Shown: one piece after another, positions 1-64,000 of the stretch
How positions within the stretch are numbered: position 1 is the stretch's first letter
Layout: each line of letters opens with the position of its first letter
Origin: Deltaproteobacteria bacterium
GTDB taxonomy: Bacteria > Desulfobacterota > Desulfobulbia > Desulfobulbales > SURF-16
Assembly: GCA_029939635.1 (NCBI GenBank)
Contig: JAOZSN010000001.1
Location: 15,833-79,832, forward strand
DNA length: 64,000 nucleotides
Reading direction: 5' to 3'
Position numbers and translations under genes: made by a program
Notes under the pieces: model-generated
Told to the model about the DNA's origin: nothing
Databases searched by the model: none
The model's input: the letters and a program-made list of their open reading frames with translations, nothing else

Positions 1-539
1 GCAGAAGGATCAAGCTCCCGTAGGGTTCTTCTCATCATAAAAAAATACCCGGCAAACCCTGTTATAGCGACAAAGAGAACAAGGCCCAGAAAGGACTTTT
101 TCAAGCCACCCAGTACGCCACCTTCCCATAAAGGGGCAAACTGCAACTCCACAGTTCCCCAGAGCTTTTGCCCCTTCAGGATGGGAACCTGGACATGGGT
201 CAGAGAAGAACGACCATCCCCAGAACTTTGCCAACGGGACAGATGGTTGCCACTCACTGCCAATAACGTCCCAGCAGAACTGCGCAGGGCGGCAGAAAGG
301 ATAGCATTATCCCTCTCAACCAATGACTTCAAGGTCATCCTGATGGAAGCAAGATCATCATTAGTGGCTGCAGCGGAAAATTGCAGGGCAAGAGACTCAC
401 AGAGATCCTTACGGGCCTCAAAAGCCACCTCATCTCGATTAGGGGCAATACCAATAAAATCTGCCACCAGGAGAAGACTCACGGTTAAAGCCATAATACC
501 GAGACTGATACGTGCTGCCGGAGTTTTAAAAAACTTCAT
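1..539 (-). CDS. Membrane-anchored sensor/signalling protein, N-terminal part (partial, runs off left edge)
   Basis: Absent from the ORF track because no stop falls in the window. The ATG at 539-537 overlaps the TGA (538-536) of the giant gene, giving an ATGA junction. My translation starts MKFFKTPAARISLGIMALTVSLLLVADF. It shows an N-terminal TM, a ~150-aa extracytoplasmic segment, a second TM (LGLVLFVAITGFAGYFFMM) and then RRTLRELDPS. Open for 179 codons to position 3. Confidence 0.6.
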   Translation of the reverse strand, partial: MKFFKTPAARISLGIMALTVSLLLVADFIGIAPNRDEVAFEARKDLCESLALQFSAAATNDDLASIRMTLKSLVERDNAILSAALRSSAGTLLAVSGNHLSRWQSSGDGRSSLTHVQVPILKGQKLWGTVELQFAPLWEGGVLGGLKKSFLGLVLFVAITGFAGYFFMMRRTLRELDPS

Positions 540-3500
540 TTTTCTACCCTATTTTTATCAAACATCTGGTCCACATCATTATTATTCGCTGGTGGTGTGT
601 CATCCTTCTTTTTCTCTTTCTTCTTGGGGAGAATCAAAACAGAAATTGGATCAAAGCCCTTCCATAAAGGAACAGAGGCAAGAAAACTGGAAAAGAGAGA
701 ACCAGCCCTGAGCAGATAGCCCGCAGCCCCAGCGGCCAGGGAAGCAGAGACCCCTTTTGTTGCCAAGGCTGTAAATACATGGCCACGAGAACTCTCAGCA
801 AAATCTGAATCAAGCTCTTGCCGCAAAATTTCAATCTGGCCAGCTACCATGACCTGATCAGCATCAGACAAGGGTCTGAGTAACTCATCATCAAGACCAA
901 ATTGCTCATAGGCAACCTGGGTCGTCTCTTCACTAGCACTACTCAAATAACTACTCCCCACCCCTTGTGATGAAGAGGATTTTTTTGAGTCCTGGTCATA
1001 ATTAAGGGGCAAATACTCATCAAAGGTAAACGGCTGGCTGACAGATTCTTCCGGCTCCATATCATCATTGTTTTCTTGCCAGACCGAATCTCCAAATTGG
1101 GATTCCTGGCTGCGATCATTATCACTTACTTCCAGACCAACAATGTCGTCAGAATTTCCGTCCTCACTCACCTCAGGGGCATCAGGAAGATCAGCGCCAG
1201 GAGAGGTATCGTCACCACCATCTTCCGGCAGAGCCTCATTGAGGTCAGTGACGGCAATGGTAAAATCCATACTGGCCGTACTGCCATCAGCAGAGGTGGC
1301 CAGAGCAATGACAGTATGGCTCTGAGCATTTTCATAATCAAGGGCACCATTGACGGTAATAACCCCGCTGACACTATCAATAACAAACAACCCACCAGCA
1401 TCATCAAGCAAGGAGTAGGTGATCGTACTATTGCTACTATCACCATCAACGGCATGGGCCACCACGCCTACCACTGTACCAAGGGCACTATTTTCAGAAA
1501 CAGTGTTTGGACTGAGGTTACTATCACTAATTGCCGCAACATCAAATTCATCCTCATCAAGCAGATTAATGGTAAAACTCCGCGAACTTGTGCTGCTATC
1601 TGTGGAGGTGGCCTGGACAGTGATGCTGTGACTCGTAGCAGCTTCGCTGTCCAGCAGATGACCAGCTGCCACGGTGACTATGCCACTGTTTGCATCAATA
1701 ACAAAGCGGCCTCCGGCATCATTGCTCAAGCTATAGGTGATGCTATCTCCGCCATCACCATCAGTGGCATGGGCAGTGAGGCCAACACTGCTGCCAGCAC
1801 CACTATTTTCAAACACCGTTTCGCTGACCACAGCGTTGGTATCGACAATAGTAGTGACCGCAAACTCATTGACATCTGCAACTGAAACCGTAAAGGCTCT
1901 ACTATCGGTATTACCATCCTCATCCATGCCATGCAAAATGGCGTCATAGACATTATCGCCATTGCCATCAACGGCAGCCTCAAAATTTCTGGCAATCATA
2001 CTGACCACACCCGTACTTGCATCAACGCTGAACAGGCCGGCATCAGCACCGCTCAAGGTGTAGGTAACATTGCCTATGGGAGTATCACCACTCAAACTCG
2101 GCACGCTACTAGTAAAGATAACATTTTCGGCAATAATACTATCGGCAAGGGCATCGATAGTGAAATTCGCTATTTCAACAGCATCGGTCACCTCCACCGT
2201 AAAAGCCTCGCTATCACTGTTGCTATCGGCATCAGTGGCGATCAAGGTCACCTCATAGACATTATCACCATTGATATCTGCGGCTGCCTCATAATTTCGG
2301 CCAACCATACTGACCACACCCGTACCAGCATCAACAGTGAACAGACCGGCATCTACACCACCAAGGGTATAGATGATGTTGCCAATGGGAGCATCACCAC
2401 TTAAACTCGGCACGCTACTAGTAAAGCTGACATTTTCGGCAATAATACTATCGGCAAGGGCATCAATAGTGAAATTCGCTATTTCAACAGCATCGGTCAC
2501 CTCCACCGTAAAAGCCTCGCTATCACTGTTGCTATCGGCATCAGTGGCGATCAAGGTCACCTCATAGACATTATCACCATTGCTATCAGCAGCAGCCTCG
2601 TAATCTCTGCCAACCATACTGACCACACCGCTATTGGCATCAACGCTGAACTGAGCGGCATCACTACCAGCCAGGCTATAGCTGACTGTACCAATGGGCG
2701 CAGCACCACTTAAGTTCGGGGTAACACTGGTAAATCCGACATTCTCGCTGATAACAGTATTAGCAATGGCGTCGATATTAAAGGTGGCAGTTTCAACCAC
2801 ATCGCTGACGGTGACGGTAAAATCTTCACTATCCGTATTGCCATCAGCATCAGTGGCGACCAGAGTCACCTCATAGACATTATCACCATTATTATCTACA
2901 GCAGCCTCAAAGTTTCTGGCAACCATACTAACCACACCGGTACTGGTATTGACGCTGAACAGGCCCGCATCTGTGCCACCAAGACTATAGCTGATATTGC
3001 CAATGGGAGCAGCACCACTTAAGTTCGGGGTAACACTGGTAAATCCGACATTCTCATTGATAACGGTATTGCCAATGGCATCAATGCTGAAGTTAGCATC
3101 TTCAACCACATCGCTGACGGTGACGGTAAAGGCGGCTTGAGCAGTATTAGCATCAGCATCAGTGGCAACTAAGGTCACCTCATAGACATTATCACCATTG
3201 CTATCAGCAGCAGACTCATAATCTCTGCCAACCATACTCACCACACCGGTACTGGCATCAACGCTGAATAGGCCGGCATCACTACCGCTCAAGGTGTAGG
3301 TGATATTGCCAATAGGTGTGTCGCCATTCAGGTTTGGGGTAACACTGCTAAATACGACATTCTCATTGATAACGGTATTGCCAATGGTATCAATACCGAA
3401 GTTAACGACTTCAACCACGTCGCTGACGGTGGCGGTAAAGGCGGCATTAGCCGAATTAGCATCCTCGTCAATGGCGACCAGGGTCACCTCATAGACATTA

Positions 3501-6500
3501 TCGCCATTGCTATCAGCGGCAGTCTCATAATCCCTGGCAACCATACTAACCACACCAGTACTGCTATTAACGGTGAACAGGCCGGCATCTACACCTGCCA
3601 GGCTATAGGTCACGGTGCCAATGGGAGCAGCACCACTTAAATTCGGAGTGACACTGGTAAAAACGCTATTCTCAACTACCGTTGTATTGGCAATGGTATC
3701 AATGTTGAAGGTGGCGGCTTCAATCACATCACTCACAGTGACAGTAAAGGCTTCACTGGCGCTATTACCATCATCATCAGTGGCAACCAAGGTCACCTCA
3801 TAGACATTATCACCATTATTATCTACAGCAGCCTCATAATCCCTGGCAACCATACTGACCACACCAGTACTGGCATCAACGCTGAACAGGCCGACATCAG
3901 CACCTGACAGGCTATAGGTGACCGTACCAATGGGAGCAGCACCATTTAAGTTTGGTGTGACACTGCTAAAGTCCGAATTTTCATTGACCGTTGTATTGGC
4001 AATGGCATCAATGCCGAAGATGGCAGCTTCAACCACATCGCTGACAGTAACCGTGAATGATTCACTGGCAATATTCGCATCGGTATCAGTGGCAACCAGA
4101 GTCACCTCATAAACATTATCACCATTACTATCTGCAGCAGCCTCATAATCCCTGCTAACCATGCTGACCACACCTGTTCCAGCATCAACGCTGAACAGAG
4201 CAGCATCGCTACCAGCCAGACTATAGGTGACAGCACCAATGGGTGCAGCACCACTTAAAACCGGCGTAACACTGGTGAAAACACTATTCTCGTTGACCGT
4301 TATATCAGCAATGGTATTGATCGTAAAAAGCGCTGATTCAGCGACATTAGACACCGTAACGCTAAAGGCTTCACTGGCGCTATTACCATCATCATCAGTG
4401 GCAACCAAGGTCACCTCATAGACATTATCACCATTATTATCTACAGCAGCCTCAAAGTTTCTGGCAACCATACTGACCACACCGGTACTTGTATTGACGC
4501 TGAACAGGCCAGCATCTGTGCCGCCAAGACTATAGCTAACAGTGCCAATGGGAGCAGCACCACTTAAGTTCGGAGCGCCACTGGTAAAGGCAGCGTTTTC
4601 AGCTACCGTTGTATCGGCAATGGCATCAATGGTAAAGCTGGCCGTTTCCACCACATCGGTGACAGTAACGGTAAAGGCTGCACTGGCGCTGTTGCCATCA
4701 TCATCAGTGGCAACCAGGGTGACATCATAGATATTATCACCATTGCTATCAGCAGCAGCCTCGTAATCTCTGCCAACCATACTCACCACGCCACTACCAG
4801 TATCAACGCTGAACAGGCCAGCATCTGTGCCGACCAGGCTATAGATAATGGTGCCAATGGGAGTATCACCGCTCAAATTTGGCGTAACGCCAGTAAAGGC
4901 GCTATTTTCAGCCACTGTTGCATTGGCAATGGTATCAATGCTGAAGTTGACGTTTTCCACTCCATCGCTGATTGTGACGCTAAAGGCTTCACTATCCGTA
5001 TTGCCATCATCATCAGTAGCAACCAAGGTGACATCATAGATATTATCACCATTGCTATCAGCAGCAGCCTCGTAATCTCTGCCAACCATACTCACCACGC
5101 CGGTACTGACATCAACACTGAACAGTCCCGCATCTGTACCGGCCAGACTATAGGTAATGGTGCCAATAGGGGTATCACCACTCAGATTTGGCGTAACACT
5201 GGTAAAGACGCTATTTTCAACCAGCGTTGTATTGGCAATGGCATCAATGCTGAAGGTGGATGCTTCCACCATATCACTGACGGTGACGCTAAAATCTTCA
5301 CTATCCGTATTGCCATCATCATCAGTGGCAACCAGGGTAAGCTCATAGACATTATCGCCATTGCTATCTGCAGCAGCCTCGTAATCTCTGCCAACCATGC
5401 TCACCACACCTGTACCGGCATCAACGCTGAACAGGCCCGCATCCGTGCCGGCCAGACTATAGGTAATGGTGCCAATGGGGGTATCACCACTCAGACTAGG
5501 TGTAACGCCGGTAAAGGCACTATTTTCAACCACGGTTGTATCAGCAATGGCATCGATACTGAAGGTGGCTGTTTCCACCACATCGCTGACAGTGACGGTA
5601 AAATCTTCACTATCCGTATTGCCATCATCATCAGTGGCAACCAGAATCACCTCATAGACATTATCGCCATTGCTATCCACAGCAGCCTCATAATCTCTGC
5701 CAACCATGCTCACCACACCTGTACTGACATCAACGCTAAACAAACCAGCATCCGTGCCCGCCAGGCTATAGGTAATGGTGCCAATAGGGGCATCACCACT
5801 TAGATTTGGCGTTACACTTGTAAAGACACTATTCTCAACCACCGTTGCATTGCTAATGGCATCAATGCTGAAGTTAACATTTTCCACCACATCGGTAACA
5901 GTGACGACAATACTCTGATTTATGGTATGTGTACCGGCAGAAACAGCAACATCTACACTGTACATATTGTCTGTGCCTGCATCGGAGGGCATCTCAAAAT
6001 TTGGGGCTGTGATAAAACTTAGATTGCCGCTGTCGTCGATTTGAAAGAGATGGTCATCAGCGCCTGTTCCGGCGATGGCATAGCTCAAAGAGTCATTATC
6101 TGCATCTGTGGCAATAACCTGATGGACGGTGGTAGTATTCTCTGCGACACTGGCCGTGGCCGAACTGGAAATTACAGGAGGAGCATTATATTCAACACTA
6201 AGTTCTGGGCGAAACTCTTGACCTGCAACCTCTGAACTGGCAAAGGCCCAATAATCAGAACCAAAAAAGGGTGAATCTCCATCCTGATCCAGAAAGGCCC
6301 AGCCTTGGTTAGAGCCAGGGTCAACAGACCATTTCCGCAGAGAGCTTTCCAAACCATTGATGGTGATATAATCATCATCAATGATATCATTAACACCGTC
6401 ACCAACTGCATTGGCATCAGCATCACCTGTATCAAAACGGACGCCATTGACCATGCTATTCCAGGTCGTCGTAGACTCATCCCAGCCCACAAGCATCTCA

Positions 6501-7525
6501 TGCATGGTTATGGTGGTATCAGAACTGGTATTGTTGATCCATAGCTGCAGAGAGGCAGAGCTAATGGTGGAACCTACGGGTATCTGGCCTAGCCCATCAC
6601 CAAAAAGATTGTCAAAGCGGAGTAACCCTTCAAAGAAATCATCCGAAGAAAACATCCCTCCTTGTTCGTAGGTTACTTGTATATTATCGGCAGTGGTGCC
6701 GTTAGTGGTGTTGTTTCTGTCATCACTATCAAGAAATGTATCCTGTGTCCCACTATAGCCATTGGCATCCCCTTGTTGAAAGGTCGCGGTGAGTAAACGG
6801 GCCTGCCAACTCTGCTGCAGGCCGACGGAGACGGCCAACTGGGATTCAATATTGCCGGTCTGATACTCAAGCTGCCAATCGCCCGCCAGGCTCCCATGAC
6901 CGGTAATATCATCGGAGCCAGCCACATCAGCACCGGTGAGCATGGCGATGGAATCAAGCAGCTGCTGACCTTGCTGAGTGGCAGCAATATTACAGCCGTA
7001 GAAAAGGATGTCGGCCTCCTTGTTCAGACTATCGTTCCAATCGGTCAAGGTGGTGGCATTGGCATTAACTGATGCTGAATCAAGCCAACTATTACCAAGT
7101 TGTACCTGACCATCACTGCCATGGGATATAATATGAATACCATCAACATCTTGAAATTGTACTAAAACATCGCTTATCTGGCTTATGCCATCCTCATTGG
7201 CATTGAGAATAATCACCTCAACCTGGGCATCATCACCCAAAGTACGTACGACATCATCGATAAATTGCTGATAATCTGGGGTGCGGCTATCAATAAAGAC
7301 CAGCTCCAGGCGACTTTCTGCACTCTGTTCTGCTGCCGACTCACTACTCCCCAAGGCAGGGTTCAGCTCTACCTCCAGCACCCCACCATCTCCACCCTGT
7401 TCCACAGAGAGGGAAGAAGTGGCCAGCATGGCTACGCCATCAAGATCTGCTGAAAAAAGCAGTCGAGCCTCAAGCTCTTCATAGTATAGGGCATGGAGCT
7501 GCTTTGTGTGATATTTTCTAGCCAC
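536..7525 (-). CDS. Giant cadherin-repeat surface adhesin (DUF4347-type N-terminal domain, 16 cadherin-like modules, C-terminal hydrophobic anchor-like tail)
   Basis: 2329-aa ORF. The N-terminus MARKYHTKQLHALYYEELEARLLFSADLDG has no signal peptide. Residues ~75-225 (LVFIDS...GIHIISHGSDGQVQLG...ILFYGCN) look like the DUF4347 domain of giant adhesins. Sixteen modules carry the D-x-D/N-G-D-N and VxVxD cadherin-like signatures. An acidic linker follows, then the C-terminal hydrophobic stretch and a KKKEKKK tail. Confidence 0.9.
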   Translation of the reverse strand: MARKYHTKQLHALYYEELEARLLFSADLDGVAMLATSSLSVEQGGDGGVLEVELNPALGSSESAAEQSAESRLELVFIDSRTPDYQQFIDDVVRTLGDDAQVEVIILNANEDGISQISDVLVQFQDVDGIHIISHGSDGQVQLGNSWLDSASVNANATTLTDWNDSLNKEADILFYGCNIAATQQGQQLLDSIAMLTGADVAGSDDITGHGSLAGDWQLEYQTGNIESQLAVSVGLQQSWQARLLTATFQQGDANGYSGTQDTFLDSDDRNNTTNGTTADNIQVTYEQGGMFSSDDFFEGLLRFDNLFGDGLGQIPVGSTISSASLQLWINNTSSDTTITMHEMLVGWDESTTTWNSMVNGVRFDTGDADANAVGDGVNDIIDDDYITINGLESSLRKWSVDPGSNQGWAFLDQDGDSPFFGSDYWAFASSEVAGQEFRPELSVEYNAPPVISSSATASVAENTTTVHQVIATDADNDSLSYAIAGTGADDHLFQIDDSGNLSFITAPNFEMPSDAGTDNMYSVDVAVSAGTHTINQSIVVTVTDVVENVNFSIDAISNATVVENSVFTSVTPNLSGDAPIGTITYSLAGTDAGLFSVDVSTGVVSMVGRDYEAAVDSNGDNVYEVILVATDDDGNTDSEDFTVTVSDVVETATFSIDAIADTTVVENSAFTGVTPSLSGDTPIGTITYSLAGTDAGLFSVDAGTGVVSMVGRDYEAAADSNGDNVYELTLVATDDDGNTDSEDFSVTVSDMVEASTFSIDAIANTTLVENSVFTSVTPNLSGDTPIGTITYSLAGTDAGLFSVDVSTGVVSMVGRDYEAAADSNGDNIYDVTLVATDDDGNTDSEAFSVTISDGVENVNFSIDTIANATVAENSAFTGVTPNLSGDTPIGTIIYSLVGTDAGLFSVDTGSGVVSMVGRDYEAAADSNGDNIYDVTLVATDDDGNSASAAFTVTVTDVVETASFTIDAIADTTVAENAAFTSGAPNLSGAAPIGTVSYSLGGTDAGLFSVNTSTGVVSMVARNFEAAVDNNGDNVYEVTLVATDDDGNSASEAFSVTVSNVAESALFTINTIADITVNENSVFTSVTPVLSGAAPIGAVTYSLAGSDAALFSVDAGTGVVSMVSRDYEAAADSNGDNVYEVTLVATDTDANIASESFTVTVSDVVEAAIFGIDAIANTTVNENSDFSSVTPNLNGAAPIGTVTYSLSGADVGLFSVDASTGVVSMVARDYEAAVDNNGDNVYEVTLVATDDDGNSASEAFTVTVSDVIEAATFNIDTIANTTVVENSVFTSVTPNLSGAAPIGTVTYSLAGVDAGLFTVNSSTGVVSMVARDYETAADSNGDNVYEVTLVAIDEDANSANAAFTATVSDVVEVVNFGIDTIGNTVINENVVFSSVTPNLNGDTPIGNITYTLSGSDAGLFSVDASTGVVSMVGRDYESAADSNGDNVYEVTLVATDADANTAQAAFTVTVSDVVEDANFSIDAIGNTVINENVGFTSVTPNLSGAAPIGNISYSLGGTDAGLFSVNTSTGVVSMVARNFEAAVDNNGDNVYEVTLVATDADGNTDSEDFTVTVSDVVETATFNIDAIANTVISENVGFTSVTPNLSGAAPIGTVSYSLAGSDAAQFSVDANSGVVSMVGRDYEAAADSNGDNVYEVTLIATDADSNSDSEAFTVEVTDAVEIANFTIDALADSIIAENVSFTSSVPSLSGDAPIGNIIYTLGGVDAGLFTVDAGTGVVSMVGRNYEAAADINGDNVYEVTLIATDADSNSDSEAFTVEVTDAVEIANFTIDALADSIIAENVIFTSSVPSLSGDTPIGNVTYTLSGADAGLFSVDASTGVVSMIARNFEAAVDGNGDNVYDAILHGMDEDGNTDSRAFTVSVADVNEFAVTTIVDTNAVVSETVFENSGAGSSVGLTAHATDGDGGDSITYSLSNDAGGRFVIDANSGIVTVAAGHLLDSEAATSHSITVQATSTDSSTSSRSFTINLLDEDEFDVAAISDSNLSPNTVSENSALGTVVGVVAHAVDGDSSNSTITYSLLDDAGGLFVIDSVSGVITVNGALDYENAQSHTVIALATSADGSTASMDFTIAVTDLNEALPEDGGDDTSPGADLPDAPEVSEDGNSDDIVGLEVSDNDRSQESQFGDSVWQENNDDMEPEESVSQPFTFDEYLPLNYDQDSKKSSSSQGVGSSYLSSASEETTQVAYEQFGLDDELLRPLSDADQVMVAGQIEILRQELDSDFAESSRGHVFTALATKGVSASLAAGAAGYLLRAGSLFSSFLASVPLWKGFDPISVLILPKKKEKKKDDTPPANNNDVDQMFDKNRVEK
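1856..5872 (-). repeat. Coding tandem array: 13 copies of a 309-bp (103-aa) cadherin-like unit
   Basis: Each unit starts F(S/T/N/G)ID(A/T)I... and ends ...VTV(S/T)DVVE. The first unit begins at residue 552 (nt 5872) and 13 x 309 bp ends at 1856. The periodic 60-64-aa antisense shadow ORFs in the track (2070, 2373, 2694 ... 5466) reflect the same period. Confidence 0.9.
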
Positions 7526-7528
7526 CGT

Positions 7529-8452
7529 TTAGTTCTCCAGGCTACTCAAATAGGTATCTGCAAAATTGACATCATCCTGGCTCTTACTAAAAACTGAGCC
7601 ATCCTGCTCTTTGTCTACTGCACCAGTCGCATCATCCAAGGGAAAACGGACTGTACATTTCAGCCCACCTGGAATGTGATAATCTGGGTTGGGCAGGGCC
7701 AGACGCACTCTGAAAGTTCCACTGGCTGAATCGATCACCCGCTCAACAATATCAACCGTGGCAATATACTCATTCTCCTGCTGTAATTCTGACTGAACTG
7801 CAACCTCCATCCCCTTTTCAATACGACCAAACATGGTGGCAGGCAGAACAACCTCTACCTTGAGAGGGTCAATACAGGCAATACGCAGCAATGGTTCCTC
7901 ATCCACAAATTCACCTTTGGAGACAAAGCGTTCCATCACCACCCCAGAGATGGGGCTGCTGATTCGACGCTGATTGAGCATGGCATTGGCCCGTTGCAGA
8001 TCAAGTTTGGCCAAGGTGCGATTCTCCTTGGCCTTTTGCAGACGATAGCGGGCAATGGCTACCTCTGTTTCAGCTTCATCTTTTTTCTGAGTGGAGATGG
8101 CCTTGCTGATAAACAGGTCATCAAGTCGATCATAGGCCCGCTCGGCAAAGGCCAGTTTTTCCTGCTGCAGCTTGATCTCCCCCTCAATCTTGGTCTGGGC
8201 CCCAGCCCTGGCCACCGTTGCCCTTTCAACCGAGGAATCGAGCAGGACCAACACATCTCCAGCCTTAACCTCATCACTCTTTTCAACCTTAATAGAGCGA
8301 ATCACCCCACCCATGGGGGTGCCGACATTAACCATCTCACTGGGTTCAATAAGACCGTCAAACAGTGGAGATTCAGCCTGCACCGTGGCACTCAGCCCCA
8401 GGGCACAGACAAGGATCATACAAAAAACTATTTTTTTGCCATTATTCATCAT
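7529..8452 (-). CDS. HlyD/membrane-fusion-protein family periplasmic adaptor
   Basis: N-terminal signal/anchor (MMNNGKKIVFCMILVCALGLSATVQA). Lipoyl-like motif (GGVIRSIKVEKSDEVKAGDVLVLLD), coiled-coil hairpin, and the return half of the lipoyl motif (ISSPISGVVMERFVSKGEFV). Its stop lies 3 nt before the start of the giant gene. Confidence 0.85.
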   Translation of the reverse strand: MMNNGKKIVFCMILVCALGLSATVQAESPLFDGLIEPSEMVNVGTPMGGVIRSIKVEKSDEVKAGDVLVLLDSSVERATVARAGAQTKIEGEIKLQQEKLAFAERAYDRLDDLFISKAISTQKKDEAETEVAIARYRLQKAKENRTLAKLDLQRANAMLNQRRISSPISGVVMERFVSKGEFVDEEPLLRIACIDPLKVEVVLPATMFGRIEKGMEVAVQSELQQENEYIATVDIVERVIDSASGTFRVRLALPNPDYHIPGGLKCTVRFPLDDATGAVDKEQDGSVFSKSQDDVNFADTYLSSLEN

Positions 8453-8528
8453 TAAAAAACCTCTCTTATTCTGTAATAGTTCACCAGGACGACTAAACTT
8501 AACGAAATATAAATCTGTAAAAGTTTAC

Positions 8529-10541
8529 CTATTCTAGGCTACCGCTAAAGGCCAACCTACGCCCCAGCTGCTTGTCAAGCTGGAGCAGATTGCGGCGCAG
8601 TCGTTTATGATGCTGCTGGGTTTTAAATTGTGCACCTCGCAAGGCAAGATGGCTTATTTTTTGGATTAATGGATATTTTCTTACGAGCAAAAGAGCAAGA
8701 ACGTCAAGGGACATCCGCCCCTTTTGCTGCTGCAATAATTCATCATTGAGGGACAAGATACACTCATAACTGCCGGGATCTCCCTGGCGTCCACAGCGAC
8801 CAAATAGTTGCCGATCAATACGCAGGGCCTCATTTTGTTCAGTGGCAATAACATGCAGACCACCAGCCGCTGCCACCCCGGCACCTAAAGGAATATCAGT
8901 TCCCCGTCCAGCCATATTGGTGGCCACGGTAATCTGTCCTGGCTGACCAGCTAAAGCGATAATCTCTGCCTCGTGGGCATCCTGCCTGGCATTAAGAACC
9001 TGATGCTTGATGCCAGCCAGGGTAAGCAATGCACTTACATGCTCGGAATCAGCCAAAGACCTGGTGCCAATGAGGACAGGACGACCAGCACTGCTGATGG
9101 CCACTACTTGTTTAATAACGGCCTGCCATTTGCTGGTTCGATCCGCCAAGACATGGACACCCTTATTTAGGCGACAACAGGGGCGATGGGTGGCTACCCG
9201 TTGTACCTGCAGATCATACACCGACCATAACTCACCACTCACCTCATTCACCGTGCCGCTCATACCAGCCAGACGTAAATATCTCCGAAAAAAACGTTGA
9301 TAGGTCAGGCGAGCAAGTGTTTGTCGCTGGCTACTGATGGTGCATTTTTCCTTAATCTCAATCATCTGATGCAGCCCGCGCTGCCAGGAGCGATCTGCCA
9401 TGGGGCGACCGGTATTCTCGTCAATAATGACCACCTTTCCCTCAGTAAGCAGATAATGACGATCACGATGATAGAGCTCACAGGCCACCAAGGCTTGACA
9501 GGCAAGTTCCTGCCGCCGTCTCTGCCCAGCCCAGACACCACCGGCCTCAGCACTTATCTCTGCCAGGCGCTGACTGCCCTTGTCACTCAGCGCAACACTA
9601 CGCCCCTGCATATCTATGGTATAATCAAGACCAACCTCAAGCTGACTGGCAAAGAACATGGCCGTACGATAGAGCTTGTTTTCATCCTCAGTGGCAATTT
9701 CTTTAGAAAGCAGCAAGGGCGTCCGTGCCTCATCAATGAGCACACTGTCAGCCTCATCAATAATGGCAAAACAAAGCCCCCTGAGCAGGGGCTTTTGCTT
9801 AGAGTCATCACTCAACACAGCCAATTTACGGCGCAGATGACCCTGCTCATTATCCAGCACCATCCGATCACGTAGATAATCAAAGGCCACCTGCTTGTTG
9901 GTGCAATAGGTAATATCACAGTCATAGGCAGCACGACAGGCATCACTATCCATGGCTGCGGTAACCGTCCCCACCGTGAGGCCCAAGGCCTGGTAAAGAG
10001 GGGCCATGGTTTCAGCATCTCGACAGACCAGATATTCATTCACTGTAATGACATGGACAGGAATCCCGGCCAGGGCTGCAGTAGCAGCAGCCAGAGTGGC
10101 GGTGAGGGTCTTGCCTTCTCCGGTATCCAGCTCAGCCACCCGGCCCTGGATCATAATCCAGCCTCCCATGAGTTGGCTATCATAATGCCGCATACCTAAG
10201 GTGCGCTGGGCCATTTCCCTGATAAGAGCAAAAGCCTGGATAATCAATGCACGGTCAAGTCCCTGCTGACGGAGCTGTTGACTGACAGCAGCAAGCTGCT
10301 CCAAAATATCGCTTTCAGCTAAACCAATAAGTTCTTTGCCCTGCATGTTGATGGCTGCCACCACCTCAGCACAATGGTTATAACGAGAATTCAATGTCCG
10401 ATTAAACAAACCCTGTAGTCCATGGCCACAGCTGTCCAGCCAGCCCACATCCTGCCCCTTTTTCTCAGGATAGGCACCCCTGAGTAGTCCTGGACGCAGG
10501 CAATTGCCTATTTTTTGTATTTTCAACAATTCATCAAACAT
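8529..10541 (-). CDS. SecA-like ATPase paralogue, C-terminally truncated (motor domains plus PPXD-like insert only)
   Basis: Collinear with SecA: MRHYDSQLMGG, Walker A TGEGKTLTA, VTVNEYLVCRDAE, ITYCTNKQVAFDYLRD, Walker B IIDEADSVLIDEARTPL, IIDENTGRPMADRSWQRGLHQMIEIKE, TYQRFFRRY, ATNMAGRGTDI, GGLHVIATEQNEALRIDRQLFGRCGRQGDPG. It ends ~90 aa after that last motif at 670 aa. E. coli SecA continues for roughly 300 more residues. Confidence 0.85.
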   Translation of the reverse strand: MFDELLKIQKIGNCLRPGLLRGAYPEKKGQDVGWLDSCGHGLQGLFNRTLNSRYNHCAEVVAAINMQGKELIGLAESDILEQLAAVSQQLRQQGLDRALIIQAFALIREMAQRTLGMRHYDSQLMGGWIMIQGRVAELDTGEGKTLTATLAAATAALAGIPVHVITVNEYLVCRDAETMAPLYQALGLTVGTVTAAMDSDACRAAYDCDITYCTNKQVAFDYLRDRMVLDNEQGHLRRKLAVLSDDSKQKPLLRGLCFAIIDEADSVLIDEARTPLLLSKEIATEDENKLYRTAMFFASQLEVGLDYTIDMQGRSVALSDKGSQRLAEISAEAGGVWAGQRRRQELACQALVACELYHRDRHYLLTEGKVVIIDENTGRPMADRSWQRGLHQMIEIKEKCTISSQRQTLARLTYQRFFRRYLRLAGMSGTVNEVSGELWSVYDLQVQRVATHRPCCRLNKGVHVLADRTSKWQAVIKQVVAISSAGRPVLIGTRSLADSEHVSALLTLAGIKHQVLNARQDAHEAEIIALAGQPGQITVATNMAGRGTDIPLGAGVAAAGGLHVIATEQNEALRIDRQLFGRCGRQGDPGSYECILSLNDELLQQQKGRMSLDVLALLLVRKYPLIQKISHLALRGAQFKTQQHHKRLRRNLLQLDKQLGRRLAFSGSLE

Positions 10542-12678
10542 TAAATTGCCTCAAGAAAAGTTGTCGAAGAGAGCGATACCACTGCTGGCCAAGGGGAATT
10601 TTAGTATGATCAAAGCGGACATAGACCCGGCCACCAATTTTCATATCCTGTAACTCAGGGGGTAAAGCAAGTTCAAGCTGGAAGACCTTAGTCAAAGTAG
10701 TAAGGCCTTGGGGATCAGTCGGATCAACCGGAATGACACCACCCCCCTTGACCCCAAGGGTGGCAACAGGCAGACTATTGGCTGCTGCAGGCACCACTCT
10801 GGCAATGTTGGTTGTCATGACATGATTAAGACGTTCAACCGACCTGATCTGCACAGCCTCGGTCTGCTCCTGTACCAAGGAAATATCCTTATGACTCACA
10901 ACCAAGCGAACCATGGATGGTACATCCCCCACAACATAGCCCAGCAGAGCACCTTGGTTGACAAAACGACCTGGCAGACTTTGATCCTCTGGCAAGATGA
11001 ATATACCGTTGGCCTGGCTCCTGATAATGAGCTTAGCCAGGCGCTCCTGGTGTTGGTGCAAATCAGCCTTAAGAGTGGTAATCTCATCCAGCAGAATAGT
11101 GCGACGTACTATGGCCCGCAGAGGTTCAGCGGTATATTGGGCCTCTAGCTCCTGTAGGGTAGCGCTCAAAACTTCAGTCTCTGTAGTCAGAAAAGGATCA
11201 TCACACACCAACAACACATCACCCTTTTCCACCCTGCTACCAGCCGAAGTCATAACTTTGGCGACAACACCATCCACACCAACACGAACCTGCGACTGCT
11301 CTGGAACCCAAACCACCCCTTCTGCTCTGGTGTGAAAAGGAGCTGGCACCACCCCAAACAGCATGGTCAGTAATCCACTACTCAGCAAAGCAACCACACA
11401 CACCCTGCTATTCTTTTGTTGGCGCCCTGAACTATTGAAAAAGCGAGACATCGCCAATCCAGCAGGTTTCAATACCTGACTAAATGCTCCCCAGGCAGCC
11501 AGCAGAACACCGACAAAGAAAAACTTAGCGCCGACAAACAACAATAAGCCAGTAATAACCAGTAGCCGATAGATAAAGGCACAAATACCATACACCAACA
11601 GCCAAAACTCTTCGCCAGATGCAGTCACCGGCGATCTGGCCTCACTGATACCAAAAAGATAGCGCTGGACAAGATAGCCAAGATAGCGGTTGGAACGCTG
11701 AGCCAAATTAGGAATTTCTAGGCCATCGGCCAGAATAAAATAGCCGTCAAAACGTAAGAGAGGGTTACCGTTAAAGAGCAAGGTAGAAACCCCACCAATA
11801 AGCATGACATTATAGGCAATGGCACTGACCAAACCCGACTCCACGCTGAGCCAAACCCCTAAGGCCAAAGCAGCTATACTCACTTCAACAACCATGCCCA
11901 TGGCAGCCACAGCCATGCGGTGTCTCTTCTCTGAAAAAGCAGCAGAGGCAGAGGCCTCTACATAGGGAATGGGTGTAAATGCCAGGAGCATAATACCCAT
12001 TTCATGAACCTCTCCTCCCCACACCTTCACAGCAAAGGCGTGGCCGAACTCATGGAAAAGTTTAACCACAGGATAGACCAACCAGAGGATAAGGAGATTT
12101 GGGGGGGCAAGAACTCGATCAGCGATATTTTCACTGAGTTCAGGCCAATGAGTTAACGCCCCAACCAGTCCACTGCCCACCACGGCAAAAAGAAATAGGG
12201 CCATGGGCCAGCTAAAGAGAGGCTTGACAAGAAAGAGCCATTTTTGCAAAAAACGATCAGGGTCAACCAGGGGAAAACGCATGGCAAACGGGTTGGCAAT
12301 GGAATGTCGCCTATCATTTCCAGCTGCTTTTTTCTGGCGGCTGAACAGATCCAAGGTATCGGCACTCACATCGCAACGCAGCAAATCTGTACTGTGGAGC
12401 TGCCCCAGCAAGGTAATAACCTCATCCTGACTAGGGGCATCATCACCTAAAAAGTCCAGACCCGCCTGCCATATTTCAGCCAAACTCTTTGTGCCATCCA
12501 TCAAGCCGATGAGATAATAGGCCGCCATATTAAAACGCTGATGACGCCCAGAGGCAGTATCTCGCAACACATACCAGGGCTGCTGCCGATAATAATGGCG
12601 AGAGACCTGAACATGGCGACGCAGGCGCGGCTCAAGGGCTGCGATACGGTACCAGTATGTGCTATAGAGTGAGGACAT
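10534..12678 (-). CDS. Fusion protein: polytopic M50 (site-2 protease) metalloprotease domain plus C-terminal HlyD-like adaptor domain
   Basis: HEFGHA (HExxH) inside a hydrophobic segment, plus the downstream NGNPLLRFDGY motif (M50 NxxPxxxLDG-type). Several TM segments. The C-terminal half has a lipoyl-like motif (GVVAKVMTSAGSRVEKGDVLLVCDD), a coiled coil and a beta-barrel-like region. It overlaps the SecA-like start by 8 nt (ATGTTTGA). Confidence 0.8.
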   Translation of the reverse strand: MSSLYSTYWYRIAALEPRLRRHVQVSRHYYRQQPWYVLRDTASGRHQRFNMAAYYLIGLMDGTKSLAEIWQAGLDFLGDDAPSQDEVITLLGQLHSTDLLRCDVSADTLDLFSRQKKAAGNDRRHSIANPFAMRFPLVDPDRFLQKWLFLVKPLFSWPMALFLFAVVGSGLVGALTHWPELSENIADRVLAPPNLLILWLVYPVVKLFHEFGHAFAVKVWGGEVHEMGIMLLAFTPIPYVEASASAAFSEKRHRMAVAAMGMVVEVSIAALALGVWLSVESGLVSAIAYNVMLIGGVSTLLFNGNPLLRFDGYFILADGLEIPNLAQRSNRYLGYLVQRYLFGISEARSPVTASGEEFWLLVYGICAFIYRLLVITGLLLFVGAKFFFVGVLLAAWGAFSQVLKPAGLAMSRFFNSSGRQQKNSRVCVVALLSSGLLTMLFGVVPAPFHTRAEGVVWVPEQSQVRVGVDGVVAKVMTSAGSRVEKGDVLLVCDDPFLTTETEVLSATLQELEAQYTAEPLRAIVRRTILLDEITTLKADLHQHQERLAKLIIRSQANGIFILPEDQSLPGRFVNQGALLGYVVGDVPSMVRLVVSHKDISLVQEQTEAVQIRSVERLNHVMTTNIARVVPAAANSLPVATLGVKGGGVIPVDPTDPQGLTTLTKVFQLELALPPELQDMKIGGRVYVRFDHTKIPLGQQWYRSLRQLFLRQFNV

Positions 12679-12687
12679 AATAAAGTA

Positions 12688-12708
12688 GTCAGTTGTCAGT
12701 TGTCAGTT
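12688..12708. repeat. Three perfect tandem copies of heptamer GTCAGTT (degenerate copies continue to ~12725) in an intra-operon spacer
   Basis: Read directly: gtcagtt gtcagtt gtcagtt ggtg gcagttg gttgtt. It lies between the stop of the GAF::HlyD gene (12740) and the ATG of the M50::HlyD gene (12678). Confidence 0.7.
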
Positions 12709-12739
12709 GGTGGCAGTTGGTTGTTACTGATAACTGTAG

Positions 12740-14500
12740 TTAAGGCATCCACGTCCACATTTGCAAACGCAGCCAGTCAGTGAGGCGGTGGGTCCAGATC
12801 CAAATCAGCTTTCGCTGGTCAATTTTGATTTTTGCTACCCCTTCCATGCCAGGACGCAGCAGATCTGATTTTGAGTCAAGCAGACCCTCCACTCGGAAAT
12901 AATTACGCCCATCTTCACTAACCGATACCGGGGTTATCTTGGTAATGGAAAAGGATATACTCTTTGTTACCAGCCCAGAAAGAATCAGGTCACCCTGCTG
13001 ACCGGTCTTAATAAAACCGATATCTCGCTCGTCAACCTTGACAATGAGGCGATAGGCATCTAAGGGGGCAACCTCAAATAATACCTCGCCCCGTTGCACT
13101 GGCGCACCTAGGCTCTGACTGAGATCACCACTGATTACCAGACCAGAAAAAGGGGCAACAAGACGGGTGCGCAACAGCTGCTTTTCCACCAATTTCAACT
13201 GTGCATCTGCCTGTAATATTCTGGCTTTAAGAATAGTGGATTCGGACTGATTACGCCCTGCCAAGGCATTGCGGTACTCTTTGCGAATTTGTTGGCGCTG
13301 GGAAAACCATTTTTGACGCAGCAAAAGAAGCTCTTTATTTTCCAGCTGAGCCAAGAGGTCTCCGTCTTGAACAATATCACCAGCCCGCACCGCAGCACTG
13401 GCCACATAGCCATCTTGCGGAGCCACCACCACTCGCTGCACACTAGGTTCAAGGGAAGAGTTTGATGCTACCCGAAAATCACCTTGGACAAGGAAAAGAA
13501 CAGCACACAATAGCAGGCTCGACAGGGTGGCAAATTTCAATTTGAAACACCGGGGCCCCACAAGCTTTAGGAGAAAGTTGGCAATAGGCTCAACGAGCTT
13601 CGAGGGCAACCAGATATCATCACGCCTTCTTGACTCAAGGGCAGGGCCAACCAAGGCACCAATCTGCTCACACTGGCTTGCAGTTTCAACATCAAAGGGC
13701 TTATCTGCCGCTCTTTCCAATAACAAGGAGCCAACAAGAGTACCATTATAGACAAGGGGAACCGTACAGACCGAGCCGACCTCAAACTCGTTACATAACC
13801 TGCTATGGGCCACAACAACCTGCAACGCACCATCCAGGGGTGGATAGAGCACTGTTTCCTGCTGATCCAAGGATTCATACATGGCATCTTTGATACCACT
13901 CATCATGCTGGTGCGACGATCAAAATTGGCGGTATTGGAGACAGCATAAATTTGTATGCCTGGCCCCTTACCAAAGCCGATACTCACCCTTTCACAATCA
14001 AGTCGCGTGGCTAGGCTGGTCACAACAGCAGTAGCTGCGTCTTGAAAATTTTCATGTTCCAGACTGGCAGCAACAAGCTCAACCAGGGTAAGTAACTGTT
14101 CCTTGGCCACTGATGCCTGCTGCTTAATCATGGCTTCAAGCCAGAAAGTACCAGTCTGCAGCTGTGCCATCACTTCTTGCTGGCGAGCAGGAGGGCGACT
14201 AGACATGGCCACGGCCACAACTCCTAAGAGTTTCCCTCCACTATATAAAGGACATGCTACAACGTCACACGGCTGCGCTGTTTCCTGCAGGGTCAAATCA
14301 AAATCCCTGACCAGGCACTGCTCTTCTTCCAGTGCTGTTTGGGCGGCGGCAACTACAGCTGGTTGGGATGAATTCTCGGGCCAGGATGTCAGCTGTGTGT
14401 AGGACCCTTTACCAGGGATACCTGTCAGGGCAACACCATAGACACAGCCCGAAACCTGCTTACACTGGAGAAGCAACCATTTCTGGATAAGTTGTTTCAT
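12740..14500 (-). CDS. Fusion protein: N-terminal GAF-like domain(s), one TM, C-terminal HlyD-like adaptor domain
   Basis: The N-terminal ~300 aa carry GAF-like patterns (PLYSGGKLLGVVAVAMSS; CTVPLVYNGTLVGSLLLERA). TM segment FATLSSLLLCAVLFLVQG. Then a lipoyl-like motif (VVAPQDGYVASAAVRAGDIVQDGDLLAQLE), a coiled coil, and VAPFSGLVISGDLSQSLGAPVQRGEVLFEV. Confidence 0.75.
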   Translation of the reverse strand: MKQLIQKWLLLQCKQVSGCVYGVALTGIPGKGSYTQLTSWPENSSQPAVVAAAQTALEEEQCLVRDFDLTLQETAQPCDVVACPLYSGGKLLGVVAVAMSSRPPARQQEVMAQLQTGTFWLEAMIKQQASVAKEQLLTLVELVAASLEHENFQDAATAVVTSLATRLDCERVSIGFGKGPGIQIYAVSNTANFDRRTSMMSGIKDAMYESLDQQETVLYPPLDGALQVVVAHSRLCNEFEVGSVCTVPLVYNGTLVGSLLLERAADKPFDVETASQCEQIGALVGPALESRRRDDIWLPSKLVEPIANFLLKLVGPRCFKLKFATLSSLLLCAVLFLVQGDFRVASNSSLEPSVQRVVVAPQDGYVASAAVRAGDIVQDGDLLAQLENKELLLLRQKWFSQRQQIRKEYRNALAGRNQSESTILKARILQADAQLKLVEKQLLRTRLVAPFSGLVISGDLSQSLGAPVQRGEVLFEVAPLDAYRLIVKVDERDIGFIKTGQQGDLILSGLVTKSISFSITKITPVSVSEDGRNYFRVEGLLDSKSDLLRPGMEGVAKIKIDQRKLIWIWTHRLTDWLRLQMWTWMP

Positions 14501-14593
14501 ACTAACACGACCATTTGCACTTTCCTTGGGGTCCTATCATACGGCAACCATTCAATTAAACTCTTAACGTCTTCCTTCATTGCATTTAGTATT

Positions 14594-14610
14594 AGCACTA
14601 TTTGTACCGC
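14594..14610 (-). promoter_or_regulatory. Candidate sigma-54 (-24/-12) promoter for the minus-strand secretion operon (weak match)
   Basis: The reverse complement reads GCGGTACAAATAGTGCT: GG-N10-GC spacing is correct, but the flanking bases match TGGCAC-N5-TTGCW only partly. About 95 nt upstream of the ATG at 14500. Confidence 0.3.
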
Positions 14611-14764
14611 ACACCCGAATCACCACTAAATAACTTAAAATTCAGTGCTCAACAGGATTACACTGCAGCCAAACCCTATCTCAGATTAGGTTGGTAGTAT
14701 TTCACTAATTTTCCTTTCAAAAAATCTTCCCCTCCAGCAGACAGAACCCAATATCACCAAACCA

Positions 14765-14809
14765 TGTCACAATATGACATTTTTTTACACAATGCGACAT
14801 TTTTTGTCG
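14765..14809. promoter_or_regulatory. Two 5-N5-5 palindromes (TGTCA-N5-TGACA at 14765-14779; CGACA-N5-TGTCG at 14795-14809), candidate enhancer-binding-protein sites
   Basis: Read directly. They lie between the two divergent candidate sigma-54 promoters. A GACATTTTTT half-site recurs at 14776, 14796 and 14869. Confidence 0.3.
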
Positions 14810-14896
14810 ATTTTACTGAGCAGAGCGCTTATCGTATATCCCCTGAAACCTACTCGCCACAGAAAACCGACATTTTTTTGCTTTCCTTACAATAAT

Positions 14897-14911
14897 TGGC
14901 GCATTTTTTGC
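14897..14911 (+). promoter_or_regulatory. Sigma-54 (-24/-12) promoter candidate upstream of the TolC-family gene
   Basis: TGGCGCATTTTTTGC: GG at 14898-14899 and GC at 14910-14911 with exactly 10 nt between them. Close to the TGGCAC-N5-TTGC consensus. About 160 nt upstream of the ATG at 15070, with a sigma-54 activator encoded in the same unit. Confidence 0.55.
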
Positions 14912-15069
14912 TGTTATCAACAAATATGTATCAAAGATGTCGTCAAGCAGTTGTTTTGAGTAAGCACGTTACAAATTTATTTTTTTCATATTAAAATTAA
15001 ATAGTTAGGCTGCAAACTCTAAAGTTGACAGCAAAAAAAAATACTCCCTGAAGTTTTCACGGTTAACCA

Positions 15070-16407
15070 ATGAATATTGCACCATATATATTTTGCTTTT
15101 TCATAGTGATTTTGCCGCCTAAAGCGTATAGCGCTGAGCAGTCGTCCCCAGCCCACATGAACCTGGCTGACTGCATTGATCTGGCCTTGGCTCATAGCCC
15201 TGATCTCGGCATGGCCCAAGCAACATTTGCTCAGAATAAGGCCTTGCTTGACAGTGCCAAAAAGAATTTATTGCCCTCATTCTCAGCCCATTACTCCTAT
15301 AAATACCAACCAAACTCCATCTATTCCCCTACAGATGAGTACGGCTATGGCCTCACAGCAGAACAACCTATCTATCAAGGTAAAGCCATTGTCACCAGCA
15401 TCAAACAGGCGGAAATATCTCTCAACTCTGCCCAGAAAGGAACTGACCGTATCATCAACGAGCTCATTTTCCAGGTCTACACCAACTATTTCAAAGTACT
15501 CAGGGCAGTCAAGGTGGCCACGGAAGCTCAAAATTCCGTCAACCGACTTAAAAGCCATAGGAGTGACGCCAAGGCCTTTTTTGATGCTGGGATTATCCCT
15601 CGCAATGATTTCCTACAAAGTGATGTGGAACTTGCCCAGGGAGAGCAAGACTTTGTTGATGCCCAGATAGAAGCCTTTATTGCTCGGGCAGAGTTGAACA
15701 TTTTATTGGGCCGCGACACAGACATGGCTCTGCATCTTGAAGATAATTATGCCAAAGAGCAACGAGAAAACAACTGGGATGACATCCTCCACTCAGCCCT
15801 GACCAATCGTCCTGAAATTATGCAGGCCAAACTAGGGGCTGAAATGGCCAAGAAGGAAGTGACCATTAAAAAAGCGCCTTTTCTGCCTAAAATCTCCCTA
15901 TCAGCCTCCTATGACAAACGAGGAGACAGAGCCGACGGGGCGCGATCGGATGAACTAGGTTGGCCAGCAGAAGAGAAAACCGTCAGCGCGGTGGCCACAT
16001 GGAAATTATGGACATGGCAAAAAAATAAAAACGAGATTACAGCGGCAAAAAAAGATGTCCGCCGCGCAAAAAAGGCAATCGCCCAGACCATTGATCGTGT
16101 CAGCCTGGAAACCAGAATTGCCTTTCAACGCCTGCAGCAGACAGAAAAGAGAATCAAGGTATCCGAACGAGCCATTACCCACGCAGAAGAAAATTATCGT
16201 ATCACCCAGGCCCGCTACCAATCACAAATTGCCACGTCAACCCAGGTGCTGGATGCCCAGGCGCTGCTCACCCAGGCAAAAACAAACTACTATGACTCTT
16301 TTTATGGCCATAAAGTTGCTCTGGCCGCAGTGGAGAGAGCCTCAGGCCGTTTGGGACAAAAATATTCTCACACAACCAATGAATCAGCAGAACAAGGACA
16401 ACCATGA
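15070..16407 (+). CDS. TolC-family outer-membrane efflux/secretion duct protein
   Basis: Signal peptide (MNIAPYIFCFFIVILPPKAYSA). Typical OEP start LADCIDLALAHSPDL. Two repeated OEP halves with coiled-coil regions. 445 aa. Confidence 0.9.
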   Translation: MNIAPYIFCFFIVILPPKAYSAEQSSPAHMNLADCIDLALAHSPDLGMAQATFAQNKALLDSAKKNLLPSFSAHYSYKYQPNSIYSPTDEYGYGLTAEQPIYQGKAIVTSIKQAEISLNSAQKGTDRIINELIFQVYTNYFKVLRAVKVATEAQNSVNRLKSHRSDAKAFFDAGIIPRNDFLQSDVELAQGEQDFVDAQIEAFIARAELNILLGRDTDMALHLEDNYAKEQRENNWDDILHSALTNRPEIMQAKLGAEMAKKEVTIKKAPFLPKISLSASYDKRGDRADGARSDELGWPAEEKTVSAVATWKLWTWQKNKNEITAAKKDVRRAKKAIAQTIDRVSLETRIAFQRLQQTEKRIKVSERAITHAEENYRITQARYQSQIATSTQVLDAQALLTQAKTNYYDSFYGHKVALAAVERASGRLGQKYSHTTNESAEQGQP

Positions 16408-17807
16408 TAGCCCCATCCACAGACCCCATGCATGCCCTTATTATTGATGATGACACACTCATTTTAGATGTCATTGAGGAATTTTTAGGACAACTAGGTA
16501 TCATCGCAGCCCGTGCTCTGGACGTACATAGTGCTAAAAGCAGCCTTGACCATCTTAATTTTGATCTGTGCATCACTGACCTGGGCCTGCCAGATGGCTC
16601 AGGCTTTGAGGTCGTCCACTATATTGCTGCAAATTTCCCCCATCTGCCAGTGGCAGTTGTTACCGCCGACACCAGTACAGAGTCTGCGGTGGCTGCTATG
16701 CAGGCCGGGGCCTTTGACTATCTCACCAAACCCTTGGAAAGAGATCGTCTCGCCTTACTGGTGACCAATGCCATCAACCTTAGTGCCAACACTGTCCCAG
16801 TAGACCAGGAAACACTCTTAGTTGGCCAATCTCCTGCCATCAAGGCCATTAATGCCATGGCCCAACGCTTGGCCCAAACCAATGCCCCTGTCCTAATTAC
16901 TGGTGAATCAGGTTCAGGAAAAGAATTAGTTGCCCGCACCATCCACCAATGCAGTCCCCGCCGAGATGCCCCCTTTATTGCCGTCAACTGCGGAGCTATT
17001 CCTGAAAACCTGATGGAAAGTGAATTTTTCGGCCACGAAAAAGGCTCTTTTACTGGTGCTGATCGGCGTAAACCAGGTCTCTTTGTTGCTGCTGAGGGTG
17101 GAACAATTTTCCTTGATGAAATCGCTGATCTCCCTCTGGCAATGCAGGTCAAAATGTTACGAATCCTCCAGGAGCGTGCCATCCGTCCCGTGGGCAGCAC
17201 CAATGAGTCACCCATTGATGTCCGTGTGCTGTCCGCCTCCCATAAAAACCTTAATACCGAGGTTTCCCTGGGACGTTTCAGAGAGGATCTCTACTACCGG
17301 GTTAATGTCATTTCCATTGCCATGCCCAGCCTTAAAGAACACCTGGAAGATATTCCCCAGCTCACCAAGACGTTTCTTCAAAAAATTGCTAGCAGGGACG
17401 GTAAGGCTTTTATTGATATCAGCGAAACAGCCCTAGCCCAGCTCAGCAAGGAGTCCTGGCCAGGAAATGTCCGCGAATTAAATAACCGCCTTGAACGGGC
17501 AGCAGCCCTCTACCAAGGGCATCGTATTGAAATAAACGATGTTATTACCCCCAGCACCCCAACCCATGACAGCCAACCGCAGCTTAGTTCAATAGAGGGA
17601 GTAACCACTGCCCTGCCAGTAGCACTCCCTGCCCTGCAACCCTACGGCAAAGACTCCCTTGACACCGTCTTGGCCGAAGTAGAAAAATTTTACGTCCTCC
17701 AGGCCATGGAGACATGCAAGTATAACAAGAATAAGGCCTCAAAATTGTTAGGAATTAACAACAGATCATTGCGCTATCGGCTGCAAAAATTTGATATTGA
17801 TTATTGA
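16404..17807 (+). CDS. Sigma-54-dependent response regulator (NtrC family: receiver + AAA+ + Fis-type HTH)
   Basis: Receiver domain (LIIDDD...DLGLPDGSG). AAA+ Walker A GESGSGKE. Sigma-54 contact loop ESEFFGHEKGSFTGA. C-terminal HTH NKNKASKLLGINNRSLRYRLQKF. Its ATG overlaps the TolC stop (ATGA). Confidence 0.9.
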   Translation: MIAPSTDPMHALIIDDDTLILDVIEEFLGQLGIIAARALDVHSAKSSLDHLNFDLCITDLGLPDGSGFEVVHYIAANFPHLPVAVVTADTSTESAVAAMQAGAFDYLTKPLERDRLALLVTNAINLSANTVPVDQETLLVGQSPAIKAINAMAQRLAQTNAPVLITGESGSGKELVARTIHQCSPRRDAPFIAVNCGAIPENLMESEFFGHEKGSFTGADRRKPGLFVAAEGGTIFLDEIADLPLAMQVKMLRILQERAIRPVGSTNESPIDVRVLSASHKNLNTEVSLGRFREDLYYRVNVISIAMPSLKEHLEDIPQLTKTFLQKIASRDGKAFIDISETALAQLSKESWPGNVRELNNRLERAAALYQGHRIEINDVITPSTPTHDSQPQLSSIEGVTTALPVALPALQPYGKDSLDTVLAEVEKFYVLQAMETCKYNKNKASKLLGINNRSLRYRLQKFDIDY

Positions 17808-17830
17808 GAGCTAGCCAGAAAAGCAAATTA

Positions 17831-17902
17831 GTGTCTGTCCAGAAATAGGTCATTTTTACTGTGACCCAGAGATCAGACAAAAGGCCATTTCTGGACAGAC
17901 AC
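17831..17902. terminator. Long inverted repeat between convergent genes (possible bidirectional terminator)
   Basis: The 16-nt arm gtgtctgtccagaaat (17831-17846) is perfectly complementary to atttctggacagacac (17887-17902). An inner small hairpin ggtca...tgacc is present. There is no clean U-tract. Confidence 0.4.
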
Positions 17903-17905
17903 AAA

Positions 17906-18691
17906 CTAACTTGAAGCCGATGAGTAGCTACGCAACCCCAAACGCCAGGTAAAGATGAGCAGCAGGGTGAGAAAAACAGAGACAAGGCCAATATGCAGCA
18001 GGGTCAGCCAGGAAATACCGCTCAATAAGATCTGGGCCGGATAGGAGGCAATGAGCAGAAAGGGAAGCAGGGTAACGAGAAGCAGGCGAATAGGGCCATG
18101 AAAGACACGGTCAGGCCGTTCAGCAAACTGTTTAACGGCATAAAAAATCGCCTCAAAACCACGACCACTATGGGTCCAGAATACCGGCAGGATGAAGAAG
18201 AGGTGAATGACATAGTAGAGATAGGCACCATTGATAATGAGCAGGAGGTAGAGCAGGATCTGCGGGGCTGAAAAATCCCCAGGAAAACGCATGATAGCCC
18301 AGCTTAAAAGTCCAGCAGCAATAAGCAGGTTACAAAAAGAATTCGCGGCAAAATCACGGACACTGAGCATGAAGAGGGATGAAACCGGCCGCACCAGATA
18401 ATAGTCAAGATCACCTTTATTGATATACAGCGGCAGATGCCAGAGATTATTGGCCACCACAGTCATATGCAGGGCATCAGCCACAAAAAAGCCGCAAACA
18501 AAGATGAGCGCCTGATCAAAGTCCCAGCCCCCCACCAGACCGGTATGTTGATAGATGATCTGAAAAAAAGCAATATGAACCAGATAAAACATCGTGTCCA
18601 TGACAATGCGAAAGAAGAAATCCAGACGAAACTCCATGGCACGACTAAAGGAAAAACGCAAGAAATAGAGATAGAGCCTCACGTAACGCAT
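17906..18691 (-). CDS. ABC-2 family transporter permease
   Basis: 261 aa, about 6 hydrophobic segments. Adjacent to a second similar permease and an ABC ATPase, with 2-nt and overlapping junctions. Confidence 0.7.
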   Translation of the reverse strand: MRYVRLYLYFLRFSFSRAMEFRLDFFFRIVMDTMFYLVHIAFFQIIYQHTGLVGGWDFDQALIFVCGFFVADALHMTVVANNLWHLPLYINKGDLDYYLVRPVSSLFMLSVRDFAANSFCNLLIAAGLLSWAIMRFPGDFSAPQILLYLLLIINGAYLYYVIHLFFILPVFWTHSGRGFEAIFYAVKQFAERPDRVFHGPIRLLLVTLLPFLLIASYPAQILLSGISWLTLLHIGLVSVFLTLLLIFTWRLGLRSYSSASS

Positions 18692-18693
18692 AG

Positions 18694-19509
18694 TTAAATC
18701 CCCACCCCAGTATAACGCTTATTGCCCTGCCGCCACACCAAGCCACCCACCCCAGCCATGAGTAGCAACCAGACACTCATCACCAGCAGGCCGTGCATTA
18801 TTTCAGCAGGAGCCACCTGACCCACCATTATCTTTACAGGAAAATAGTAGAGATAAATAAATGGGGTATATTCCAATACAGCCAGCACATCAGCAGGAAA
18901 GAGTTCCATGGGCAGCATTGCCCCACCTAGTAGGGCACCGATAAAATGGAGCATGACCACCAGACTCCAGACATTATCGGCCCAAAAGGCGACAAACTGT
19001 AAGGGCAGACTCAGCAGAAAATAGAGGAGATTGGCCAACATGATCACCAACAGGGCCATGGCAATATTGGTCAAACTAAGCTGAAACTCTGCCGGCAATT
19101 CCAGGAAAAAAGGAGCAACCCCGGCAAAAATCACTATCTGTACCACCACCGGCAGCAAAGAACCAAGATGCTCAGCATATTTAAAACCCAGATATGAGGT
19201 GGGATAAAGCTGATAACGCGTCAAACCGCCATCATAGATATCAGTGGCAATAGTCATGATCTGCTGGCTACCCCGCACCAGCCGACCAATGAGAATAACC
19301 AGTAAATAATAGGTAATCATGCCACTCAAGCTATAGCCAGCAATGGTCTGCCCACCCAGATCCGCATAGATTGATTGCCATAAATAATACATCACCCCCA
19401 TGGCAGCCATAAAGGCAAACAGGGAGTTGACCCAAAAATCCACCCGATAGCTCATTTGCTTACGCAACTCCAGGCTGAACACCTGCCAAAAGACCAACAT
19501 ACCCCTCAT
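18694..19509 (-). CDS. ABC-2 family transporter permease
   Basis: 271 aa polytopic membrane protein. Overlaps the ATPase gene stop by 4 nt. Confidence 0.7.
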   Translation of the reverse strand: MRGMLVFWQVFSLELRKQMSYRVDFWVNSLFAFMAAMGVMYYLWQSIYADLGGQTIAGYSLSGMITYYLLVILIGRLVRGSQQIMTIATDIYDGGLTRYQLYPTSYLGFKYAEHLGSLLPVVVQIVIFAGVAPFFLELPAEFQLSLTNIAMALLVIMLANLLYFLLSLPLQFVAFWADNVWSLVVMLHFIGALLGGAMLPMELFPADVLAVLEYTPFIYLYYFPVKIMVGQVAPAEIMHGLLVMSVWLLLMAGVGGLVWRQGNKRYTGVGI

Positions 19510-20483
19510 CTTTTTTCCGCAAACATCTGTTCAATAACAGAGGCCACGTCCTCATCTTCGACACTGAGATCACTCACCCCACTGCCGCATAAAAGATGCT
19601 GGGTCACAGCAGCAACATCTTTTTCAGCCACCCGCAGACGCATATCTTCAGAACTTCTAGCAAGAACCTCAACCGGAATCGAACCAAGGCCCTGGTCAGC
19701 AAACTGCTCCGCTTTCAGGCGAATGGTCATTATCTTATGGCTGGCAAAACGGCTGACTACCTCATGGAGAGGCCCGTCAAAAATAAAGCCGCCATCACGC
19801 ATGATGATAATCCTTTTACAGAGCCGTTCAATATCCTCCATATAATGACTGGTGAGGATCATGGCTGGCCTGACTTCCTGGCGGTAATGGAGAATAAAAT
19901 CACGGATAGCACGCTGGGCCGCCAAATCAAGACCAATGGTAGGCTCGTCAAGAAAGACCACCTGTGGTTTATGCAGCAGGGCAGCGATGAGCTCCATCTT
20001 CATCCGTTCCCCTAAGGAAAGGCGACGGATTTGAATACCTAGTTCAGCTCGCACGTCCAATATATCCAGCAAAGAATTAAGCATTTCCTCATGTTCCTTA
20101 ATAGGAACCTGATAAATCTCCCGCAACAACAAGAAGCAATCAGCAGCAGGCAAATCCCACCAAAGTTGGGCCTTCTGACCCATGATAAGGGCAATGCGAC
20201 GGCGAAAATCATTATGGCGCTGCCAGGGATCATGGCCAAGAACCTGTACGCTACCAGCACTGGGATGAATGATACCAGCCAACATCTTGATAATGGTGGT
20301 CTTGCCAGCACCATTAGCACCCACCAGACCAAGAATTTCCCCTTCAACCACCTGGAAGGAGACATGATCCACCGCTATCTTGGTCACCGTGTCACGACTG
20401 AAGAGGGATTTCAAGGAGGCCTTCAAACCAGCGGCCTTGCGATGTACCTGAAACTCCTTATGGAGATTTTCTACCTTGATCAT
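19506..20483 (-). CDS. ABC transporter ATP-binding protein
   Basis: Walker A GANGAGKTT, signature LSLGERMK, Walker B VVFLDEPT. I moved the start to the MIKVENLHKEF methionine (ATG at 20483), because the tracked ORF start (20621) would overlap the topB 3' end. Confidence 0.9.
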   Translation of the reverse strand: MIKVENLHKEFQVHRKAAGLKASLKSLFSRDTVTKIAVDHVSFQVVEGEILGLVGANGAGKTTIIKMLAGIIHPSAGSVQVLGHDPWQRHNDFRRRIALIMGQKAQLWWDLPAADCFLLLREIYQVPIKEHEEMLNSLLDILDVRAELGIQIRRLSLGERMKMELIAALLHKPQVVFLDEPTIGLDLAAQRAIRDFILHYRQEVRPAMILTSHYMEDIERLCKRIIIMRDGGFIFDGPLHEVVSRFASHKIMTIRLKAEQFADQGLGSIPVEVLARSSEDMRLRVAEKDVAAVTQHLLCGSGVSDLSVEDEDVASVIEQMFAEKR

Positions 20484-20523
20484 GATTTTTTCTTTATATC
20501 CTGCCCATCCTGTTAATCCTGTC

Positions 20524-22590
20524 TTAATTTTTTGTCTTTTTCTGCCGGTCAGCAGACGGCCGCTGTAAATCCATGGCCATGCCCTGGGTGGAGAGGATGA
20601 GCAGACGTGGTTCATCATCAATACGAACCGGCTGGGGCAAAATACGCTGCTGCAGCAAAGTCTGAACCTGTCTGGCCGTGAGCGCTACACCTTTACATTC
20701 TGGCTCAAAAACAAAGGGACACCCCTCCTTCCAGCCCGTGCAACCATAGGCTCTATGCCCTTTCATGACCTCTTTACCACAGAGCGGACAACTCCCCCAG
20801 CGTCCACTATCCAGACGTGAAGCAGAGCTGTTCTCTATCAAGCCACGAATGTGATTATTGATGCCAGCCATAAAATCATCCGGGTCAAGCTGGCTGCGCT
20901 CAATTTTTTTAAGTTTTTCCTCCCATTCACCAGTCATCTCAGGGGATTTCAGTAACGGATCATGGATAAGGGCAATGAGGCAACGCCCCATGTCAGTGCA
21001 TCGCAACTGTTTTTTCTGGCGGCTAATATAGTTGCGCCGCAGCAGGGTCTCAATGATGGCTGCCCGGGTAGCTGGCGTACCAATGCCACGCTCTTTAAGT
21101 GCTTCGCGCAGGCTATCGTCCTCAACAAATTTACCAGCCGCCTCCATAGCCCCAAGCAATGAATTCTCGCTAAAATGTTTGGGAGGTATGGTTTTACCTT
21201 CGCGCAAGAACGGCTCATGGGAACCGCTTTCCCCTTCTGTAAAGGCAGGCAAGGTCTGGTCGCCACTGGCTTTTTTTGTCTTTTTCGGAAAAAGAACGGT
21301 CCAGCCAGGCTCAACAACATGGGTGCCTTTGGCCTTAAATTTGACACCATTGCTGGCTCCATCCACCGTGGTGATATTTTTCAGGCAAACAGGATAAAAG
21401 GCAGCGATGAACTGGGTGGTAATGGTCTCATACACCAGCTGTTCATTGACCCCAAGACTGCGCGGCATGACGCCGGTGGGAATAATGGCGTGATGGTCGG
21501 TAACTTTTTTATCATCAATAATACGCTTAGTGAACGGCAATTTGGCCAGATTAAGTGGGGCAATCTGTTCTGAACGCAGTGATGTAAGCTTTTGCAGAAT
21601 CTCTGGAATACGTGGCTTCATATCCTTGCTGAGATAGCGCGAATCTGTACGCGGGTAGGTGACGAGTTTTTTCTCGTAGAGATTCTGGGTGGCAGCCAGG
21701 GTATCAGCAGCCGACAGCCCGTGCAGCTTGTTGATTTCGCGCTGTAAGGTGGTGAGATCAAAGAGTTGGGGCGGCTGCTCCCTTTTCTTTTTAGCGACAA
21801 TAGCGCTCACCTCAAAGGGCTGCCCCGTGACTTTTTCCAGCTTAACCTGAGCCTTCTCTTGTTTTTCAAAACGCTTGCCGCTGTATTTAAATAGCACCTG
21901 CCGGTACGTGGTACTGAGTTCCCAAAAGGGCTGGGGACGAAACTGCAGGATGGTATCATCACGCTCAACAATCATGGCCAGAACCGGCGTCTGCACCCGG
22001 CCAATACTCCACAACACGCGATCGCTACCACCACCAATACGACCATGGCGCACTGTATAATAGCGGGTGGAGTTAAGGCCAACAATCCAATCAGATTCAC
22101 TACGGCAACGGGCGGCAGCATAGAGCGCATCGTAATCATGGCCATCCTTGAGATCCTTAAACGCTTCGCTAATGGCATCAGGAGTCAAGGAGTTAAGCCA
22201 GAGGCGACGAATGGGCTTATCTTCGCAGTTACAATGGGCAAGAATATAGCGGAAAATCAACTCCCCTTCCCGGCCAGCATCAGTGGCGCAGACAATTTCA
22301 TCGGCCTGCTGACATAATTTTTCAATGATCCTGAACTGCTCATCCACGCCACGATTTTTAATCAGGGTGAGCTTAAATTCGTCCGGCACGAACGGCAGGG
22401 TATCCAGGGACCAACGCTTGAGGGCCGGATCATATTCTCCCGGCTCTTGCAGGGTCACCAAATGACCAAAGGCCCAGGTAATGGCACAGCCCCGCCCCTC
22501 GATATAGCCCTTTTTTTTACCCTTAATATCGAGAACATCGGCAATATCACGGGCCACGGATGGCTTTTCAGCAATAACAACTTTCATCAA
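20524..22590 (-). CDS. topB: DNA topoisomerase III
   Basis: TOPRIM start MKVVIAEKPSVARDIA. Motifs ATDAGREGELIFR and the catalytic-Tyr region TYPRTDSRYL. C-terminal Cys4-type zinc ribbon (CPLCGKEV...CTGWKEGCPF). Confidence 0.9.
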   Translation of the reverse strand: MMKVVIAEKPSVARDIADVLDIKGKKKGYIEGRGCAITWAFGHLVTLQEPGEYDPALKRWSLDTLPFVPDEFKLTLIKNRGVDEQFRIIEKLCQQADEIVCATDAGREGELIFRYILAHCNCEDKPIRRLWLNSLTPDAISEAFKDLKDGHDYDALYAAARCRSESDWIVGLNSTRYYTVRHGRIGGGSDRVLWSIGRVQTPVLAMIVERDDTILQFRPQPFWELSTTYRQVLFKYSGKRFEKQEKAQVKLEKVTGQPFEVSAIVAKKKREQPPQLFDLTTLQREINKLHGLSAADTLAATQNLYEKKLVTYPRTDSRYLSKDMKPRIPEILQKLTSLRSEQIAPLNLAKLPFTKRIIDDKKVTDHHAIIPTGVMPRSLGVNEQLVYETITTQFIAAFYPVCLKNITTVDGASNGVKFKAKGTHVVEPGWTVLFPKKTKKASGDQTLPAFTEGESGSHEPFLREGKTIPPKHFSENSLLGAMEAAGKFVEDDSLREALKERGIGTPATRAAIIETLLRRNYISRQKKQLRCTDMGRCLIALIHDPLLKSPEMTGEWEEKLKKIERSQLDPDDFMAGINNHIRGLIENSSASRLDSGRWGSCPLCGKEVMKGHRAYGCTGWKEGCPFVFEPECKGVALTARQVQTLLQQRILPQPVRIDDEPRLLILSTQGMAMDLQRPSADRQKKTKN

Positions 22591-22761
22591 ACGAATTTCT
22601 CGCAGTCTTTATTTTATCGTAGGGCAGAATTTTAAATTTTTTGAACCCTAAACCTTTTTAATAATGCAATCAAAGGAAAAACCTCTTAACAAGAAAAGAC
22701 GCTTTTTTTATTCACCATTTTGCCATCTACAGAATCACTCTATCAGCAAGGATATATCACC

Positions 22762-23055
22762 ATGAGTAATACCGACAAAAATAAAGAATTTTATGATATG
22801 GCTGACGCTTTTATCGCCGTAGCCAATAAGCAATGCAAGAAAAGAGATCCCGGTACGGTCAGCGCCACATTCCTCTATGCGGCGGCACGCTATAATACAT
22901 TCATTGCTGCCTCAGGATCGGAATCAGCAGATAAATTTTCTGCACACAAAGAAGATTTTTTGAAATACTTCTTGGATGAGTACAAAAAAATGCTTGAAGA
23001 ACATTTCGAGGATTATAGTACTCATTTTGAAAAATATCTGGGCCAGAAAAACTAG
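22762..23055 (+). CDS. DUF3144-like small protein
   Basis: MSNTDKNKEFYDMADAFIAVANKQC...ATFLYAAARYNTF matches my memory of the DUF3144 family. Start placed at the ATG at 22762, with AAGGA 9 nt upstream. Confidence 0.65.
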   Translation: MSNTDKNKEFYDMADAFIAVANKQCKKRDPGTVSATFLYAAARYNTFIAASGSESADKFSAHKEDFLKYFLDEYKKMLEEHFEDYSTHFEKYLGQKN

Positions 23056-23081
23056 CCTTTACCAAAATATGGAGCAATACC

Positions 23082-23321
23082 ATGCTACGAGCCGTTGCTT
23101 TTTGTGTAGGACTGATTTCCGTGACTGCCGGACTAGTTAATTATGATAGCGAATTAGCCGCTGCACCTTTACCGATAGTTACGGGTGGTTTGGTCTTATT
23201 CTTAGCGATATTTAACCTGATCCCTCAATTCAAACATTGCCCATCCTGTAATAAAAAGCTGCTCAAAAAGGCAGACACCTGCCGTTTCTGCGGGGCAAAA
23301 CAGCCACCCCTTGATCCATAA
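23082..23321 (+). CDS. Small membrane protein with C-terminal zinc ribbon
   Basis: Two hydrophobic segments followed by CPSCNKK...CRFCG (CxxC-N12-CxxC). Confidence 0.55.
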   Translation: MLRAVAFCVGLISVTAGLVNYDSELAAAPLPIVTGGLVLFLAIFNLIPQFKHCPSCNKKLLKKADTCRFCGAKQPPLDP

Positions 23322-23350
23322 GGGTGCCGTGGTATTCTGCGAAGCCCAGC

Positions 23351-23782
23351 TCAGGGTTGCCTTTTATCATCACTGCTCAGCACCAGCGACTCAGTTTCTT
23401 TGAGACGGAGCAAAATGACCAGGGGAATGGTCAACACGACCAGGAGGGCCAGTTTGATGGAGAGGGTGTCAAAACTATAAAGAGAAAAAAAGGCACCGCA
23501 AACCAGGGAGGCAATGCCGATCAGCTTGGCGCGGCGGGGAATGGATCTAGTTTCTTCCCAGTTTTTGATCATGGGGCCACAAAATTTATTGGCCAAAAGC
23601 CAGCGATGCAGGCGGGGGGATGATCTGGCAAAACAGGCTGCAGCCAGAAGCAGAAAGGGTGTGGTTGGCAAACCGGGCAGGGCAACACCAAAGCCGGCCA
23701 GAATCAGACATAACAGGCCAGAGCAAAGAAAGAAAATGCGCAGCAAGGGGTTCTGATTTTGGGCAGGCACGTTGCAATCCAC
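23351..23782 (-). CDS. YbaN-family (DUF454) inner-membrane protein
   Basis: LPGLPTTPFLLLAAACFARSSPRLHRWLL is the typical YbaN N-terminal signature. Confidence 0.8.
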   Translation of the reverse strand: MDCNVPAQNQNPLLRIFFLCSGLLCLILAGFGVALPGLPTTPFLLLAAACFARSSPRLHRWLLANKFCGPMIKNWEETRSIPRRAKLIGIASLVCGAFFSLYSFDTLSIKLALLVVLTIPLVILLRLKETESLVLSSDDKRQP

Positions 23783-24034
23783 TTAAAATTTCTTCATTTT
23801 TTCGCCGATCCGCATGGCATTATCGCACTTGGCACCTTCACGCGGATTGCAGTCAAGGAGGATACTCATTACCCTGTCGGCCATTCTATCACAGCCAGCG
23901 TCTTCCAACCTGGCTAAGATCTCAGACATCAGCTTGTTAAACTCCAGACATTTTTTATAATCCGAAGAGGCTCGTTGGTGTAAAATCACCGCCTTCTCAA
24001 AGTCTTTTTTGATATCGTCACTTATTTCAGCCAT
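23783..24034 (-). CDS. Hypothetical 83-aa protein (4 Cys), abuts ybaN-like gene
   Basis: ORF with zero-nt spacing to the downstream gene. Helical, charged composition. No family recognised. Confidence 0.45.
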   Translation of the reverse strand: MAEISDDIKKDFEKAVILHQRASSDYKKCLEFNKLMSEILARLEDAGCDRMADRVMSILLDCNPREGAKCDNAMRIGEKMKKF

Positions 24035-24188
24035 GGTCAGATCCTTTTTATACGGATAACGAAAATTAAAGGGCAGTCTCTAAATTAATCAGTTACCTGT
24101 TTACTGCTATATTTTTTTGGGACACTTTGCATAATAATCAGCCGTGCAGCATGACAACAAACCAGATTAGCACCCAGGGACTTCCAGG

Positions 24189-25097
24189 ATGAGAACACTC
24201 GCCTTTGGCTACTCAACACGATGCAATATCAAATGTGAACACTGTGTTGCCGCCGATGCCATTCCCAAAAACATAAAAATGGCGCTGAACCAGGCAAAAA
24301 AGATTATTGGCCAACTGGCCGCTGCCCAGGTACAGGGTATCAGCTTTACTGCTGGTGAACCGCTGATCTACCTGAACGACATTGCCGAATTGGTCGGCCT
24401 CTGTCGAGACTATGATATGTATACGCGGGTGGTTACCAATAGTTTCTGGGCTAAATCTCCAGAGCTTGCCGATAGCGTCGTTGTCCAGCTTAAAGAACAG
24501 GGTCTAGCACAACTCCGCCTGAGCTATAGCCGCTGGCACCAAAAAAATATTCCCCAGCAGAACATCTTAAATGCCGCCAGGAGTTGCCATAAAAATGGCC
24601 TGGATTATTTCATTTCATTTGTCACTGATTTTTCAGAGCAGGATGACAACTTTGAGCATTTTTTACGGCAGCATAATCTTAAATTTTTCCCTGAGCCAGT
24701 AATCTTTGCCGGGCGAGCCCACGATTTTACGCGCCTCCCCCTGCACACCGATTACCAAGCAAACTGCTGCCCAATGAACCCGTATCTGGCACCCAGCCTT
24801 GATATGTATGCCTGCTGCGATGCCGGTAGCCATTTTACCGCTACCAACTTCTTTCATCTTGGCAATATTAAGGACACTCCTCCTGCGCAACTTTTCGCGG
24901 AAAGTGAAAGCAATAGGTTGTATAACCATATTAGAAATATGGGCATAAGCACTCTGGCCTCCTTTGCTGGCTTTGCAGCACGAGAAATAATCCAGTACAG
25001 AAAATGCGAATTATGCGAAAAATTATTCAACTCACCTGAACGACTAAGGGGCCTTCGGCAAGAGGAAAATACAGGTTTAAACTCCTGGTATCGCTAA
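24189..25097 (+). CDS. Radical SAM protein with C-terminal Cys-rich auxiliary-cluster-like region
   Basis: CNIKCEHC (CxxxCxxC) at residues 12-19. SAM-binding-like FTAGEPL. C-terminal CCPMNP...ACCDAG...CELC cysteines. Confidence 0.85.
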   Translation: MRTLAFGYSTRCNIKCEHCVAADAIPKNIKMALNQAKKIIGQLAAAQVQGISFTAGEPLIYLNDIAELVGLCRDYDMYTRVVTNSFWAKSPELADSVVVQLKEQGLAQLRLSYSRWHQKNIPQQNILNAARSCHKNGLDYFISFVTDFSEQDDNFEHFLRQHNLKFFPEPVIFAGRAHDFTRLPLHTDYQANCCPMNPYLAPSLDMYACCDAGSHFTATNFFHLGNIKDTPPAQLFAESESNRLYNHIRNMGISTLASFAGFAAREIIQYRKCELCEKLFNSPERLRGLRQEENTGLNSWYR

Positions 25098-25127
25098 AGG
25101 TGCCTTGAAGTAGCTCCGGAAACAACT

Positions 25128-25604
25128 ATGAAAATACGCAAACTCACCCCTGAAAATTATCCTAAGGCCTCTGCCTTGTTGCGCGAGGCATTCCCTGGCA
25201 GCAGCTATGAAGTGGAATTAGTTGAAAACTTCCACAAAAATGGCACGCCTGTGCATGAATGGGTATGCATCCATGTCAATAGAATCATTGCCTATATTGC
25301 TTTTTCAAGGGCCTATAATGGCGACAAGGAGTGTGGTTTACATTTGGCACCGTTAGCGGTGCGGCCCAAATTTCAACGGCAGGGGGTTGGCTCGGAGTTA
25401 CTGCGCTTTGCCTTGCGGCAGGATGTTATCAAGGAAAACACTCTCTTTGTTTTAGGCGATTCTGGCTTCTATCAAAATTTTGGCTTTGCACCGTGTGCCC
25501 AGCCTATCTGCCCCTTTGATACAAATAATGACCATTTTTTAAGCATTGGCGATTGCAGCTCAAGCCCTTTCACCGTAGGATACGAAGCAGAATTTGGGAC
25601 TTAA
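25128..25604 (+). CDS. GNAT-family N-acetyltransferase
   Basis: 158 aa. Acetyl-CoA motif A-like VRPKFQRQGVGSELLRFAL. Confidence 0.8.
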   Translation: MKIRKLTPENYPKASALLREAFPGSSYEVELVENFHKNGTPVHEWVCIHVNRIIAYIAFSRAYNGDKECGLHLAPLAVRPKFQRQGVGSELLRFALRQDVIKENTLFVLGDSGFYQNFGFAPCAQPICPFDTNNDHFLSIGDCSSSPFTVGYEAEFGT

Positions 25605-25662
25605 GTTTTCCACATTGGCGCACCATACCTGATACAATCTGAAGAAATTCCAAGGAAAGAAA

Positions 25663-26496
25663 ATGGCAGAGATTGGCAAAACACAAAAACTAACCATCAA
25701 AAGAACACGAAACTACGGGGCTCACCTTGATGGTGGCAAGTCTGGTGACATTCTCCTGCCCAGCCGCTATGTTCCGCAAAAATGCCAGCCAGGCGATAAA
25801 ATTGAGGTCTTTGTCTATGCGGATAGGGAAGATCGTCTGCGGGCAACCACCAAGAGACCGTTTGCCGAGGTGGGCCAATTCAGCAAATTACGGGTAAAGG
25901 CAAATACTGCAGCAGGCACCTACCTGGACTGGGGACTGGAAAAAGATCTCCTTGTGCCCAAGAGTGAACAAAAAGACAGAATGGTGGAAGGCAAGGCATA
26001 CCTTGTCTTTGTCTTCCTGGATGAAAAGAGCAAACGCATCACCGCCTCTGCCCTACTGGATAATTTTTTAAGTACCCAGCCTCCAAGCTATAAAGAGGGA
26101 GAGGAGGTGGATCTGTTTATTCATGAAAAAATAGATCGAGGCTACAAGGTCATTATTAACCATAGCCATGGCGGTATGATCTATAAAAACGAGATATTCA
26201 AAAAAATTGTCATCGGCCAAAGGCTCAAAGGCTACATCAAAAAAATACGTGATGATCTCAAAATAGATGTGAGTTTGCAAAAACCAGGTCATCAAGGGTT
26301 TGATGACATTTCTCAGGCCATTCTCAAGATACTAAAAGAGCATGGTGGCAAGATGCGCGTAACAGATAAAAGCCCACCGGAAGAAATCTACGCCCTGTTC
26401 GGAGTAAGCAAAAAAAGCTTCAAAAAAGCAATCGGTGGCCTCTACAAAAAAAGACGTATCACCATCGACAGCAATGGTATCAGGCTTAGCAAGTAA
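25663..26496 (+). CDS. S1-like RNA-binding domain protein (CvfB/YitL-like)
   Basis: Repeated S1-like OB segments (GAHLDGGKSGDILLP...; GTYLDWGLEKDLLVP; GYKVIINHSHGGMIY) and a winged-helix-like C-terminus. Confidence 0.75.
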   Translation: MAEIGKTQKLTIKRTRNYGAHLDGGKSGDILLPSRYVPQKCQPGDKIEVFVYADREDRLRATTKRPFAEVGQFSKLRVKANTAAGTYLDWGLEKDLLVPKSEQKDRMVEGKAYLVFVFLDEKSKRITASALLDNFLSTQPPSYKEGEEVDLFIHEKIDRGYKVIINHSHGGMIYKNEIFKKIVIGQRLKGYIKKIRDDLKIDVSLQKPGHQGFDDISQAILKILKEHGGKMRVTDKSPPEEIYALFGVSKKSFKKAIGGLYKKRRITIDSNGIRLSK

Positions 26497-26507
26497 TACA
26501 CACAGCG

Positions 26508-26873
26508 GTGAAGAACATGTCTCAAAAAATCGATAAGGGAAAAGGCGCATTGACCGAAGCCTTGCGCGACAAGGCTCAGCGTGACAAAGGCTATCGAGAG
26601 CAGGCCCTGAAACTATTCCCATGGGTCTGCGGTATCTGCTGCCGTGAGTTTAGTGGAAAAAAGCTCAAGGAACTCACCGTCCATCACCGGGACCATAATC
26701 ACGACAACAACCCGTCCGATGGCAGTAATTGGGAGTTATTATGCATCTACTGCCATGATAATGTTCATTCACGTACCCTTGAGGATAACCGTGACGGGGG
26801 AGACAAAGATGACGAAAAAGATGATGCCACCCATAATCCCTTTGGTGATCTTGCTGCCCTGCTAAAAAAATAG
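26508..26873 (+). CDS. yajD: HNH endonuclease family protein YajD
   Basis: GYREQALKLFPWVCGICCREF...LTVHHRDHNHDNNPSDGSNWELLCIYCHDNVH is collinear with E. coli YajD. The start could instead be the ATG at 26517. Confidence 0.85.
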   Translation: MKNMSQKIDKGKGALTEALRDKAQRDKGYREQALKLFPWVCGICCREFSGKKLKELTVHHRDHNHDNNPSDGSNWELLCIYCHDNVHSRTLEDNRDGGDKDDEKDDATHNPFGDLAALLKK

Positions 26874-27193
26874 TCGCTGTTTTTTTCAATATGGGGTGCT
26901 TTTTCGGTGGTCAAGCCAGGATGGGAGCATCTGTCTTTCCGGCTAGGGACACCAATTGCCTTGTTCTTCTAAGTTCACGACATAAAAACAACGATCACGC
27001 GCTTCGCTGCTGATATTCGGTACTTTTTTTCTGACCCTCACTAAGAACAACTACGGGAACTGCTGAATACGCCGGAGAGAACCAAGCCTCACTCCGGCGA
27101 TTTGGCACAGAACAATAACAAAGTGGCGACCAACTCGTTGATAAACAAAAATACAGTTTCCCCACGTTAAGAGAATAGCCCCCAAATAACCCT

Positions 27194-28387
27194 GTGCAGC
27201 AAGACAAGAAAACCACACATCGCGCCATCATCCACCTCGACATGGATGCCTTCTACGCCTCGGTGGAAGTTCTTGACTTCCCTGAACTGGCAGGTCTACC
27301 AGTTATTGTTGGTGGCCAGTCAGACAGAGGTGTGGTATCAGCCGCCTCCTATGCCGCCCGAGAATGTGGTGTGTACTCAGCCATGTCTGTAGTGGTGGCT
27401 CGCCGCCTCTGCCCTGAGGGTATTTTCCGTCCTGGCCGCCTGGAACGCTACCAGGAAATATCAGGCCAGATCATGGCCATCTTCCGTGATTTCACCCCCC
27501 TGGTAGAACAGATATCAGTGGACGAGGCCTTTCTTGATGTGACAGGCTGTGAACGCCTACTTGGTACAACTAAAGATATTGCTGAAGCTATCCGTAAACG
27601 TGTACGTGAGGAGATTGGTCTTACAGTCTCTGCCGGCTTGGCCAGCACCAAGTTGGTGGCTAAGATTGCCTCGGATCAAAACAAACCAGATGGCATTACT
27701 GTGGTACCGTTAGGTGGTGAAGCCGCCTTCCTGGCCCCCTTACCCATCAAACGCTTATGGGGGGTGGGTAAAAAAACCCTGCCCCATCTTGAGTTACTCG
27801 GGGTTCATACCATCGGTGATCTCTGCCGTTTCCCGCTGGAATTTCTCGAAAAGAAATTTGGCAAACAAGGTCGCCACATGTATTTTTGCGCCAGGGGCGA
27901 GGACAGGCGTGACGTGGAGGTGGTGGTCTCAGAAAAATCCATCGGCAACGAATCAACCTTCAGCTATGATCTCAGCGATCTCAACAGCATCAAACAGGAG
28001 CTCCTCTTTCTCACCACCAAGGTAGGCGAACGGCTGCGACGCAAGGGGTATCGTGGTTCCACTGTCACCTTAAAAATCAAATATTATGATTTCAAATCCA
28101 TAACCCGCTCTTGCACCCTGCCCCAGGCCAGTAATGACAGCGCAGAAATTTATGCCGCCATTCTACGACTACTGCCCAAAACCGAAGCAGGTAAAAAAGC
28201 CGTACGTCTGGCAGGGTTAAGCATGGGCAAGTTGAGAACAGAAGACACCCCTTGCCAACTTGACCTCTTTGGCGGGGCAGAGAAACAGCAACGTCAACAT
28301 CTCACCCATGCCATGGATGAAATTAACCAGCGTTATGGCTCATTGACTATCAAGCCAGGCCGCTTAACAGCGAAAACCAGAAACTAA
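27194..28387 (+). CDS. dinB: DNA polymerase IV (Y-family)
   Basis: IIHLDMDAFYASVE, VIVGG, SVDEAFLDVTG, SAGLASTKLVAKIASDQNKPDG. GTG start. Confidence 0.9.
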   Translation: MQQDKKTTHRAIIHLDMDAFYASVEVLDFPELAGLPVIVGGQSDRGVVSAASYAARECGVYSAMSVVVARRLCPEGIFRPGRLERYQEISGQIMAIFRDFTPLVEQISVDEAFLDVTGCERLLGTTKDIAEAIRKRVREEIGLTVSAGLASTKLVAKIASDQNKPDGITVVPLGGEAAFLAPLPIKRLWGVGKKTLPHLELLGVHTIGDLCRFPLEFLEKKFGKQGRHMYFCARGEDRRDVEVVVSEKSIGNESTFSYDLSDLNSIKQELLFLTTKVGERLRRKGYRGSTVTLKIKYYDFKSITRSCTLPQASNDSAEIYAAILRLLPKTEAGKKAVRLAGLSMGKLRTEDTPCQLDLFGGAEKQQRQHLTHAMDEINQRYGSLTIKPGRLTAKTRN

Positions 28388-28525
28388 TCGCCTCCACCAA
28401 AAAAACTTCCCCTACCCCATAGCACTGATTGCAACCTTGTGAAATTTGTCGTAAAGTTATTTTTTTTAACCGCTAACCACTACCTACCCTACATTTCCAC
28501 TTATACGAATCAGGTATCACCATAC

Positions 28526-30811
28526 ATGAGTAGACTTGAACGTTTATTAGGCCAATTTGTCACCCGCTATCGTTGGCTGGTGGTCTTGGCCTCGCTACTT
28601 ATCGCCGGGGTCATTGCCACAGGTATGGGCAGACTGACCTTTGTCAATGATTCCCGCATGTACTTCAGTAAAGAAAACCCCCAACTCATCGCCTTGGAGG
28701 CCTTGGAGAATACCTACACCAAAGATGACAATATTATTTTCATTCTGGCTCCAGACAATGGCAAGGTCTTCACTAAGCCGACCCTGGCCGCCATTAGTGA
28801 ACTTACGGAAAAATCATGGCTGTTACCATATTCAAGCCGGGTCGACTCCTTAACCAACTTCCAACACACCACCGCCCTTGATGATGACCTTATTGTTGAA
28901 GATATGGTCATTGACCTTGAGAACTACACAGATGATGACCTGGAACGGGTTAAAAAAATTGCCTTAGCCGAACCCCTGCTGGTTAAACGCCTGATTTCAT
29001 CATCAGCCCATGTCACTGGTGTAGTAATCAACACCATAAAACCAGGTAGGAGTCAGCACGAGACGCAAGAAATCGCCCTGGCCGCCACAAAGCTCAAAAA
29101 AGAGATTGAGGCAAAATACCCACACCTTAAACTCTACCTCACCGGCGGCGTGATGATTGATGATGCCTTTGGAGTCGCTTCCAAGGATGACATGTCACTG
29201 CTTATACCCCTGATGTTTGGCATCCTGCTAATAGTTATGGCCATTGCCCTACGTTCCTTCAGCGGAACCATGGCAACCCTGACTGTCATTATATTATCCA
29301 TGATAACCGGCTTAGGTATGGCGGGCTGGCTTGGTATCGCTCTTACCCCAGCCTCAGCCAATGCGCCCATTATTATCATGACCTTGGCGGTGGCCGATTC
29401 TATCCATATTCTCGTGAGCATATTCCATCACTACCATGGCAAGGCGACACGCCATGAGTGTATAGCCGAATCTTTACGCATTAATCTCCAACCTGTCTTT
29501 GTAACCTCTGTCACCACTGCCATTGGCTTTCTCACCATGAATTTCTCTGATGCACCGCCATTTAGAGATCTTGGTAATATTGTTGCCATGGGTGTCCTTG
29601 GGGCCTTGTTTTACTCCATCTTTTTTCTGCCTGCCCTCATGGCCATTCTGCCTATCAAGGCACAGCAAGAAAAACCCCATAATCGCTATGAAAAATTTGG
29701 CAAATTCGTCGTGCGCAAACGTGGCCCTATTTTCATTACTATGCTTTTCATGATTGTCATGTGTGTCAGCGGCATAAGTAAGATCGTTTTAGATGATGAT
29801 TTTATTGATTATTTCGACCATCGTTACGATTTCAGGGTGGCCTCTGATTTTGCCGCCGATAATCTCACCGGCCTTTATGTTATTGAGTATAACCTGCAAT
29901 CAGGGGAGAGTGGTGGCATCAACAACCCTGAATATCAACAAACCCTGGAAGATTTTGCCAACTGGTTTCGCTTACAAGACCATGTCAACCATGTCTACTC
30001 CATCACCGATATCATGAAGCAACTCAATAAATCCATGCATGGTGATGACCAGCAGTGGTACCGGCTGCCTGGTAACCGTGAATTAGCCGCCCAATATTTT
30101 CTGCTCTATGAAATGAGCCTGCCCTTTGGCCTTGATCTTAATGACCGCATTAATGTTGATAAATCATCAAGCCGGCTGACCATCAACCTGGTCAACATAA
30201 CCACAAAAGAGCTGAGGGATCTTGAGGAACTGGGGCGCCAGTGGCTGCGAGCCAATGCTCCTGAATCAATGTTTACCTATGGTTCTGGCCTTTCCATCGT
30301 TTTTTCGTACATCTCTGAGCGCAATATTAACTCCATGCTCTTTGCCTCAGTGCTGGCATTAGTCCTTATTTCCATGATTATGATCATAGTTTTACGCAGC
30401 TTCAAACTTGGCCTGTTGAGTCTATTGCCCAACCTCATGCCAGCCTTCATGGCCTTTGGCCTCTGGGGTTTTGTGGTGGGCCAGGTTGGTTTGGCTGTAT
30501 CGGTGATGATTGCCATGACCTTAGGCATCGTGGTTGATGATTCGGTTCATTTCCTCTCCAAGTATCAACGGGCCAGAAATGAACATGATTTTGGTGCTGA
30601 GGATGCGGTAATGTATGCCTTCCAGACTGTGGGTTCCCCAATCATGACCACCTCAATCATCCTGGTCTGTGGCTTTACGGTGCTTGCCTTTTCTGGCTTT
30701 CAGATAAATTCTCACATGGGCTCCATGACCGCAATCACGATTGTCCTGGCTCTGATTCTTGATTTTTTCTTTTTGCCAACACTGCTTATTAAACTTGAGG
30801 GACAAAAATGA
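28526..30811 (+). CDS. MMPL/RND-superfamily transporter (12-TM, two large periplasmic loops)
   Basis: Two homologous halves, each with a TM bundle containing sterol-sensing/MMPL-like segments (AVADSIHIL; GIVVDDSVHFLSKY). Start moved to MSRLERLLGQF (ATG at 28526). Confidence 0.85.
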   Translation: MSRLERLLGQFVTRYRWLVVLASLLIAGVIATGMGRLTFVNDSRMYFSKENPQLIALEALENTYTKDDNIIFILAPDNGKVFTKPTLAAISELTEKSWLLPYSSRVDSLTNFQHTTALDDDLIVEDMVIDLENYTDDDLERVKKIALAEPLLVKRLISSSAHVTGVVINTIKPGRSQHETQEIALAATKLKKEIEAKYPHLKLYLTGGVMIDDAFGVASKDDMSLLIPLMFGILLIVMAIALRSFSGTMATLTVIILSMITGLGMAGWLGIALTPASANAPIIIMTLAVADSIHILVSIFHHYHGKATRHECIAESLRINLQPVFVTSVTTAIGFLTMNFSDAPPFRDLGNIVAMGVLGALFYSIFFLPALMAILPIKAQQEKPHNRYEKFGKFVVRKRGPIFITMLFMIVMCVSGISKIVLDDDFIDYFDHRYDFRVASDFAADNLTGLYVIEYNLQSGESGGINNPEYQQTLEDFANWFRLQDHVNHVYSITDIMKQLNKSMHGDDQQWYRLPGNRELAAQYFLLYEMSLPFGLDLNDRINVDKSSSRLTINLVNITTKELRDLEELGRQWLRANAPESMFTYGSGLSIVFSYISERNINSMLFASVLALVLISMIMIIVLRSFKLGLLSLLPNLMPAFMAFGLWGFVVGQVGLAVSVMIAMTLGIVVDDSVHFLSKYQRARNEHDFGAEDAVMYAFQTVGSPIMTTSIILVCGFTVLAFSGFQINSHMGSMTAITIVLALILDFFFLPTLLIKLEGQK

Positions 30812-31593
30812 GATTTATTTTAGTACAAATCCTTATTGCTGCTGTAACCATAAGCAGTGTCTTTGCCCAAACGGCAGAAGAAAAAGGCTTAGCCATTGCC
30901 GTGGAGGCAGACCAGCGAGATATTGGCTTTATTGATTCCACCGCCAACATGAGAATGGTCTTACGCAATAGACATGGTCAGGAATCAGAACGCAAAATCA
31001 GGGTAAGAACTCTGGAGCAGGAGGATGACGGCGATAAGAGTTTATCCATCTTTGATACTCCCAGGGATGTCAAGGGTACCGCCTTTCTTACCTATACTCA
31101 CAAATCAGGCGATGATGACCAATGGCTCTATTTACCCGCGTTAAAGAGGGTAAAACGCATCAGTTCACGCAATAAATCCGGCTCTTTTATGGGCAGTGAA
31201 TTTTCCTACGAGGATATTGCCAGCCAGGAGGTGGAAAAATACACCTATAAATTCATCAAGGAAGAGCGTTTTGCTGGCCTTGATTGTTACGTGGCAGAGT
31301 CCTATCCGGTTGACCAGAAAAACTCAGGTTATACCCGTATGGTCTCCTGGCGTGACAAGGCAGAGTACCGCTTGTGGAAGGTTGAGTATTATGACCGCAA
31401 GAAGAGTCATCTCAAGACCTTGCTCTTTACGGAGTATGGGCAATACCTGGAGAAATACTGGCGAGCAGGAACCTTGAAGATGGTTAACCATCAAAATGGC
31501 AAGTCAACAGATCTCTTCTTTGCTGAGTATGCGTTTCAGACAGGTCTTAAGGATAAGGATTTTAATAAGAATAGTTTGAAGCGGGCGAAATAG
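30808..31593 (+). CDS. Outer-membrane lipoprotein-sorting (LolA-like) protein
   Basis: Signal peptide. DDQWLYLPALKRVKRISSRNKSGSFMGSEFSYEDI is the family signature as I remember it. Overlaps the MMPL gene stop (ATGA). Confidence 0.75.
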   Translation: MRFILVQILIAAVTISSVFAQTAEEKGLAIAVEADQRDIGFIDSTANMRMVLRNRHGQESERKIRVRTLEQEDDGDKSLSIFDTPRDVKGTAFLTYTHKSGDDDQWLYLPALKRVKRISSRNKSGSFMGSEFSYEDIASQEVEKYTYKFIKEERFAGLDCYVAESYPVDQKNSGYTRMVSWRDKAEYRLWKVEYYDRKKSHLKTLLFTEYGQYLEKYWRAGTLKMVNHQNGKSTDLFFAEYAFQTGLKDKDFNKNSLKRAK

Positions 31594-31650
31594 AATTGTT
31601 TCGTGGCTGAAATACGGAGGGTGGGGGATGAGCCCATAACCTCGAAACCA

Positions 31651-32859
31651 ATGTACCCTAACATTAAAAAAATACTTACCATCTCTCTGCTAACCCTAGG
31701 ACTGGCCAACTTACTAACCGGCCAGCCCATGGCAGCAGAAATCACCAGTAAACTTGGCATAGAGGCTCGTCTCTTTCCCAAGAGCCCAGCCTATGAAGGC
31801 CAAGAGCATCATGATGGTTCTGCAATGGCTGAGGTGGAGATGTACCATGGCTTTGATTCTGGTTCTAGTATCACCATAACCCCCTTTGCCCGTGTAGATT
31901 ATGCAGATTCAGAAAGAACCCATTTTGATCTGCGCGAGTTTAATTACCTCCATGTGGCTGATTCATTTGAAATTACAGCTGGCATCAGCAAGGTCTTTTG
32001 GGGCAGTACGGAGATCCATCTCGTTGATATCATCAATCAAACCGATATGGTTGAATCCCTCAAGGGTGAGGATAAGCTTGGTCAACCAATGGTGCGGACA
32101 TCATGGTCGCGCGACTGGGGCACGGTGGATACCTTTATCCTTCCCTATTTTCGGGAACGAACAGGGCCAGGTACGGATGGCCGTTTACGACTCCCTCTGC
32201 CGGTTGACTATGGTGAGGCAGAATATGAAAGCAGTGCCGAGCAATACCATATCGATCTAGCCCTGCGCTATGCCCACACCTTAGGTGATGTTGATTTTGG
32301 CATCTATCACTTTGCCGGCACATCTCGTGAACCGATCTATAGGCTGAACCTGAGTAACCCTAACGCACCAGAATTTACCCCCTACTATGAACTGATACAG
32401 CAAACAGGGGTTGATTTTTCTTATGTGGCCGGACGATGGCTGTGGAAGGGAGAGGCGCTGTATCGAATAGATAGCCTCTATGGTGATTTTGCTGCCGCAG
32501 TGGCAGGCTTTGAATATACCCTGGTAGGTATCCTGGAAAGTGACGTGGATCTTGGTCTGATAGCTGAATTCAGCAGAGATGGTCGGGACAAACGGCTTGT
32601 ACCATTATATCAAAAAGACATTATGACCGGGCTGCGCTTTGCCTTTAATAATGCCGCCTCAACAGATCTACTCTGTGGCCTGGCCTATGACATAGATCAT
32701 TACTCGCAGATATACTCCCTGGAGTTTAACCATCGCCTGGGTGAAGATTGGAAAATCACCATCACCTCATGGCTGTTCAGCCATATTGGTGATGCTGACC
32801 CAGCCCAGACACTGTCCGAAGACGACATGATCCGCATTGAACTCTTTTATTACTTTTAA
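31651..32859 (+). CDS. Putative outer-membrane beta-barrel protein
   Basis: Signal peptide MYPNIKKILTISLLTLGLANLLTGQPMAAE when started at the ATG at 31651. Alternating beta-strand-like pattern. C-terminal ...IELFYYF with a terminal Phe, typical of OMPs. Confidence 0.6.
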   Translation: MYPNIKKILTISLLTLGLANLLTGQPMAAEITSKLGIEARLFPKSPAYEGQEHHDGSAMAEVEMYHGFDSGSSITITPFARVDYADSERTHFDLREFNYLHVADSFEITAGISKVFWGSTEIHLVDIINQTDMVESLKGEDKLGQPMVRTSWSRDWGTVDTFILPYFRERTGPGTDGRLRLPLPVDYGEAEYESSAEQYHIDLALRYAHTLGDVDFGIYHFAGTSREPIYRLNLSNPNAPEFTPYYELIQQTGVDFSYVAGRWLWKGEALYRIDSLYGDFAAAVAGFEYTLVGILESDVDLGLIAEFSRDGRDKRLVPLYQKDIMTGLRFAFNNAASTDLLCGLAYDIDHYSQIYSLEFNHRLGEDWKITITSWLFSHIGDADPAQTLSEDDMIRIELFYYF

Positions 32860-32876
32860 TGTCCGAAAGACAGAGC

Positions 32877-34229
32877 TTACTCCAACCCCAATTTTTTAAT
32901 CTTGCGCCATAAAGAAACACGATCAATACCCAGGGCCTTAGCTGCCTCTGTTTTATTAAAACCTGTCTCCTTTAAGATCCATTCGATATACGATTTCTCG
33001 ACCTCCTCCATGCTGGCGTATTTGCCATCGCTCTTTCTGAAGGTCTGGATATCCAGGCTGCGCAGGTCGTCGGGGATATGGCTCAGATCAAGAGTATCGC
33101 CATTAGCCAGGGCAACCCCACGCTCGATAATATTTTCCAACTCGCGGACATTGCCTGGAAAATCATAATGGCGCAGGGTTGTAAGAACCTCCGGGTCAAT
33201 CTCCATGACCTCTTTTCCCATGCTGCTATTATACTTGCCCAGGAAATACTGGGCTAGCAAGGGAATATCATCCTTGCGTTCAGAAAGCGGCGGGATTTTT
33301 AACGCCACCACATTGATCCGAAAGAAAAGATCTTGACGAAACCGGCCAGCATCCACCTCGGCCTTGAGATCCCGGTTGGTAGCAGCCACAAAACGGACAT
33401 TAACCTTAAGGGGTTGGGTCCCCCCCACCCGAACCACCTCTTTTTCTTGGAGTACCCGCAGAAATTTCACCTGCATGGATGGGGTCATCTCCGTTACCTC
33501 ATCTAAGAAAAGAGTGCCACCATCAGCCATCTCTACTAAACCTTTTTTTTCACCGTCAGCTCCGGTGAAGGCCCCTTTTTCATGGCCAAAAAGCTCGTTG
33601 GTAAGCAACTCCTCGCTAAAGGCCCCGCAATTTATCGACAGCATACCCTTATCATGACGCGGACTCTGCTGATGGATGTATTGGGCCAGTAACTCCTTGC
33701 CAGTACCTGATTCACCACTAACAACCACGTTGGTATCTGAAGAGGCTATCTGGCCTGCCATTTCCAGTAGGCCCTTCATCTCATGATTATGGGTAATGAT
33801 CTGTGATGGCCGATCTTTACCATCTATCTCCTGACGTAATTGTTCAACTTCAACCTTTAGTTGAAATTTCTGGGTGGCCTCGGCCACTAATTTACGCACC
33901 TCTGTCAGCTTAAAAGGTTTGGTGATATAATGATATGCCCCGGCCTTCAAGGCCTCTACTGCTGATTCCACCGTGGAGAAACCGGTTATCATAATTACTT
34001 CGGTCTGGGGAGATACTATTTTTACTCGCCGCAAGACCTGCATGCCATCCACCTGGGGCATCTTGAGATCAGTAAGGACCAAGGCAAATTGCTGCTTCTC
34101 TAAACAGGCACAGGCCCGTTTACCACTTTTTGCCGCAGTAACATTATAGCCCTCCTTTTTAAGGACATGGCAAAGATTTTTTAAGGCCACCGCCTCATCA
34201 TCAACGACTAAAATATCACTATTTATCAT
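32877..34229 (-). CDS. Sigma-54-dependent response regulator (NtrC/AtoC family)
   Basis: Receiver domain (ILVVDDE...DLKMPQVDG). GESGTGKE. GAFSEELLTNELFGHEKGAFTGA. C-terminal HTH NKTEAAKALGIDRVSLWRKIKK. Confidence 0.9.
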   Translation of the reverse strand: MINSDILVVDDEAVALKNLCHVLKKEGYNVTAAKSGKRACACLEKQQFALVLTDLKMPQVDGMQVLRRVKIVSPQTEVIMITGFSTVESAVEALKAGAYHYITKPFKLTEVRKLVAEATQKFQLKVEVEQLRQEIDGKDRPSQIITHNHEMKGLLEMAGQIASSDTNVVVSGESGTGKELLAQYIHQQSPRHDKGMLSINCGAFSEELLTNELFGHEKGAFTGADGEKKGLVEMADGGTLFLDEVTEMTPSMQVKFLRVLQEKEVVRVGGTQPLKVNVRFVAATNRDLKAEVDAGRFRQDLFFRINVVALKIPPLSERKDDIPLLAQYFLGKYNSSMGKEVMEIDPEVLTTLRHYDFPGNVRELENIIERGVALANGDTLDLSHIPDDLRSLDIQTFRKSDGKYASMEEVEKSYIEWILKETGFNKTEAAKALGIDRVSLWRKIKKLGLE

Positions 34230-35623
34230 TACTTCTCCCCAACAGGTAAGTGGATGGTAAATTTCACACCCTGACCATTGTTCGCGTCAACACTGATAGA
34301 ACCACCGTGCTGGACCAAAATATCATGAATAATAAAAAGGCCTAAGCCGGAACCATGGCCAGTATCCTTGGTGGTAAAAAATGGATCAAATATCTTCTCC
34401 CTTATCTGGGGTGGAATACCTGGGCCGTTATCACTAAAAACAATCTTTAACTCCGCAATAGAGGAGTAGGCCATAACCGTTATTATGCCTTGGCCCGCCA
34501 AGGCATCCAGGCTATTTTTTAAAAGATTAATAAAGAGCTGTTGAATTTTCTGTTTATCGGCAAAGATCATCACCCCTTGGTCAACAACAAGTCTAATCTC
34601 CACATCTTTGCCAATCTGACCATGGAACAGATCAATAATTTCTTGGAGCAGGGGGGACAGTAAATAATGGGCCCGATGAAATTTTTCTTCCCTGGCCAAG
34701 GAAAGCAAGGTGCGCACAATAGCGGAGGCACGCATGGTCTCCATGTTTATCTGACTGAGCAAATCAGCAGCAACCTCTCCCTCCTTTTCGCCCAGCTCCT
34801 CAGCAAGAATCTGGGCCGAACTGGATATATTTGAGAGGGGATTATTAAACTCATGGGCCACCCCTGCCAGCATGGTGCCAAGGCAGGCCAATTTTTCAGA
34901 GCGAACCAATTGCTGTTGACGCCGTTTCAATTCACGACTCATCTGATTAAAGGCTGAAATAAGGCTATTTATTTCCCGATTATCACTGCGAAACGAAGCC
35001 TCTACAAAATTACCAGTGGCAATGCTAGAGGCATGATTTTCCAACTGCTTTAACGACGAAACAATACCATGGCCCAAGATGGCGGCAATTGCCCCAAAAA
35101 AAAGCACCATCAGGGGCAATAAAAACAAGAGGGTATGGCGAATAAGACGTAATAGCCGATGAATAAATTGGTGCTGCTGGACAACAAGATTTTCAGCAAG
35201 TTCGGTTAACTGCCGACCCTGCACCCTCAGTTGTACTGCCAAGGCATCATTATTGCGATCCTGCTGAAAGGCACTGAAAATCGTCTCATACTCCCGGAGG
35301 ATCTCGTCAATCTTGGCGATTTGAGCCGGTGAACCTTCCCCCTTAAGCACCTCTTTATTGGCATTAAATTGTTGACGGGTTTTTATAAGGTAGGCCCGCC
35401 ATTGACTCATGGAACCATGATCGTGATAGAGGAGATAATTTTTCTCCATCCGCCGCATCTCCAAGGTGTTTTCCAAGACAACATCAACATTTTCAATATT
35501 AAGATGCTTCTCTTCCACCACATTGACGACCAAATAGGTAACAACTGAACAGCCTATCATAAAGAACAGGGCCAAGAAAAACCAAAAGGTTATCTTACTA
35601 CGAATACCACCAGGTTGACGCAT
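34229..35623 (-). CDS. Sensor histidine kinase (TM - sensor - TM - HAMP - HisKA - HATPase)
   Basis: H-box [17 protein letters not shown] boxes ([11 protein letters not shown]; DNGPGIP; GSGLGLFI). Start moved to [10 protein letters not shown] (ATG at 35623), preceded by GGGGCAGGAGTAAAT. Its stop overlaps the regulator start. Confidence 0.85.
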
Positions 35624-35694
35624 ATTTACTCCTGCCCCTGTTAAGCTAAACCACATTACCCCAAAAATTATCCATTTCCACCCTACCTCTTCGC

Positions 35695-35800
35695 GTTTCA
35701 TTTTGCAACACGATGTTCGCCACTGCAACATATCCAGCAAACCCTTTGTTCTCAGGAGATGAAAGCATCGCCCTCACCACCCAGTTGCATTTTGCAACAC
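35695..35800. promoter_or_regulatory. Two copies of near-palindrome GTT(T/G)CA-TTT-TGCAACAC, candidate enhancer-binding sites
   Basis: GTTTCATTTTGCAACAC at 35695-35711 and GTTGCATTTTGCAACAC at 35784-35800, 89 bp apart. An extra TGCAACA sits at 35724-35730. All are upstream of the -24/-12 promoter at 35865. Confidence 0.4.
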
Positions 35801-35864
35801 ATCCCACTCCTCAGCTAGCCCCAAAAAACCTGCCTGTATCTACATTTCATTATTTTCTTAACCA

Positions 35865-35880
35865 TGGCACGGGACATGCA
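35865..35880 (+). promoter_or_regulatory. Sigma-54 (-24/-12) promoter of the Ehr-type operon
   Basis: TGGCACGGGACATGCA: GG at 35866-35867 and GC at 35878-35879 with 10 nt between them. Near-consensus TGGCAC-N5-TTGCA. About 60 nt upstream of the first ORF and divergent from a sigma-54 two-component pair. Confidence 0.65.
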
Positions 35881-35940
35881 AAACATGGGGAACGACGGCT
35901 ACTTCTCTCTTTGAGACCCTTAACTATTACAGGAACATGA

Positions 35941-36351
35941 GTGCAACAAAATAGCATCAGCAGCAAAAAGGTTCTCTTAGTGACCAACATCCCGATTTTA
36001 CGGGAAGACATTCTCCACCACGGTACCAATCTCAGCAAGAGAATGGATGCCTCCTTAGAGGTGTTGCACCTTGTCCCGGAGGGTTCAACAGAAGATGCCA
36101 CTATGAGCTTTAAAACGGTTTGCAGCACGCAGAACTATGACGAGCCCATAGGCTATATCCAGCTCGTCAATGATCGGGGATTTACCAAAGAAACCGTTGA
36201 ATATGCCAAGAACAGACGAAACATTCTCTGCATTGTTTTATGCCTGCTTGACACAGGGAAATCATACAAGAAGGGCAGTCGCCAGAAGAGACTCAATGAG
36301 GTGACCAGCTCCTTAAACTACCCGGTGGTTTTAGCCACCGACGGCGCCTAA
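35941..36351 (+). CDS. Hypothetical protein, possibly universal-stress-protein-like fold
   Basis: 136-aa ORF with a GTG start. KKVLLVTNIP...LEVLHLVPEG...NILCIVLCLL alternation resembles a USP/adenine-nucleotide-alpha-hydrolase-like fold. Weak call. Confidence 0.45.
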   Translation: MQQNSISSKKVLLVTNIPILREDILHHGTNLSKRMDASLEVLHLVPEGSTEDATMSFKTVCSTQNYDEPIGYIQLVNDRGFTKETVEYAKNRRNILCIVLCLLDTGKSYKKGSRQKRLNEVTSSLNYPVVLATDGA

Positions 36352-36385
36352 GAAACATCAGCACAACATTAAAGTGAGGAACGAA

Positions 36386-36628
36386 ATGAAAGTTATTATT
36401 ACTATCACCCAAAATGTGACTTCCGTCAAAAATCAACTCTCCAGCAAATTTAACGGGACTGGAAGCATTACCGAGGCTGGCCCTTTTAAGACTGAGGCCG
36501 AGGCCCAGAACTGGAAGGAATTTATGATGAACCGGCGGGATAATTATGAAGAGATGCAGTTCCAATCATCGGTGGCCAGTGAGGCCTATTGGTTTGGCAT
36601 CACCATGGAAGGCCAAACGATCCAGTAA
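36386..36628 (+). CDS. Hypothetical 80-aa protein
   Basis: ATG at 36386 preceded by GAGGA. No family recognised. Confidence 0.45.
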   Translation: MKVIITITQNVTSVKNQLSSKFNGTGSITEAGPFKTEAEAQNWKEFMMNRRDNYEEMQFQSSVASEAYWFGITMEGQTIQ

Positions 36629-36663
36629 AACAACATCCCCGGCATTAATTTAAGGTTCCCCCA

Positions 36664-37845
36664 ATGAATACCTCATATACGCAGTCACATATCATCCGCA
36701 AACTGGCACCATTTAAGATTGATGGCATGGCCATACCTTATCCAGAGTTTGTCCCTAAACTATACAACCTCTGCATGACCTTGGGCTTTCGCAAGGGTCT
36801 TATCATGCCGTCCCGCGCTTTTTGCTCTGATGAGAACCAGGGCTGGCCCATCATCCTGCTCACCAAACATTTTGGCACCTTCCCCTTTAACCACGGGCGG
36901 GTTGGCGGTATTGTTGCCACGGATCGCCATGGACCCCATGCCAACCATGGTGAAGATTCGGTCATCGTCCAGGCCAGTCATGTGGGTTATGACCCGGAAT
37001 CAGGCAGTTACGGCAGCTGCACCCGCCCCAAGATGGCTGGCACCTGCATGTCAGTGTCCTGTGGCAAGATCACCCATGTCATCACCCCCTACTTGGAGCA
37101 ATATCAATTTGCCACTGATCGCATCTTTCTCCATCGGGATAAGGCTGGAAACCACCTGATAACGGTTAAGAATTCATTTATTGATTTTGACACCCATCCG
37201 GTCAAAGACGGCCTAGTACTGAGCCTAGAGAGTATTGTCAAACTCAACAATGATGGCAAGGTTGTTCCTATTGGTGCCATCAGTACCAGCCAGACCTACG
37301 AGGTCTCGGATGATTTCCGTAAAAAAATCAATGACACCGGCTATGTCTGGCAGAGTGGTGAAGGCGAAAAAATCGGCGCCCTGCTCAGCAGTGATCTCTT
37401 TCACTTCCGGGAAGACTTCCATGAAACTGATGAGTCGATCCTCTTAGAGAGAAACCTGATTGAATTTATGCCCACCATTGTTACCTCGCGCAACCCTCCC
37501 TTAAGGGCCGCCAAGATAAACATCCAGCTTGAATTTGCCAGGACAATGGAGTCAATCCGCCGAGGGCCTGAGTATGCTGGCAAGAACCTGCTCTATATCG
37601 CCGGCCTTAATATCGATATCTCCGAGAACGAGGATTACCCGGCCACCACCTATTTTGTCCCCTGGGCCGCCCATATCCAACTCCAGAATAATAAGGCCGC
37701 TGAATATATCCATCCGGTGGAACAGGATCAACTCTATAAACTGATCATGGAGCAGGACAGCATTAACCCGGATCAGGCCGACCTTAAAGAACAGATCGGC
37801 AGGATGCTGGAGGCACCACGGCTGGATATCCACTCACCAAAATAA
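36664..37845 (+). CDS. Conserved-looking unknown protein with Cys-x-Asp ... His ... Cys pattern (possible LCIB/beta-CA-like zinc site, speculative)
   Basis: 393-aa ORF with no signal peptide or TM. C54-S-D56 (AFCSDENQG), H106 (ASHVGYD), and C119/C128/C133 (SCTRPKMAGTCMSVSCGK). Confidence 0.7.
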   Translation: MNTSYTQSHIIRKLAPFKIDGMAIPYPEFVPKLYNLCMTLGFRKGLIMPSRAFCSDENQGWPIILLTKHFGTFPFNHGRVGGIVATDRHGPHANHGEDSVIVQASHVGYDPESGSYGSCTRPKMAGTCMSVSCGKITHVITPYLEQYQFATDRIFLHRDKAGNHLITVKNSFIDFDTHPVKDGLVLSLESIVKLNNDGKVVPIGAISTSQTYEVSDDFRKKINDTGYVWQSGEGEKIGALLSSDLFHFREDFHETDESILLERNLIEFMPTIVTSRNPPLRAAKINIQLEFARTMESIRRGPEYAGKNLLYIAGLNIDISENEDYPATTYFVPWAAHIQLQNNKAAEYIHPVEQDQLYKLIMEQDSINPDQADLKEQIGRMLEAPRLDIHSPK

Positions 37846-37957
37846 AAACCATTAAGCATATATTTATAAACTTTGCCGTCTTGTCAGAGAAGATGGCCAT
37901 AGAATTGTTATGCCAACGAAAGTCGGTATAATTAACAACATATTGGGAGGAGAATTA

Positions 37958-39916
37958 ATGGACACTTTGTTTGTGTCAATAGCTGTAATTTTTGCCGGAG
38001 GAGTCGTAGGACTGCTGCTCTATCGGCAATTTACCCTGATGAAACTGGTGGCCATTGCCACCAGTTCAGTGGGTTGCGGCATTGGTTTCATCTTTACTTT
38101 GTCGAAGCTCTTTGGTCAGGCATCAGGCTTAGATGTGAGCTATAACTGGCTTCATCTCTTCACCCTGGCCTTTAAGATTGATAGCGTTTCACTTTTTTTT
38201 CTCATCCCCATTTTCCTCATTCCGCCCCTGGCTCTGCTCTACAGCTTTCATTATCTGGAGAACAAGGAAAAACAGGCCAGGGCCGGAGTTAATTATTTCT
38301 TCTTCAGCATGCTCATTTGCGCTATGGCCCTGGTGGTCATATCTGCCAATATGATTACCTTTTTGCTGGCCTGGGAATTGATGAGTCTCTCATCCTTTTT
38401 TCTGGTCATGTATGATTATGAGGTCAAGAGTAACCGCAAGGCAGGTTATGTCTATTTCATCTTTGCCCAGGGCGGTGCCATGATGCTCTTTGCCGCCTTT
38501 GCCTTGATCTATAGCTATAATGGCAGCTTTGCCTTCGAGAGCATTGCCGCTATCCCAGATTCAGCCAAACTGCTGGTCTTTGTCCTGGCCTTTTTAGGCT
38601 TTGGCTCCAAGGCGGGTATCTTTCCGCTGCATATCTGGCTGCCCAAGGCCCATCCCGCCGCCCCAAGTCATGTCTCGGCCATTATGTCCGGGGTGATGAT
38701 TAAGATGGGCATCTACGGTATCTTTCGTATCTATCTCCTCCTTGATTCCCCCAGCCCCATGATCGGCCAGATTGTCCTTATTACTGGCATGATTACTGGC
38801 ATTCTAGGGGTGGTTTATGCCCTGGCTAAACAGGATATAAAGGAATTGCTGGCCTATAGTTCGGTGGAAAATATTGGTATCATCCTCATCGGTCTTGGCA
38901 TCGGCATGGTTGGTGTCTCCCAGCAGATTCAGGCCATGGCCTTTTTCGGCTTTGCCGGGGCCTTCATGCATGTCTTTAACCATTCCATCTTTAAATCCTT
39001 GCTCTTTATGGGGGCAGGCTCTGTCCTCCATCAGACCAAGACCAAGAATATTGAAGAGCTTGGTGGCCTGATGAAACGGATGCCTGTTACTGGCCGTACC
39101 TTTCTGGCCGGATCAGTGGCCATCTCCGGCCTGCCACCCTTTAGTGGTTTTATTGGTGAGTTTCTTATTTATTATGGGGCCTTCAACGGTCTTACCGCCA
39201 CCAAGTTACCCTATATTTTGGCCATCCTGGCCATTATTTCCTTAGCCGTTATCGGTGGCCTGGCCACAGCCTGTTTTACTAAAGTGGTTGGACTGGCCTT
39301 TCTAGGTGAGCCTCGTACGGAAAAGGCGGCCAACGCCAAGGAATCAGGCTTCACCATGGGTGCGGTAATGAGCATCATGGCCGTTGCCTGTTTGGTCATT
39401 GGCGTTCTGCCCCAGCCCTTTATCAGCCTGGCCTTTCAGGGCGTTGCTGATATTCCAGTTCTGGCTGGATTTAATACCGATGCCTTCATGGTCATTATCC
39501 GCCAGATCTCCTGCACCGCAGGTCTATTCATCGCCATCTTCATTGTGGTGAGTATCTTCAGAAAGATGCTCTACAGTGGCAAAGAGATTGGCAGCGGCGG
39601 CACTTGGGGCTGTGGTTTTACCCAACCCACCGTGCGCATGCAATATACTGGCACTTCCTATGCCGCAGAGATGGTGGATTTTTTCCGGCCCTTTGTCCCT
39701 TTCAAGGATATCTACAGCGGGATCAAAAAGATCTTTCCTGGCACAACCACCTGGGATACCAAGACCTTTGATATTGCCGACAAAAATTACCAAGAGCGCC
39801 TTATTGGGCCCATGATGACCTTGATGGCCAAATTACGCTGGATCCAACACGGTAATATCCAGCTCTATATCGGCTATATCATTGTGGCAATTATCGTCCT
39901 GCTTCTCTTTTTATAA
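37958..39916 (+). CDS. HyfB/NuoL-like antiporter-type membrane subunit
   Basis: About 16 TM. Proton-pump family motifs (WELMSLSSFFLV; FGSKAGIFPLHIWLPKAHPAAPSHVSA; AYSSVENIG). Start at the ATG at 37958 after GGGAGG. Confidence 0.9.
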   Translation: MDTLFVSIAVIFAGGVVGLLLYRQFTLMKLVAIATSSVGCGIGFIFTLSKLFGQASGLDVSYNWLHLFTLAFKIDSVSLFFLIPIFLIPPLALLYSFHYLENKEKQARAGVNYFFFSMLICAMALVVISANMITFLLAWELMSLSSFFLVMYDYEVKSNRKAGYVYFIFAQGGAMMLFAAFALIYSYNGSFAFESIAAIPDSAKLLVFVLAFLGFGSKAGIFPLHIWLPKAHPAAPSHVSAIMSGVMIKMGIYGIFRIYLLLDSPSPMIGQIVLITGMITGILGVVYALAKQDIKELLAYSSVENIGIILIGLGIGMVGVSQQIQAMAFFGFAGAFMHVFNHSIFKSLLFMGAGSVLHQTKTKNIEELGGLMKRMPVTGRTFLAGSVAISGLPPFSGFIGEFLIYYGAFNGLTATKLPYILAILAIISLAVIGGLATACFTKVVGLAFLGEPRTEKAANAKESGFTMGAVMSIMAVACLVIGVLPQPFISLAFQGVADIPVLAGFNTDAFMVIIRQISCTAGLFIAIFIVVSIFRKMLYSGKEIGSGGTWGCGFTQPTVRMQYTGTSYAAEMVDFFRPFVPFKDIYSGIKKIFPGTTTWDTKTFDIADKNYQERLIGPMMTLMAKLRWIQHGNIQLYIGYIIVAIIVLLLFL

Positions 39917-39947
39917 GTTACAACCAGAATATAACTAGGAATTAACA

Positions 39948-40865
39948 ATGGAATCAATACTATCATTTTGTTTCGCGGTTTTGATAGCGCCCCTCCTGCC
40001 TGCAGTTATCCAGAAGGTAAAGGCCTATTTTGCCGGCAAGCAGGGACCACCCCTGCTCATCAATTATTACACCATGATCAAGCTCTTTAAAAAGGGTTCG
40101 GTCTATTCAACCAGCACCAGCTTTGTCTTTAAATTAGGGCCAGTGGTGGGCTTTACCACCAGCATAATGATGCTGCTCTTCTTCCCCATGGCTGAGATCG
40201 CCCCCCTCTTCTCCTTCCATGGCGATGTGCTGATGCTCTTCTATCTCATGGGACTCGGTCGTTTCTTTACCATCATTGCCGCCCTTGATACTGCCTCGCC
40301 CTTTGAGGGCATGGGAGCAGCCCGAGAGGCGTTCTTCTCCACCCTGGCGGAGATGACAGTCTTTGGCATCTTGATCATCTTCTTTAAGCTCACTGGATCT
40401 TTAAGCTTTCAGGAGTTCTTTTCCGGTGACCATGTTATCAGCCTCATGGGCGAGTATGGCGCATTACTTCTCTTGGTAGTGGCTGGTCTCTATGTGGTTA
40501 TGCTCACCGAGAACTCCCGGGTTCCGGTGGATGACCCGGCCACTCACCTGGAGCTTACCATGATCCATGAGGTTATGATCCTCGATCATAGTGGCCCTGA
40601 TCTGGCCCTTATTGAGCTTGGCGCTTATTTCAAGCTCCTTTTTTATTCAGGTTTTCTGGCTCGCCTCATTGACCCGTTCCATTCCGCCAATGTCTGGATC
40701 AACAGCCTGCTCTTCTACAGTGTAGTAGCCTTTATTTACATCACCATCGGTGTGGTTGAGTCCATCACGGCCCGTTACAAGATGGATCTAGTCCCTAAAT
40801 TCATCCTGACCCCATTTATATTTGTCTTCTTTGTAACCATCTTAACCATGGGGGTTATGCAATGA
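39948..40865 (+). CDS. HyfC/HycD/NuoH-like membrane subunit
   Basis: 305-aa polytopic protein. Typical NuoH-family acidic loop (TENSRVPVDDPATHLELTMIHE). Confidence 0.85.
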   Translation: MESILSFCFAVLIAPLLPAVIQKVKAYFAGKQGPPLLINYYTMIKLFKKGSVYSTSTSFVFKLGPVVGFTTSIMMLLFFPMAEIAPLFSFHGDVLMLFYLMGLGRFFTIIAALDTASPFEGMGAAREAFFSTLAEMTVFGILIIFFKLTGSLSFQEFFSGDHVISLMGEYGALLLLVVAGLYVVMLTENSRVPVDDPATHLELTMIHEVMILDHSGPDLALIELGAYFKLLFYSGFLARLIDPFHSANVWINSLLFYSVVAFIYITIGVVESITARYKMDLVPKFILTPFIFVFFVTILTMGVMQ

Positions 40866-41548
40866 TTCAACTTACAGACGCTCTCTTCTCCATTAACCAT
40901 TTAGCAGATGCCCTGCTCTCTTTAACCATCCTTTCAGTATTGCTATCTCTGGGCTCCAATAGGCTGCTGACCCTGGTAAAGATCATGGCCTTTCAGGGTA
41001 TTGTGGTTTCCCTTATCCCTTTTTTCCTGGAACATCATGGCGAGATGCATACCGGCTCCATTGTCCTGCTGCAGATAATGCTGCTCATCAAGGGCCTACT
41101 CATCCCCGGCTTTATGTACACTGCGGTGCAAAAAATCAAGATCCAGCGAGAGGTTGAACCGGTAATTGGTTATAACGCCTCGCTCTTTGCCGGACTATTT
41201 TTTATCCTGGCAGCAGCCTTTATCACCGACCGCCTCCATATCTCCCTACCAGTGGAAAATGACCTATTACTGATTACCGCCATTACCACTCTGGCCGCTG
41301 GCCTCTTCCTGCTCATGAGTCGGAAAAAGGCCATCACCCAGGTCATCGGTTATCTGATGATGGAGAATGGTATCTATCTCATCGGCACAGCCCTGGCCAA
41401 AGAGACCCACACCATGTATGTCGTTGAATTTGGGGTATTACTCGATCTGCTGGTCGGCATCATGATCATGGGTATCATCGTCCACAACATCAACTCATCA
41501 TATGATGATGTGGATACAGCCCTGCTTGGACAATTAAAGGATAATTAG
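40862..41548 (+). CDS. HyfE-like small membrane subunit
   Basis: 228 aa, about 7 TM. Position and size match HyfE/NuoK-like components. Overlaps the upstream stop (ATGA). Confidence 0.7.
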   Translation: MIQLTDALFSINHLADALLSLTILSVLLSLGSNRLLTLVKIMAFQGIVVSLIPFFLEHHGEMHTGSIVLLQIMLLIKGLLIPGFMYTAVQKIKIQREVEPVIGYNASLFAGLFFILAAAFITDRLHISLPVENDLLLITAITTLAAGLFLLMSRKKAITQVIGYLMMENGIYLIGTALAKETHTMYVVEFGVLLDLLVGIMIMGIIVHNINSSYDDVDTALLGQLKDN

Positions 41549-41627
41549 TGAAAGCGCATAGACCTAAAAGTTGAATACTTCAACCTTTAAGCCTACACAG
41601 CTTACACAAACGAAAAAGGTTTAAAAC

Positions 41628-43052
41628 ATGTTAGAACTTCTAATACTCATCCCCCTCCATGTCGGGATTATAGCCATGTTCCTGCCAGCTCGGCTGGGAC
41701 GGGGGCTTTTGGTGGTGACGGCCCTCTTGCATCTGCAGCTGTCGGTCTTTGCCTGGATGGGCAAACTCACCCCACAACTTCCTGATTATTTTGCCGTGAC
41801 CAATGAAGGCATCCTTGTCCTGCTGGTCACCTCCTTTGTTTTTCTCTTTATCTCACTCTATGCCGTCTCTTATATGAATGAGACCGAGATATCCAGTGAG
41901 CCCATTTATAATGGCTGCACCCTGCTCTTTTTAGCCACCATGTCTATGGTGGCCATGGCCGATCATCTCATTGTCCTGTGGATTGCCATTGAGGCCACCA
42001 CCCTTATGAGTGCGCCGCTGATCTTTTTGCATCGTTCCAAGACCGCCTTGGAGGCCACCTGGAAATATGTAATGATCTGCTCGGTGGGCATTGCCCTGGC
42101 CCTGCTCGGTTGCTTCTTTGTGGTCCTGTCCATGGATCTTGGTGGCGTCCACACCCCCATTACCTTCAGCTCCTTAAAAGAGATTGCCCCTCAGCTTGAT
42201 CCTGTCTGGTTAAAAGCTGGCTTTATCTTCCTGGTAATCGGCTATGGCACCAAGATGGGCCTGGCTCCCATGCATACCTGGCTGCCCGATGCCCATAGTG
42301 AGGCACCCAGCCCAGCCTCGGCCCTATTATCAGGAGCACTGCTTAACTGTGCCTTTCTTGGGGTCTATCGTGGCCATCAACTGATGTACCAGGCAGGTCT
42401 TGGTGATTTTTCCAGCGCTGTACTGGTTGGCTTTGGTCTGTTGTCCATGCTCATTGCCGCCATCTTCATCTTTAATCAGACCGGTTATAAACGGATGCTG
42501 GCCTATTCCAGTATTGAGAATATGGGTATCATCGCCTTTGGCGTTGGTATTGGTGGCCTTGCCACCTACGGGGCCATGCTCCACCTCATCCATCATTCCC
42601 TGATTAAATCATCACTGTTTCTCTCCTCCGGCAATGTTTTGCTGGGCTATGGCAGTAAGTTGATTGATAAAACCGGCAATATGGCCAAGCTTTTTCCCAA
42701 GACATTTACCGCCTTTTTTGCCGGATTTGCCGGTATCTCCGGCTTTCCGCCCTTTGGTATCTTTGTCTCGGAATTGCTCATCATTATCGGTGCCTTTCAA
42801 CAGGGTAAAACCTGGAGCATCAGCATCTTTATCCTGGCTCTCACCCTCATCTTTGCCGGGGCATCCCGCCTGGTGACCAAGATGTGTTTTGCCGCCTGTG
42901 ATGACCCTGAGGTCCTGGTCAAAGAAAATTGGGCCCGCACCCTGCCTTCTTTTGCCCTGCTGCTGGCCTCAATTACCCTCTGTATATGGTTGCCAGACCC
43001 TCTGTATCAAACCATTCTTTCAGCCATTGCGACAATTGGAGGTAACATCTAA
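41628..43052 (+). CDS. HyfF/NuoN/M-like antiporter-type membrane subunit
   Basis: GYGTKMGLAPMHTWLPDAHSEAPSPASALLSG and AYSSIENMG motifs. 474 aa. Confidence 0.85.
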   Translation: MLELLILIPLHVGIIAMFLPARLGRGLLVVTALLHLQLSVFAWMGKLTPQLPDYFAVTNEGILVLLVTSFVFLFISLYAVSYMNETEISSEPIYNGCTLLFLATMSMVAMADHLIVLWIAIEATTLMSAPLIFLHRSKTALEATWKYVMICSVGIALALLGCFFVVLSMDLGGVHTPITFSSLKEIAPQLDPVWLKAGFIFLVIGYGTKMGLAPMHTWLPDAHSEAPSPASALLSGALLNCAFLGVYRGHQLMYQAGLGDFSSAVLVGFGLLSMLIAAIFIFNQTGYKRMLAYSSIENMGIIAFGVGIGGLATYGAMLHLIHHSLIKSSLFLSSGNVLLGYGSKLIDKTGNMAKLFPKTFTAFFAGFAGISGFPPFGIFVSELLIIIGAFQQGKTWSISIFILALTLIFAGASRLVTKMCFAACDDPEVLVKENWARTLPSFALLLASITLCIWLPDPLYQTILSAIATIGGNI

Positions 43053-44563
43053 TGGAGTCATTTTTACAGATCCAAAATAACGAACGCCTTGCCCGGGCCG
43101 ACATTCCCCATCTGCCATTTTTCCAGTTCCGCAATGAAATGCTGGCCTTTGCCAAAGATGGTGCCCAGGTCGTCCAATTCTTCGCCTACGAAGAGGAGGG
43201 CAGCATGAAAATGCTGGCCGTCATGCGCACTGACAAGCTCTATGTGGCAGGCTGTGATGCCCCGGAAGATGACAAATTCCCAGCCCTCACCGCTGAATCA
43301 GAAAAATTCCACATGTTTGAGCGGGAGATTGGCGAGCAGTATGGTCTCAAGGCCGAAGGTCACCCGTGGCTGAAGATGGTACGCTATCACAAAAACTATA
43401 CTGGCAAGAAAGATGTCTTTGACAATGATTATAGTCAAGATATCCCCGGTAACTATCCCTATTTCACGGTGGATGGTGAGACCGTCCATGAGGTTGCTGT
43501 AGGGCCGGTTCATGCCGGAATAATCGAGCCTGGTCATTTTCGTTTTCAGTGTTGCGGTGAGCGGGTCTTTCACTTAGAAATCCAGCTTGGCTACCAGCAT
43601 CGGGGAGTTGAAAAACTCTTTGAATCCGTACCATTTAAACGGCTGCCCATCATTGCCGAGACCATTGCCGGGGATACTACCATCGGCCATAATCTCTGCC
43701 AGGCCCAGGCCATTGAGTCTCTGGCCGATCTCAAGGTGGATGAAGGGGCAAGCATTGTCCGCACCATTGCCTTAGAGATGGAACGGATTGCCAACCATAT
43801 CGGTGATCTTGGAGCCTTGAGTCTGGATGTGGCCTTTAACCCACCAGCGGCCTATTTTGGCCGGATCAGGGGTGAGTATCTCAACTTAAGCCAGATCTTA
43901 GGCGGAAATCGTTTTGGTCGTGGCCTGGTTCGCCCAGGAGGAGTTACCCATATCATGGGAGATGAGCAACGGCAATTATTAAGCGAAAAGCTGGCCGAAC
44001 TCACCCCTGAGGTAGAGCATGTTAATGATCTCATTTTCTCTGCCCCCAGTGTCATGGCTCGTTTTGATGATACCGGCACGGTACCCTATGAAAACGCTGA
44101 AAAGATCGGCCTCGTCGGTTATGCCGGGCGAGCCTGTGGTTTATCGTATGATGCCAGGGTCAGCTTCCCCACGGAGTGTTACGCCGACCTGCCCGCCAAC
44201 AGCAATGCCCGAACCGATGGTGATGTCTGTTCCCGGGCCACCGTGCGCCGTGAGGAGATCATGCACTCCACTGCCATCATCAACACCCTGCTGGAGAAAA
44301 AAGTGGATGCGGCCAGCTATATCCCGCCCGAGGTCAATTTAGCCCCGGACTCCTTTGTGGTGTCGGTTAATGAGGCCTGGCGTGGCGAGGTATCCCACTG
44401 CATTCTGACGGATGGCAATGGTGATATCCTGCGCTATAAGGTCAAGGACCCCTCCTTCCATAACTGGACTGGTCTGGCCCTGTCCCTGCGCGACACCGGG
44501 ATTTCAGATTTCCCCCTCTGCAATAAGAGCTTTAATCTCTCTTACTGCGGATTCGACATATAA
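43052..44563 (+). CDS. HycE/HyfG-like large subunit (NuoC-NuoD fusion) lacking the [NiFe] cysteine ligands: Ehr-type
   Basis: VGPVHAGIIEPGHFRF...LGYQHRG is collinear with HycE/NuoD. The position of RVCGICGFAH reads ETIAGDTTIGH (43658-43690). The position of DPCYSCTDR reads NLSYCGFDI, at the C-terminus (within 44510-44560). Confidence 0.85.
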   Translation: MESFLQIQNNERLARADIPHLPFFQFRNEMLAFAKDGAQVVQFFAYEEEGSMKMLAVMRTDKLYVAGCDAPEDDKFPALTAESEKFHMFEREIGEQYGLKAEGHPWLKMVRYHKNYTGKKDVFDNDYSQDIPGNYPYFTVDGETVHEVAVGPVHAGIIEPGHFRFQCCGERVFHLEIQLGYQHRGVEKLFESVPFKRLPIIAETIAGDTTIGHNLCQAQAIESLADLKVDEGASIVRTIALEMERIANHIGDLGALSLDVAFNPPAAYFGRIRGEYLNLSQILGGNRFGRGLVRPGGVTHIMGDEQRQLLSEKLAELTPEVEHVNDLIFSAPSVMARFDDTGTVPYENAEKIGLVGYAGRACGLSYDARVSFPTECYADLPANSNARTDGDVCSRATVRREEIMHSTAIINTLLEKKVDAASYIPPEVNLAPDSFVVSVNEAWRGEVSHCILTDGNGDILRYKVKDPSFHNWTGLALSLRDTGISDFPLCNKSFNLSYCGFDI

Positions 44564-44564
44564 C

Positions 44565-44670
44565 CAAAGGCCTACCTGCACCCCATCTTTGCCCATTTAG
44601 TCCTGCTTGCGTAGCATGAGTACGCTTCGCAGGCCTAAATGAAAAAATATGGCGCACTGGTAAGCCTTTG
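44565..44670 (+). repeat. Nested-hairpin intergenic element, copy A
   Basis: Outer stem caaaggcctacc / ggtaagcctttg (1 mismatch). Middle stem catttag / ctaaatg. Inner stem ctgc..gcgta / tacgc..gcag. Begins 2 nt after the stop of the large-subunit gene. Confidence 0.5.
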
Positions 44671-44734
44671 CCGAGACTGAATTCACTTTGCCTTTAATGA
44701 CTCTGCTGAACTTACATATATAATAGGTGCAAAA

Positions 44735-45478
44735 ATGTTAAAAGTTATCAAAAACAGGATAGAACAGGGGCATCGAACCTCTAAATATCCCAAGGAACCC
44801 ATTGATCTCTACAAGAGATTTCGTGGTATGCCCAAGGTGGAGCAAAATTGTCCGCCAGAATTGGTGCAACGCTGTGCTGATGCCTGTCCCCAGGAATGTA
44901 TTGATGTTGACAGCAGGCAGATTGATCTAGGCCGCTGCGTCTTCTGCGGCCTCTGCGAAACATTATCCGAGGGCCAGTTTGTCAAATTCAGCACCAATTT
45001 TGAGATGGGTACGGCCAATAGGGATGATCTCTTCACCCATGGTGATCTCCCGGCCCTGGCCGAGCATTCCAAAAAGCATTTCAAGAAACTCTTTGGCCGC
45101 TCTCTGCAATTACGACAGATCTCTGCAGCAGGCTGTAACGCCTGTGAGGCAGACACCAATGTCTTGAATACCCCATTTTTTGACTTGCAACGCTTTGGTA
45201 TCCAGTTTGTAGCCTCACCCAGGCACGCCGATGGCATCCATGTTACCGGGCCAATCTCAGAGAATATGCGCCAGGCAACTATTACCACCTGGGAGTCTGT
45301 CCCTGCCCCCAAGGTAGTTATTGCCAGTGGGGCCTGCGCCATCTCAGGAGGGCCATTCCATGGCAGCCCTGAGATTGTCGGTGATCTTAACAAGTTAATT
45401 CCGGTGGATCTCTATATCCCCGGTTGCCCACCCCATCCACTAACCACCCTACACGCCCTGCTTAACTATTTTAAATAA
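44735..45478 (+). CDS. Fusion of truncated HycF/NuoI-like ferredoxin domain with HycG/NuoB-like small subunit
   Basis: The N-terminus IKNRIEQGHRTSKYPKEPIDLYKRFRGMP...CADACP...GRCVFCGLCE matches the HycF N-terminus. The C-terminal part matches NuoB/HycG: GCNACE, DLQRFGIQFVASPRHADG, SGACAISGGPF, YIPGCPPHP. Confidence 0.85.
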   Translation: MLKVIKNRIEQGHRTSKYPKEPIDLYKRFRGMPKVEQNCPPELVQRCADACPQECIDVDSRQIDLGRCVFCGLCETLSEGQFVKFSTNFEMGTANRDDLFTHGDLPALAEHSKKHFKKLFGRSLQLRQISAAGCNACEADTNVLNTPFFDLQRFGIQFVASPRHADGIHVTGPISENMRQATITTWESVPAPKVVIASGACAISGGPFHGSPEIVGDLNKLIPVDLYIPGCPPHPLTTLHALLNYFK

Positions 45479-45481
45479 GCG

Positions 45482-45611
45482 TAAACAGTCCGCTGGAACT
45501 CATCTTTTGCTATTCAGGTCTGCTCGCGTAACACTTTTTACGCTTCGCAGCCCTGAATAACAAGGTATGCGAACCTGAGAGACTCCGAACTAAGTCCCTG
45601 CGGACTGTTTA
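45482..45611 (+). repeat. Nested-hairpin intergenic element, copy B
   Basis: Outer stem taaacagtccgc / gcggactgttta (perfect). Middle stem attcagg / cctgaat. Inner stem ctgc..gcgta / tacgcttcgcag. Shares the core tacgcttcgcag and catctttgc with copy A. Begins 4 nt after the stop at 45478. Confidence 0.5.
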
Positions 45612-45919
45612 GGTATCCTCCCTTTTGAAGTCGGTCGGGTCATTTTCCGTGATGCCTGTCATGCCTGACCCTGGTCGGCTTCATTTTTTCTTTACCCCAC
45701 CTCATTCTCAGTTTCCCAATTTCCCTAAGTTGTAATTTCCGCAAAACGTCATTAATCACCCTAATACAAGAAGATGAGCACGACTCATCCCCTCGGGTAA
45801 AATTAAAACTCCTTGACTTTCTCAACCAGAGAGCTATGAATGGTTGCTGTTGCAAATTGTAACAGAAGTACAATTTTTGATACTTATGTTATTACCTATA
45901 TATTGTTAAGGAGAAAATT

Positions 45920-46510
45920 ATGACTGACTCAATCATGCCCAGCCCAGACCTGGCCTTACAGCAACTTTTAGATGGCAATAAACGCTTTGTCAGCACCTCC
46001 CTCACCCACCCCAATCAGGATGGTGATCGTCGGATTGCCCTGGGTAATGGTCAGGCCCCCTTTGCTGCTGTTCTGGCCTGTGCAGATTCTCGTGTCCCAC
46101 CGGAGGTGCTTTTCGATCAAGGCCTAGGTGATCTATTTGTAGTACGGGTAGCCGGAAATATCCTCAACGACCAAATCTTAGGCAGCCTGGAATATACCGC
46201 CCTTCATTTAAATACCCCATTAATTGTGGTCTTAGGCCATACCAGCTGTGGTGCCATTGGCGCTGTAGCCCAAGGGGCTGAACTAGAAGGACATATTGCC
46301 TCTTTGGCACCTGCCATCCAACCTGCCGTTGATAAGGTTCGCGACATGGAAGGTGATCTAACCGATAATGCCGCTAAAGAAGTGGCACGGATGACAGCTG
46401 AAGAATTAATAAACTCTGAGCCAATCATGGCTAAGCTGGTTAAAGAGGGTAAGCTAAAGATTGTACCAGCCTTCTATGAGTTGGAATCAGGTGAGATAAC
46501 TATGCTGTAA
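45920..46510 (+). CDS. Beta-class carbonic anhydrase
   Basis: CADSRVPPE (CxDxR) and GHTSCGA (HxxC) zinc-site motifs. 196 aa. AAGGAG Shine-Dalgarno. Confidence 0.9.
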   Translation: MTDSIMPSPDLALQQLLDGNKRFVSTSLTHPNQDGDRRIALGNGQAPFAAVLACADSRVPPEVLFDQGLGDLFVVRVAGNILNDQILGSLEYTALHLNTPLIVVLGHTSCGAIGAVAQGAELEGHIASLAPAIQPAVDKVRDMEGDLTDNAAKEVARMTAEELINSEPIMAKLVKEGKLKIVPAFYELESGEITML

Positions 46511-46530
46511 ACAGTTAGTTCCAGCAAAAT

Positions 46531-46577
46531 ATGCAGGAAATTAAGGCAGCTGCAGCTTAATTTCCTGCATTTTTTTA
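46531..46577 (+). terminator. Rho-independent terminator
   Basis: The 15-bp perfect stem atgcaggaaattaag / cttaatttcctgcat is followed by TTTTTT. Confidence 0.8.
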
Positions 46578-46732
46578 GCATCTGCCTTAAAGACTGTCTC
46601 ACTCCTAGTAAATACCAAACCCCTACTCTCAAACCGTTTCAGCGTACGCCACAGAGAGCCATAGAGTATTCAACAATATTCTCCAACTCCCTGGCACTGG
46701 CCGGCACTTTCTCCGCTTCGCTGTTATTCGCC

Positions 46733-49700
46733 TCAAGGCAACAGTAAATGGATCTCCTGCCACTTCTTTTTTAAGCGCTTTGCAGATATAGGAAAACGGG
46801 TCTTAAGCTCCTGGGCAAAGAGGGATATTTTAAACTCCTCAATCATACTGGCAAAAATAAGTAATTGCTCTTGCAATTCAGGTGAGAGGCCCTGCTGATG
46901 TTGAATATCAGCCAGCTGCTCTAGAAACGGTTGTACCTTAACCTGGCGACCACTATCCTTACCAGGATCTTGCACCTTACGCTCAAGACGTATCTTTAAA
47001 CCTTTGAGGTAGCGCGGAATTTCGCGCAGCACCTCTGGGGTCATTTCTTGCAGAAAACCAGGGGGTAAATACCGCCCCACCGCTTGCCGAAAAAGATCAC
47101 ACTCCTCAGCTTGTACGCCAAAAAACTTTTTTCCCCTGCCCTGCTCCTCCAGCCCACTGATAAAATCAAGGGTTGCCCGGCGCTCCAACAAGACTGTCTC
47201 CACATCAGCTAAAATCTTTGTACCCAAGGCAAAAACACCATGCTGGCGTACCTCTGCTAAGGTTGTATCAAACTCGTCTCTGCTGGGAATAATGCCGTCA
47301 TGACAATGAAAAACACCACGAAGGATGAAGTAGAAAAAGTCCTGATTAAACTCTTCGTGACTTCCCAGCCCTTCATACAAGGCCCAATGACGGCGGGATA
47401 GTTGAAAATCAGAACGCAAGGGCCGGCATTTCTTGGCAAACTGCAGGCGATAGAGATAGAGCAGACCATCACGACTCTGCCGACGCTGCTCCTGCTGGTC
47501 ACGAAAGAGACGAATGGCGACACCACCCTGCCCATCACGCACAAGACCAGGGAAGACAAACCCCACCAACTGCCCCCCCTTACCATGCAATGGAAAACGG
47601 GGTTTAAGATCAGCAAAATCCCATCCTGTCACTCCTTGCCGCTCAAGATGCTTGAGAGAGGTAAGATCAGCAGTACCCTTGTTATCCTGGCTCTCAGTAT
47701 ACAATGTCTGGGGATCACGGGAGACTGCCACAGCCTTAGCCTCATCATCCACCAATTCAAAACGCATCTGCAGATGGGTGGGCAGGTTCGAGGTCACCCA
47801 CATGGAAGGTTCAACCCGTAACTGGAATTTTTGTAATATGGCCACCTCTAGCTGACGAAAGAGATTCCCCTGATATGGTACTAATTCGGCACGTAACAAG
47901 GCTGCACTGCGTGGAATTGGCACCAATTTACGCCGTACTGACTTGGGCAGGCCTTTAAGCAGCCCCACCAGCTTCTCCTCCAGTAAGCCTGGCACCAACC
48001 ACTCAAAATATTCCTGCTTGGCATAGCTGGCTAATTTACGGGGGATAACTACCGAGATACCATCACGGTCACCACCTGGATCAAAACAATAGTTAAGCTT
48101 AAAAGTAAGCTCACCACAGTTCAACTGCTGGGGAAAATGTTCAAGCCCCTCATCTGTTTCCTGGCGCAAGAGATCCTCTCGCACCATAAGCAACATCTCG
48201 TCACCCTGGGCCTTAATAAACGCAGTCAAACTCTGACGACAGACAACCTCTGTGGGCAGGCGGTCATCATAAAATTTATGAATATCAAGCTCATCAACCA
48301 ATCGCTGGCGGGTACGTTCTTCTAGCTCCTCCAATGTGGCCTGAAGATCTTGGTTCTTATGTAGAAAGGCAAAATGGCCACCAAGCTCCCCCTCCACCAA
48401 GGCGGTCTGGATAAAGATCTCGCGCGTCTCCTCTGGGTTAATGGTGGCAAAATTCACCCGTCGCCCAGCGACAATTATCAGACCAAAGAGGCTCACCTGT
48501 TCCCTGGCCACCACCTGACCCCGTTTCTTCTGCCAGTGCGGATCACTATGGCTCTTCTTGCACAATTCCCCAGCCAGAGGTTCCAACCACTGGGGCTGGA
48601 TAGTGGCCACATTGCGGGCAAAGAGACGGGAGGTCTCCACCAACTCCCCGGCCATGATCCATTGTCCAGCCTTGCCAAAGAGGCTGGAACCAGGAAAGAT
48701 CATCAGCTCCTTATTTCGCGCACCCTGATAAAAATTCTTTGTCTTCTTCAGACCAATATGGCGCAAGTTTCCGGCCAGAATGGCACGATGCACCTGATCA
48801 TAGCTTGCCTCTGCATCCAGCAAGACAAAACGAATCCCCCGTTTGCCTTGACGCCCCTGTTCAGCCAAGATGGTGCTGATCTGGTCATGAATATCACGCC
48901 ATTCACGCATACGTTGATAGGAGAGAAAGTTCTTCTTACAAAATTTACGTGCCTGACTGGCACTTTTTGCCACTGCCCCATGATACTTTTCCCACAGCAC
49001 CAAAAAGGAAGAAAAATCAGAACCCTTACCGCTGAAACTGGCGTGAGCAGCATCAGCCTGCTTTTCTTGACCCAAAGGACGAATACGTGGGTCCTGCACC
49101 GACAAGGCAGCGGCAATAATGACCACTTCTCGCACACAATTTTCAGAACGTGCCGCAATAATCATCCGTGACAGGCGTGGATCAAGGGGCAATCGTGCCA
49201 TGAGCCGACCATTTTTGGTCAATTTTCGCGCCTTGCTCAAAGCACCAAGCTCGGTGAGCAGACCATAGCCATCATTAATTGCTCTACCTCCGGGTGGATC
49301 AACAAAGGCAAAGCGGGCCGGATCTCCGAGGCGCAGATGGATCATGCGCAAAATGACCTCGGCCAGGCTGGAACGCAGAATCTCAGGTCTGGTAAACTCC
49401 TCACGGTTGCTATAATCATCTTCAGAAAAGAGACGAACACATATACCAGGGCCTACCCGCCCACACCGTCCCGCCCGTTGATCACAGCTGGCCTGGGAGA
49501 TCTTAGTGACCGGCAGCTTAGTGGTACGGGCCCGAGGATTATAGGACAAAATACGAGCAAGTCCAGTATCCACCACGTAGCGGATACCAGGCACGGTAAG
49601 GGATGTCTCTGCTACATTGGTTGCCACCACCACCTTGCAGCGCTTCTGTTGGGCAAAGATACGTCCCTGGTCAGCACCAGCTAACCGGCCATACAGGGGC

Positions 49701-50479
49701 AATACTAAAGGTGTATTTTGGCTAAACAGGCTGGCTAGACGTTTTTGCAAGACCTCTACGGTCTCACGGATATCGCGCTCCGTGGGCATGAAGAGAAGTA
49801 GATCAGCCAACCCTTCCGCTGTGAGCAAATTCACTGCTGCGGTAACGGCATTATCCACATAGGCGGCCTCATCAAGACTACCTTCATCTTCATAACGCAT
49901 TTCAACCGGGAAGGTGCGACCCGTCACCTCAATGATTGGCGCATTGCCAAAGGCCTTGGCAAACTTGGCGGTATCAATGGTGGCTGAGGTGATGATAAGT
50001 TTAAGATCCGGCCGTTTCTGGAGCAGTGGTTTACAAATGCCGAGCAAAAAATCGATATTAAGGGAGCGCTCATGGGCCTCATCAATGATGATGGTATCAT
50101 AACGAGAGAGGAGACGATCACCATTGGCCTCGGCCAGGAGAATACCATCGGTCATAAACTTTATGCGGGTGGCCTTGGAGGTATGATCACGAAAGCGAAT
50201 CTTATAGCCAACCATGCTCCCCTGCTCTCCAAGCTCAAAGGAGACCCGCTTAGCAATGGTGGTGGCAGCAATACGACGGGGTTGGGTGCAGCCGATAATG
50301 CCCTGCTGCCCCCGCCCTGCCTCCAGGCACATTTTGGGCAACTGGGTGGTTTTACCTGAACCAGTATCTCCAGCGACAATCAGCACCTGGTGATTGCTGA
50401 TAGCCTCCACTATGGAGGCACGTGCCTGACTGATGGGTAATTCTGGGGGATAGGATAGTGCTGAAACAAATGAATGCAT
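46733..50479 (-). CDS. hrpA: ATP-dependent RNA helicase HrpA (DEAH-box)
   Basis: GDTGSGKTTQLP, DEAHERS, TSATID, the VATNVAETSLT-type motif and QRAGRCGR. 1248 aa, the typical HrpA length with the long C-terminal extension. Confidence 0.9.
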   Translation of the reverse strand: MHSFVSALSYPPELPISQARASIVEAISNHQVLIVAGDTGSGKTTQLPKMCLEAGRGQQGIIGCTQPRRIAATTIAKRVSFELGEQGSMVGYKIRFRDHTSKATRIKFMTDGILLAEANGDRLLSRYDTIIIDEAHERSLNIDFLLGICKPLLQKRPDLKLIITSATIDTAKFAKAFGNAPIIEVTGRTFPVEMRYEDEGSLDEAAYVDNAVTAAVNLLTAEGLADLLLFMPTERDIRETVEVLQKRLASLFSQNTPLVLPLYGRLAGADQGRIFAQQKRCKVVVATNVAETSLTVPGIRYVVDTGLARILSYNPRARTTKLPVTKISQASCDQRAGRCGRVGPGICVRLFSEDDYSNREEFTRPEILRSSLAEVILRMIHLRLGDPARFAFVDPPGGRAINDGYGLLTELGALSKARKLTKNGRLMARLPLDPRLSRMIIAARSENCVREVVIIAAALSVQDPRIRPLGQEKQADAAHASFSGKGSDFSSFLVLWEKYHGAVAKSASQARKFCKKNFLSYQRMREWRDIHDQISTILAEQGRQGKRGIRFVLLDAEASYDQVHRAILAGNLRHIGLKKTKNFYQGARNKELMIFPGSSLFGKAGQWIMAGELVETSRLFARNVATIQPQWLEPLAGELCKKSHSDPHWQKKRGQVVAREQVSLFGLIIVAGRRVNFATINPEETREIFIQTALVEGELGGHFAFLHKNQDLQATLEELEERTRQRLVDELDIHKFYDDRLPTEVVCRQSLTAFIKAQGDEMLLMVREDLLRQETDEGLEHFPQQLNCGELTFKLNYCFDPGGDRDGISVVIPRKLASYAKQEYFEWLVPGLLEEKLVGLLKGLPKSVRRKLVPIPRSAALLRAELVPYQGNLFRQLEVAILQKFQLRVEPSMWVTSNLPTHLQMRFELVDDEAKAVAVSRDPQTLYTESQDNKGTADLTSLKHLERQGVTGWDFADLKPRFPLHGKGGQLVGFVFPGLVRDGQGGVAIRLFRDQQEQRRQSRDGLLYLYRLQFAKKCRPLRSDFQLSRRHWALYEGLGSHEEFNQDFFYFILRGVFHCHDGIIPSRDEFDTTLAEVRQHGVFALGTKILADVETVLLERRATLDFISGLEEQGRGKKFFGVQAEECDLFRQAVGRYLPPGFLQEMTPEVLREIPRYLKGLKIRLERKVQDPGKDSGRQVKVQPFLEQLADIQHQQGLSPELQEQLLIFASMIEEFKISLFAQELKTRFPISAKRLKKKWQEIHLLLP

Positions 50480-50635
50480 AGATGATGAGCTACAGGTAAA
50501 TAATTTTCAATATTAAGGCGTAAAGTTAATGAGTTACGAATACCAGCTACCGTTTACAGGTGGACAGGAACCATTTTAAGCAGTGCTTTTACCCCATAAA
50601 TATGAACAGAAACCATTAGAATGTTTTAAAAAAAA

Positions 50636-50665
50636 TTGAAATCAACGAAACTTTCTGCCTATAAT
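50636..50665 (+). promoter_or_regulatory. Candidate sigma-70 promoter
   Basis: TTGAAA (50636-50641), 18-nt spacer, TATAAT (50660-50665). About 120 nt upstream of the actin-like gene. Confidence 0.35.
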
Positions 50666-50786
50666 CAATGGTAATGTAAACAGTTGGTTACATGGGGCAA
50701 GTACAGGTGCCATAAAAAAGGCTACTAACCTACCATCTCCAGCGGGAAACTCCAAGACCGTTCATACTATAACAAGCAGGTGAAAA

Positions 50787-51974
50787 ATGGCGAAGTTAAA
50801 GAAATCTCATAAAGGCAGGCCACAGGGCAGCTACTCCAACCCCAACCAGACGAAGGCAACCAGTCATACTGAGGAAGGAGGAGAGGAAACCCTGGAAGAT
50901 CTGGAAACCATCGAGACTGCCATGGAAGCATCCCAAAAAACTATTGTTTCCAGAGATAAAGAAATCGGTGAAGGGGCAGAACGTCCCAACGGCCCTGTTG
51001 GCCTGGATATCGGTACCAGCCATATCGTTATTGCCCAAAATGTTGGTCGTCATATCAGTACTGTCAACCAGCTCAATGCTTTTTTCACCATTCCTTATTC
51101 TAAATTTACCAAGAAAATTCTCATTGAAAACGAGATCACCTTCTTTGAGAAAAACGATCTGTTTTACATCCTGGGCTATTCAGCAGAAAATTTTGCCAAC
51201 ATGTTCAACACCAATACCCGCCGCACCATGGAACGTGGATTGTTGACCAATAAGGAAGATGAGGGCATTAATGTCCTGCAATCTATCATCAAGACCCTGA
51301 TCGCCAAGCCAGACAAGCCCAACGAAATAATCTGCTTCTCCTTACCCGGTAACCCGGCCGATAACTCCAGTTCTGTGGTCTACCATGAATCTATCTTGAA
51401 GATGTTCCTGGCCAGCCTCGGGTATCGTCCTATCTCCATCAATGAGGGATTAGCCACAGTCATGGCAGAGTTGGCCAATGACAACTTTACCGGCCTTGGT
51501 ATCTCCATGGGTGGTGGCATGTGTAATATCTGCCTATCCTACCTCTCTGTACCAGTACTCACCTTCAGCATCCAACGCGGTGGTGATTATGTCGACAATA
51601 TGGTCAGTGCCTCTGTAGGCGAGCCTGCCACCAGGATTAAGTTGATCAAAGAAAATTCCCTGGATTTAAGCCGTGCCCCCCAAGACCGGATAGAGACGGC
51701 TCTGGCCATCTACTACGTGGATCTCATCTCCCACCTGCTGGAGACCCTGGAACATGAGCTGAAGTCTTCAGATAAGATGCCAAACATCAATAACCCCATC
51801 CCCATTGCCTTGAGTGGCGGCACAGTGCTGCCTGCTGGTTTTAAAGAACTCTTTGAAAAGAGCTTAAAGAAAGTCAACCTGCCAGTGGAAATCTCAGATA
51901 TCCGCATCTCCGACGACCCGCTGAACACCACAGCCAAAGGTGCCATGGTCATGGCGTTGTCTGAAGAAATCTAA
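50787..51974 (+). CDS. Actin-like ATPase (ASKHA superfamily; MreB/MamK/Alp-like) with low-complexity N-terminal extension
   Basis: Phosphate-1 motif GLDIGTSHIVIA, connect motif INEGLATVMAE, phosphate-2 motif GISMGGGMCNI, adenosine motif ALSGGTVLPAGF, and C-terminal TAKGAMVMA. The first ~65 aa are charged and low complexity. Confidence 0.7.
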   Translation: MAKLKKSHKGRPQGSYSNPNQTKATSHTEEGGEETLEDLETIETAMEASQKTIVSRDKEIGEGAERPNGPVGLDIGTSHIVIAQNVGRHISTVNQLNAFFTIPYSKFTKKILIENEITFFEKNDLFYILGYSAENFANMFNTNTRRTMERGLLTNKEDEGINVLQSIIKTLIAKPDKPNEIICFSLPGNPADNSSSVVYHESILKMFLASLGYRPISINEGLATVMAELANDNFTGLGISMGGGMCNICLSYLSVPVLTFSIQRGGDYVDNMVSASVGEPATRIKLIKENSLDLSRAPQDRIETALAIYYVDLISHLLETLEHELKSSDKMPNINNPIPIALSGGTVLPAGFKELFEKSLKKVNLPVEISDIRISDDPLNTTAKGAMVMALSEEI

Positions 51975-52000
51975 ATCACTAACACCAGAAGTTAGGCGCG

Positions 52001-52037
52001 AGTAAACAAAAAAAAAGCGACTGGAATTTTTCCAGTC
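52001..52037. terminator. Bidirectional rho-independent terminator between convergent genes
   Basis: aaaaaaa-gcgactgga-atttt-tccagtcgc-ttttttt: a 9-bp GC-rich stem flanked by an A-run and a T-run. Confidence 0.8.
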
Positions 52038-52076
52038 GCTTTTTTTATGCCATGTCCTGAAACCTGACACCTCAAG

Positions 52077-52571
52077 TTATGGCATCAAATAAAACCCTAA
52101 GGCCTTATCATAAGCTGGCGAATCAGCCTCAGCAAACTGACAGCCTACAAAGCCTTGACCAATGGAACGCACGGTGGCCCGTCGCTTGATATTGGTGCCT
52201 GCTTGGTCATCCAAGATAAATTGCACCATGACATCATCTCCCTCACGCAGGTCGTGGGCCCCTGAGATGGACAAGGCCAGTCCGCTGAGGGAGAGATCAG
52301 CAATCTTACATTTAAGATTAGGCTCCTGCATCTCCACCCGCCGTAAATCCATATCTAGTTTGGCATATTTCCCATCGATATTGGTTGATTTCCTGTACCG
52401 CTCCCGGAAATCAAGGGAGGCAGAAAAGCTATCGCCACAGGTACACTTCACCTTGAGGGAATGCTTATGACCCTTAAATTTGACTACCGATATCAGCTTC
52501 ATAATGCCGCAGTGTGGGCATTTTATCGCTGCCAAATTTTCTTTATTTACATGAACTCGCTTAGCAATCAT
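52077..52571 (-). CDS. PilZ-domain protein with N-terminal zinc ribbon
   Basis: CPHCG...CTCG zinc ribbon. PilZ motifs RERYRK (RxxxR-like) and DLSLSGLAL (D/NxSxxG). Start moved to the ATG at 52571, preceded by GGGGGAG. Confidence 0.8.
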   Translation of the reverse strand: MIAKRVHVNKENLAAIKCPHCGIMKLISVVKFKGHKHSLKVKCTCGDSFSASLDFRERYRKSTNIDGKYAKLDMDLRRVEMQEPNLKCKIADLSLSGLALSISGAHDLREGDDVMVQFILDDQAGTNIKRRATVRSIGQGFVGCQFAEADSPAYDKALGFYLMP

Positions 52572-53055
52572 CCTACTCCCCCAAAAAAATATCTTGATCA
52601 ACCACTGTCACCCGTAAAACAACAAAAAAAATGGTTGAAATTTTCCCCGTGAAATATACAGTGTGATGCCTTCTCCCCCCAACTTGCCGACTTAACAGAC
52701 CGCAATTGGGAGGTGCAAAAAGACAATCACTCTTTCTCATCTATAGAATAGATGCGTTTAACATTTTATCATTATAACAAATTTTCAAAGGAGAAAAGAG
52801 ATTTTTTCCACCCAATTGCTGAGCAAGCACCTGTTTTATTTAATTTATCAAACCAGTGCTGACCAGAAAAAGCAAAAAGCAAATGAGCGCGCCGCCATAA
52901 TATCAATAGGTTACAATGATTTAAGCCTCGATCCACGCTTAAACAACCGCCAAACAAACCTTCCCAGACACCTAGACAACTGTACAGAAAAATATTATCA
53001 TGATTTCAATAAATTAACCTTCATTCCCTGACTTATCCCCTTTCTAGAGATTACC

Positions 53056-54141
53056 ATGGCAACATCTCCCCACCCAGAATACGATGCCCAGTTGTTCCCG
53101 GAAATTCTCCAGAATATCCATCTCGGCCTTATTCTTCTCGATATCGAGCATGAAGAGATTGCCTTTTGCAATACCCAGGCATCCGAAATACTGGCCTTAA
53201 GCAAGCTAGACTGTGATTACCACGCGTTCTATGGACTGCTGCAGACAGCCATTGAACAATTACTTGAATCTCCTGAAGACCATGAAGAAAAAACGGTGGA
53301 AAACCATGGTGAACGCTTTATTGGCTACAGTCTGACCAAACCTGCCAATGGCCAATATATTTCGGTGCTTATGCAGGATATCACTGACCAAAAACGCATG
53401 GACTCTATTGCCGAAGCAGCAGTGAGTATGAATAATATTGGCTATATATTCTCAGGAATTCGCCACGAAATCGGCAACCCCCTGAACTCCATCAAAATGG
53501 CCATCACTGTCTTGCATAAAAATATGGACCGCTATTCTCCCAAGGAGATCAAAGTCTACTTTGATCGCATTTTTGAAGATATTGGTCGCGTTGAACATCT
53601 GCTCAAATCATTCAAAAATTTCAATATGTATGAAAGTCCTAAGAACGAGGTCATGGATCTCTCTGACTTTATCATGCATAATACCCAACTAATTGCCGCT
53701 TATTCTGGTGTGAAGGATAAAATGATAGGAATCAGTGTTGACGTTGAGCCAGGATCTGAATGGGTTCTTGTAGACCGGCGTGCTTTGCAACAGGTAACCA
53801 TGAATTTACTGGCCAATGCCATGGATGCTATGCAAGAAAACCCAGAGGCACGGTTACTGATTAGTTCGCGAGCTCTTAGCAGTAATATCCTCTTAGAAAT
53901 TAAGGATAATGGCTGCGGAATCCCGCCTGAGACCCTGCAAGACATCTTTAAACCTTTCTTTACCACCAAGGAAAAAGGCACAGGACTTGGCCTAGCCCTA
54001 TCCAAAAAAATGCTTTCCCAGATGAACTGTGACATTGATGTTACCAGTATCCCTGATATGGGTACCACCTTTACCATTTCAATCCCCAAGGCACGCTCGT
54101 ATGAGATTAATGCCTTCCAAAACACAAAACAGGAACCTTGA
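53056..54141 (+). CDS. Soluble sensor histidine kinase (PAS-like + HisKA + HATPase)
   Basis: No TM segment. H-box FSGIRHEIGNPLNSI. N box MNLLANAMDAM. G boxes DNGCGIP and GTGLGLALS. Confidence 0.85.
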   Translation: MATSPHPEYDAQLFPEILQNIHLGLILLDIEHEEIAFCNTQASEILALSKLDCDYHAFYGLLQTAIEQLLESPEDHEEKTVENHGERFIGYSLTKPANGQYISVLMQDITDQKRMDSIAEAAVSMNNIGYIFSGIRHEIGNPLNSIKMAITVLHKNMDRYSPKEIKVYFDRIFEDIGRVEHLLKSFKNFNMYESPKNEVMDLSDFIMHNTQLIAAYSGVKDKMIGISVDVEPGSEWVLVDRRALQQVTMNLLANAMDAMQENPEARLLISSRALSSNILLEIKDNGCGIPPETLQDIFKPFFTTKEKGTGLGLALSKKMLSQMNCDIDVTSIPDMGTTFTISIPKARSYEINAFQNTKQEP

Positions 54142-54303
54142 CCTGATAGAGAAAAATTGTCCACTTTTTGTTGACCAGGTCACCTTCACCTTAAAATTAC
54201 CTTGTCGCAACTCGGCAGATCTCGCACAATTTAATAGATGCTCCTTTTTCACTGCAAAACTGTACTACGACACTCTGCAAGCAGCTTGTTTTAGTACCAT
54301 TAC

Positions 54304-54332
54304 TTGACAGTCTGCATCTTGTTTTCTACAAT
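54304..54332 (+). promoter_or_regulatory. Candidate sigma-70 promoter
   Basis: TTGACA (54304-54309), 17-nt spacer, TACAAT (54327-54332). 64 nt upstream of the ATG at 54396. Confidence 0.5.
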
Positions 54333-54395
54333 ATCAATTGGTTGTGTAATTTCATTGAGCAAAATATTTTTTCACTAATAACAGGGTAAGGATAC

Positions 54396-55268
54396 ATGGG
54401 AATTAGGGTACGTTTTTTGATCATGATGGGAATTTTGAGCCTGTTGGCCCTCATTGCCTTGGGCTGGTCCAGCTATGAATTCAGTCGCCGGGCTGCCATG
54501 GATGAGGCAAAGAATAAAGCTGAGATTATTTTCAAATATCTCATGGCTCAACGGCAATTCTATAAAAAAGATCAGTCCCCCCTCATCTCTGAGCTTGTTG
54601 AAAAAGATCGCTTTTATCCAAGTCTCATGTCTGGCTTTGTGGCAACGCGCAAGACCTTTGATTATTTCACCAACACCATGCCAGGCTTTGTACTCAAATA
54701 TGCCTCCACCAATCCCCTCTTGGAGTCAAACCGTGCAGACAATAATGAACTGAAGATGATTAAAAGCTTCAAAACCACTCCATCAATGAAGGAGATGCAA
54801 GGCACCATGACCAAGAATGGCATTGATTTTTTCTACCATGCCATTCCCATGAAGGTTGATAATAAAAAATGCCTGAACTGCCATGGTGACCCGGCTGATG
54901 CTCCCAAGGATCAGGTAGAGATTTATGGTTCTACCCAAGGGTATAACTGGAAGATGGGAGAAATAGCCTCCACCTTGGTTATCTATATACCTATCTCTGG
55001 TGCCATTGCCCAGGCAAAGCAATCTGCTCTCATACTCCTTGGTATCGGTGCTGGTGGTCTGCTTTTCACCATGTTTTTTATTGGTATCTGGCTGGAGAAA
55101 GGGGTTGTTGAACCACTGGAGAAACTCAATGAAAGGACTGGTGAGATCAGTTTAGGTAAAAACCTTGATCAACCAGTCCCCATTAAGAGTAAAGATGAAA
55201 TTGGCTCCCTCGCCCGAGCCATTGATCGGCTCCGCATTAGTGTCGCCAGAATGTTGACTAGAAGATAA
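54396..55268 (+). CDS. DUF3365 (haem-c-type CxxCH) periplasmic sensor domain - TM - HAMP, no output domain
   Basis: N-terminal TM. DUF3365-like region with KKCLNCHGDPADAP. Second TM ALILLGIGAGGLLFTMFFIGIWL. HAMP (VVEPLEKLNERTGEISLGK...DEIGSLARAIDRLRISV). The ORF ends right after the HAMP domain. Confidence 0.8.
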   Translation: MGIRVRFLIMMGILSLLALIALGWSSYEFSRRAAMDEAKNKAEIIFKYLMAQRQFYKKDQSPLISELVEKDRFYPSLMSGFVATRKTFDYFTNTMPGFVLKYASTNPLLESNRADNNELKMIKSFKTTPSMKEMQGTMTKNGIDFFYHAIPMKVDNKKCLNCHGDPADAPKDQVEIYGSTQGYNWKMGEIASTLVIYIPISGAIAQAKQSALILLGIGAGGLLFTMFFIGIWLEKGVVEPLEKLNERTGEISLGKNLDQPVPIKSKDEIGSLARAIDRLRISVARMLTRR

Positions 55269-55361
55269 ACATTACCAAGGAACCACAGAATATCGAAGGG
55301 CGGCACTTTATCTAATTGGATAACTTCCATCCTTCGACATTCATTATTAGATATTAGCATT

Positions 55362-56090
55362 ATGAAAAATACTGTACTTACCCTTTTGATTGTAGCTATA
55401 CTCGCTCCCCAGGCCTGGGGAGCAGATTGCCTTGCTGTGCGTAAAAAAATTAGTCAGGAACGGGACATGCTTCGTAAGCGTGAACTGACCAAACAGGGCT
55501 TGAAAGATTGTCCTAATGATCCAGTGATCAATTTTACCTATGCCTACTCAATGGAACGATTTCGTAAATATAAAGACGCCTTGAAGCATTATAAAATTGC
55601 TACAAAGCTCGACCCTAAATACGCCAAGGGTTATTTTGGAATGGCAGATATGTATGTCCAACTTAACCAACCGGCCAAGGCTATCCCAGCCTACGAAAAA
55701 GGGTTATCCCTTGAGCCAAAAAACAAGCGGGCTAGTAAGTCTTTGGCTGCGGCAAAAGCTGAGGCAAAAAAAGCAGGAATCAGCATTGCTGCCCCAGCTG
55801 CTGCTGTGGTTCCGGTGGTGGCTCAAAATACGCCATCCAAAACCAAGCCTGCTGCCCCTGCAGCGAAGACTCCTCCTAAGAAATCAACTCCTGCAGCCAA
55901 AGTTGCCAGTAAAACACCAGGCCAGCCGTATGCCCCGCAACAAATGGTTGTCTTCCAACAAAGCCTGAATCAACTTCCAGTCATTGCCCTTCCCCTGCAG
56001 GGCGAAAAGATCCAGAGTATCAAATTCCAAATATCACAAAAAAAGGATAATACCGGTCTCAACGCAGACAAAAAAATACTGGCTAATTGA
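55362..56090 (+). CDS. TPR-repeat protein with Ala/Pro/Lys-rich linker (secreted/lipoprotein-like)
   Basis: Signal peptide MKNTVLTLLIVAILAPQAWGADC. TPR-like repeats (YAYSMERFRKYKDALKHYKIATKLDPKYAKGYFGMADMY...). AAPAAKTPPKK low-complexity region. Confidence 0.75.
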   Translation: MKNTVLTLLIVAILAPQAWGADCLAVRKKISQERDMLRKRELTKQGLKDCPNDPVINFTYAYSMERFRKYKDALKHYKIATKLDPKYAKGYFGMADMYVQLNQPAKAIPAYEKGLSLEPKNKRASKSLAAAKAEAKKAGISIAAPAAAVVPVVAQNTPSKTKPAAPAAKTPPKKSTPAAKVASKTPGQPYAPQQMVVFQQSLNQLPVIALPLQGEKIQSIKFQISQKKDNTGLNADKKILAN

Positions 56091-56119
56091 TCGATCTCTC
56101 CCCCCTGTCTAGTCTTGAA

Positions 56120-56833
56120 CTAAACTGGACATGTCACGGGCTCTATCCTCTTAATCCCCTGACAATCCAAGACAATCCTGAAATGGCGAAATGATTCTCC
56201 CTCGTCATTATGATAATGCTGCACCATATTAATATGGTATACACGCTCGCCCATTACTTGGCGTGGCTTACCTTTGTCCAGCAAATATACTGGTTTTAAG
56301 GGTGCATCCATACAGTGCAAGAAACGTTCGATGTTTAAGCGGGTAACAAGCTAAACCTCATAAATATCTATAAAATATCAGCATATGTCTTAAAGTTGAA
56401 TGATATTGAGTTTGGTAGCCATTTTTCATTATAATGCCACACATGCCTCCTTCCAGTAGAATTTCCATGTCACCAGATTTAAGGCCCCAAAGAATGTGAG
56501 ACTTTCTCTTTTGTAGCTGGTCTCTATTTTGTGGTGGCCACCTTTTTTTAACCAACCTCTAACCAGATAAGGTTCGGTTGAAAAGTGTGATTCGTCAAGG
56601 GCATAAATTTCAGTATCTCCCTTGAAAAGGATAGCCCTAACCTCTTCAATCATAGCTTGAACCCTTGCTGCTTTTTCTTTCTTGTTCGGAGCTCTAGCTG
56701 GAATGGTTTTGCTTGGCCTTTTGTAGGTGTAACCCATGGCATTAAGGGCACGAGTAACAGTATCTCCGCTGACAGATAAGCTAAGTTTCACTTCTGCGTC
56801 ATAAACAATAAGGGGTACCGACATTGTCCTCAT
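56120..56833 (-). pseudogene. Decayed IS630-family transposase remnant (frameshifted, N-terminally truncated)
   Basis: The 56429-56833 ORF carries IYALDESHFSTEPYLVRGW and SLTFFGALNLVT, typical of IS630/Tc1-mariner DDE transposases. The reading frame then breaks into at least three frames across 56120-56555. I found no terminal inverted repeats. Confidence 0.6.
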
Positions 56834-57058
56834 GGGTGAGACCTATTATCGCTTCCTGGTGTACACCCCAAACGGCGTTTTTGGACTGTTTTAAATTCAG
56901 AGCGTCTTGAATATCATGAACTACTCAACAGCACTTCATACTTCCACCCACCACTGGTTTTCCTTCCTGGATACGGTTTTTAATTTTCTTGCCGACCTGG
57001 AAATGGCCGCAAAGCAAGCCCGACTTGCCTTACTATACTAACAAGATAGAAAACAAAT

Positions 57059-58153
57059 ATGAGCACCCCATCCTTCCAAACATATCTTGCCTCCTGCCGT
57101 GACCTTTTAGCCGATTCTTCCGCCAAAACCATAGTTATTGGTAATGAGGCAGCTGATCTAGATTCCATGGCATCATCTCTGGCCTATGCCTATTTCCTGG
57201 CCTCTGAGAACCAGCAGAGTGATCAGCACTATATCCCGGTCATGCCCATCCCTCGCGCCGACTTTAAACTGCGCACCGAGGCGGTCTATGTCTTTAATAA
57301 GGCAGGCATTAACCTTAAAGAGGTTATCTTCTTTGATGAAATAGATCTAGCAGCGATTATGGCTGCCAATGGCAAACTGGTACTGGTGGATCATAACAAA
57401 CTGGCAGTAAACCTTGATTTCAGCGAAAAGGTAGTGGCTATTCTTGACCATCATGTGGATGAAAATCTCTATCAAACAGCCCAACCACGTATCATTGAAA
57501 TGGTGGGCTCCACTGCCACCCTGGTGAGCCAGGAGATCAACAAAAACGACTCGGCATTATTAGATAAAAAAATAGCCACCTTGCTCCTGGGCACCATTTT
57601 GCTGGATACGGTAAACCTGGTCCCAGAGGCTGGACGCGTGACACCTGCTGATAATGAGGCAGCCCAACTCCTTCTCCCCATATTTGCTGCTGATCAGCAC
57701 CATTTTTTCAACACGGTACAGGAAGAAAAATTTAATGTGGAATCCCTTTCCACCACTGATCTCCTACGCAAAGATTACAAGCAGTGGCAATTAGGTGAAG
57801 CAGCCTGCGGTATTGGTTCGGTATTAATGCCTGTTAAAAAATGGACCAAGCGTGACCCTGATCTTGCCAAGGCCTTTGTTGATTTTGCTATTGAGAGGGG
57901 GCTAGAGGTGCTGCTAGCCATGAATGCCTATACTGACCCTGATTTCAAAAGAGACTTGGTGATCTACGCCACCAACCAGGAGATGCATGATACATTGCTG
58001 AATGAGATGCAGGCCAAAGGATTAGAACTCAACACCATTGTCACTGCTGAAATTAACGAACCAAGTTTTGGGATTATTTCCTATTATAGCCAAGGAAATT
58101 TAGCTATTTCCCGCAAAAAATTACACCCGATCCTAAGTGATTTATTGGGATAA
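57059..58153 (+). CDS. DHH/DHHA2-family phosphoesterase (exopolyphosphatase/pyrophosphatase-like)
   Basis: GNEAADLDSMASSLAYAY (DxD), VLVDHNK, AILDHH (DHH motif), and a C-terminal DHHA2-like region. Confidence 0.85.
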   Translation: MSTPSFQTYLASCRDLLADSSAKTIVIGNEAADLDSMASSLAYAYFLASENQQSDQHYIPVMPIPRADFKLRTEAVYVFNKAGINLKEVIFFDEIDLAAIMAANGKLVLVDHNKLAVNLDFSEKVVAILDHHVDENLYQTAQPRIIEMVGSTATLVSQEINKNDSALLDKKIATLLLGTILLDTVNLVPEAGRVTPADNEAAQLLLPIFAADQHHFFNTVQEEKFNVESLSTTDLLRKDYKQWQLGEAACGIGSVLMPVKKWTKRDPDLAKAFVDFAIERGLEVLLAMNAYTDPDFKRDLVIYATNQEMHDTLLNEMQAKGLELNTIVTAEINEPSFGIISYYSQGNLAISRKKLHPILSDLLG

Positions 58154-58172
58154 GAGGGGCTGACTTGGTCAA

Positions 58173-58910
58173 CTAAAAGAGGCCCAACATTTCTGCTGTT
58201 TCCTCGTTATACTCCCCGTCCTTCTGCTGATAAATAAAGAGAGGGGGTAACACCTCCAGCTCCTCACCACCATTTTTTACCGCCTCCACCAAGAGCAATT
58301 TAGCCACACTGCCAGGGTAGGAGTGCACCAGGCGTAATCGTTTAGGTTGCAGACGAAACTGCTGTAGGGTGGAGAGCAAAAATGGTAACCGGCGGGCAGG
58401 ATAGACAAAGGCTACCCGACTTTTGTTCTTAACGCTGAAGGCTGCGCATTGCACAAAATCAACCAGCGTGCCTTGCAACTCATGACGGGCAATAGCCTGT
58501 TCAGAACCAGGGTTAAGACGCCCTGAATGCAATTTGCCGTAAGGAGGATTACACACCACCAAATCCATAGATTCAGGCTGTAGTCCCTGGCGCTGCCGGA
58601 CATCGCCAGGCACCACTATACAACGCGACATAAGATTATTTTCAGTGATATTGCGGCGAATGAGTGCAACCAGGGAAGGCTGCAACTCATAGAAAGTAAG
58701 GGAAATGGAAGGCTGCAAAAAAGCAGCCAGAATACCAACAACACCACTACCTGCCCCGAGATCAAGAACAGAGGTATCAGGGCGCAGCAGAGAAAAACGA
58801 GCCAGCAGAATAGCATCAATGGAGAAGCGGTAGCCCTGGCGGTGCTGGCAGCAGATGAGCCTGCCACCAAGCAGGGTATCGTGCGTTATGTCCCCAAAGT
58901 CATCAGCCAA
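58173..58910 (-). CDS. SAM-dependent methyltransferase, tRNA(m6A37)/YfiC-like
   Basis: SAM motif VLDLGAGSGVVG and catalytic VVCNPPYG (the NPPY of N6-adenine/amino methyltransferases). Overlaps the upstream gene by 8 nt. Confidence 0.75.
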   Translation of the reverse strand: MADDFGDITHDTLLGGRLICCQHRQGYRFSIDAILLARFSLLRPDTSVLDLGAGSGVVGILAAFLQPSISLTFYELQPSLVALIRRNITENNLMSRCIVVPGDVRQRQGLQPESMDLVVCNPPYGKLHSGRLNPGSEQAIARHELQGTLVDFVQCAAFSVKNKSRVAFVYPARRLPFLLSTLQQFRLQPKRLRLVHSYPGSVAKLLLVEAVKNGGEELEVLPPLFIYQQKDGEYNEETAEMLGLF

Positions 58911-60261
58911 GTTGTTCTTCGGAGACTATCTTCTGCATAAGCAGGCCGGTAAGAACCTTAGGATAAAAATAGGTGGACTTATGAGGCATAAAGAGATCTT
59001 TATCAGCTACCTGTTTCACCTGCTCCACCGGGGTATGGTTCATAAGAAAAAGGATGGGGCAAATCTCGCTATTTCTGGCCGACTCTTTGACAGCCTCATC
59101 CAAGGCAGCATCTGGATCACTAAAATAAAAAATGAGATCCTCATCATCACACTTGTCATGGCACAACCCCAATAGATGCTCAATAATGAGATCCGAAAGC
59201 ACCACCACATCCAGGCACCGCAGGGCCTCGTGTTGCCCTAATCCCAAGGCTTTTTCTAAAGCTCCCTCATTGAGGCCCAACAGAAAACAACGGTCTGAGG
59301 ATGGCAAATACATACCAAAGCTGGTCTGCCTACCAGACTCATCATCCATGCTGGCCAATACTGCAGCTATCTGTTCCTCTCGACTGCCACTGTCAAGCTC
59401 CTTCACCGCGAAATATGGTCCAAGTTTGTCAACCAAATCAGCAGCGGAGATCTCGCCCGGGTAATGCACCAACCTGTGGGTAGGCAACACTGACAAGCCC
59501 TCATCCTCCATGGGACAGAGGTACATCATAATATGATTATATGGGCTATCCAAAGCCACTGAGCCATGGCGTTCGATCATGGTTTCACGTAGACGCAGGG
59601 AGGTGGTATAGCGATGATGACCGTCAGCAATATAGACTGACCGATCCTTGAAAAAATTCTGCACATTACAGATAACATCTTTATTGGTCACAGCCCAGAT
59701 GGAATGGACACAGCCATCCTGATCCGCCACCTGATAGAGAGGATCGGCGGGACATGCACCCTCAAGTAGAGCCATCACCTCACCTTGGCTATCTGGGTAC
59801 AAGGAAAAAATCTGGCTAAACTGGGCCTGACAGGTATCAATGAGACGCAAACGATCATCGGTTACCCCACGGAAGGTCTTTTCATGGGGCTTAACCACCC
59901 CTTCATTAAACTCGTGGAGCCCCACCATGGCAGTGAACCCCTTACGCCGGCACTTCTTACCATTGGGCAAGGTATAGTCGGTGGTATAGAGATAAATGGC
60001 CAGCTCCTCATCGCGAATAAGAACCTGCTCCTGCTGCCAGGCAGCAAAGGTGTCTTTGGCACCCTCATAGCGGCTATCACTGATCTCAGTACCACCAAAT
60101 TTGGTGAGATCAAGATGGATCATATTATACTTGTTTCTTGACTCCAAGGCAGCCTGGGCCTCTGGACCGACTACATCGTAGGGCGGTGAAACCACATCTT
60201 CCATCTTATCAATCTTGGTGGGATTAAAACGAACTGCGCGGAACGGCGCTATTTCAGCCAT
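58903..60261 (-). CDS. DUF1015-family protein
   Basis: MAEIAPFRAVRFNP...VVSPPYDVV... and ADGHHRY motifs are characteristic of DUF1015. Confidence 0.85.
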   Translation of the reverse strand: MAEIAPFRAVRFNPTKIDKMEDVVSPPYDVVGPEAQAALESRNKYNMIHLDLTKFGGTEISDSRYEGAKDTFAAWQQEQVLIRDEELAIYLYTTDYTLPNGKKCRRKGFTAMVGLHEFNEGVVKPHEKTFRGVTDDRLRLIDTCQAQFSQIFSLYPDSQGEVMALLEGACPADPLYQVADQDGCVHSIWAVTNKDVICNVQNFFKDRSVYIADGHHRYTTSLRLRETMIERHGSVALDSPYNHIMMYLCPMEDEGLSVLPTHRLVHYPGEISAADLVDKLGPYFAVKELDSGSREEQIAAVLASMDDESGRQTSFGMYLPSSDRCFLLGLNEGALEKALGLGQHEALRCLDVVVLSDLIIEHLLGLCHDKCDDEDLIFYFSDPDAALDEAVKESARNSEICPILFLMNHTPVEQVKQVADKDLFMPHKSTYFYPKVLTGLLMQKIVSEEQLG

Positions 60262-60399
60262 GGGGAGACTCCTTTAAAAGCAGAAAAAAGGAAGTAAAGA
60301 AAGAGAGGAATAGAGACTGGCAGAAACGCTGTATTATCCATTCCCAACCTTCTTTATTTCTTTAAATTCTTTAATTCTCTGTTTCTTTATTTTTAGTGA

Positions 60400-60436
60400 C
60401 GATTGCCAGGGAAATAATTATACTACTGGCAATCGC
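60400..60436 (+). promoter_or_regulatory. Perfect 10-bp inverted repeat upstream of queD (operator or leader hairpin)
   Basis: cgattgccag (60400-60409) / ctggcaatcg (60427-60436) with a 17-nt AT-rich loop. 60 nt upstream of the queD ATG. Confidence 0.4.
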
Positions 60437-60496
60437 CACAACATGACAAAAACTTTCTTAATCGACAAGATAAAAAAAGAAAAATATGGAGCCTTT

Positions 60497-60868
60497 ATGT
60501 TTGATATCTTTATCCAAACCCATTTTTCCGCCGGTCATCATCTCCGTGACTACCCAGGTGACTGCGAAAAACCCCACGGTCATAACTGGAATATTGAAGT
60601 AACCGTGCGTGCCACAGAGCTTGACCCCCTTGGCATGGGTGTTGATTTTCGCACCGTCAAAAATGCCGTGGCAAAAGTGATGGACACCTTGGATCACCGT
60701 GATCTCAACACACATCCTGCCTTTCTTGATATAAATCCGTCCTCAGAAAACATTGCTGTCTATATCTTTGATAAACTTCAGGATCCACTTTCAGATAAGC
60801 GCTACGCCCTCTATTCAGTCATGGTTGGAGAGACCCCTACTTCGGGTGTAATCTATCGTGGTGCCTGA
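60497..60868 (+). CDS. queD: 6-carboxy-5,6,7,8-tetrahydropterin synthase
   Basis: FSAGHHLRDYPGDCEKPHGHNW is the QueD/PTPS Zn and catalytic motif. Start placed at the ATG at 60497, after GGAG. Confidence 0.9.
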   Translation: MFDIFIQTHFSAGHHLRDYPGDCEKPHGHNWNIEVTVRATELDPLGMGVDFRTVKNAVAKVMDTLDHRDLNTHPAFLDINPSSENIAVYIFDKLQDPLSDKRYALYSVMVGETPTSGVIYRGA

Positions 60869-61544
60869 GTCCAACACAAATTTACTGATCTCTGAGCTCT
60901 TCCACTCCATCCAGGGGGAGTCATCCTATGCTGGCTACCCCTGCGTATTCATCCGTCTTTCCGGGTGTAACCTACGCTGCAGTTACTGTGATGCCCAATA
61001 TACCTATAAGGAAAAGGGACGCTCGGTGGATCTGCAGGAGATCTTGCATTTTACTAGCACCTACCCAGCCAGCCTGGTGCAAATTACTGGCGGTGAACCG
61101 CTGCTCCAGGAAGCGGTCTATCCCCTAATGAACCTACTGCTGGCTGAAAACCGCTTGGTTCTTCTGGAGACCAATGGCAGTGTCAGTCTGAAAAAAGTCC
61201 CCACCGGGGTGATCAAAATCATGGATATAAAATGTCCTGATTCTGGTATGGCAGAAGAAATGCGGCTACGCAACCTGGAAATGCTGAGTCCCCAAGATGA
61301 ACTCAAATTTGTCTTGAGCTCCCGGAGTGACTATGACTGGGCCGTGGATTTCCTAAAGACCCATGTCCTGTTCTGCGAGATCCAAGGAGAACAACAGAGA
61401 CGACCAGCACTACTCTTTTCGCCGGTGGCAGGCCGCCTGGCCCCCAATGAGCTGGCGGAATGGATATTATCAGACCAGATCCCTGTTCGCCTGCAGTTAC
61501 AATTACATACTATACTTTGGCCCAATGAGACGCGCGGTTTTTGA
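60858..61544 (+). CDS. queE: 7-carboxy-7-deazaguanine synthase (radical SAM)
   Basis: ELFHSIQGESSYAGYPCVFIRLSGCNLRCSYCD is the QueE signature. Overlaps the queD 3' end. Confidence 0.9.
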   Translation: MVPESNTNLLISELFHSIQGESSYAGYPCVFIRLSGCNLRCSYCDAQYTYKEKGRSVDLQEILHFTSTYPASLVQITGGEPLLQEAVYPLMNLLLAENRLVLLETNGSVSLKKVPTGVIKIMDIKCPDSGMAEEMRLRNLEMLSPQDELKFVLSSRSDYDWAVDFLKTHVLFCEIQGEQQRRPALLFSPVAGRLAPNELAEWILSDQIPVRLQLQLHTILWPNETRGF

Positions 61545-61585
61545 CTGCCGGGGTCAGGGAATGATATTATTATTGGGAGAAAATA

Positions 61586-62179
61586 ATGGAAGAAACATTT
61601 GAAGAATTATTAGAAAGATCTACTAAAATACATGGTCATATCTGTGCCGGACAGGTCATTGGTGTTCGTATGTCCATCATTGGTCTACGTGAAATTGACA
61701 TTAACGAACCCCGGGGTGTTGACCGGAAAAAATTTTATGTCCTGGTGGAAATTGACAGGTGCGCCACTGACGCTATCCAATCAGTGACAGGATGTTCCCT
61801 TGGCAAGCGTTCCTTAAAATGGCTCGACTACGGCATCATGGCCGCCACCTTTGTGAATCTAGAAACAGGTAAGGCCGTGCGTATCACAGCCTTAGAAGAA
61901 TCGCGAGAACTGGCCAAAAAATACATGCCTGATATAGTAGGCAACAAATACCAGCAGCAGCTGGAAGCCTACCGTATCATGCCGGAAGAGGAATTATTTA
62001 AGATCGAACAGGTTAAAATTACCATCCCCGAAGAGGATATGCCGGGCCGCCCCTTAGGCCGTGTGCAATGCGATGGTTGTGGGGATTGGGTGCAAGATAT
62101 GCGCGCCATCGAAAAAGGCGGTAAAAATTTATGTAAAAGCTGCGCCTATGGCCGCTATTATAAGGTCATTAGCGCGTGA
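61586..62179 (+). CDS. FmdE-family protein with C-terminal zinc ribbon
   Basis: HGHICAGQVIGVRM and DRCATDAIQ motifs are typical of the FmdE-like family. C-terminal CDGCGD...CKSC. Confidence 0.8.
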   Translation: MEETFEELLERSTKIHGHICAGQVIGVRMSIIGLREIDINEPRGVDRKKFYVLVEIDRCATDAIQSVTGCSLGKRSLKWLDYGIMAATFVNLETGKAVRITALEESRELAKKYMPDIVGNKYQQQLEAYRIMPEEELFKIEQVKITIPEEDMPGRPLGRVQCDGCGDWVQDMRAIEKGGKNLCKSCAYGRYYKVISA

Positions 62180-63177
62180 TAGATTCCTTTTCCAGCACAG
62201 ACACATCCTTTAGTGATCTACAACCGCATCAAGTTCTGGAGGCCGTGGAGCAGGGCCTTGGCCTGCCGAGCACGGCTATCTGCCGTCCCCTTAATTCATA
62301 TATTAATCGAGTCTATGAGATTGTCTTGGAAAATGGTGATACGGTCATTGCCAAATTCTATCGTCCTGGCCGTTGGCTACCGGCAGCCCTGGAGGAAGAG
62401 CATGAGTTTACCAGAGAACTGCTAGACCTTGACCTTCCAGTCATTGCCCCTTTTCGTCTCACCAACGATCATACCCTGGCCCAAAGTAATGGTATCACCT
62501 TTGCCATCTTCCCCAAAAAAGGTGGCCGTTTTTTAGACGAGTTAACGGAAGATCAGTGGGTTGAATTTGGCCATCTCTTAGGCCGACTGCACCGTGCTGG
62601 AGCCCGTAAACCATGCTCAACTAGGGTTACCTTGAAACCAGATGATATCACCACCCAACAGGTAGCAAACCTACTCAAAGGTAACTTCATCCCGGCAGAG
62701 ATTCGAGATGCCTATGCCCAAGAGACATCCAGCCTCTTGACCCTGATTACCCCTTTCTTTAGCAATACCCCTCTCTGCCGTATCCATGGAGACTGCCATT
62801 TTGGCAACATCATCTATCGCCCTGGAGAATCCTTTTTTCTATTTGACTTTGATGACATGGCCAATGGCCCGGCAGTACAAGATTTTTGGATGATGCTGCC
62901 TGGGTATCACCATGAATGTCTTTACGAAATTGAACTTTTTTTGGAAGGCTATGAGACGTTTCAAGCCTTTGATCGACGCCAACTGGCCCTCATAGAACCG
63001 CTGCGCGCCATGCGCTACATCCATTTTTGTGCCTGGTGTGCCCACCAGGCAGCCCAGGGAGGAGTTGACCCTGCAGTTGTCAACAACTGGGGAACTGGTG
63101 ATTATTGGTTACAGGAGATAAGGGATCTGCGTCAGCAGCGAGAAAGGATAGAGCTAAGCCTGGAACAGGTCAGCTAA
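62176..63177 (+). CDS. srkA: Stress-response serine/threonine kinase SrkA (YihE/RdoA family)
   Basis: LNSYINRVYEI, KFYRPGRW, HGDCHFGNII, FDFDDMANGPAVQDFWMML and LIEPLRAMRYIH are collinear with E. coli SrkA. Confidence 0.85.
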   Translation: MIDSFSSTDTSFSDLQPHQVLEAVEQGLGLPSTAICRPLNSYINRVYEIVLENGDTVIAKFYRPGRWLPAALEEEHEFTRELLDLDLPVIAPFRLTNDHTLAQSNGITFAIFPKKGGRFLDELTEDQWVEFGHLLGRLHRAGARKPCSTRVTLKPDDITTQQVANLLKGNFIPAEIRDAYAQETSSLLTLITPFFSNTPLCRIHGDCHFGNIIYRPGESFFLFDFDDMANGPAVQDFWMMLPGYHHECLYEIELFLEGYETFQAFDRRQLALIEPLRAMRYIHFCAWCAHQAAQGGVDPAVVNNWGTGDYWLQEIRDLRQQRERIELSLEQVS

Positions 63178-63590
63178 GCATCTACCTTTGCCGTAGAGAG
63201 TGGAGCGGTGTATGACTGACTGGTCAACCAGATGCACGCATCAATAAGGGAGTCAAAAACCGCGACCTCGATATCTTCATTCCAGCCACCACTGAGTAAT
63301 TCATACAACCGGGCCATACCATACTCCATGGTGCCGCTCACCAGCACGGCACTCTTACCCACCGGTCGCTTTGGCCTGTTGCGCAAACCAATGGCAATAT
63401 TATTTTAAAAATCCTCAACGGTTATGTTACCCACTGAGGCCTGGGTAACATCAAATAAAACCAGCGGGATAGGGTTGTTAGCGAAAAATCGCTCAGTAAG
63501 GGTAAGGAGTTTAGCACCCAGTAACTCCCCTGAAATTTTATAGACCGTCACGTCACTATCAAGATCAGAAAGCTTTTCAATTTCCGCCAT
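63174..63590 (-). pseudogene. Small (~138-codon) gene interrupted by one in-frame TAA (STAS/SpoIIAA-like fold is a guess)
   Basis: ORFs 63405-63590 and 63174-63386 are in the same frame. The only interruption is the TAA at 63405-63407, and the intervening 18 nt read NNIAIG. Confidence 0.5.
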
Positions 63591-63736
63591 AGCTACCTCG
63601 CCATTAAAAGAGTAGATCTTTAAAAATGGTACTTAAAAATCCTAGCGAATATTTTGATTCTCTGTCATTTTTTATACCGCCCATTTTCTGTAATTTTCAT
63701 CTTTTGTCTCCATTCTTTTTCTGCTAAATTAAAAGG

Positions 63737-64000
63737 ATGGTAAAAGAAATCTCCCACAAGAAGCTCCAAGCCTTCTTAACAAAACAGTCCTTCCCCAGCA
63801 TCCCAGGGTGGAACTCCCTCTTCCACTGCCTCTTTGGCAAGCAAAACTGCCCAGACCTCAATAGTGAACAGCAGCAGCAAATGCAGGAGCTTCTGTATGG
63901 AGCCATATCCAGCAAGACCTATACTCCTGCCTCCTTTGTAAAAATAACAAAGGGTATGGATCGCATCATCAATGCCCCCTACATCAAAGAGCTTCAAAAA
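63737..64000 (+). CDS. Partial CDS of unknown function (runs off right edge)
   Basis: My translation from the ATG at 63737 reads MVKEISHKKLQAFLTKQSFPSIPGWNSLFHCLFGKQNCPDLNSEQQQQMQELLYG... It stays open for 88 codons to the window end. The competing minus-strand ORF 63776-63997 looks less protein-like. Confidence 0.4.
   Translation, partial: MVKEISHKKLQAFLTKQSFPSIPGWNSLFHCLFGKQNCPDLNSEQQQQMQELLYGAISSKTYTPASFVKITKGMDRIINAPYIKELQK

Follow-up and report, generated by a model that had tools for sequence, protein, structure and literature searches.

A probable LCIB-family carbonic anhydrase-like protein encoded with an Ehr complex in Desulfobulbales

Introduction

Carbonic anhydrase (CA)-like subunits carried on antiporter-like subunits of the PF00361 type have two precedents, NDH-1MS' and DAB, and the metal site of the CupA/B proteins is disputed. 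The LCIB proteins, described as a subgroup of beta-CAs (PMC9614477), comprise both members that are inactive in vitro, namely CrLCIB and LCIC, and active members such as PtLCIB3/4 (PMC8825250, PMC9614477); a Cup-like 'CO2 pumping' mode has been speculated for LCIB (PMC8825250). Complex I and the energy-converting hydrogenases have widespread relatives in the Ehr complexes, whose published descriptions give no substrate or function and list no CA-like subunit (PMC6349859, PMC7894505). Our literature search for links between LCIB and Ehr, cable bacteria, or hydrogenase-related complexes found nothing relevant.

Here, we describe a locus in which an LCIB-like gene directly precedes a set of Ehr genes, located within a 64,000-nucleotide (nt) stretch of Desulfobulbales DNA (hereafter, the window). 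A first-pass annotation of this DNA had noted an LCIB-like spacing of Cys and His residues in a soluble 393-amino acid (aa) protein and had suggested that the complex encoded downstream might include the protein as an accessory or catalytic subunit. The best reading of our data as a whole, on which our confidence is evenly balanced, is that this protein would be an LCIB-family zinc enzyme of CO2 and bicarbonate dedicated to Ehr.

Results

Assignment of the 393-aa protein to the LCIB family

The open reading frame starts with ATG and encodes a product of 393 aa (Table 1). Foldseek analysis with its AF2 model (pLDDT 93.3, pTM 0.91) returned eight matches at E <= 0.001, all of which were LCIB, LCIC, PtLCIB4, or 6kfs (structures 6kfs, 5b5y, 5b5z, 5b60, 5k5w, and 5b5x; probability 1.00; target-normalised TM 0.69-0.76; E 1.4e-9 to 1.3e-4), and the next-ranked match had an E of 0.03. 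An hhalign comparison of the protein's family with canonical LCIBs gave a probability of 93.7% (E 1.9e-7), and every ligand fell on its counterpart. The Pfam profile LCIB_C_CA (PF18599) scored 20.2 bits against the single protein (E 3.8e-4; gathering cut-off 25), spanning only positions 1-120 of the 223 in the profile, and matched 23 of 43 diverse relatives (best E 9.4e-9), three of which exceeded the gathering score (P0127, 29.2; P0143, 30.3; P0147, 28.7). Searching the PDB with the family profile yielded only a weak LCIB match (E 0.13), which we retained because its register was the same as that of hhalign; the single sequence had no match in the PDB or in NCBIfam. Both the HMM similarity and the specific structural match thus bear out the earlier guess of an LCIB-like protein, and we consider the product very probably a divergent bacterial member of the LCIB/theta-type beta-CA family with a predicted intact metal site. 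Its LCIB core is interrupted by an insertion of ~120 aa at about residues 142-265. In all source-named database records examined, the bacterial members are named 'hypothetical protein'.

A chance resemblance of the Cys...His...Cys spacing in an unrelated protein would be in keeping with the Pfam score below the gathering cut-off and with the empty single-sequence PDB search, but Foldseek, hhalign, the family-wide Pfam matches, and the ligand invariance reported below concur against it and rule out this candidate, the probability of which we regard as negligible. The maximum Kyte-Doolittle score over 19 residues was 0.81, revealing no hydrophobic segment, and the protein is accordingly predicted to be soluble and free of a membrane anchor, as had been claimed.

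Table 1. Features of the LCIB-like/Ehr locus; positions refer to the window
Feature	Position	Strand	Description and evidence
Response regulator	32877..34229	-	Sigma54-dependent, NtrC-type (REC + sigma54 AAA+ + Fis HTH), divergent from the operon; Pfam Sigma54_activat 4.6e-68, Response_reg 9.6e-30, HTH_8
Histidine kinase	34229..35740	-	Partner of the response regulator, with a HAMP domain; Pfam HATPase_c 1e-24, HisKA, HAMP
Sigma54-type promoter-like site	35865..35880	+	TGGCACGGGACATGCA (-24 GG / -12 GC), ~60 nt upstream of orf136
orf136	35941..36351	+	Small conserved ORF that opens the cluster; in the closest loci, tblastn finds a counterpart in this position at 41-61% identity
orf84	36374..36628	+	Small conserved ORF immediately preceding the LCIB-like gene; 36387 is the likely ATG
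LCIB-like gene	36664..37845	+	LCIB-like (theta / beta-CA-like) protein; AF2, Foldseek, Pfam LCIB_C_CA, hhalign
C54-S55-D56	36823..36831	+	AFCSDENQG; predicted first zinc ligand, 'active-type' Ser, and catalytic Asp; aligns with PtLCIB4 C46-S47-D48
H92	36937..36939	+	Equivalent of PtLCIB4 His88; ungapped hhalign register GPHANHG vs AGHIPDG
H106	36979..36981	+	QASHVGYD; predicted second zinc ligand; aligns to LCIB SHVGV / PHVGV / PHIAI
C128	37045-37047	+	AGTCMSVSCGK; Cys in only 100/165 homologues
C133	37060..37062	+	AGTCMSVSCGK; predicted third zinc ligand; C-G motif opening helix 134-153
EhrA	37910..39916	+	NuoL/HyfB-like antiporter-type membrane subunit; Pfam Proton_antipo_M 4.4e-59; NCBIfam hydrogenase 4 subunit B 4.9e-169, under that model's cut-off
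EhrB	39948..40865	+	NuoH-like membrane subunit; Pfam NADHdh 8e-29
EhrC	40862..41548	+	HyfE-like membrane subunit; NCBIfam hydrogenase 4 membrane subunit 2.5e-24, under cut-off
EhrD	41628..43052	+	NuoM/HyfF-like antiporter-type subunit; Pfam Proton_antipo_M 6.3e-48
EhrL	43052..44563	+	NuoC+NuoD / hydrogenase-large-subunit-like, without NiFe ligands; best PDB relatives HycE (1.2e-39) and MbhL
EhrS	44735..45478	+	Fused NuoI-like ferredoxin domain and NuoB-like small subunit; Pfam Oxidored_q6 4e-26; NCBIfam NuoB and HycF/HyfH-like matches
Classical beta-CA	45920..46510	+	Cytoplasmic; CADSR ... HTSCG; Pfam Pro_CA 1.5e-37

The predicted zinc site

The residues first singled out (C54-S-D56, H106, and C128/C133) and their spacings (52 residues from C54 to H106, 22 from H106 to C128, and 27 from H106 to C133) were verified in the translation, and the suggested likeness to an LCIB-type triad held: the HMM-to-PDB alignment and hhalign placed C54, D56, H106, and C133 on C46, D48, H102, and C126 of PtLCIB4, four residues that canonical LCIBs conserve. 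The zinc triad of PtLCIB4 is what we take to be Cys46/His102/Cys126, a numbering that fits the PDB chains and the mutant names S47R and H88A; this triad was reportedly described by Jin et al. in 2016. Among the 165 homologues covering the sites, the C/D/H/C combination at positions 54/56/106/133 was present in 162 (C54 in 165, D56 in 163, E57 in 160, H106 in 164, and C133 in 163), confirming that the listed residues are conserved in homologues, with the exception of C128. Of the two candidates for the third ligand, C133, which aligns to the second Cys of CCGS/CACGA in LCIBs, is therefore the one that stands, whereas C128 was rejected on account of its occurrence in just 100 of the homologues. 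From homology to crystal structures, we infer that Cys54, His106, and Cys133 would converge on one site and bind zinc.

His occupied the H92 position in 148 of the 165 homologues, and its PtLCIB4 counterpart, His88, is the residue mutated (H88A) in PDB entry 5b5z. Position 55 was Ser in 150 homologues and Ala in 12, and never Arg. The first-pass annotation had correctly read CSDEN as missing the Arg of CxDxR; this is nevertheless no anomaly, because canonical LCIBs are also without CxDxR. CrLCIB/LCIC read CRDEV, as does the S47R mutant chain of PtLCIB4, from which its wild type can be deduced as CSDEV, and 9vzj reads CCDEV. By alignment, Ser55 is thus as in PtLCIB4, a constitutively active diatom enzyme, unlike the Arg of inactive CrLCIB.

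Asp56 and His92 would sit where PtLCIB4 has Asp48 and His88, making the predicted active site complete, and the protein would interconvert CO2 and bicarbonate in the cytoplasm. We regard genuine CA activity as likely, with some reserve: CrLCIB has the same ligands and no activity in vitro, and therefore intact ligands are no proof of catalysis. A different substrate could also be envisaged. Some enzymes of the beta-CA fold hydrolyse carbonyl sulfide or CS2 with a ligand set identical to that of the LCIB-like protein, and the hosts here are Desulfobulbales, which comprise sulfur disproportionators, sulfate reducers, and cable bacteria. However, relatives of the protein adjoin Rubisco/carboxysome operons and occur in algae, the sole solved relatives are proteins of CO2-concentrating mechanisms, and the neighbourhood holds no pointer to carbonyl sulfide or CS2; hydrolysis of either compound is therefore very unlikely to be its function.

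Operon organization and regulation

The LCIB-like gene is the third gene of an operon with the order orf136-orf84-LCIB-like-EhrABCDLS, in which the successive gaps from orf136 through EhrS are 22, 35, 64, 31, -4, 79, -1, and 171 nt. The first membrane subunit, EhrA, thus starts 64 nt downstream of the LCIB-like gene, in line with the earlier description of a gene immediately upstream of membrane subunits. A terminator scan detected none between these two genes and only weak matches inside the T-rich membrane genes. The site at 35865..35880 has one mismatch to TGGCAC-N5-TTGCW and lies within the divergent intergenic region; since matches to the sigma54 pattern were not above chance in the whole window, its assignment rests on position only. 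The regulator is syntenic in the closest loci and the histidine kinase in related loci. These features suggest that the operon is probably one sigma54-dependent transcription unit. Neither orf136 nor orf84 had a match in Pfam or NCBIfam, and orf84 showed 49-56% identity across the loci carrying the LCIB-like gene with its ligands, hereafter type I.

The six downstream genes are predicted to encode an Ehr complex, a relative of complex I and group-4 hydrogenases without the NiFe site, which by its sequence retains two antiporter-like subunits as well as an Fe-S chain. EhrL reads AGDT where HycE has CGIC, its C-terminal CxxC is out of register, and its (I/V)AGDTxIGH and DFPLCNKSFNLSYCG motifs recur in the linked loci examined; a true [NiFe] hydrogenase was rejected, as the Ni-binding cysteines are absent from the large subunit. 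In EhrS, reading of the sequence revealed the NuoB-type Cys set and seven Cys in the N-terminal part.

A classical beta-CA gene starts 441 nt after EhrS and is preceded by a sigma70-like site at 45877-45904, and it probably has its own transcript. Since its synteny extended to just 3 of 80 loci, it was rejected as part of the conserved module. The LCIB-like protein is not itself a classical beta-CA: it had no match to PF00484 at E <= 0.01, reads CSDEN rather than CxDxR, and has a 27-residue His-Cys gap in place of HxxC, which agrees with the distinction drawn earlier between it and the neighbouring enzyme with its CADSR and HTSC motifs.

Gene neighbourhood and the type II subfamily

Relatives of the LCIB-like protein were identified in at least 574 species genomes, and the neighbourhood could be evaluated in 69 species-level genomes. 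The gene lay directly upstream of EhrA in 37 of these species and directly downstream of EhrS in 4, giving direct flanking of Ehr in 41/69; in one further species it was within 10 kb of Ehr without abutting it. Adjacency in two gene orders indicates that the linkage survives rearrangement. In the remaining 27 species, including Electrothrix YB6 and E. laxa, the gene was away from any Ehr genes, and these standalone loci had no common alternative neighbourhood. In Thiogranum and another Pseudomonadota metagenome-assembled genome, distant members adjoin cbbLS-csoS2-csoSCA-shell (alpha-carboxysome) operons. Dinoflagellates and Paulinella carry eukaryotic members, and one relative has a fused receiver domain. 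The algal and carboxysome-linked relatives clearly function without Ehr.

A sister subfamily, type II, shares about 27-30% identity with type I and lacks all zinc ligands. Type II proteins filled the same Ehr slot in six of seven metagenome loci and in locus L101, and these loci also carry homologues of orf84 (28-33% identity, same position), of the kinase, and of the regulator (36-39% identity), the last encoded upstream, in the same orientation as the operon. Genetic linkage of a CA-like protein to PF00361 antiporter-like subunits was hence seen for both types. No second, type II copy was found hidden in type I loci.

These distributions bear on whether the protein belongs to Ehr at all. It could be an ordinary free-standing LCIB-type CA, co-transcribed with Ehr for convenience and uncoupled from it physically and energetically, which might buffer pH and bicarbonate or supply CO2/HCO3- to carboxylases or the Wood-Ljungdahl pathway. 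Such an enzyme would be expected to be soluble, as the protein is predicted to be and as the canonical stromal LCIBs are (PMC8825250); the 27 species with the gene elsewhere in variable contexts, and the full architecture common to standalone bacterial copies and eukaryotic homologues with N-terminal extensions, point the same way. Conversely, the abutment to Ehr in 41 species and two gene orders, and the retention of zinc-less type II paralogues in the same slot, would be hard to explain if soluble catalysis alone mattered, and we consider a free enzyme rather unlikely.

The type II proteins also raise the opposite possibility, namely that the protein has no catalytic role and serves Ehr as a structural, assembly, or regulatory subunit, such as a CO2/bicarbonate-sensing or docking module. 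Its Cys-His-Cys site would then have a structural or regulatory function, and the same may hold for CrLCIB/LCIC. In keeping with this, the slot in the operon can be held by proteins without ligands, the C-terminal half rather than the metal site contains the residues nearly invariant across both types, CrLCIB/LCIC are without in-vitro activity, and a receiver-domain fusion exists in one relative. Within type I, however, C/D/H/C and H92 are near-absolutely conserved and position 55 is of the 'active-type' Ser or Ala, never Arg, the pattern that purifying selection on catalysis would give. Moreover, the active-site loops of type II are disordered in structure models, which suggests decay rather than a common non-catalytic design. 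We therefore view a non-catalytic role as improbable for the type I protein.

Discussion

Our preferred reading is that of an LCIB-family CO2/bicarbonate enzyme dedicated to Ehr. The proposal of an accessory or catalytic subunit finds its basis in conserved gene order and in that only, and physical partnership with Ehr, a coupling suggested by this order, stands for us midway between doubt and conviction. That the operon retains a catalytically dead type II homologue is an argument for a protein-protein role. The LCIB-like protein would most likely be a peripheral subunit, docked to the membrane arm of Ehr from the cytoplasmic side, and a proton made or used at the zinc site would pass to or from the NuoL/NuoM-like channels, following the same logic as CupA/CupB on cyanobacterial NDH-1MS and DabA on DabB.

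By analogy with these systems, the LCIB-like protein may be a vectorial module of the CupA or DabA kind, and energy-coupled (vectorial) hydration by this protein together with Ehr is a tentative idea, less probable than the partnership itself. More speculative still is the full form of the proposal, in which the protein, perhaps with orf84, would be a peripheral subunit that makes Ehr a third independently evolved vectorial CA, after CupA/B-NDH-1MS and DabAB. In this form, ferredoxin- or PMF-driven proton flow via EhrA/EhrD would pull the reaction CO2 + H2O <-> HCO3- + H+ off equilibrium at the predicted canonical Cys2His zinc site. The classical beta-CA encoded downstream, if co-expressed, would dissipate an out-of-equilibrium bicarbonate pool, which counts against vectorial hydration, and we know of no carboxysome in Desulfobulbales that would use such a pool. 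In addition, type II proteins fill the Ehr slot although they have no zinc site, and Ehr may therefore have no need of CA chemistry.

The conserved presence of a CA-type partner nonetheless hints that Ehr handles CO2 and offers a concrete, testable hypothesis for these complexes. If vectorial hydration were true, it would provide the first function for Ehr complexes and a bacterial model for directional CO2 capture by LCIB-type proteins; a proton-translocating complex with a bacterial LCIB homologue built into it would constitute a tractable system for the question of one-way conversion of CO2 to bicarbonate. The data also extend the LCIB family to the anaerobic, sulfur-cycling Desulfobulbales, to carboxysome loci of chemolithoautotrophs, and to a branch of zinc-less pseudo-enzymes.

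Comparison with known systems

With LCIB, LCIC, PtLCIB3-4, and theta-CA (PF18599; 5k5w, 5b5x, 5b5y, 6kfs, and 9vzj), the protein has in common the fold, the motifs C-S-D-E, (S/P)-H-V-G, C-G, and FG..F..GG, the Ser after the first Cys as in active PtLCIB4, and an association with inorganic-carbon loci. It differs in its identity of only ~11-14% to the solved structures, in a detectable sequence similarity confined to the Pfam model's N-terminal half, in the ~120-aa insertion and longer C-terminus (393 aa versus about 225-250), and in its setting inside an Ehr operon of a non-photosynthetic anaerobe. Classical beta-CAs (PF00484) have the Cys-His-Cys zinc ligation predicted for the protein and share the Asp two residues past the first Cys.

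The Ehr genes resemble those of described complexes, e.g., GSU0739-45 of Geobacter sulfurreducens, in the EhrA/B/C/D/L/S set and in the loss of the Ni/Fe-binding cysteines; in contrast to published Ehr, the module here and in many Desulfobulbales includes an LCIB-like gene (type I or II), orf84, and a sigma54 two-component pair. In the CupA/CupS-NdhF3/D3 and CupB-NdhF4/D4 systems (NDH-1MS and NDH-1MS'), as at this locus, a soluble CO2-hydration protein (a putative one here) is encoded with NuoL-/NuoM-like subunits of a ferredoxin-type complex-I relative without NuoEFG, a small extra protein is present (CupS there, orf84 here), and the coupling idea has the hydration-site proton entering an antiporter-like channel, which is hypothetical for Ehr. 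Unlike CupA/B, the LCIB-like protein has a predicted canonical Cys2His zinc site, and its host complex would be Ehr rather than NDH-1. Membership of the CupA/B or DabA families was rejected, as Pfam, NCBIfam, and PDB sequence searches gave no homology to them and Foldseek returned only the LCIB family at E <= 0.001. The DAB system (DabA/DabB; MpsAB), a PMF-coupled vectorial CA, likewise ties a beta-CA-like zinc protein genetically to a PF00361 NuoL-like subunit; a further common point is carboxysome-bearing chemolithoautotrophs, in which relatives of the LCIB-like protein occur. DabA, however, belongs to a different beta-CA-like family and builds the proton path with its own transmembrane 'finger', whereas the LCIB-like protein has no hydrophobic segment, and DabA pairs with a single antiporter-like subunit, whereas the LCIB-like gene pairs with a six-subunit redox complex.

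RESULTS

The 393-aa protein, read from an ATG start codon, very probably belongs to the LCIB/theta-CA family and has an intact metal site. Alone, it matched the Pfam profile LCIB_C_CA with 20.2 bits (cut-off 25; E 3.8e-4), residues 23-141 covering profile positions 1-120 of 223, and searches with this single sequence returned zero matches in NCBIfam and in the PDB. Its family (2464 clusters at 90% identity, 321 at 50%) gave more: LCIB_C_CA was matched by 23 of 43 diverse full-length members (best E 9.4e-9), three of which passed the gathering score, and hhalign comparison of the family with canonical LCIB N-terminal halves yielded a probability of 93.7% (E 1.9e-7, 120 columns). The AlphaFold2 model built from the family alignment (pLDDT 93.3, pTM 0.91) retrieved eight PDB entries with Foldseek at E <= 0.001, namely 6kfs, PtLCIB4 and its mutants, CrLCIB, and LCIC, all of the LCIB family (probability 1.00; TM-score 0.69-0.76 normalised to target); the match ranked after the LCIB-family structures had an E of 0.03. 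Because family-wide Pfam, structure, and profile-profile comparison all support the sub-threshold match, the assignment is firm, and the likeness to LCIB proposed in the first-pass annotation is borne out in both profile and fold. The query-normalised TM of ~0.48 and the half-model Pfam match fit an LCIB core into which ~120 residues (about 142-265) are inserted, a segment that is beta-strand-rich in the model. Classical beta-CA, CupA/B, and DabA were ruled out as identities by the HMM and fold comparisons.

The residues singled out by the first-pass annotation, C54-S55-D56 (AFCSDENQG), H106 (QASHVGYD), and C128 and C133 (AGTCMSVSCGK), are placed exactly. In the register taken from the HMM-to-PDB alignment and hhalign, FCSDE (C54, D56) corresponds to canonical LC(S/R/C)DE (PtLCIB4 C46, D48), GPHANHG (H92) to AGHIPDG (H88), ASHVGYD (H106) to (G/P)(S/P)HVGV (H102), and SCGK (C133) to CCGS or CACGA (C126). 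PtLCIB4 residues were counted along PDB chain 5b60 with a 13-residue tag offset, a count that agrees with the numbering in S47R and H88A, the names of deposited mutants, and puts the conserved Cys/His/Cys at 46/102/126, reportedly the zinc triad (Jin et al. 2016). Among 165 homologues covering the sites, C/D/H/C at 54/56/106/133 was present in 162 and His at position 92 in 148. Since just 100 of them have Cys at position 128, C133 is the third ligand; the proposed LCIB-type triad therefore stands for C54 and H106, with C133 rather than C128 completing it. By homology, these ligands are predicted to converge in three dimensions on one site. The arginine of CxDxR is indeed absent (CSDEN), but this is no oddity, as LCIB-family members normally lack it; the classical beta-CA encoded further along the window, by contrast, carries CADSR and HTSCG. 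Position 55 was Ser in 150 homologues, Ala in 12, and Arg in none, whereas CrLCIB and LCIC have Arg at its equivalent; those two proteins showed no in vitro activity, and diatom LCIB enzymes are constitutively active (PMC8825250, PMC9614477). The mutant name S47R implies Ser at this position in wild-type PtLCIB4. Genuine CA activity of the protein seems rather probable.

The LCIB-like gene is the third in a compact string, following the small ORFs orf136 and orf84 and preceding six genes of an energy-converting-hydrogenase-related (Ehr) complex: NuoL/HyfB-like, NuoH-like, HyfE-like, NuoM/HyfF-like, NuoC+NuoD-like large, and NuoI+NuoB-like small. Successive gaps are 22, 35, 64, 31, -4, 79, -1, and 171 nt, and a terminator scan found nothing convincing before EhrA. 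As had been noted, the protein is soluble, with no hydrophobic segment (Kyte-Doolittle maximum 0.81, 19-residue span), and its gene directly precedes the membrane subunits, the NuoL/HyfB-like gene beginning 64 nt downstream. The closest solved relatives of the large subunit, EhrL, are E. coli HycE (1.2e-39) and MbhL; AGDT stands where HycE has CGIC, and a C-terminal CxxC has no in-register counterpart, on which grounds a NiFe hydrogenase was rejected. Since the NiFe cysteines are absent, the complex is an Ehr, for which published descriptions give no function (PMC6349859, PMC7894505). The small subunit, EhrS, keeps the NuoB-type cysteines on reading its sequence, so the Fe-S chain persists.

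Other features of the operon were also observed. EhrS fuses a NuoI/HycF-like ferredoxin domain to a NuoB-like domain; with no more than 7 Cys, including a single CxxCxxC and a single CP, the ferredoxin portion is likely to hold one cluster instead of two. At the missing NiFe cysteines, EhrL carries (I/V)AGDT(T/S)IGH, plus C-terminal DFPLCNKSFNLSYCG(F/H)D, a signature also found in homologues from loci L004, L023, L030, L046, L085, and L096; it is essentially intact at 46% overall identity and more diverged yet recognisable at 34%, which suggests a different active-site pocket still under selection. The orf84 product matches no known family, lies directly upstream of the LCIB-like gene with 49-56% identity in type I loci (members with zinc ligands) and 28-33% in type II/Ehr loci, and may be another subunit, loosely CupS-like. 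The conserved orf136, heading the cluster, likewise has no family match (41-61% identity in the closest loci). Divergent from the operon lie genes for a HAMP histidine kinase and a sigma54-dependent response regulator; the -24/-12-type site TGGCACGGGACATGCA is suggestive, by position only, of a sigma54-type promoter, and TGCAAC-containing repeats (TTTGCAACAC...CACTGCAACA, GTTGCATTTTGCAACA), covering the kinase start and the adjacent kinase/operon intergenic region, could be binding sites of the sigma54 activator.

Our scan of species-representative genomes revealed relatives in at least 574 species, the best 80 of which are all either assigned by name to Desulfobulbales and related Thermodesulfobacteriota or similar to them. 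Among 69 loci with enough flanking DNA, the LCIB-like gene was directly upstream of EhrA in 37, directly downstream of EhrS in 4, and within 10 kb of Ehr in 1; the remaining 27 (39% of species), including Electrothrix sp. YB6 and E. laxa, had no Ehr nearby and shared no neighborhood. The beta-CA was syntenic in only 3 loci. In Ca. Electrothrix sp. YB6, the type I gene lies between CbiM/CbiQ-type metal-transport genes and a transposase fragment, with a ZnuA-type zinc ABC transporter a few kb downstream.

The ligand-less sister subfamily, type II, makes up about 15 of 150 listed cluster representatives, at 25-30% identity to the window protein. It has lost CSDE, the ligand His, and C-G, and no Cys, His, Asp, or Glu is invariant across its members; AlphaFold models it less confidently (pLDDT 75, former active-site loops <50), and the model matches LCIB only in part. 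Its hosts include the Desulfobulbales BRH_c16a, Desulfocastanea, and Desulforhopalus. The type II gene was directly upstream of an Ehr operon in six of seven metagenome loci and in L101, the Ehr subunits there being mostly 53-72% identical to those of the window; five of these loci have counterparts of orf84 and of both the regulator and kinase genes ahead of it. No second, type II copy was found inside type I loci. One 6.36-Mb genome has three type II paralogues, of which the two checked were Ehr-linked (L101) and standalone (L100).

Away from Ehr, the family is also linked to inorganic carbon, as distant members adjoin alpha-carboxysome operons. In a Thiogranum sp., a member with 30% identity and Ser instead of Asp at position 56 has a LysR gene on one side and cbbL-cbbS-csoS2-csoSCA-csoS4-csoS1 on the other, with SbtA-like and P-II genes after the operon; in another Pseudomonadota MAG, a member is divergent from csoS1D-cbbLS-csoS2-csoSCA. 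Among eukaryotes, Paulinella micropora and two dinoflagellates, Durusdinium trenchii and Togula jolla, encode homologues that are extended at the N-terminus (P0128, P0139, P0142); these are full-length, insertion domain included (36-42% identity), and suggest that genes have passed between bacteria and algae. The Durusdinium proteins already bear an LCIB-domain label in UniRef. The bacterial P0127 (486 aa) carries a C-terminal response-regulator receiver domain (residues 371-480), hinting at phosphorylation control of some members.

Elsewhere in the window, the gene for a 2329-aa cadherin-repeat/DUF4347 protein neighbours those for a SecA-like ATPase paralogue, a GAF-HlyD membrane-fusion protein, and an outer-membrane efflux protein; the group resembles a secretion system devoted to a giant adhesin. 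A Volactin-family protein (PF25216, E 1.1e-84) is unusual on a bacterial Desulfobulbales-like contig.

Coordinates of features in the window and in homologous loci (each locus in its own coordinates)
Sequence	Feature	Coordinates	Strand
Window	Giant-protein gene group	536-7525; 8529-10541; 12740-14500	-
Window	Giant-protein gene group	15070-16407	+
Window	TGCAAC-containing repeats	35700-35810	+
Window	-24/-12-type site	35865-35880	
Window	orf136	35941-36351	+
Window	orf84	36374-36628	+
Window	LCIB-like gene	36664-37845	+
Window	EhrL	43052-44563	+
Window	EhrS	44735-45478	+
Window	Classical beta-CA	45920-46510	
Window	Volactin-family protein	50787-51974	+
L001 (Ca. Electrothrix sp. YB6)	Type I locus away from Ehr	6947-9855; 11450-11947	
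L083 (Thiogranum sp.)	Carboxysome-adjoining member	10001-11131	
L097	Carboxysome-adjoining member	10001-11107	
L086	Carboxysome-adjoining member	1700-2767	
L085	Ehr-linked type II gene	1123-2214	
L089, L091, L093, L094, L096	Ehr-linked type II gene	~10001-11014	
L101	Ehr-linked type II gene	9001-10026	
L089	orf84 counterpart	9697-9921	
L093	orf84 counterpart	9624-9848	
L094	orf84 counterpart	9116-9346	

DISCUSSION

What is new here is a bacterial long-insertion LCIB subfamily, its zinc-less sister branch, and, most notably, the conserved placement of the LCIB-like gene within Ehr operons; in the literature searched, we found no paper tying LCIB-type proteins to Ehr or other hydrogenase-related complexes. 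On the best-supported reading, the protein would be a zinc-dependent CO2/bicarbonate enzyme of LCIB type dedicated to Ehr. In the simplest form of this partnership, the protein would be a peripheral subunit, sitting where the NuoL/NuoM-like arm faces the cytoplasm, in keeping with the earlier suggestion of a subunit of the adjoining complex. We give physical partnership an even chance. In its favor, gene adjacency holds in two gene orders, and a dead type II homologue kept in the same slot could act only by binding something. Since the newest CupB structure argues for a metal-free site, the type II proteins alone do not exclude CO2 chemistry. Against a partnership count the location of the gene away from Ehr in many species and the lack of a membrane anchor; algal and carboxysome-linked relatives, moreover, function without Ehr. 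Energy-coupled hydration by the LCIB-like protein and Ehr together appears doubtful. A free beta-CA nearby would short-circuit any bicarbonate disequilibrium, and Desulfobulbales are not known to have carboxysomes. If real, the coupling would be of high interest, the LCIB-like protein by itself being of moderate interest. Among known systems, the protein is a divergent member of the LCIB/theta-CA family and would work alike, and precedents for a partnership with Ehr are offered by NDH-1MS and NDH-1MS', in which CA-like CupA/B is coupled to PF00361 subunits, and by DAB, in which CA-like DabA is coupled to the PF00361 subunit DabB.
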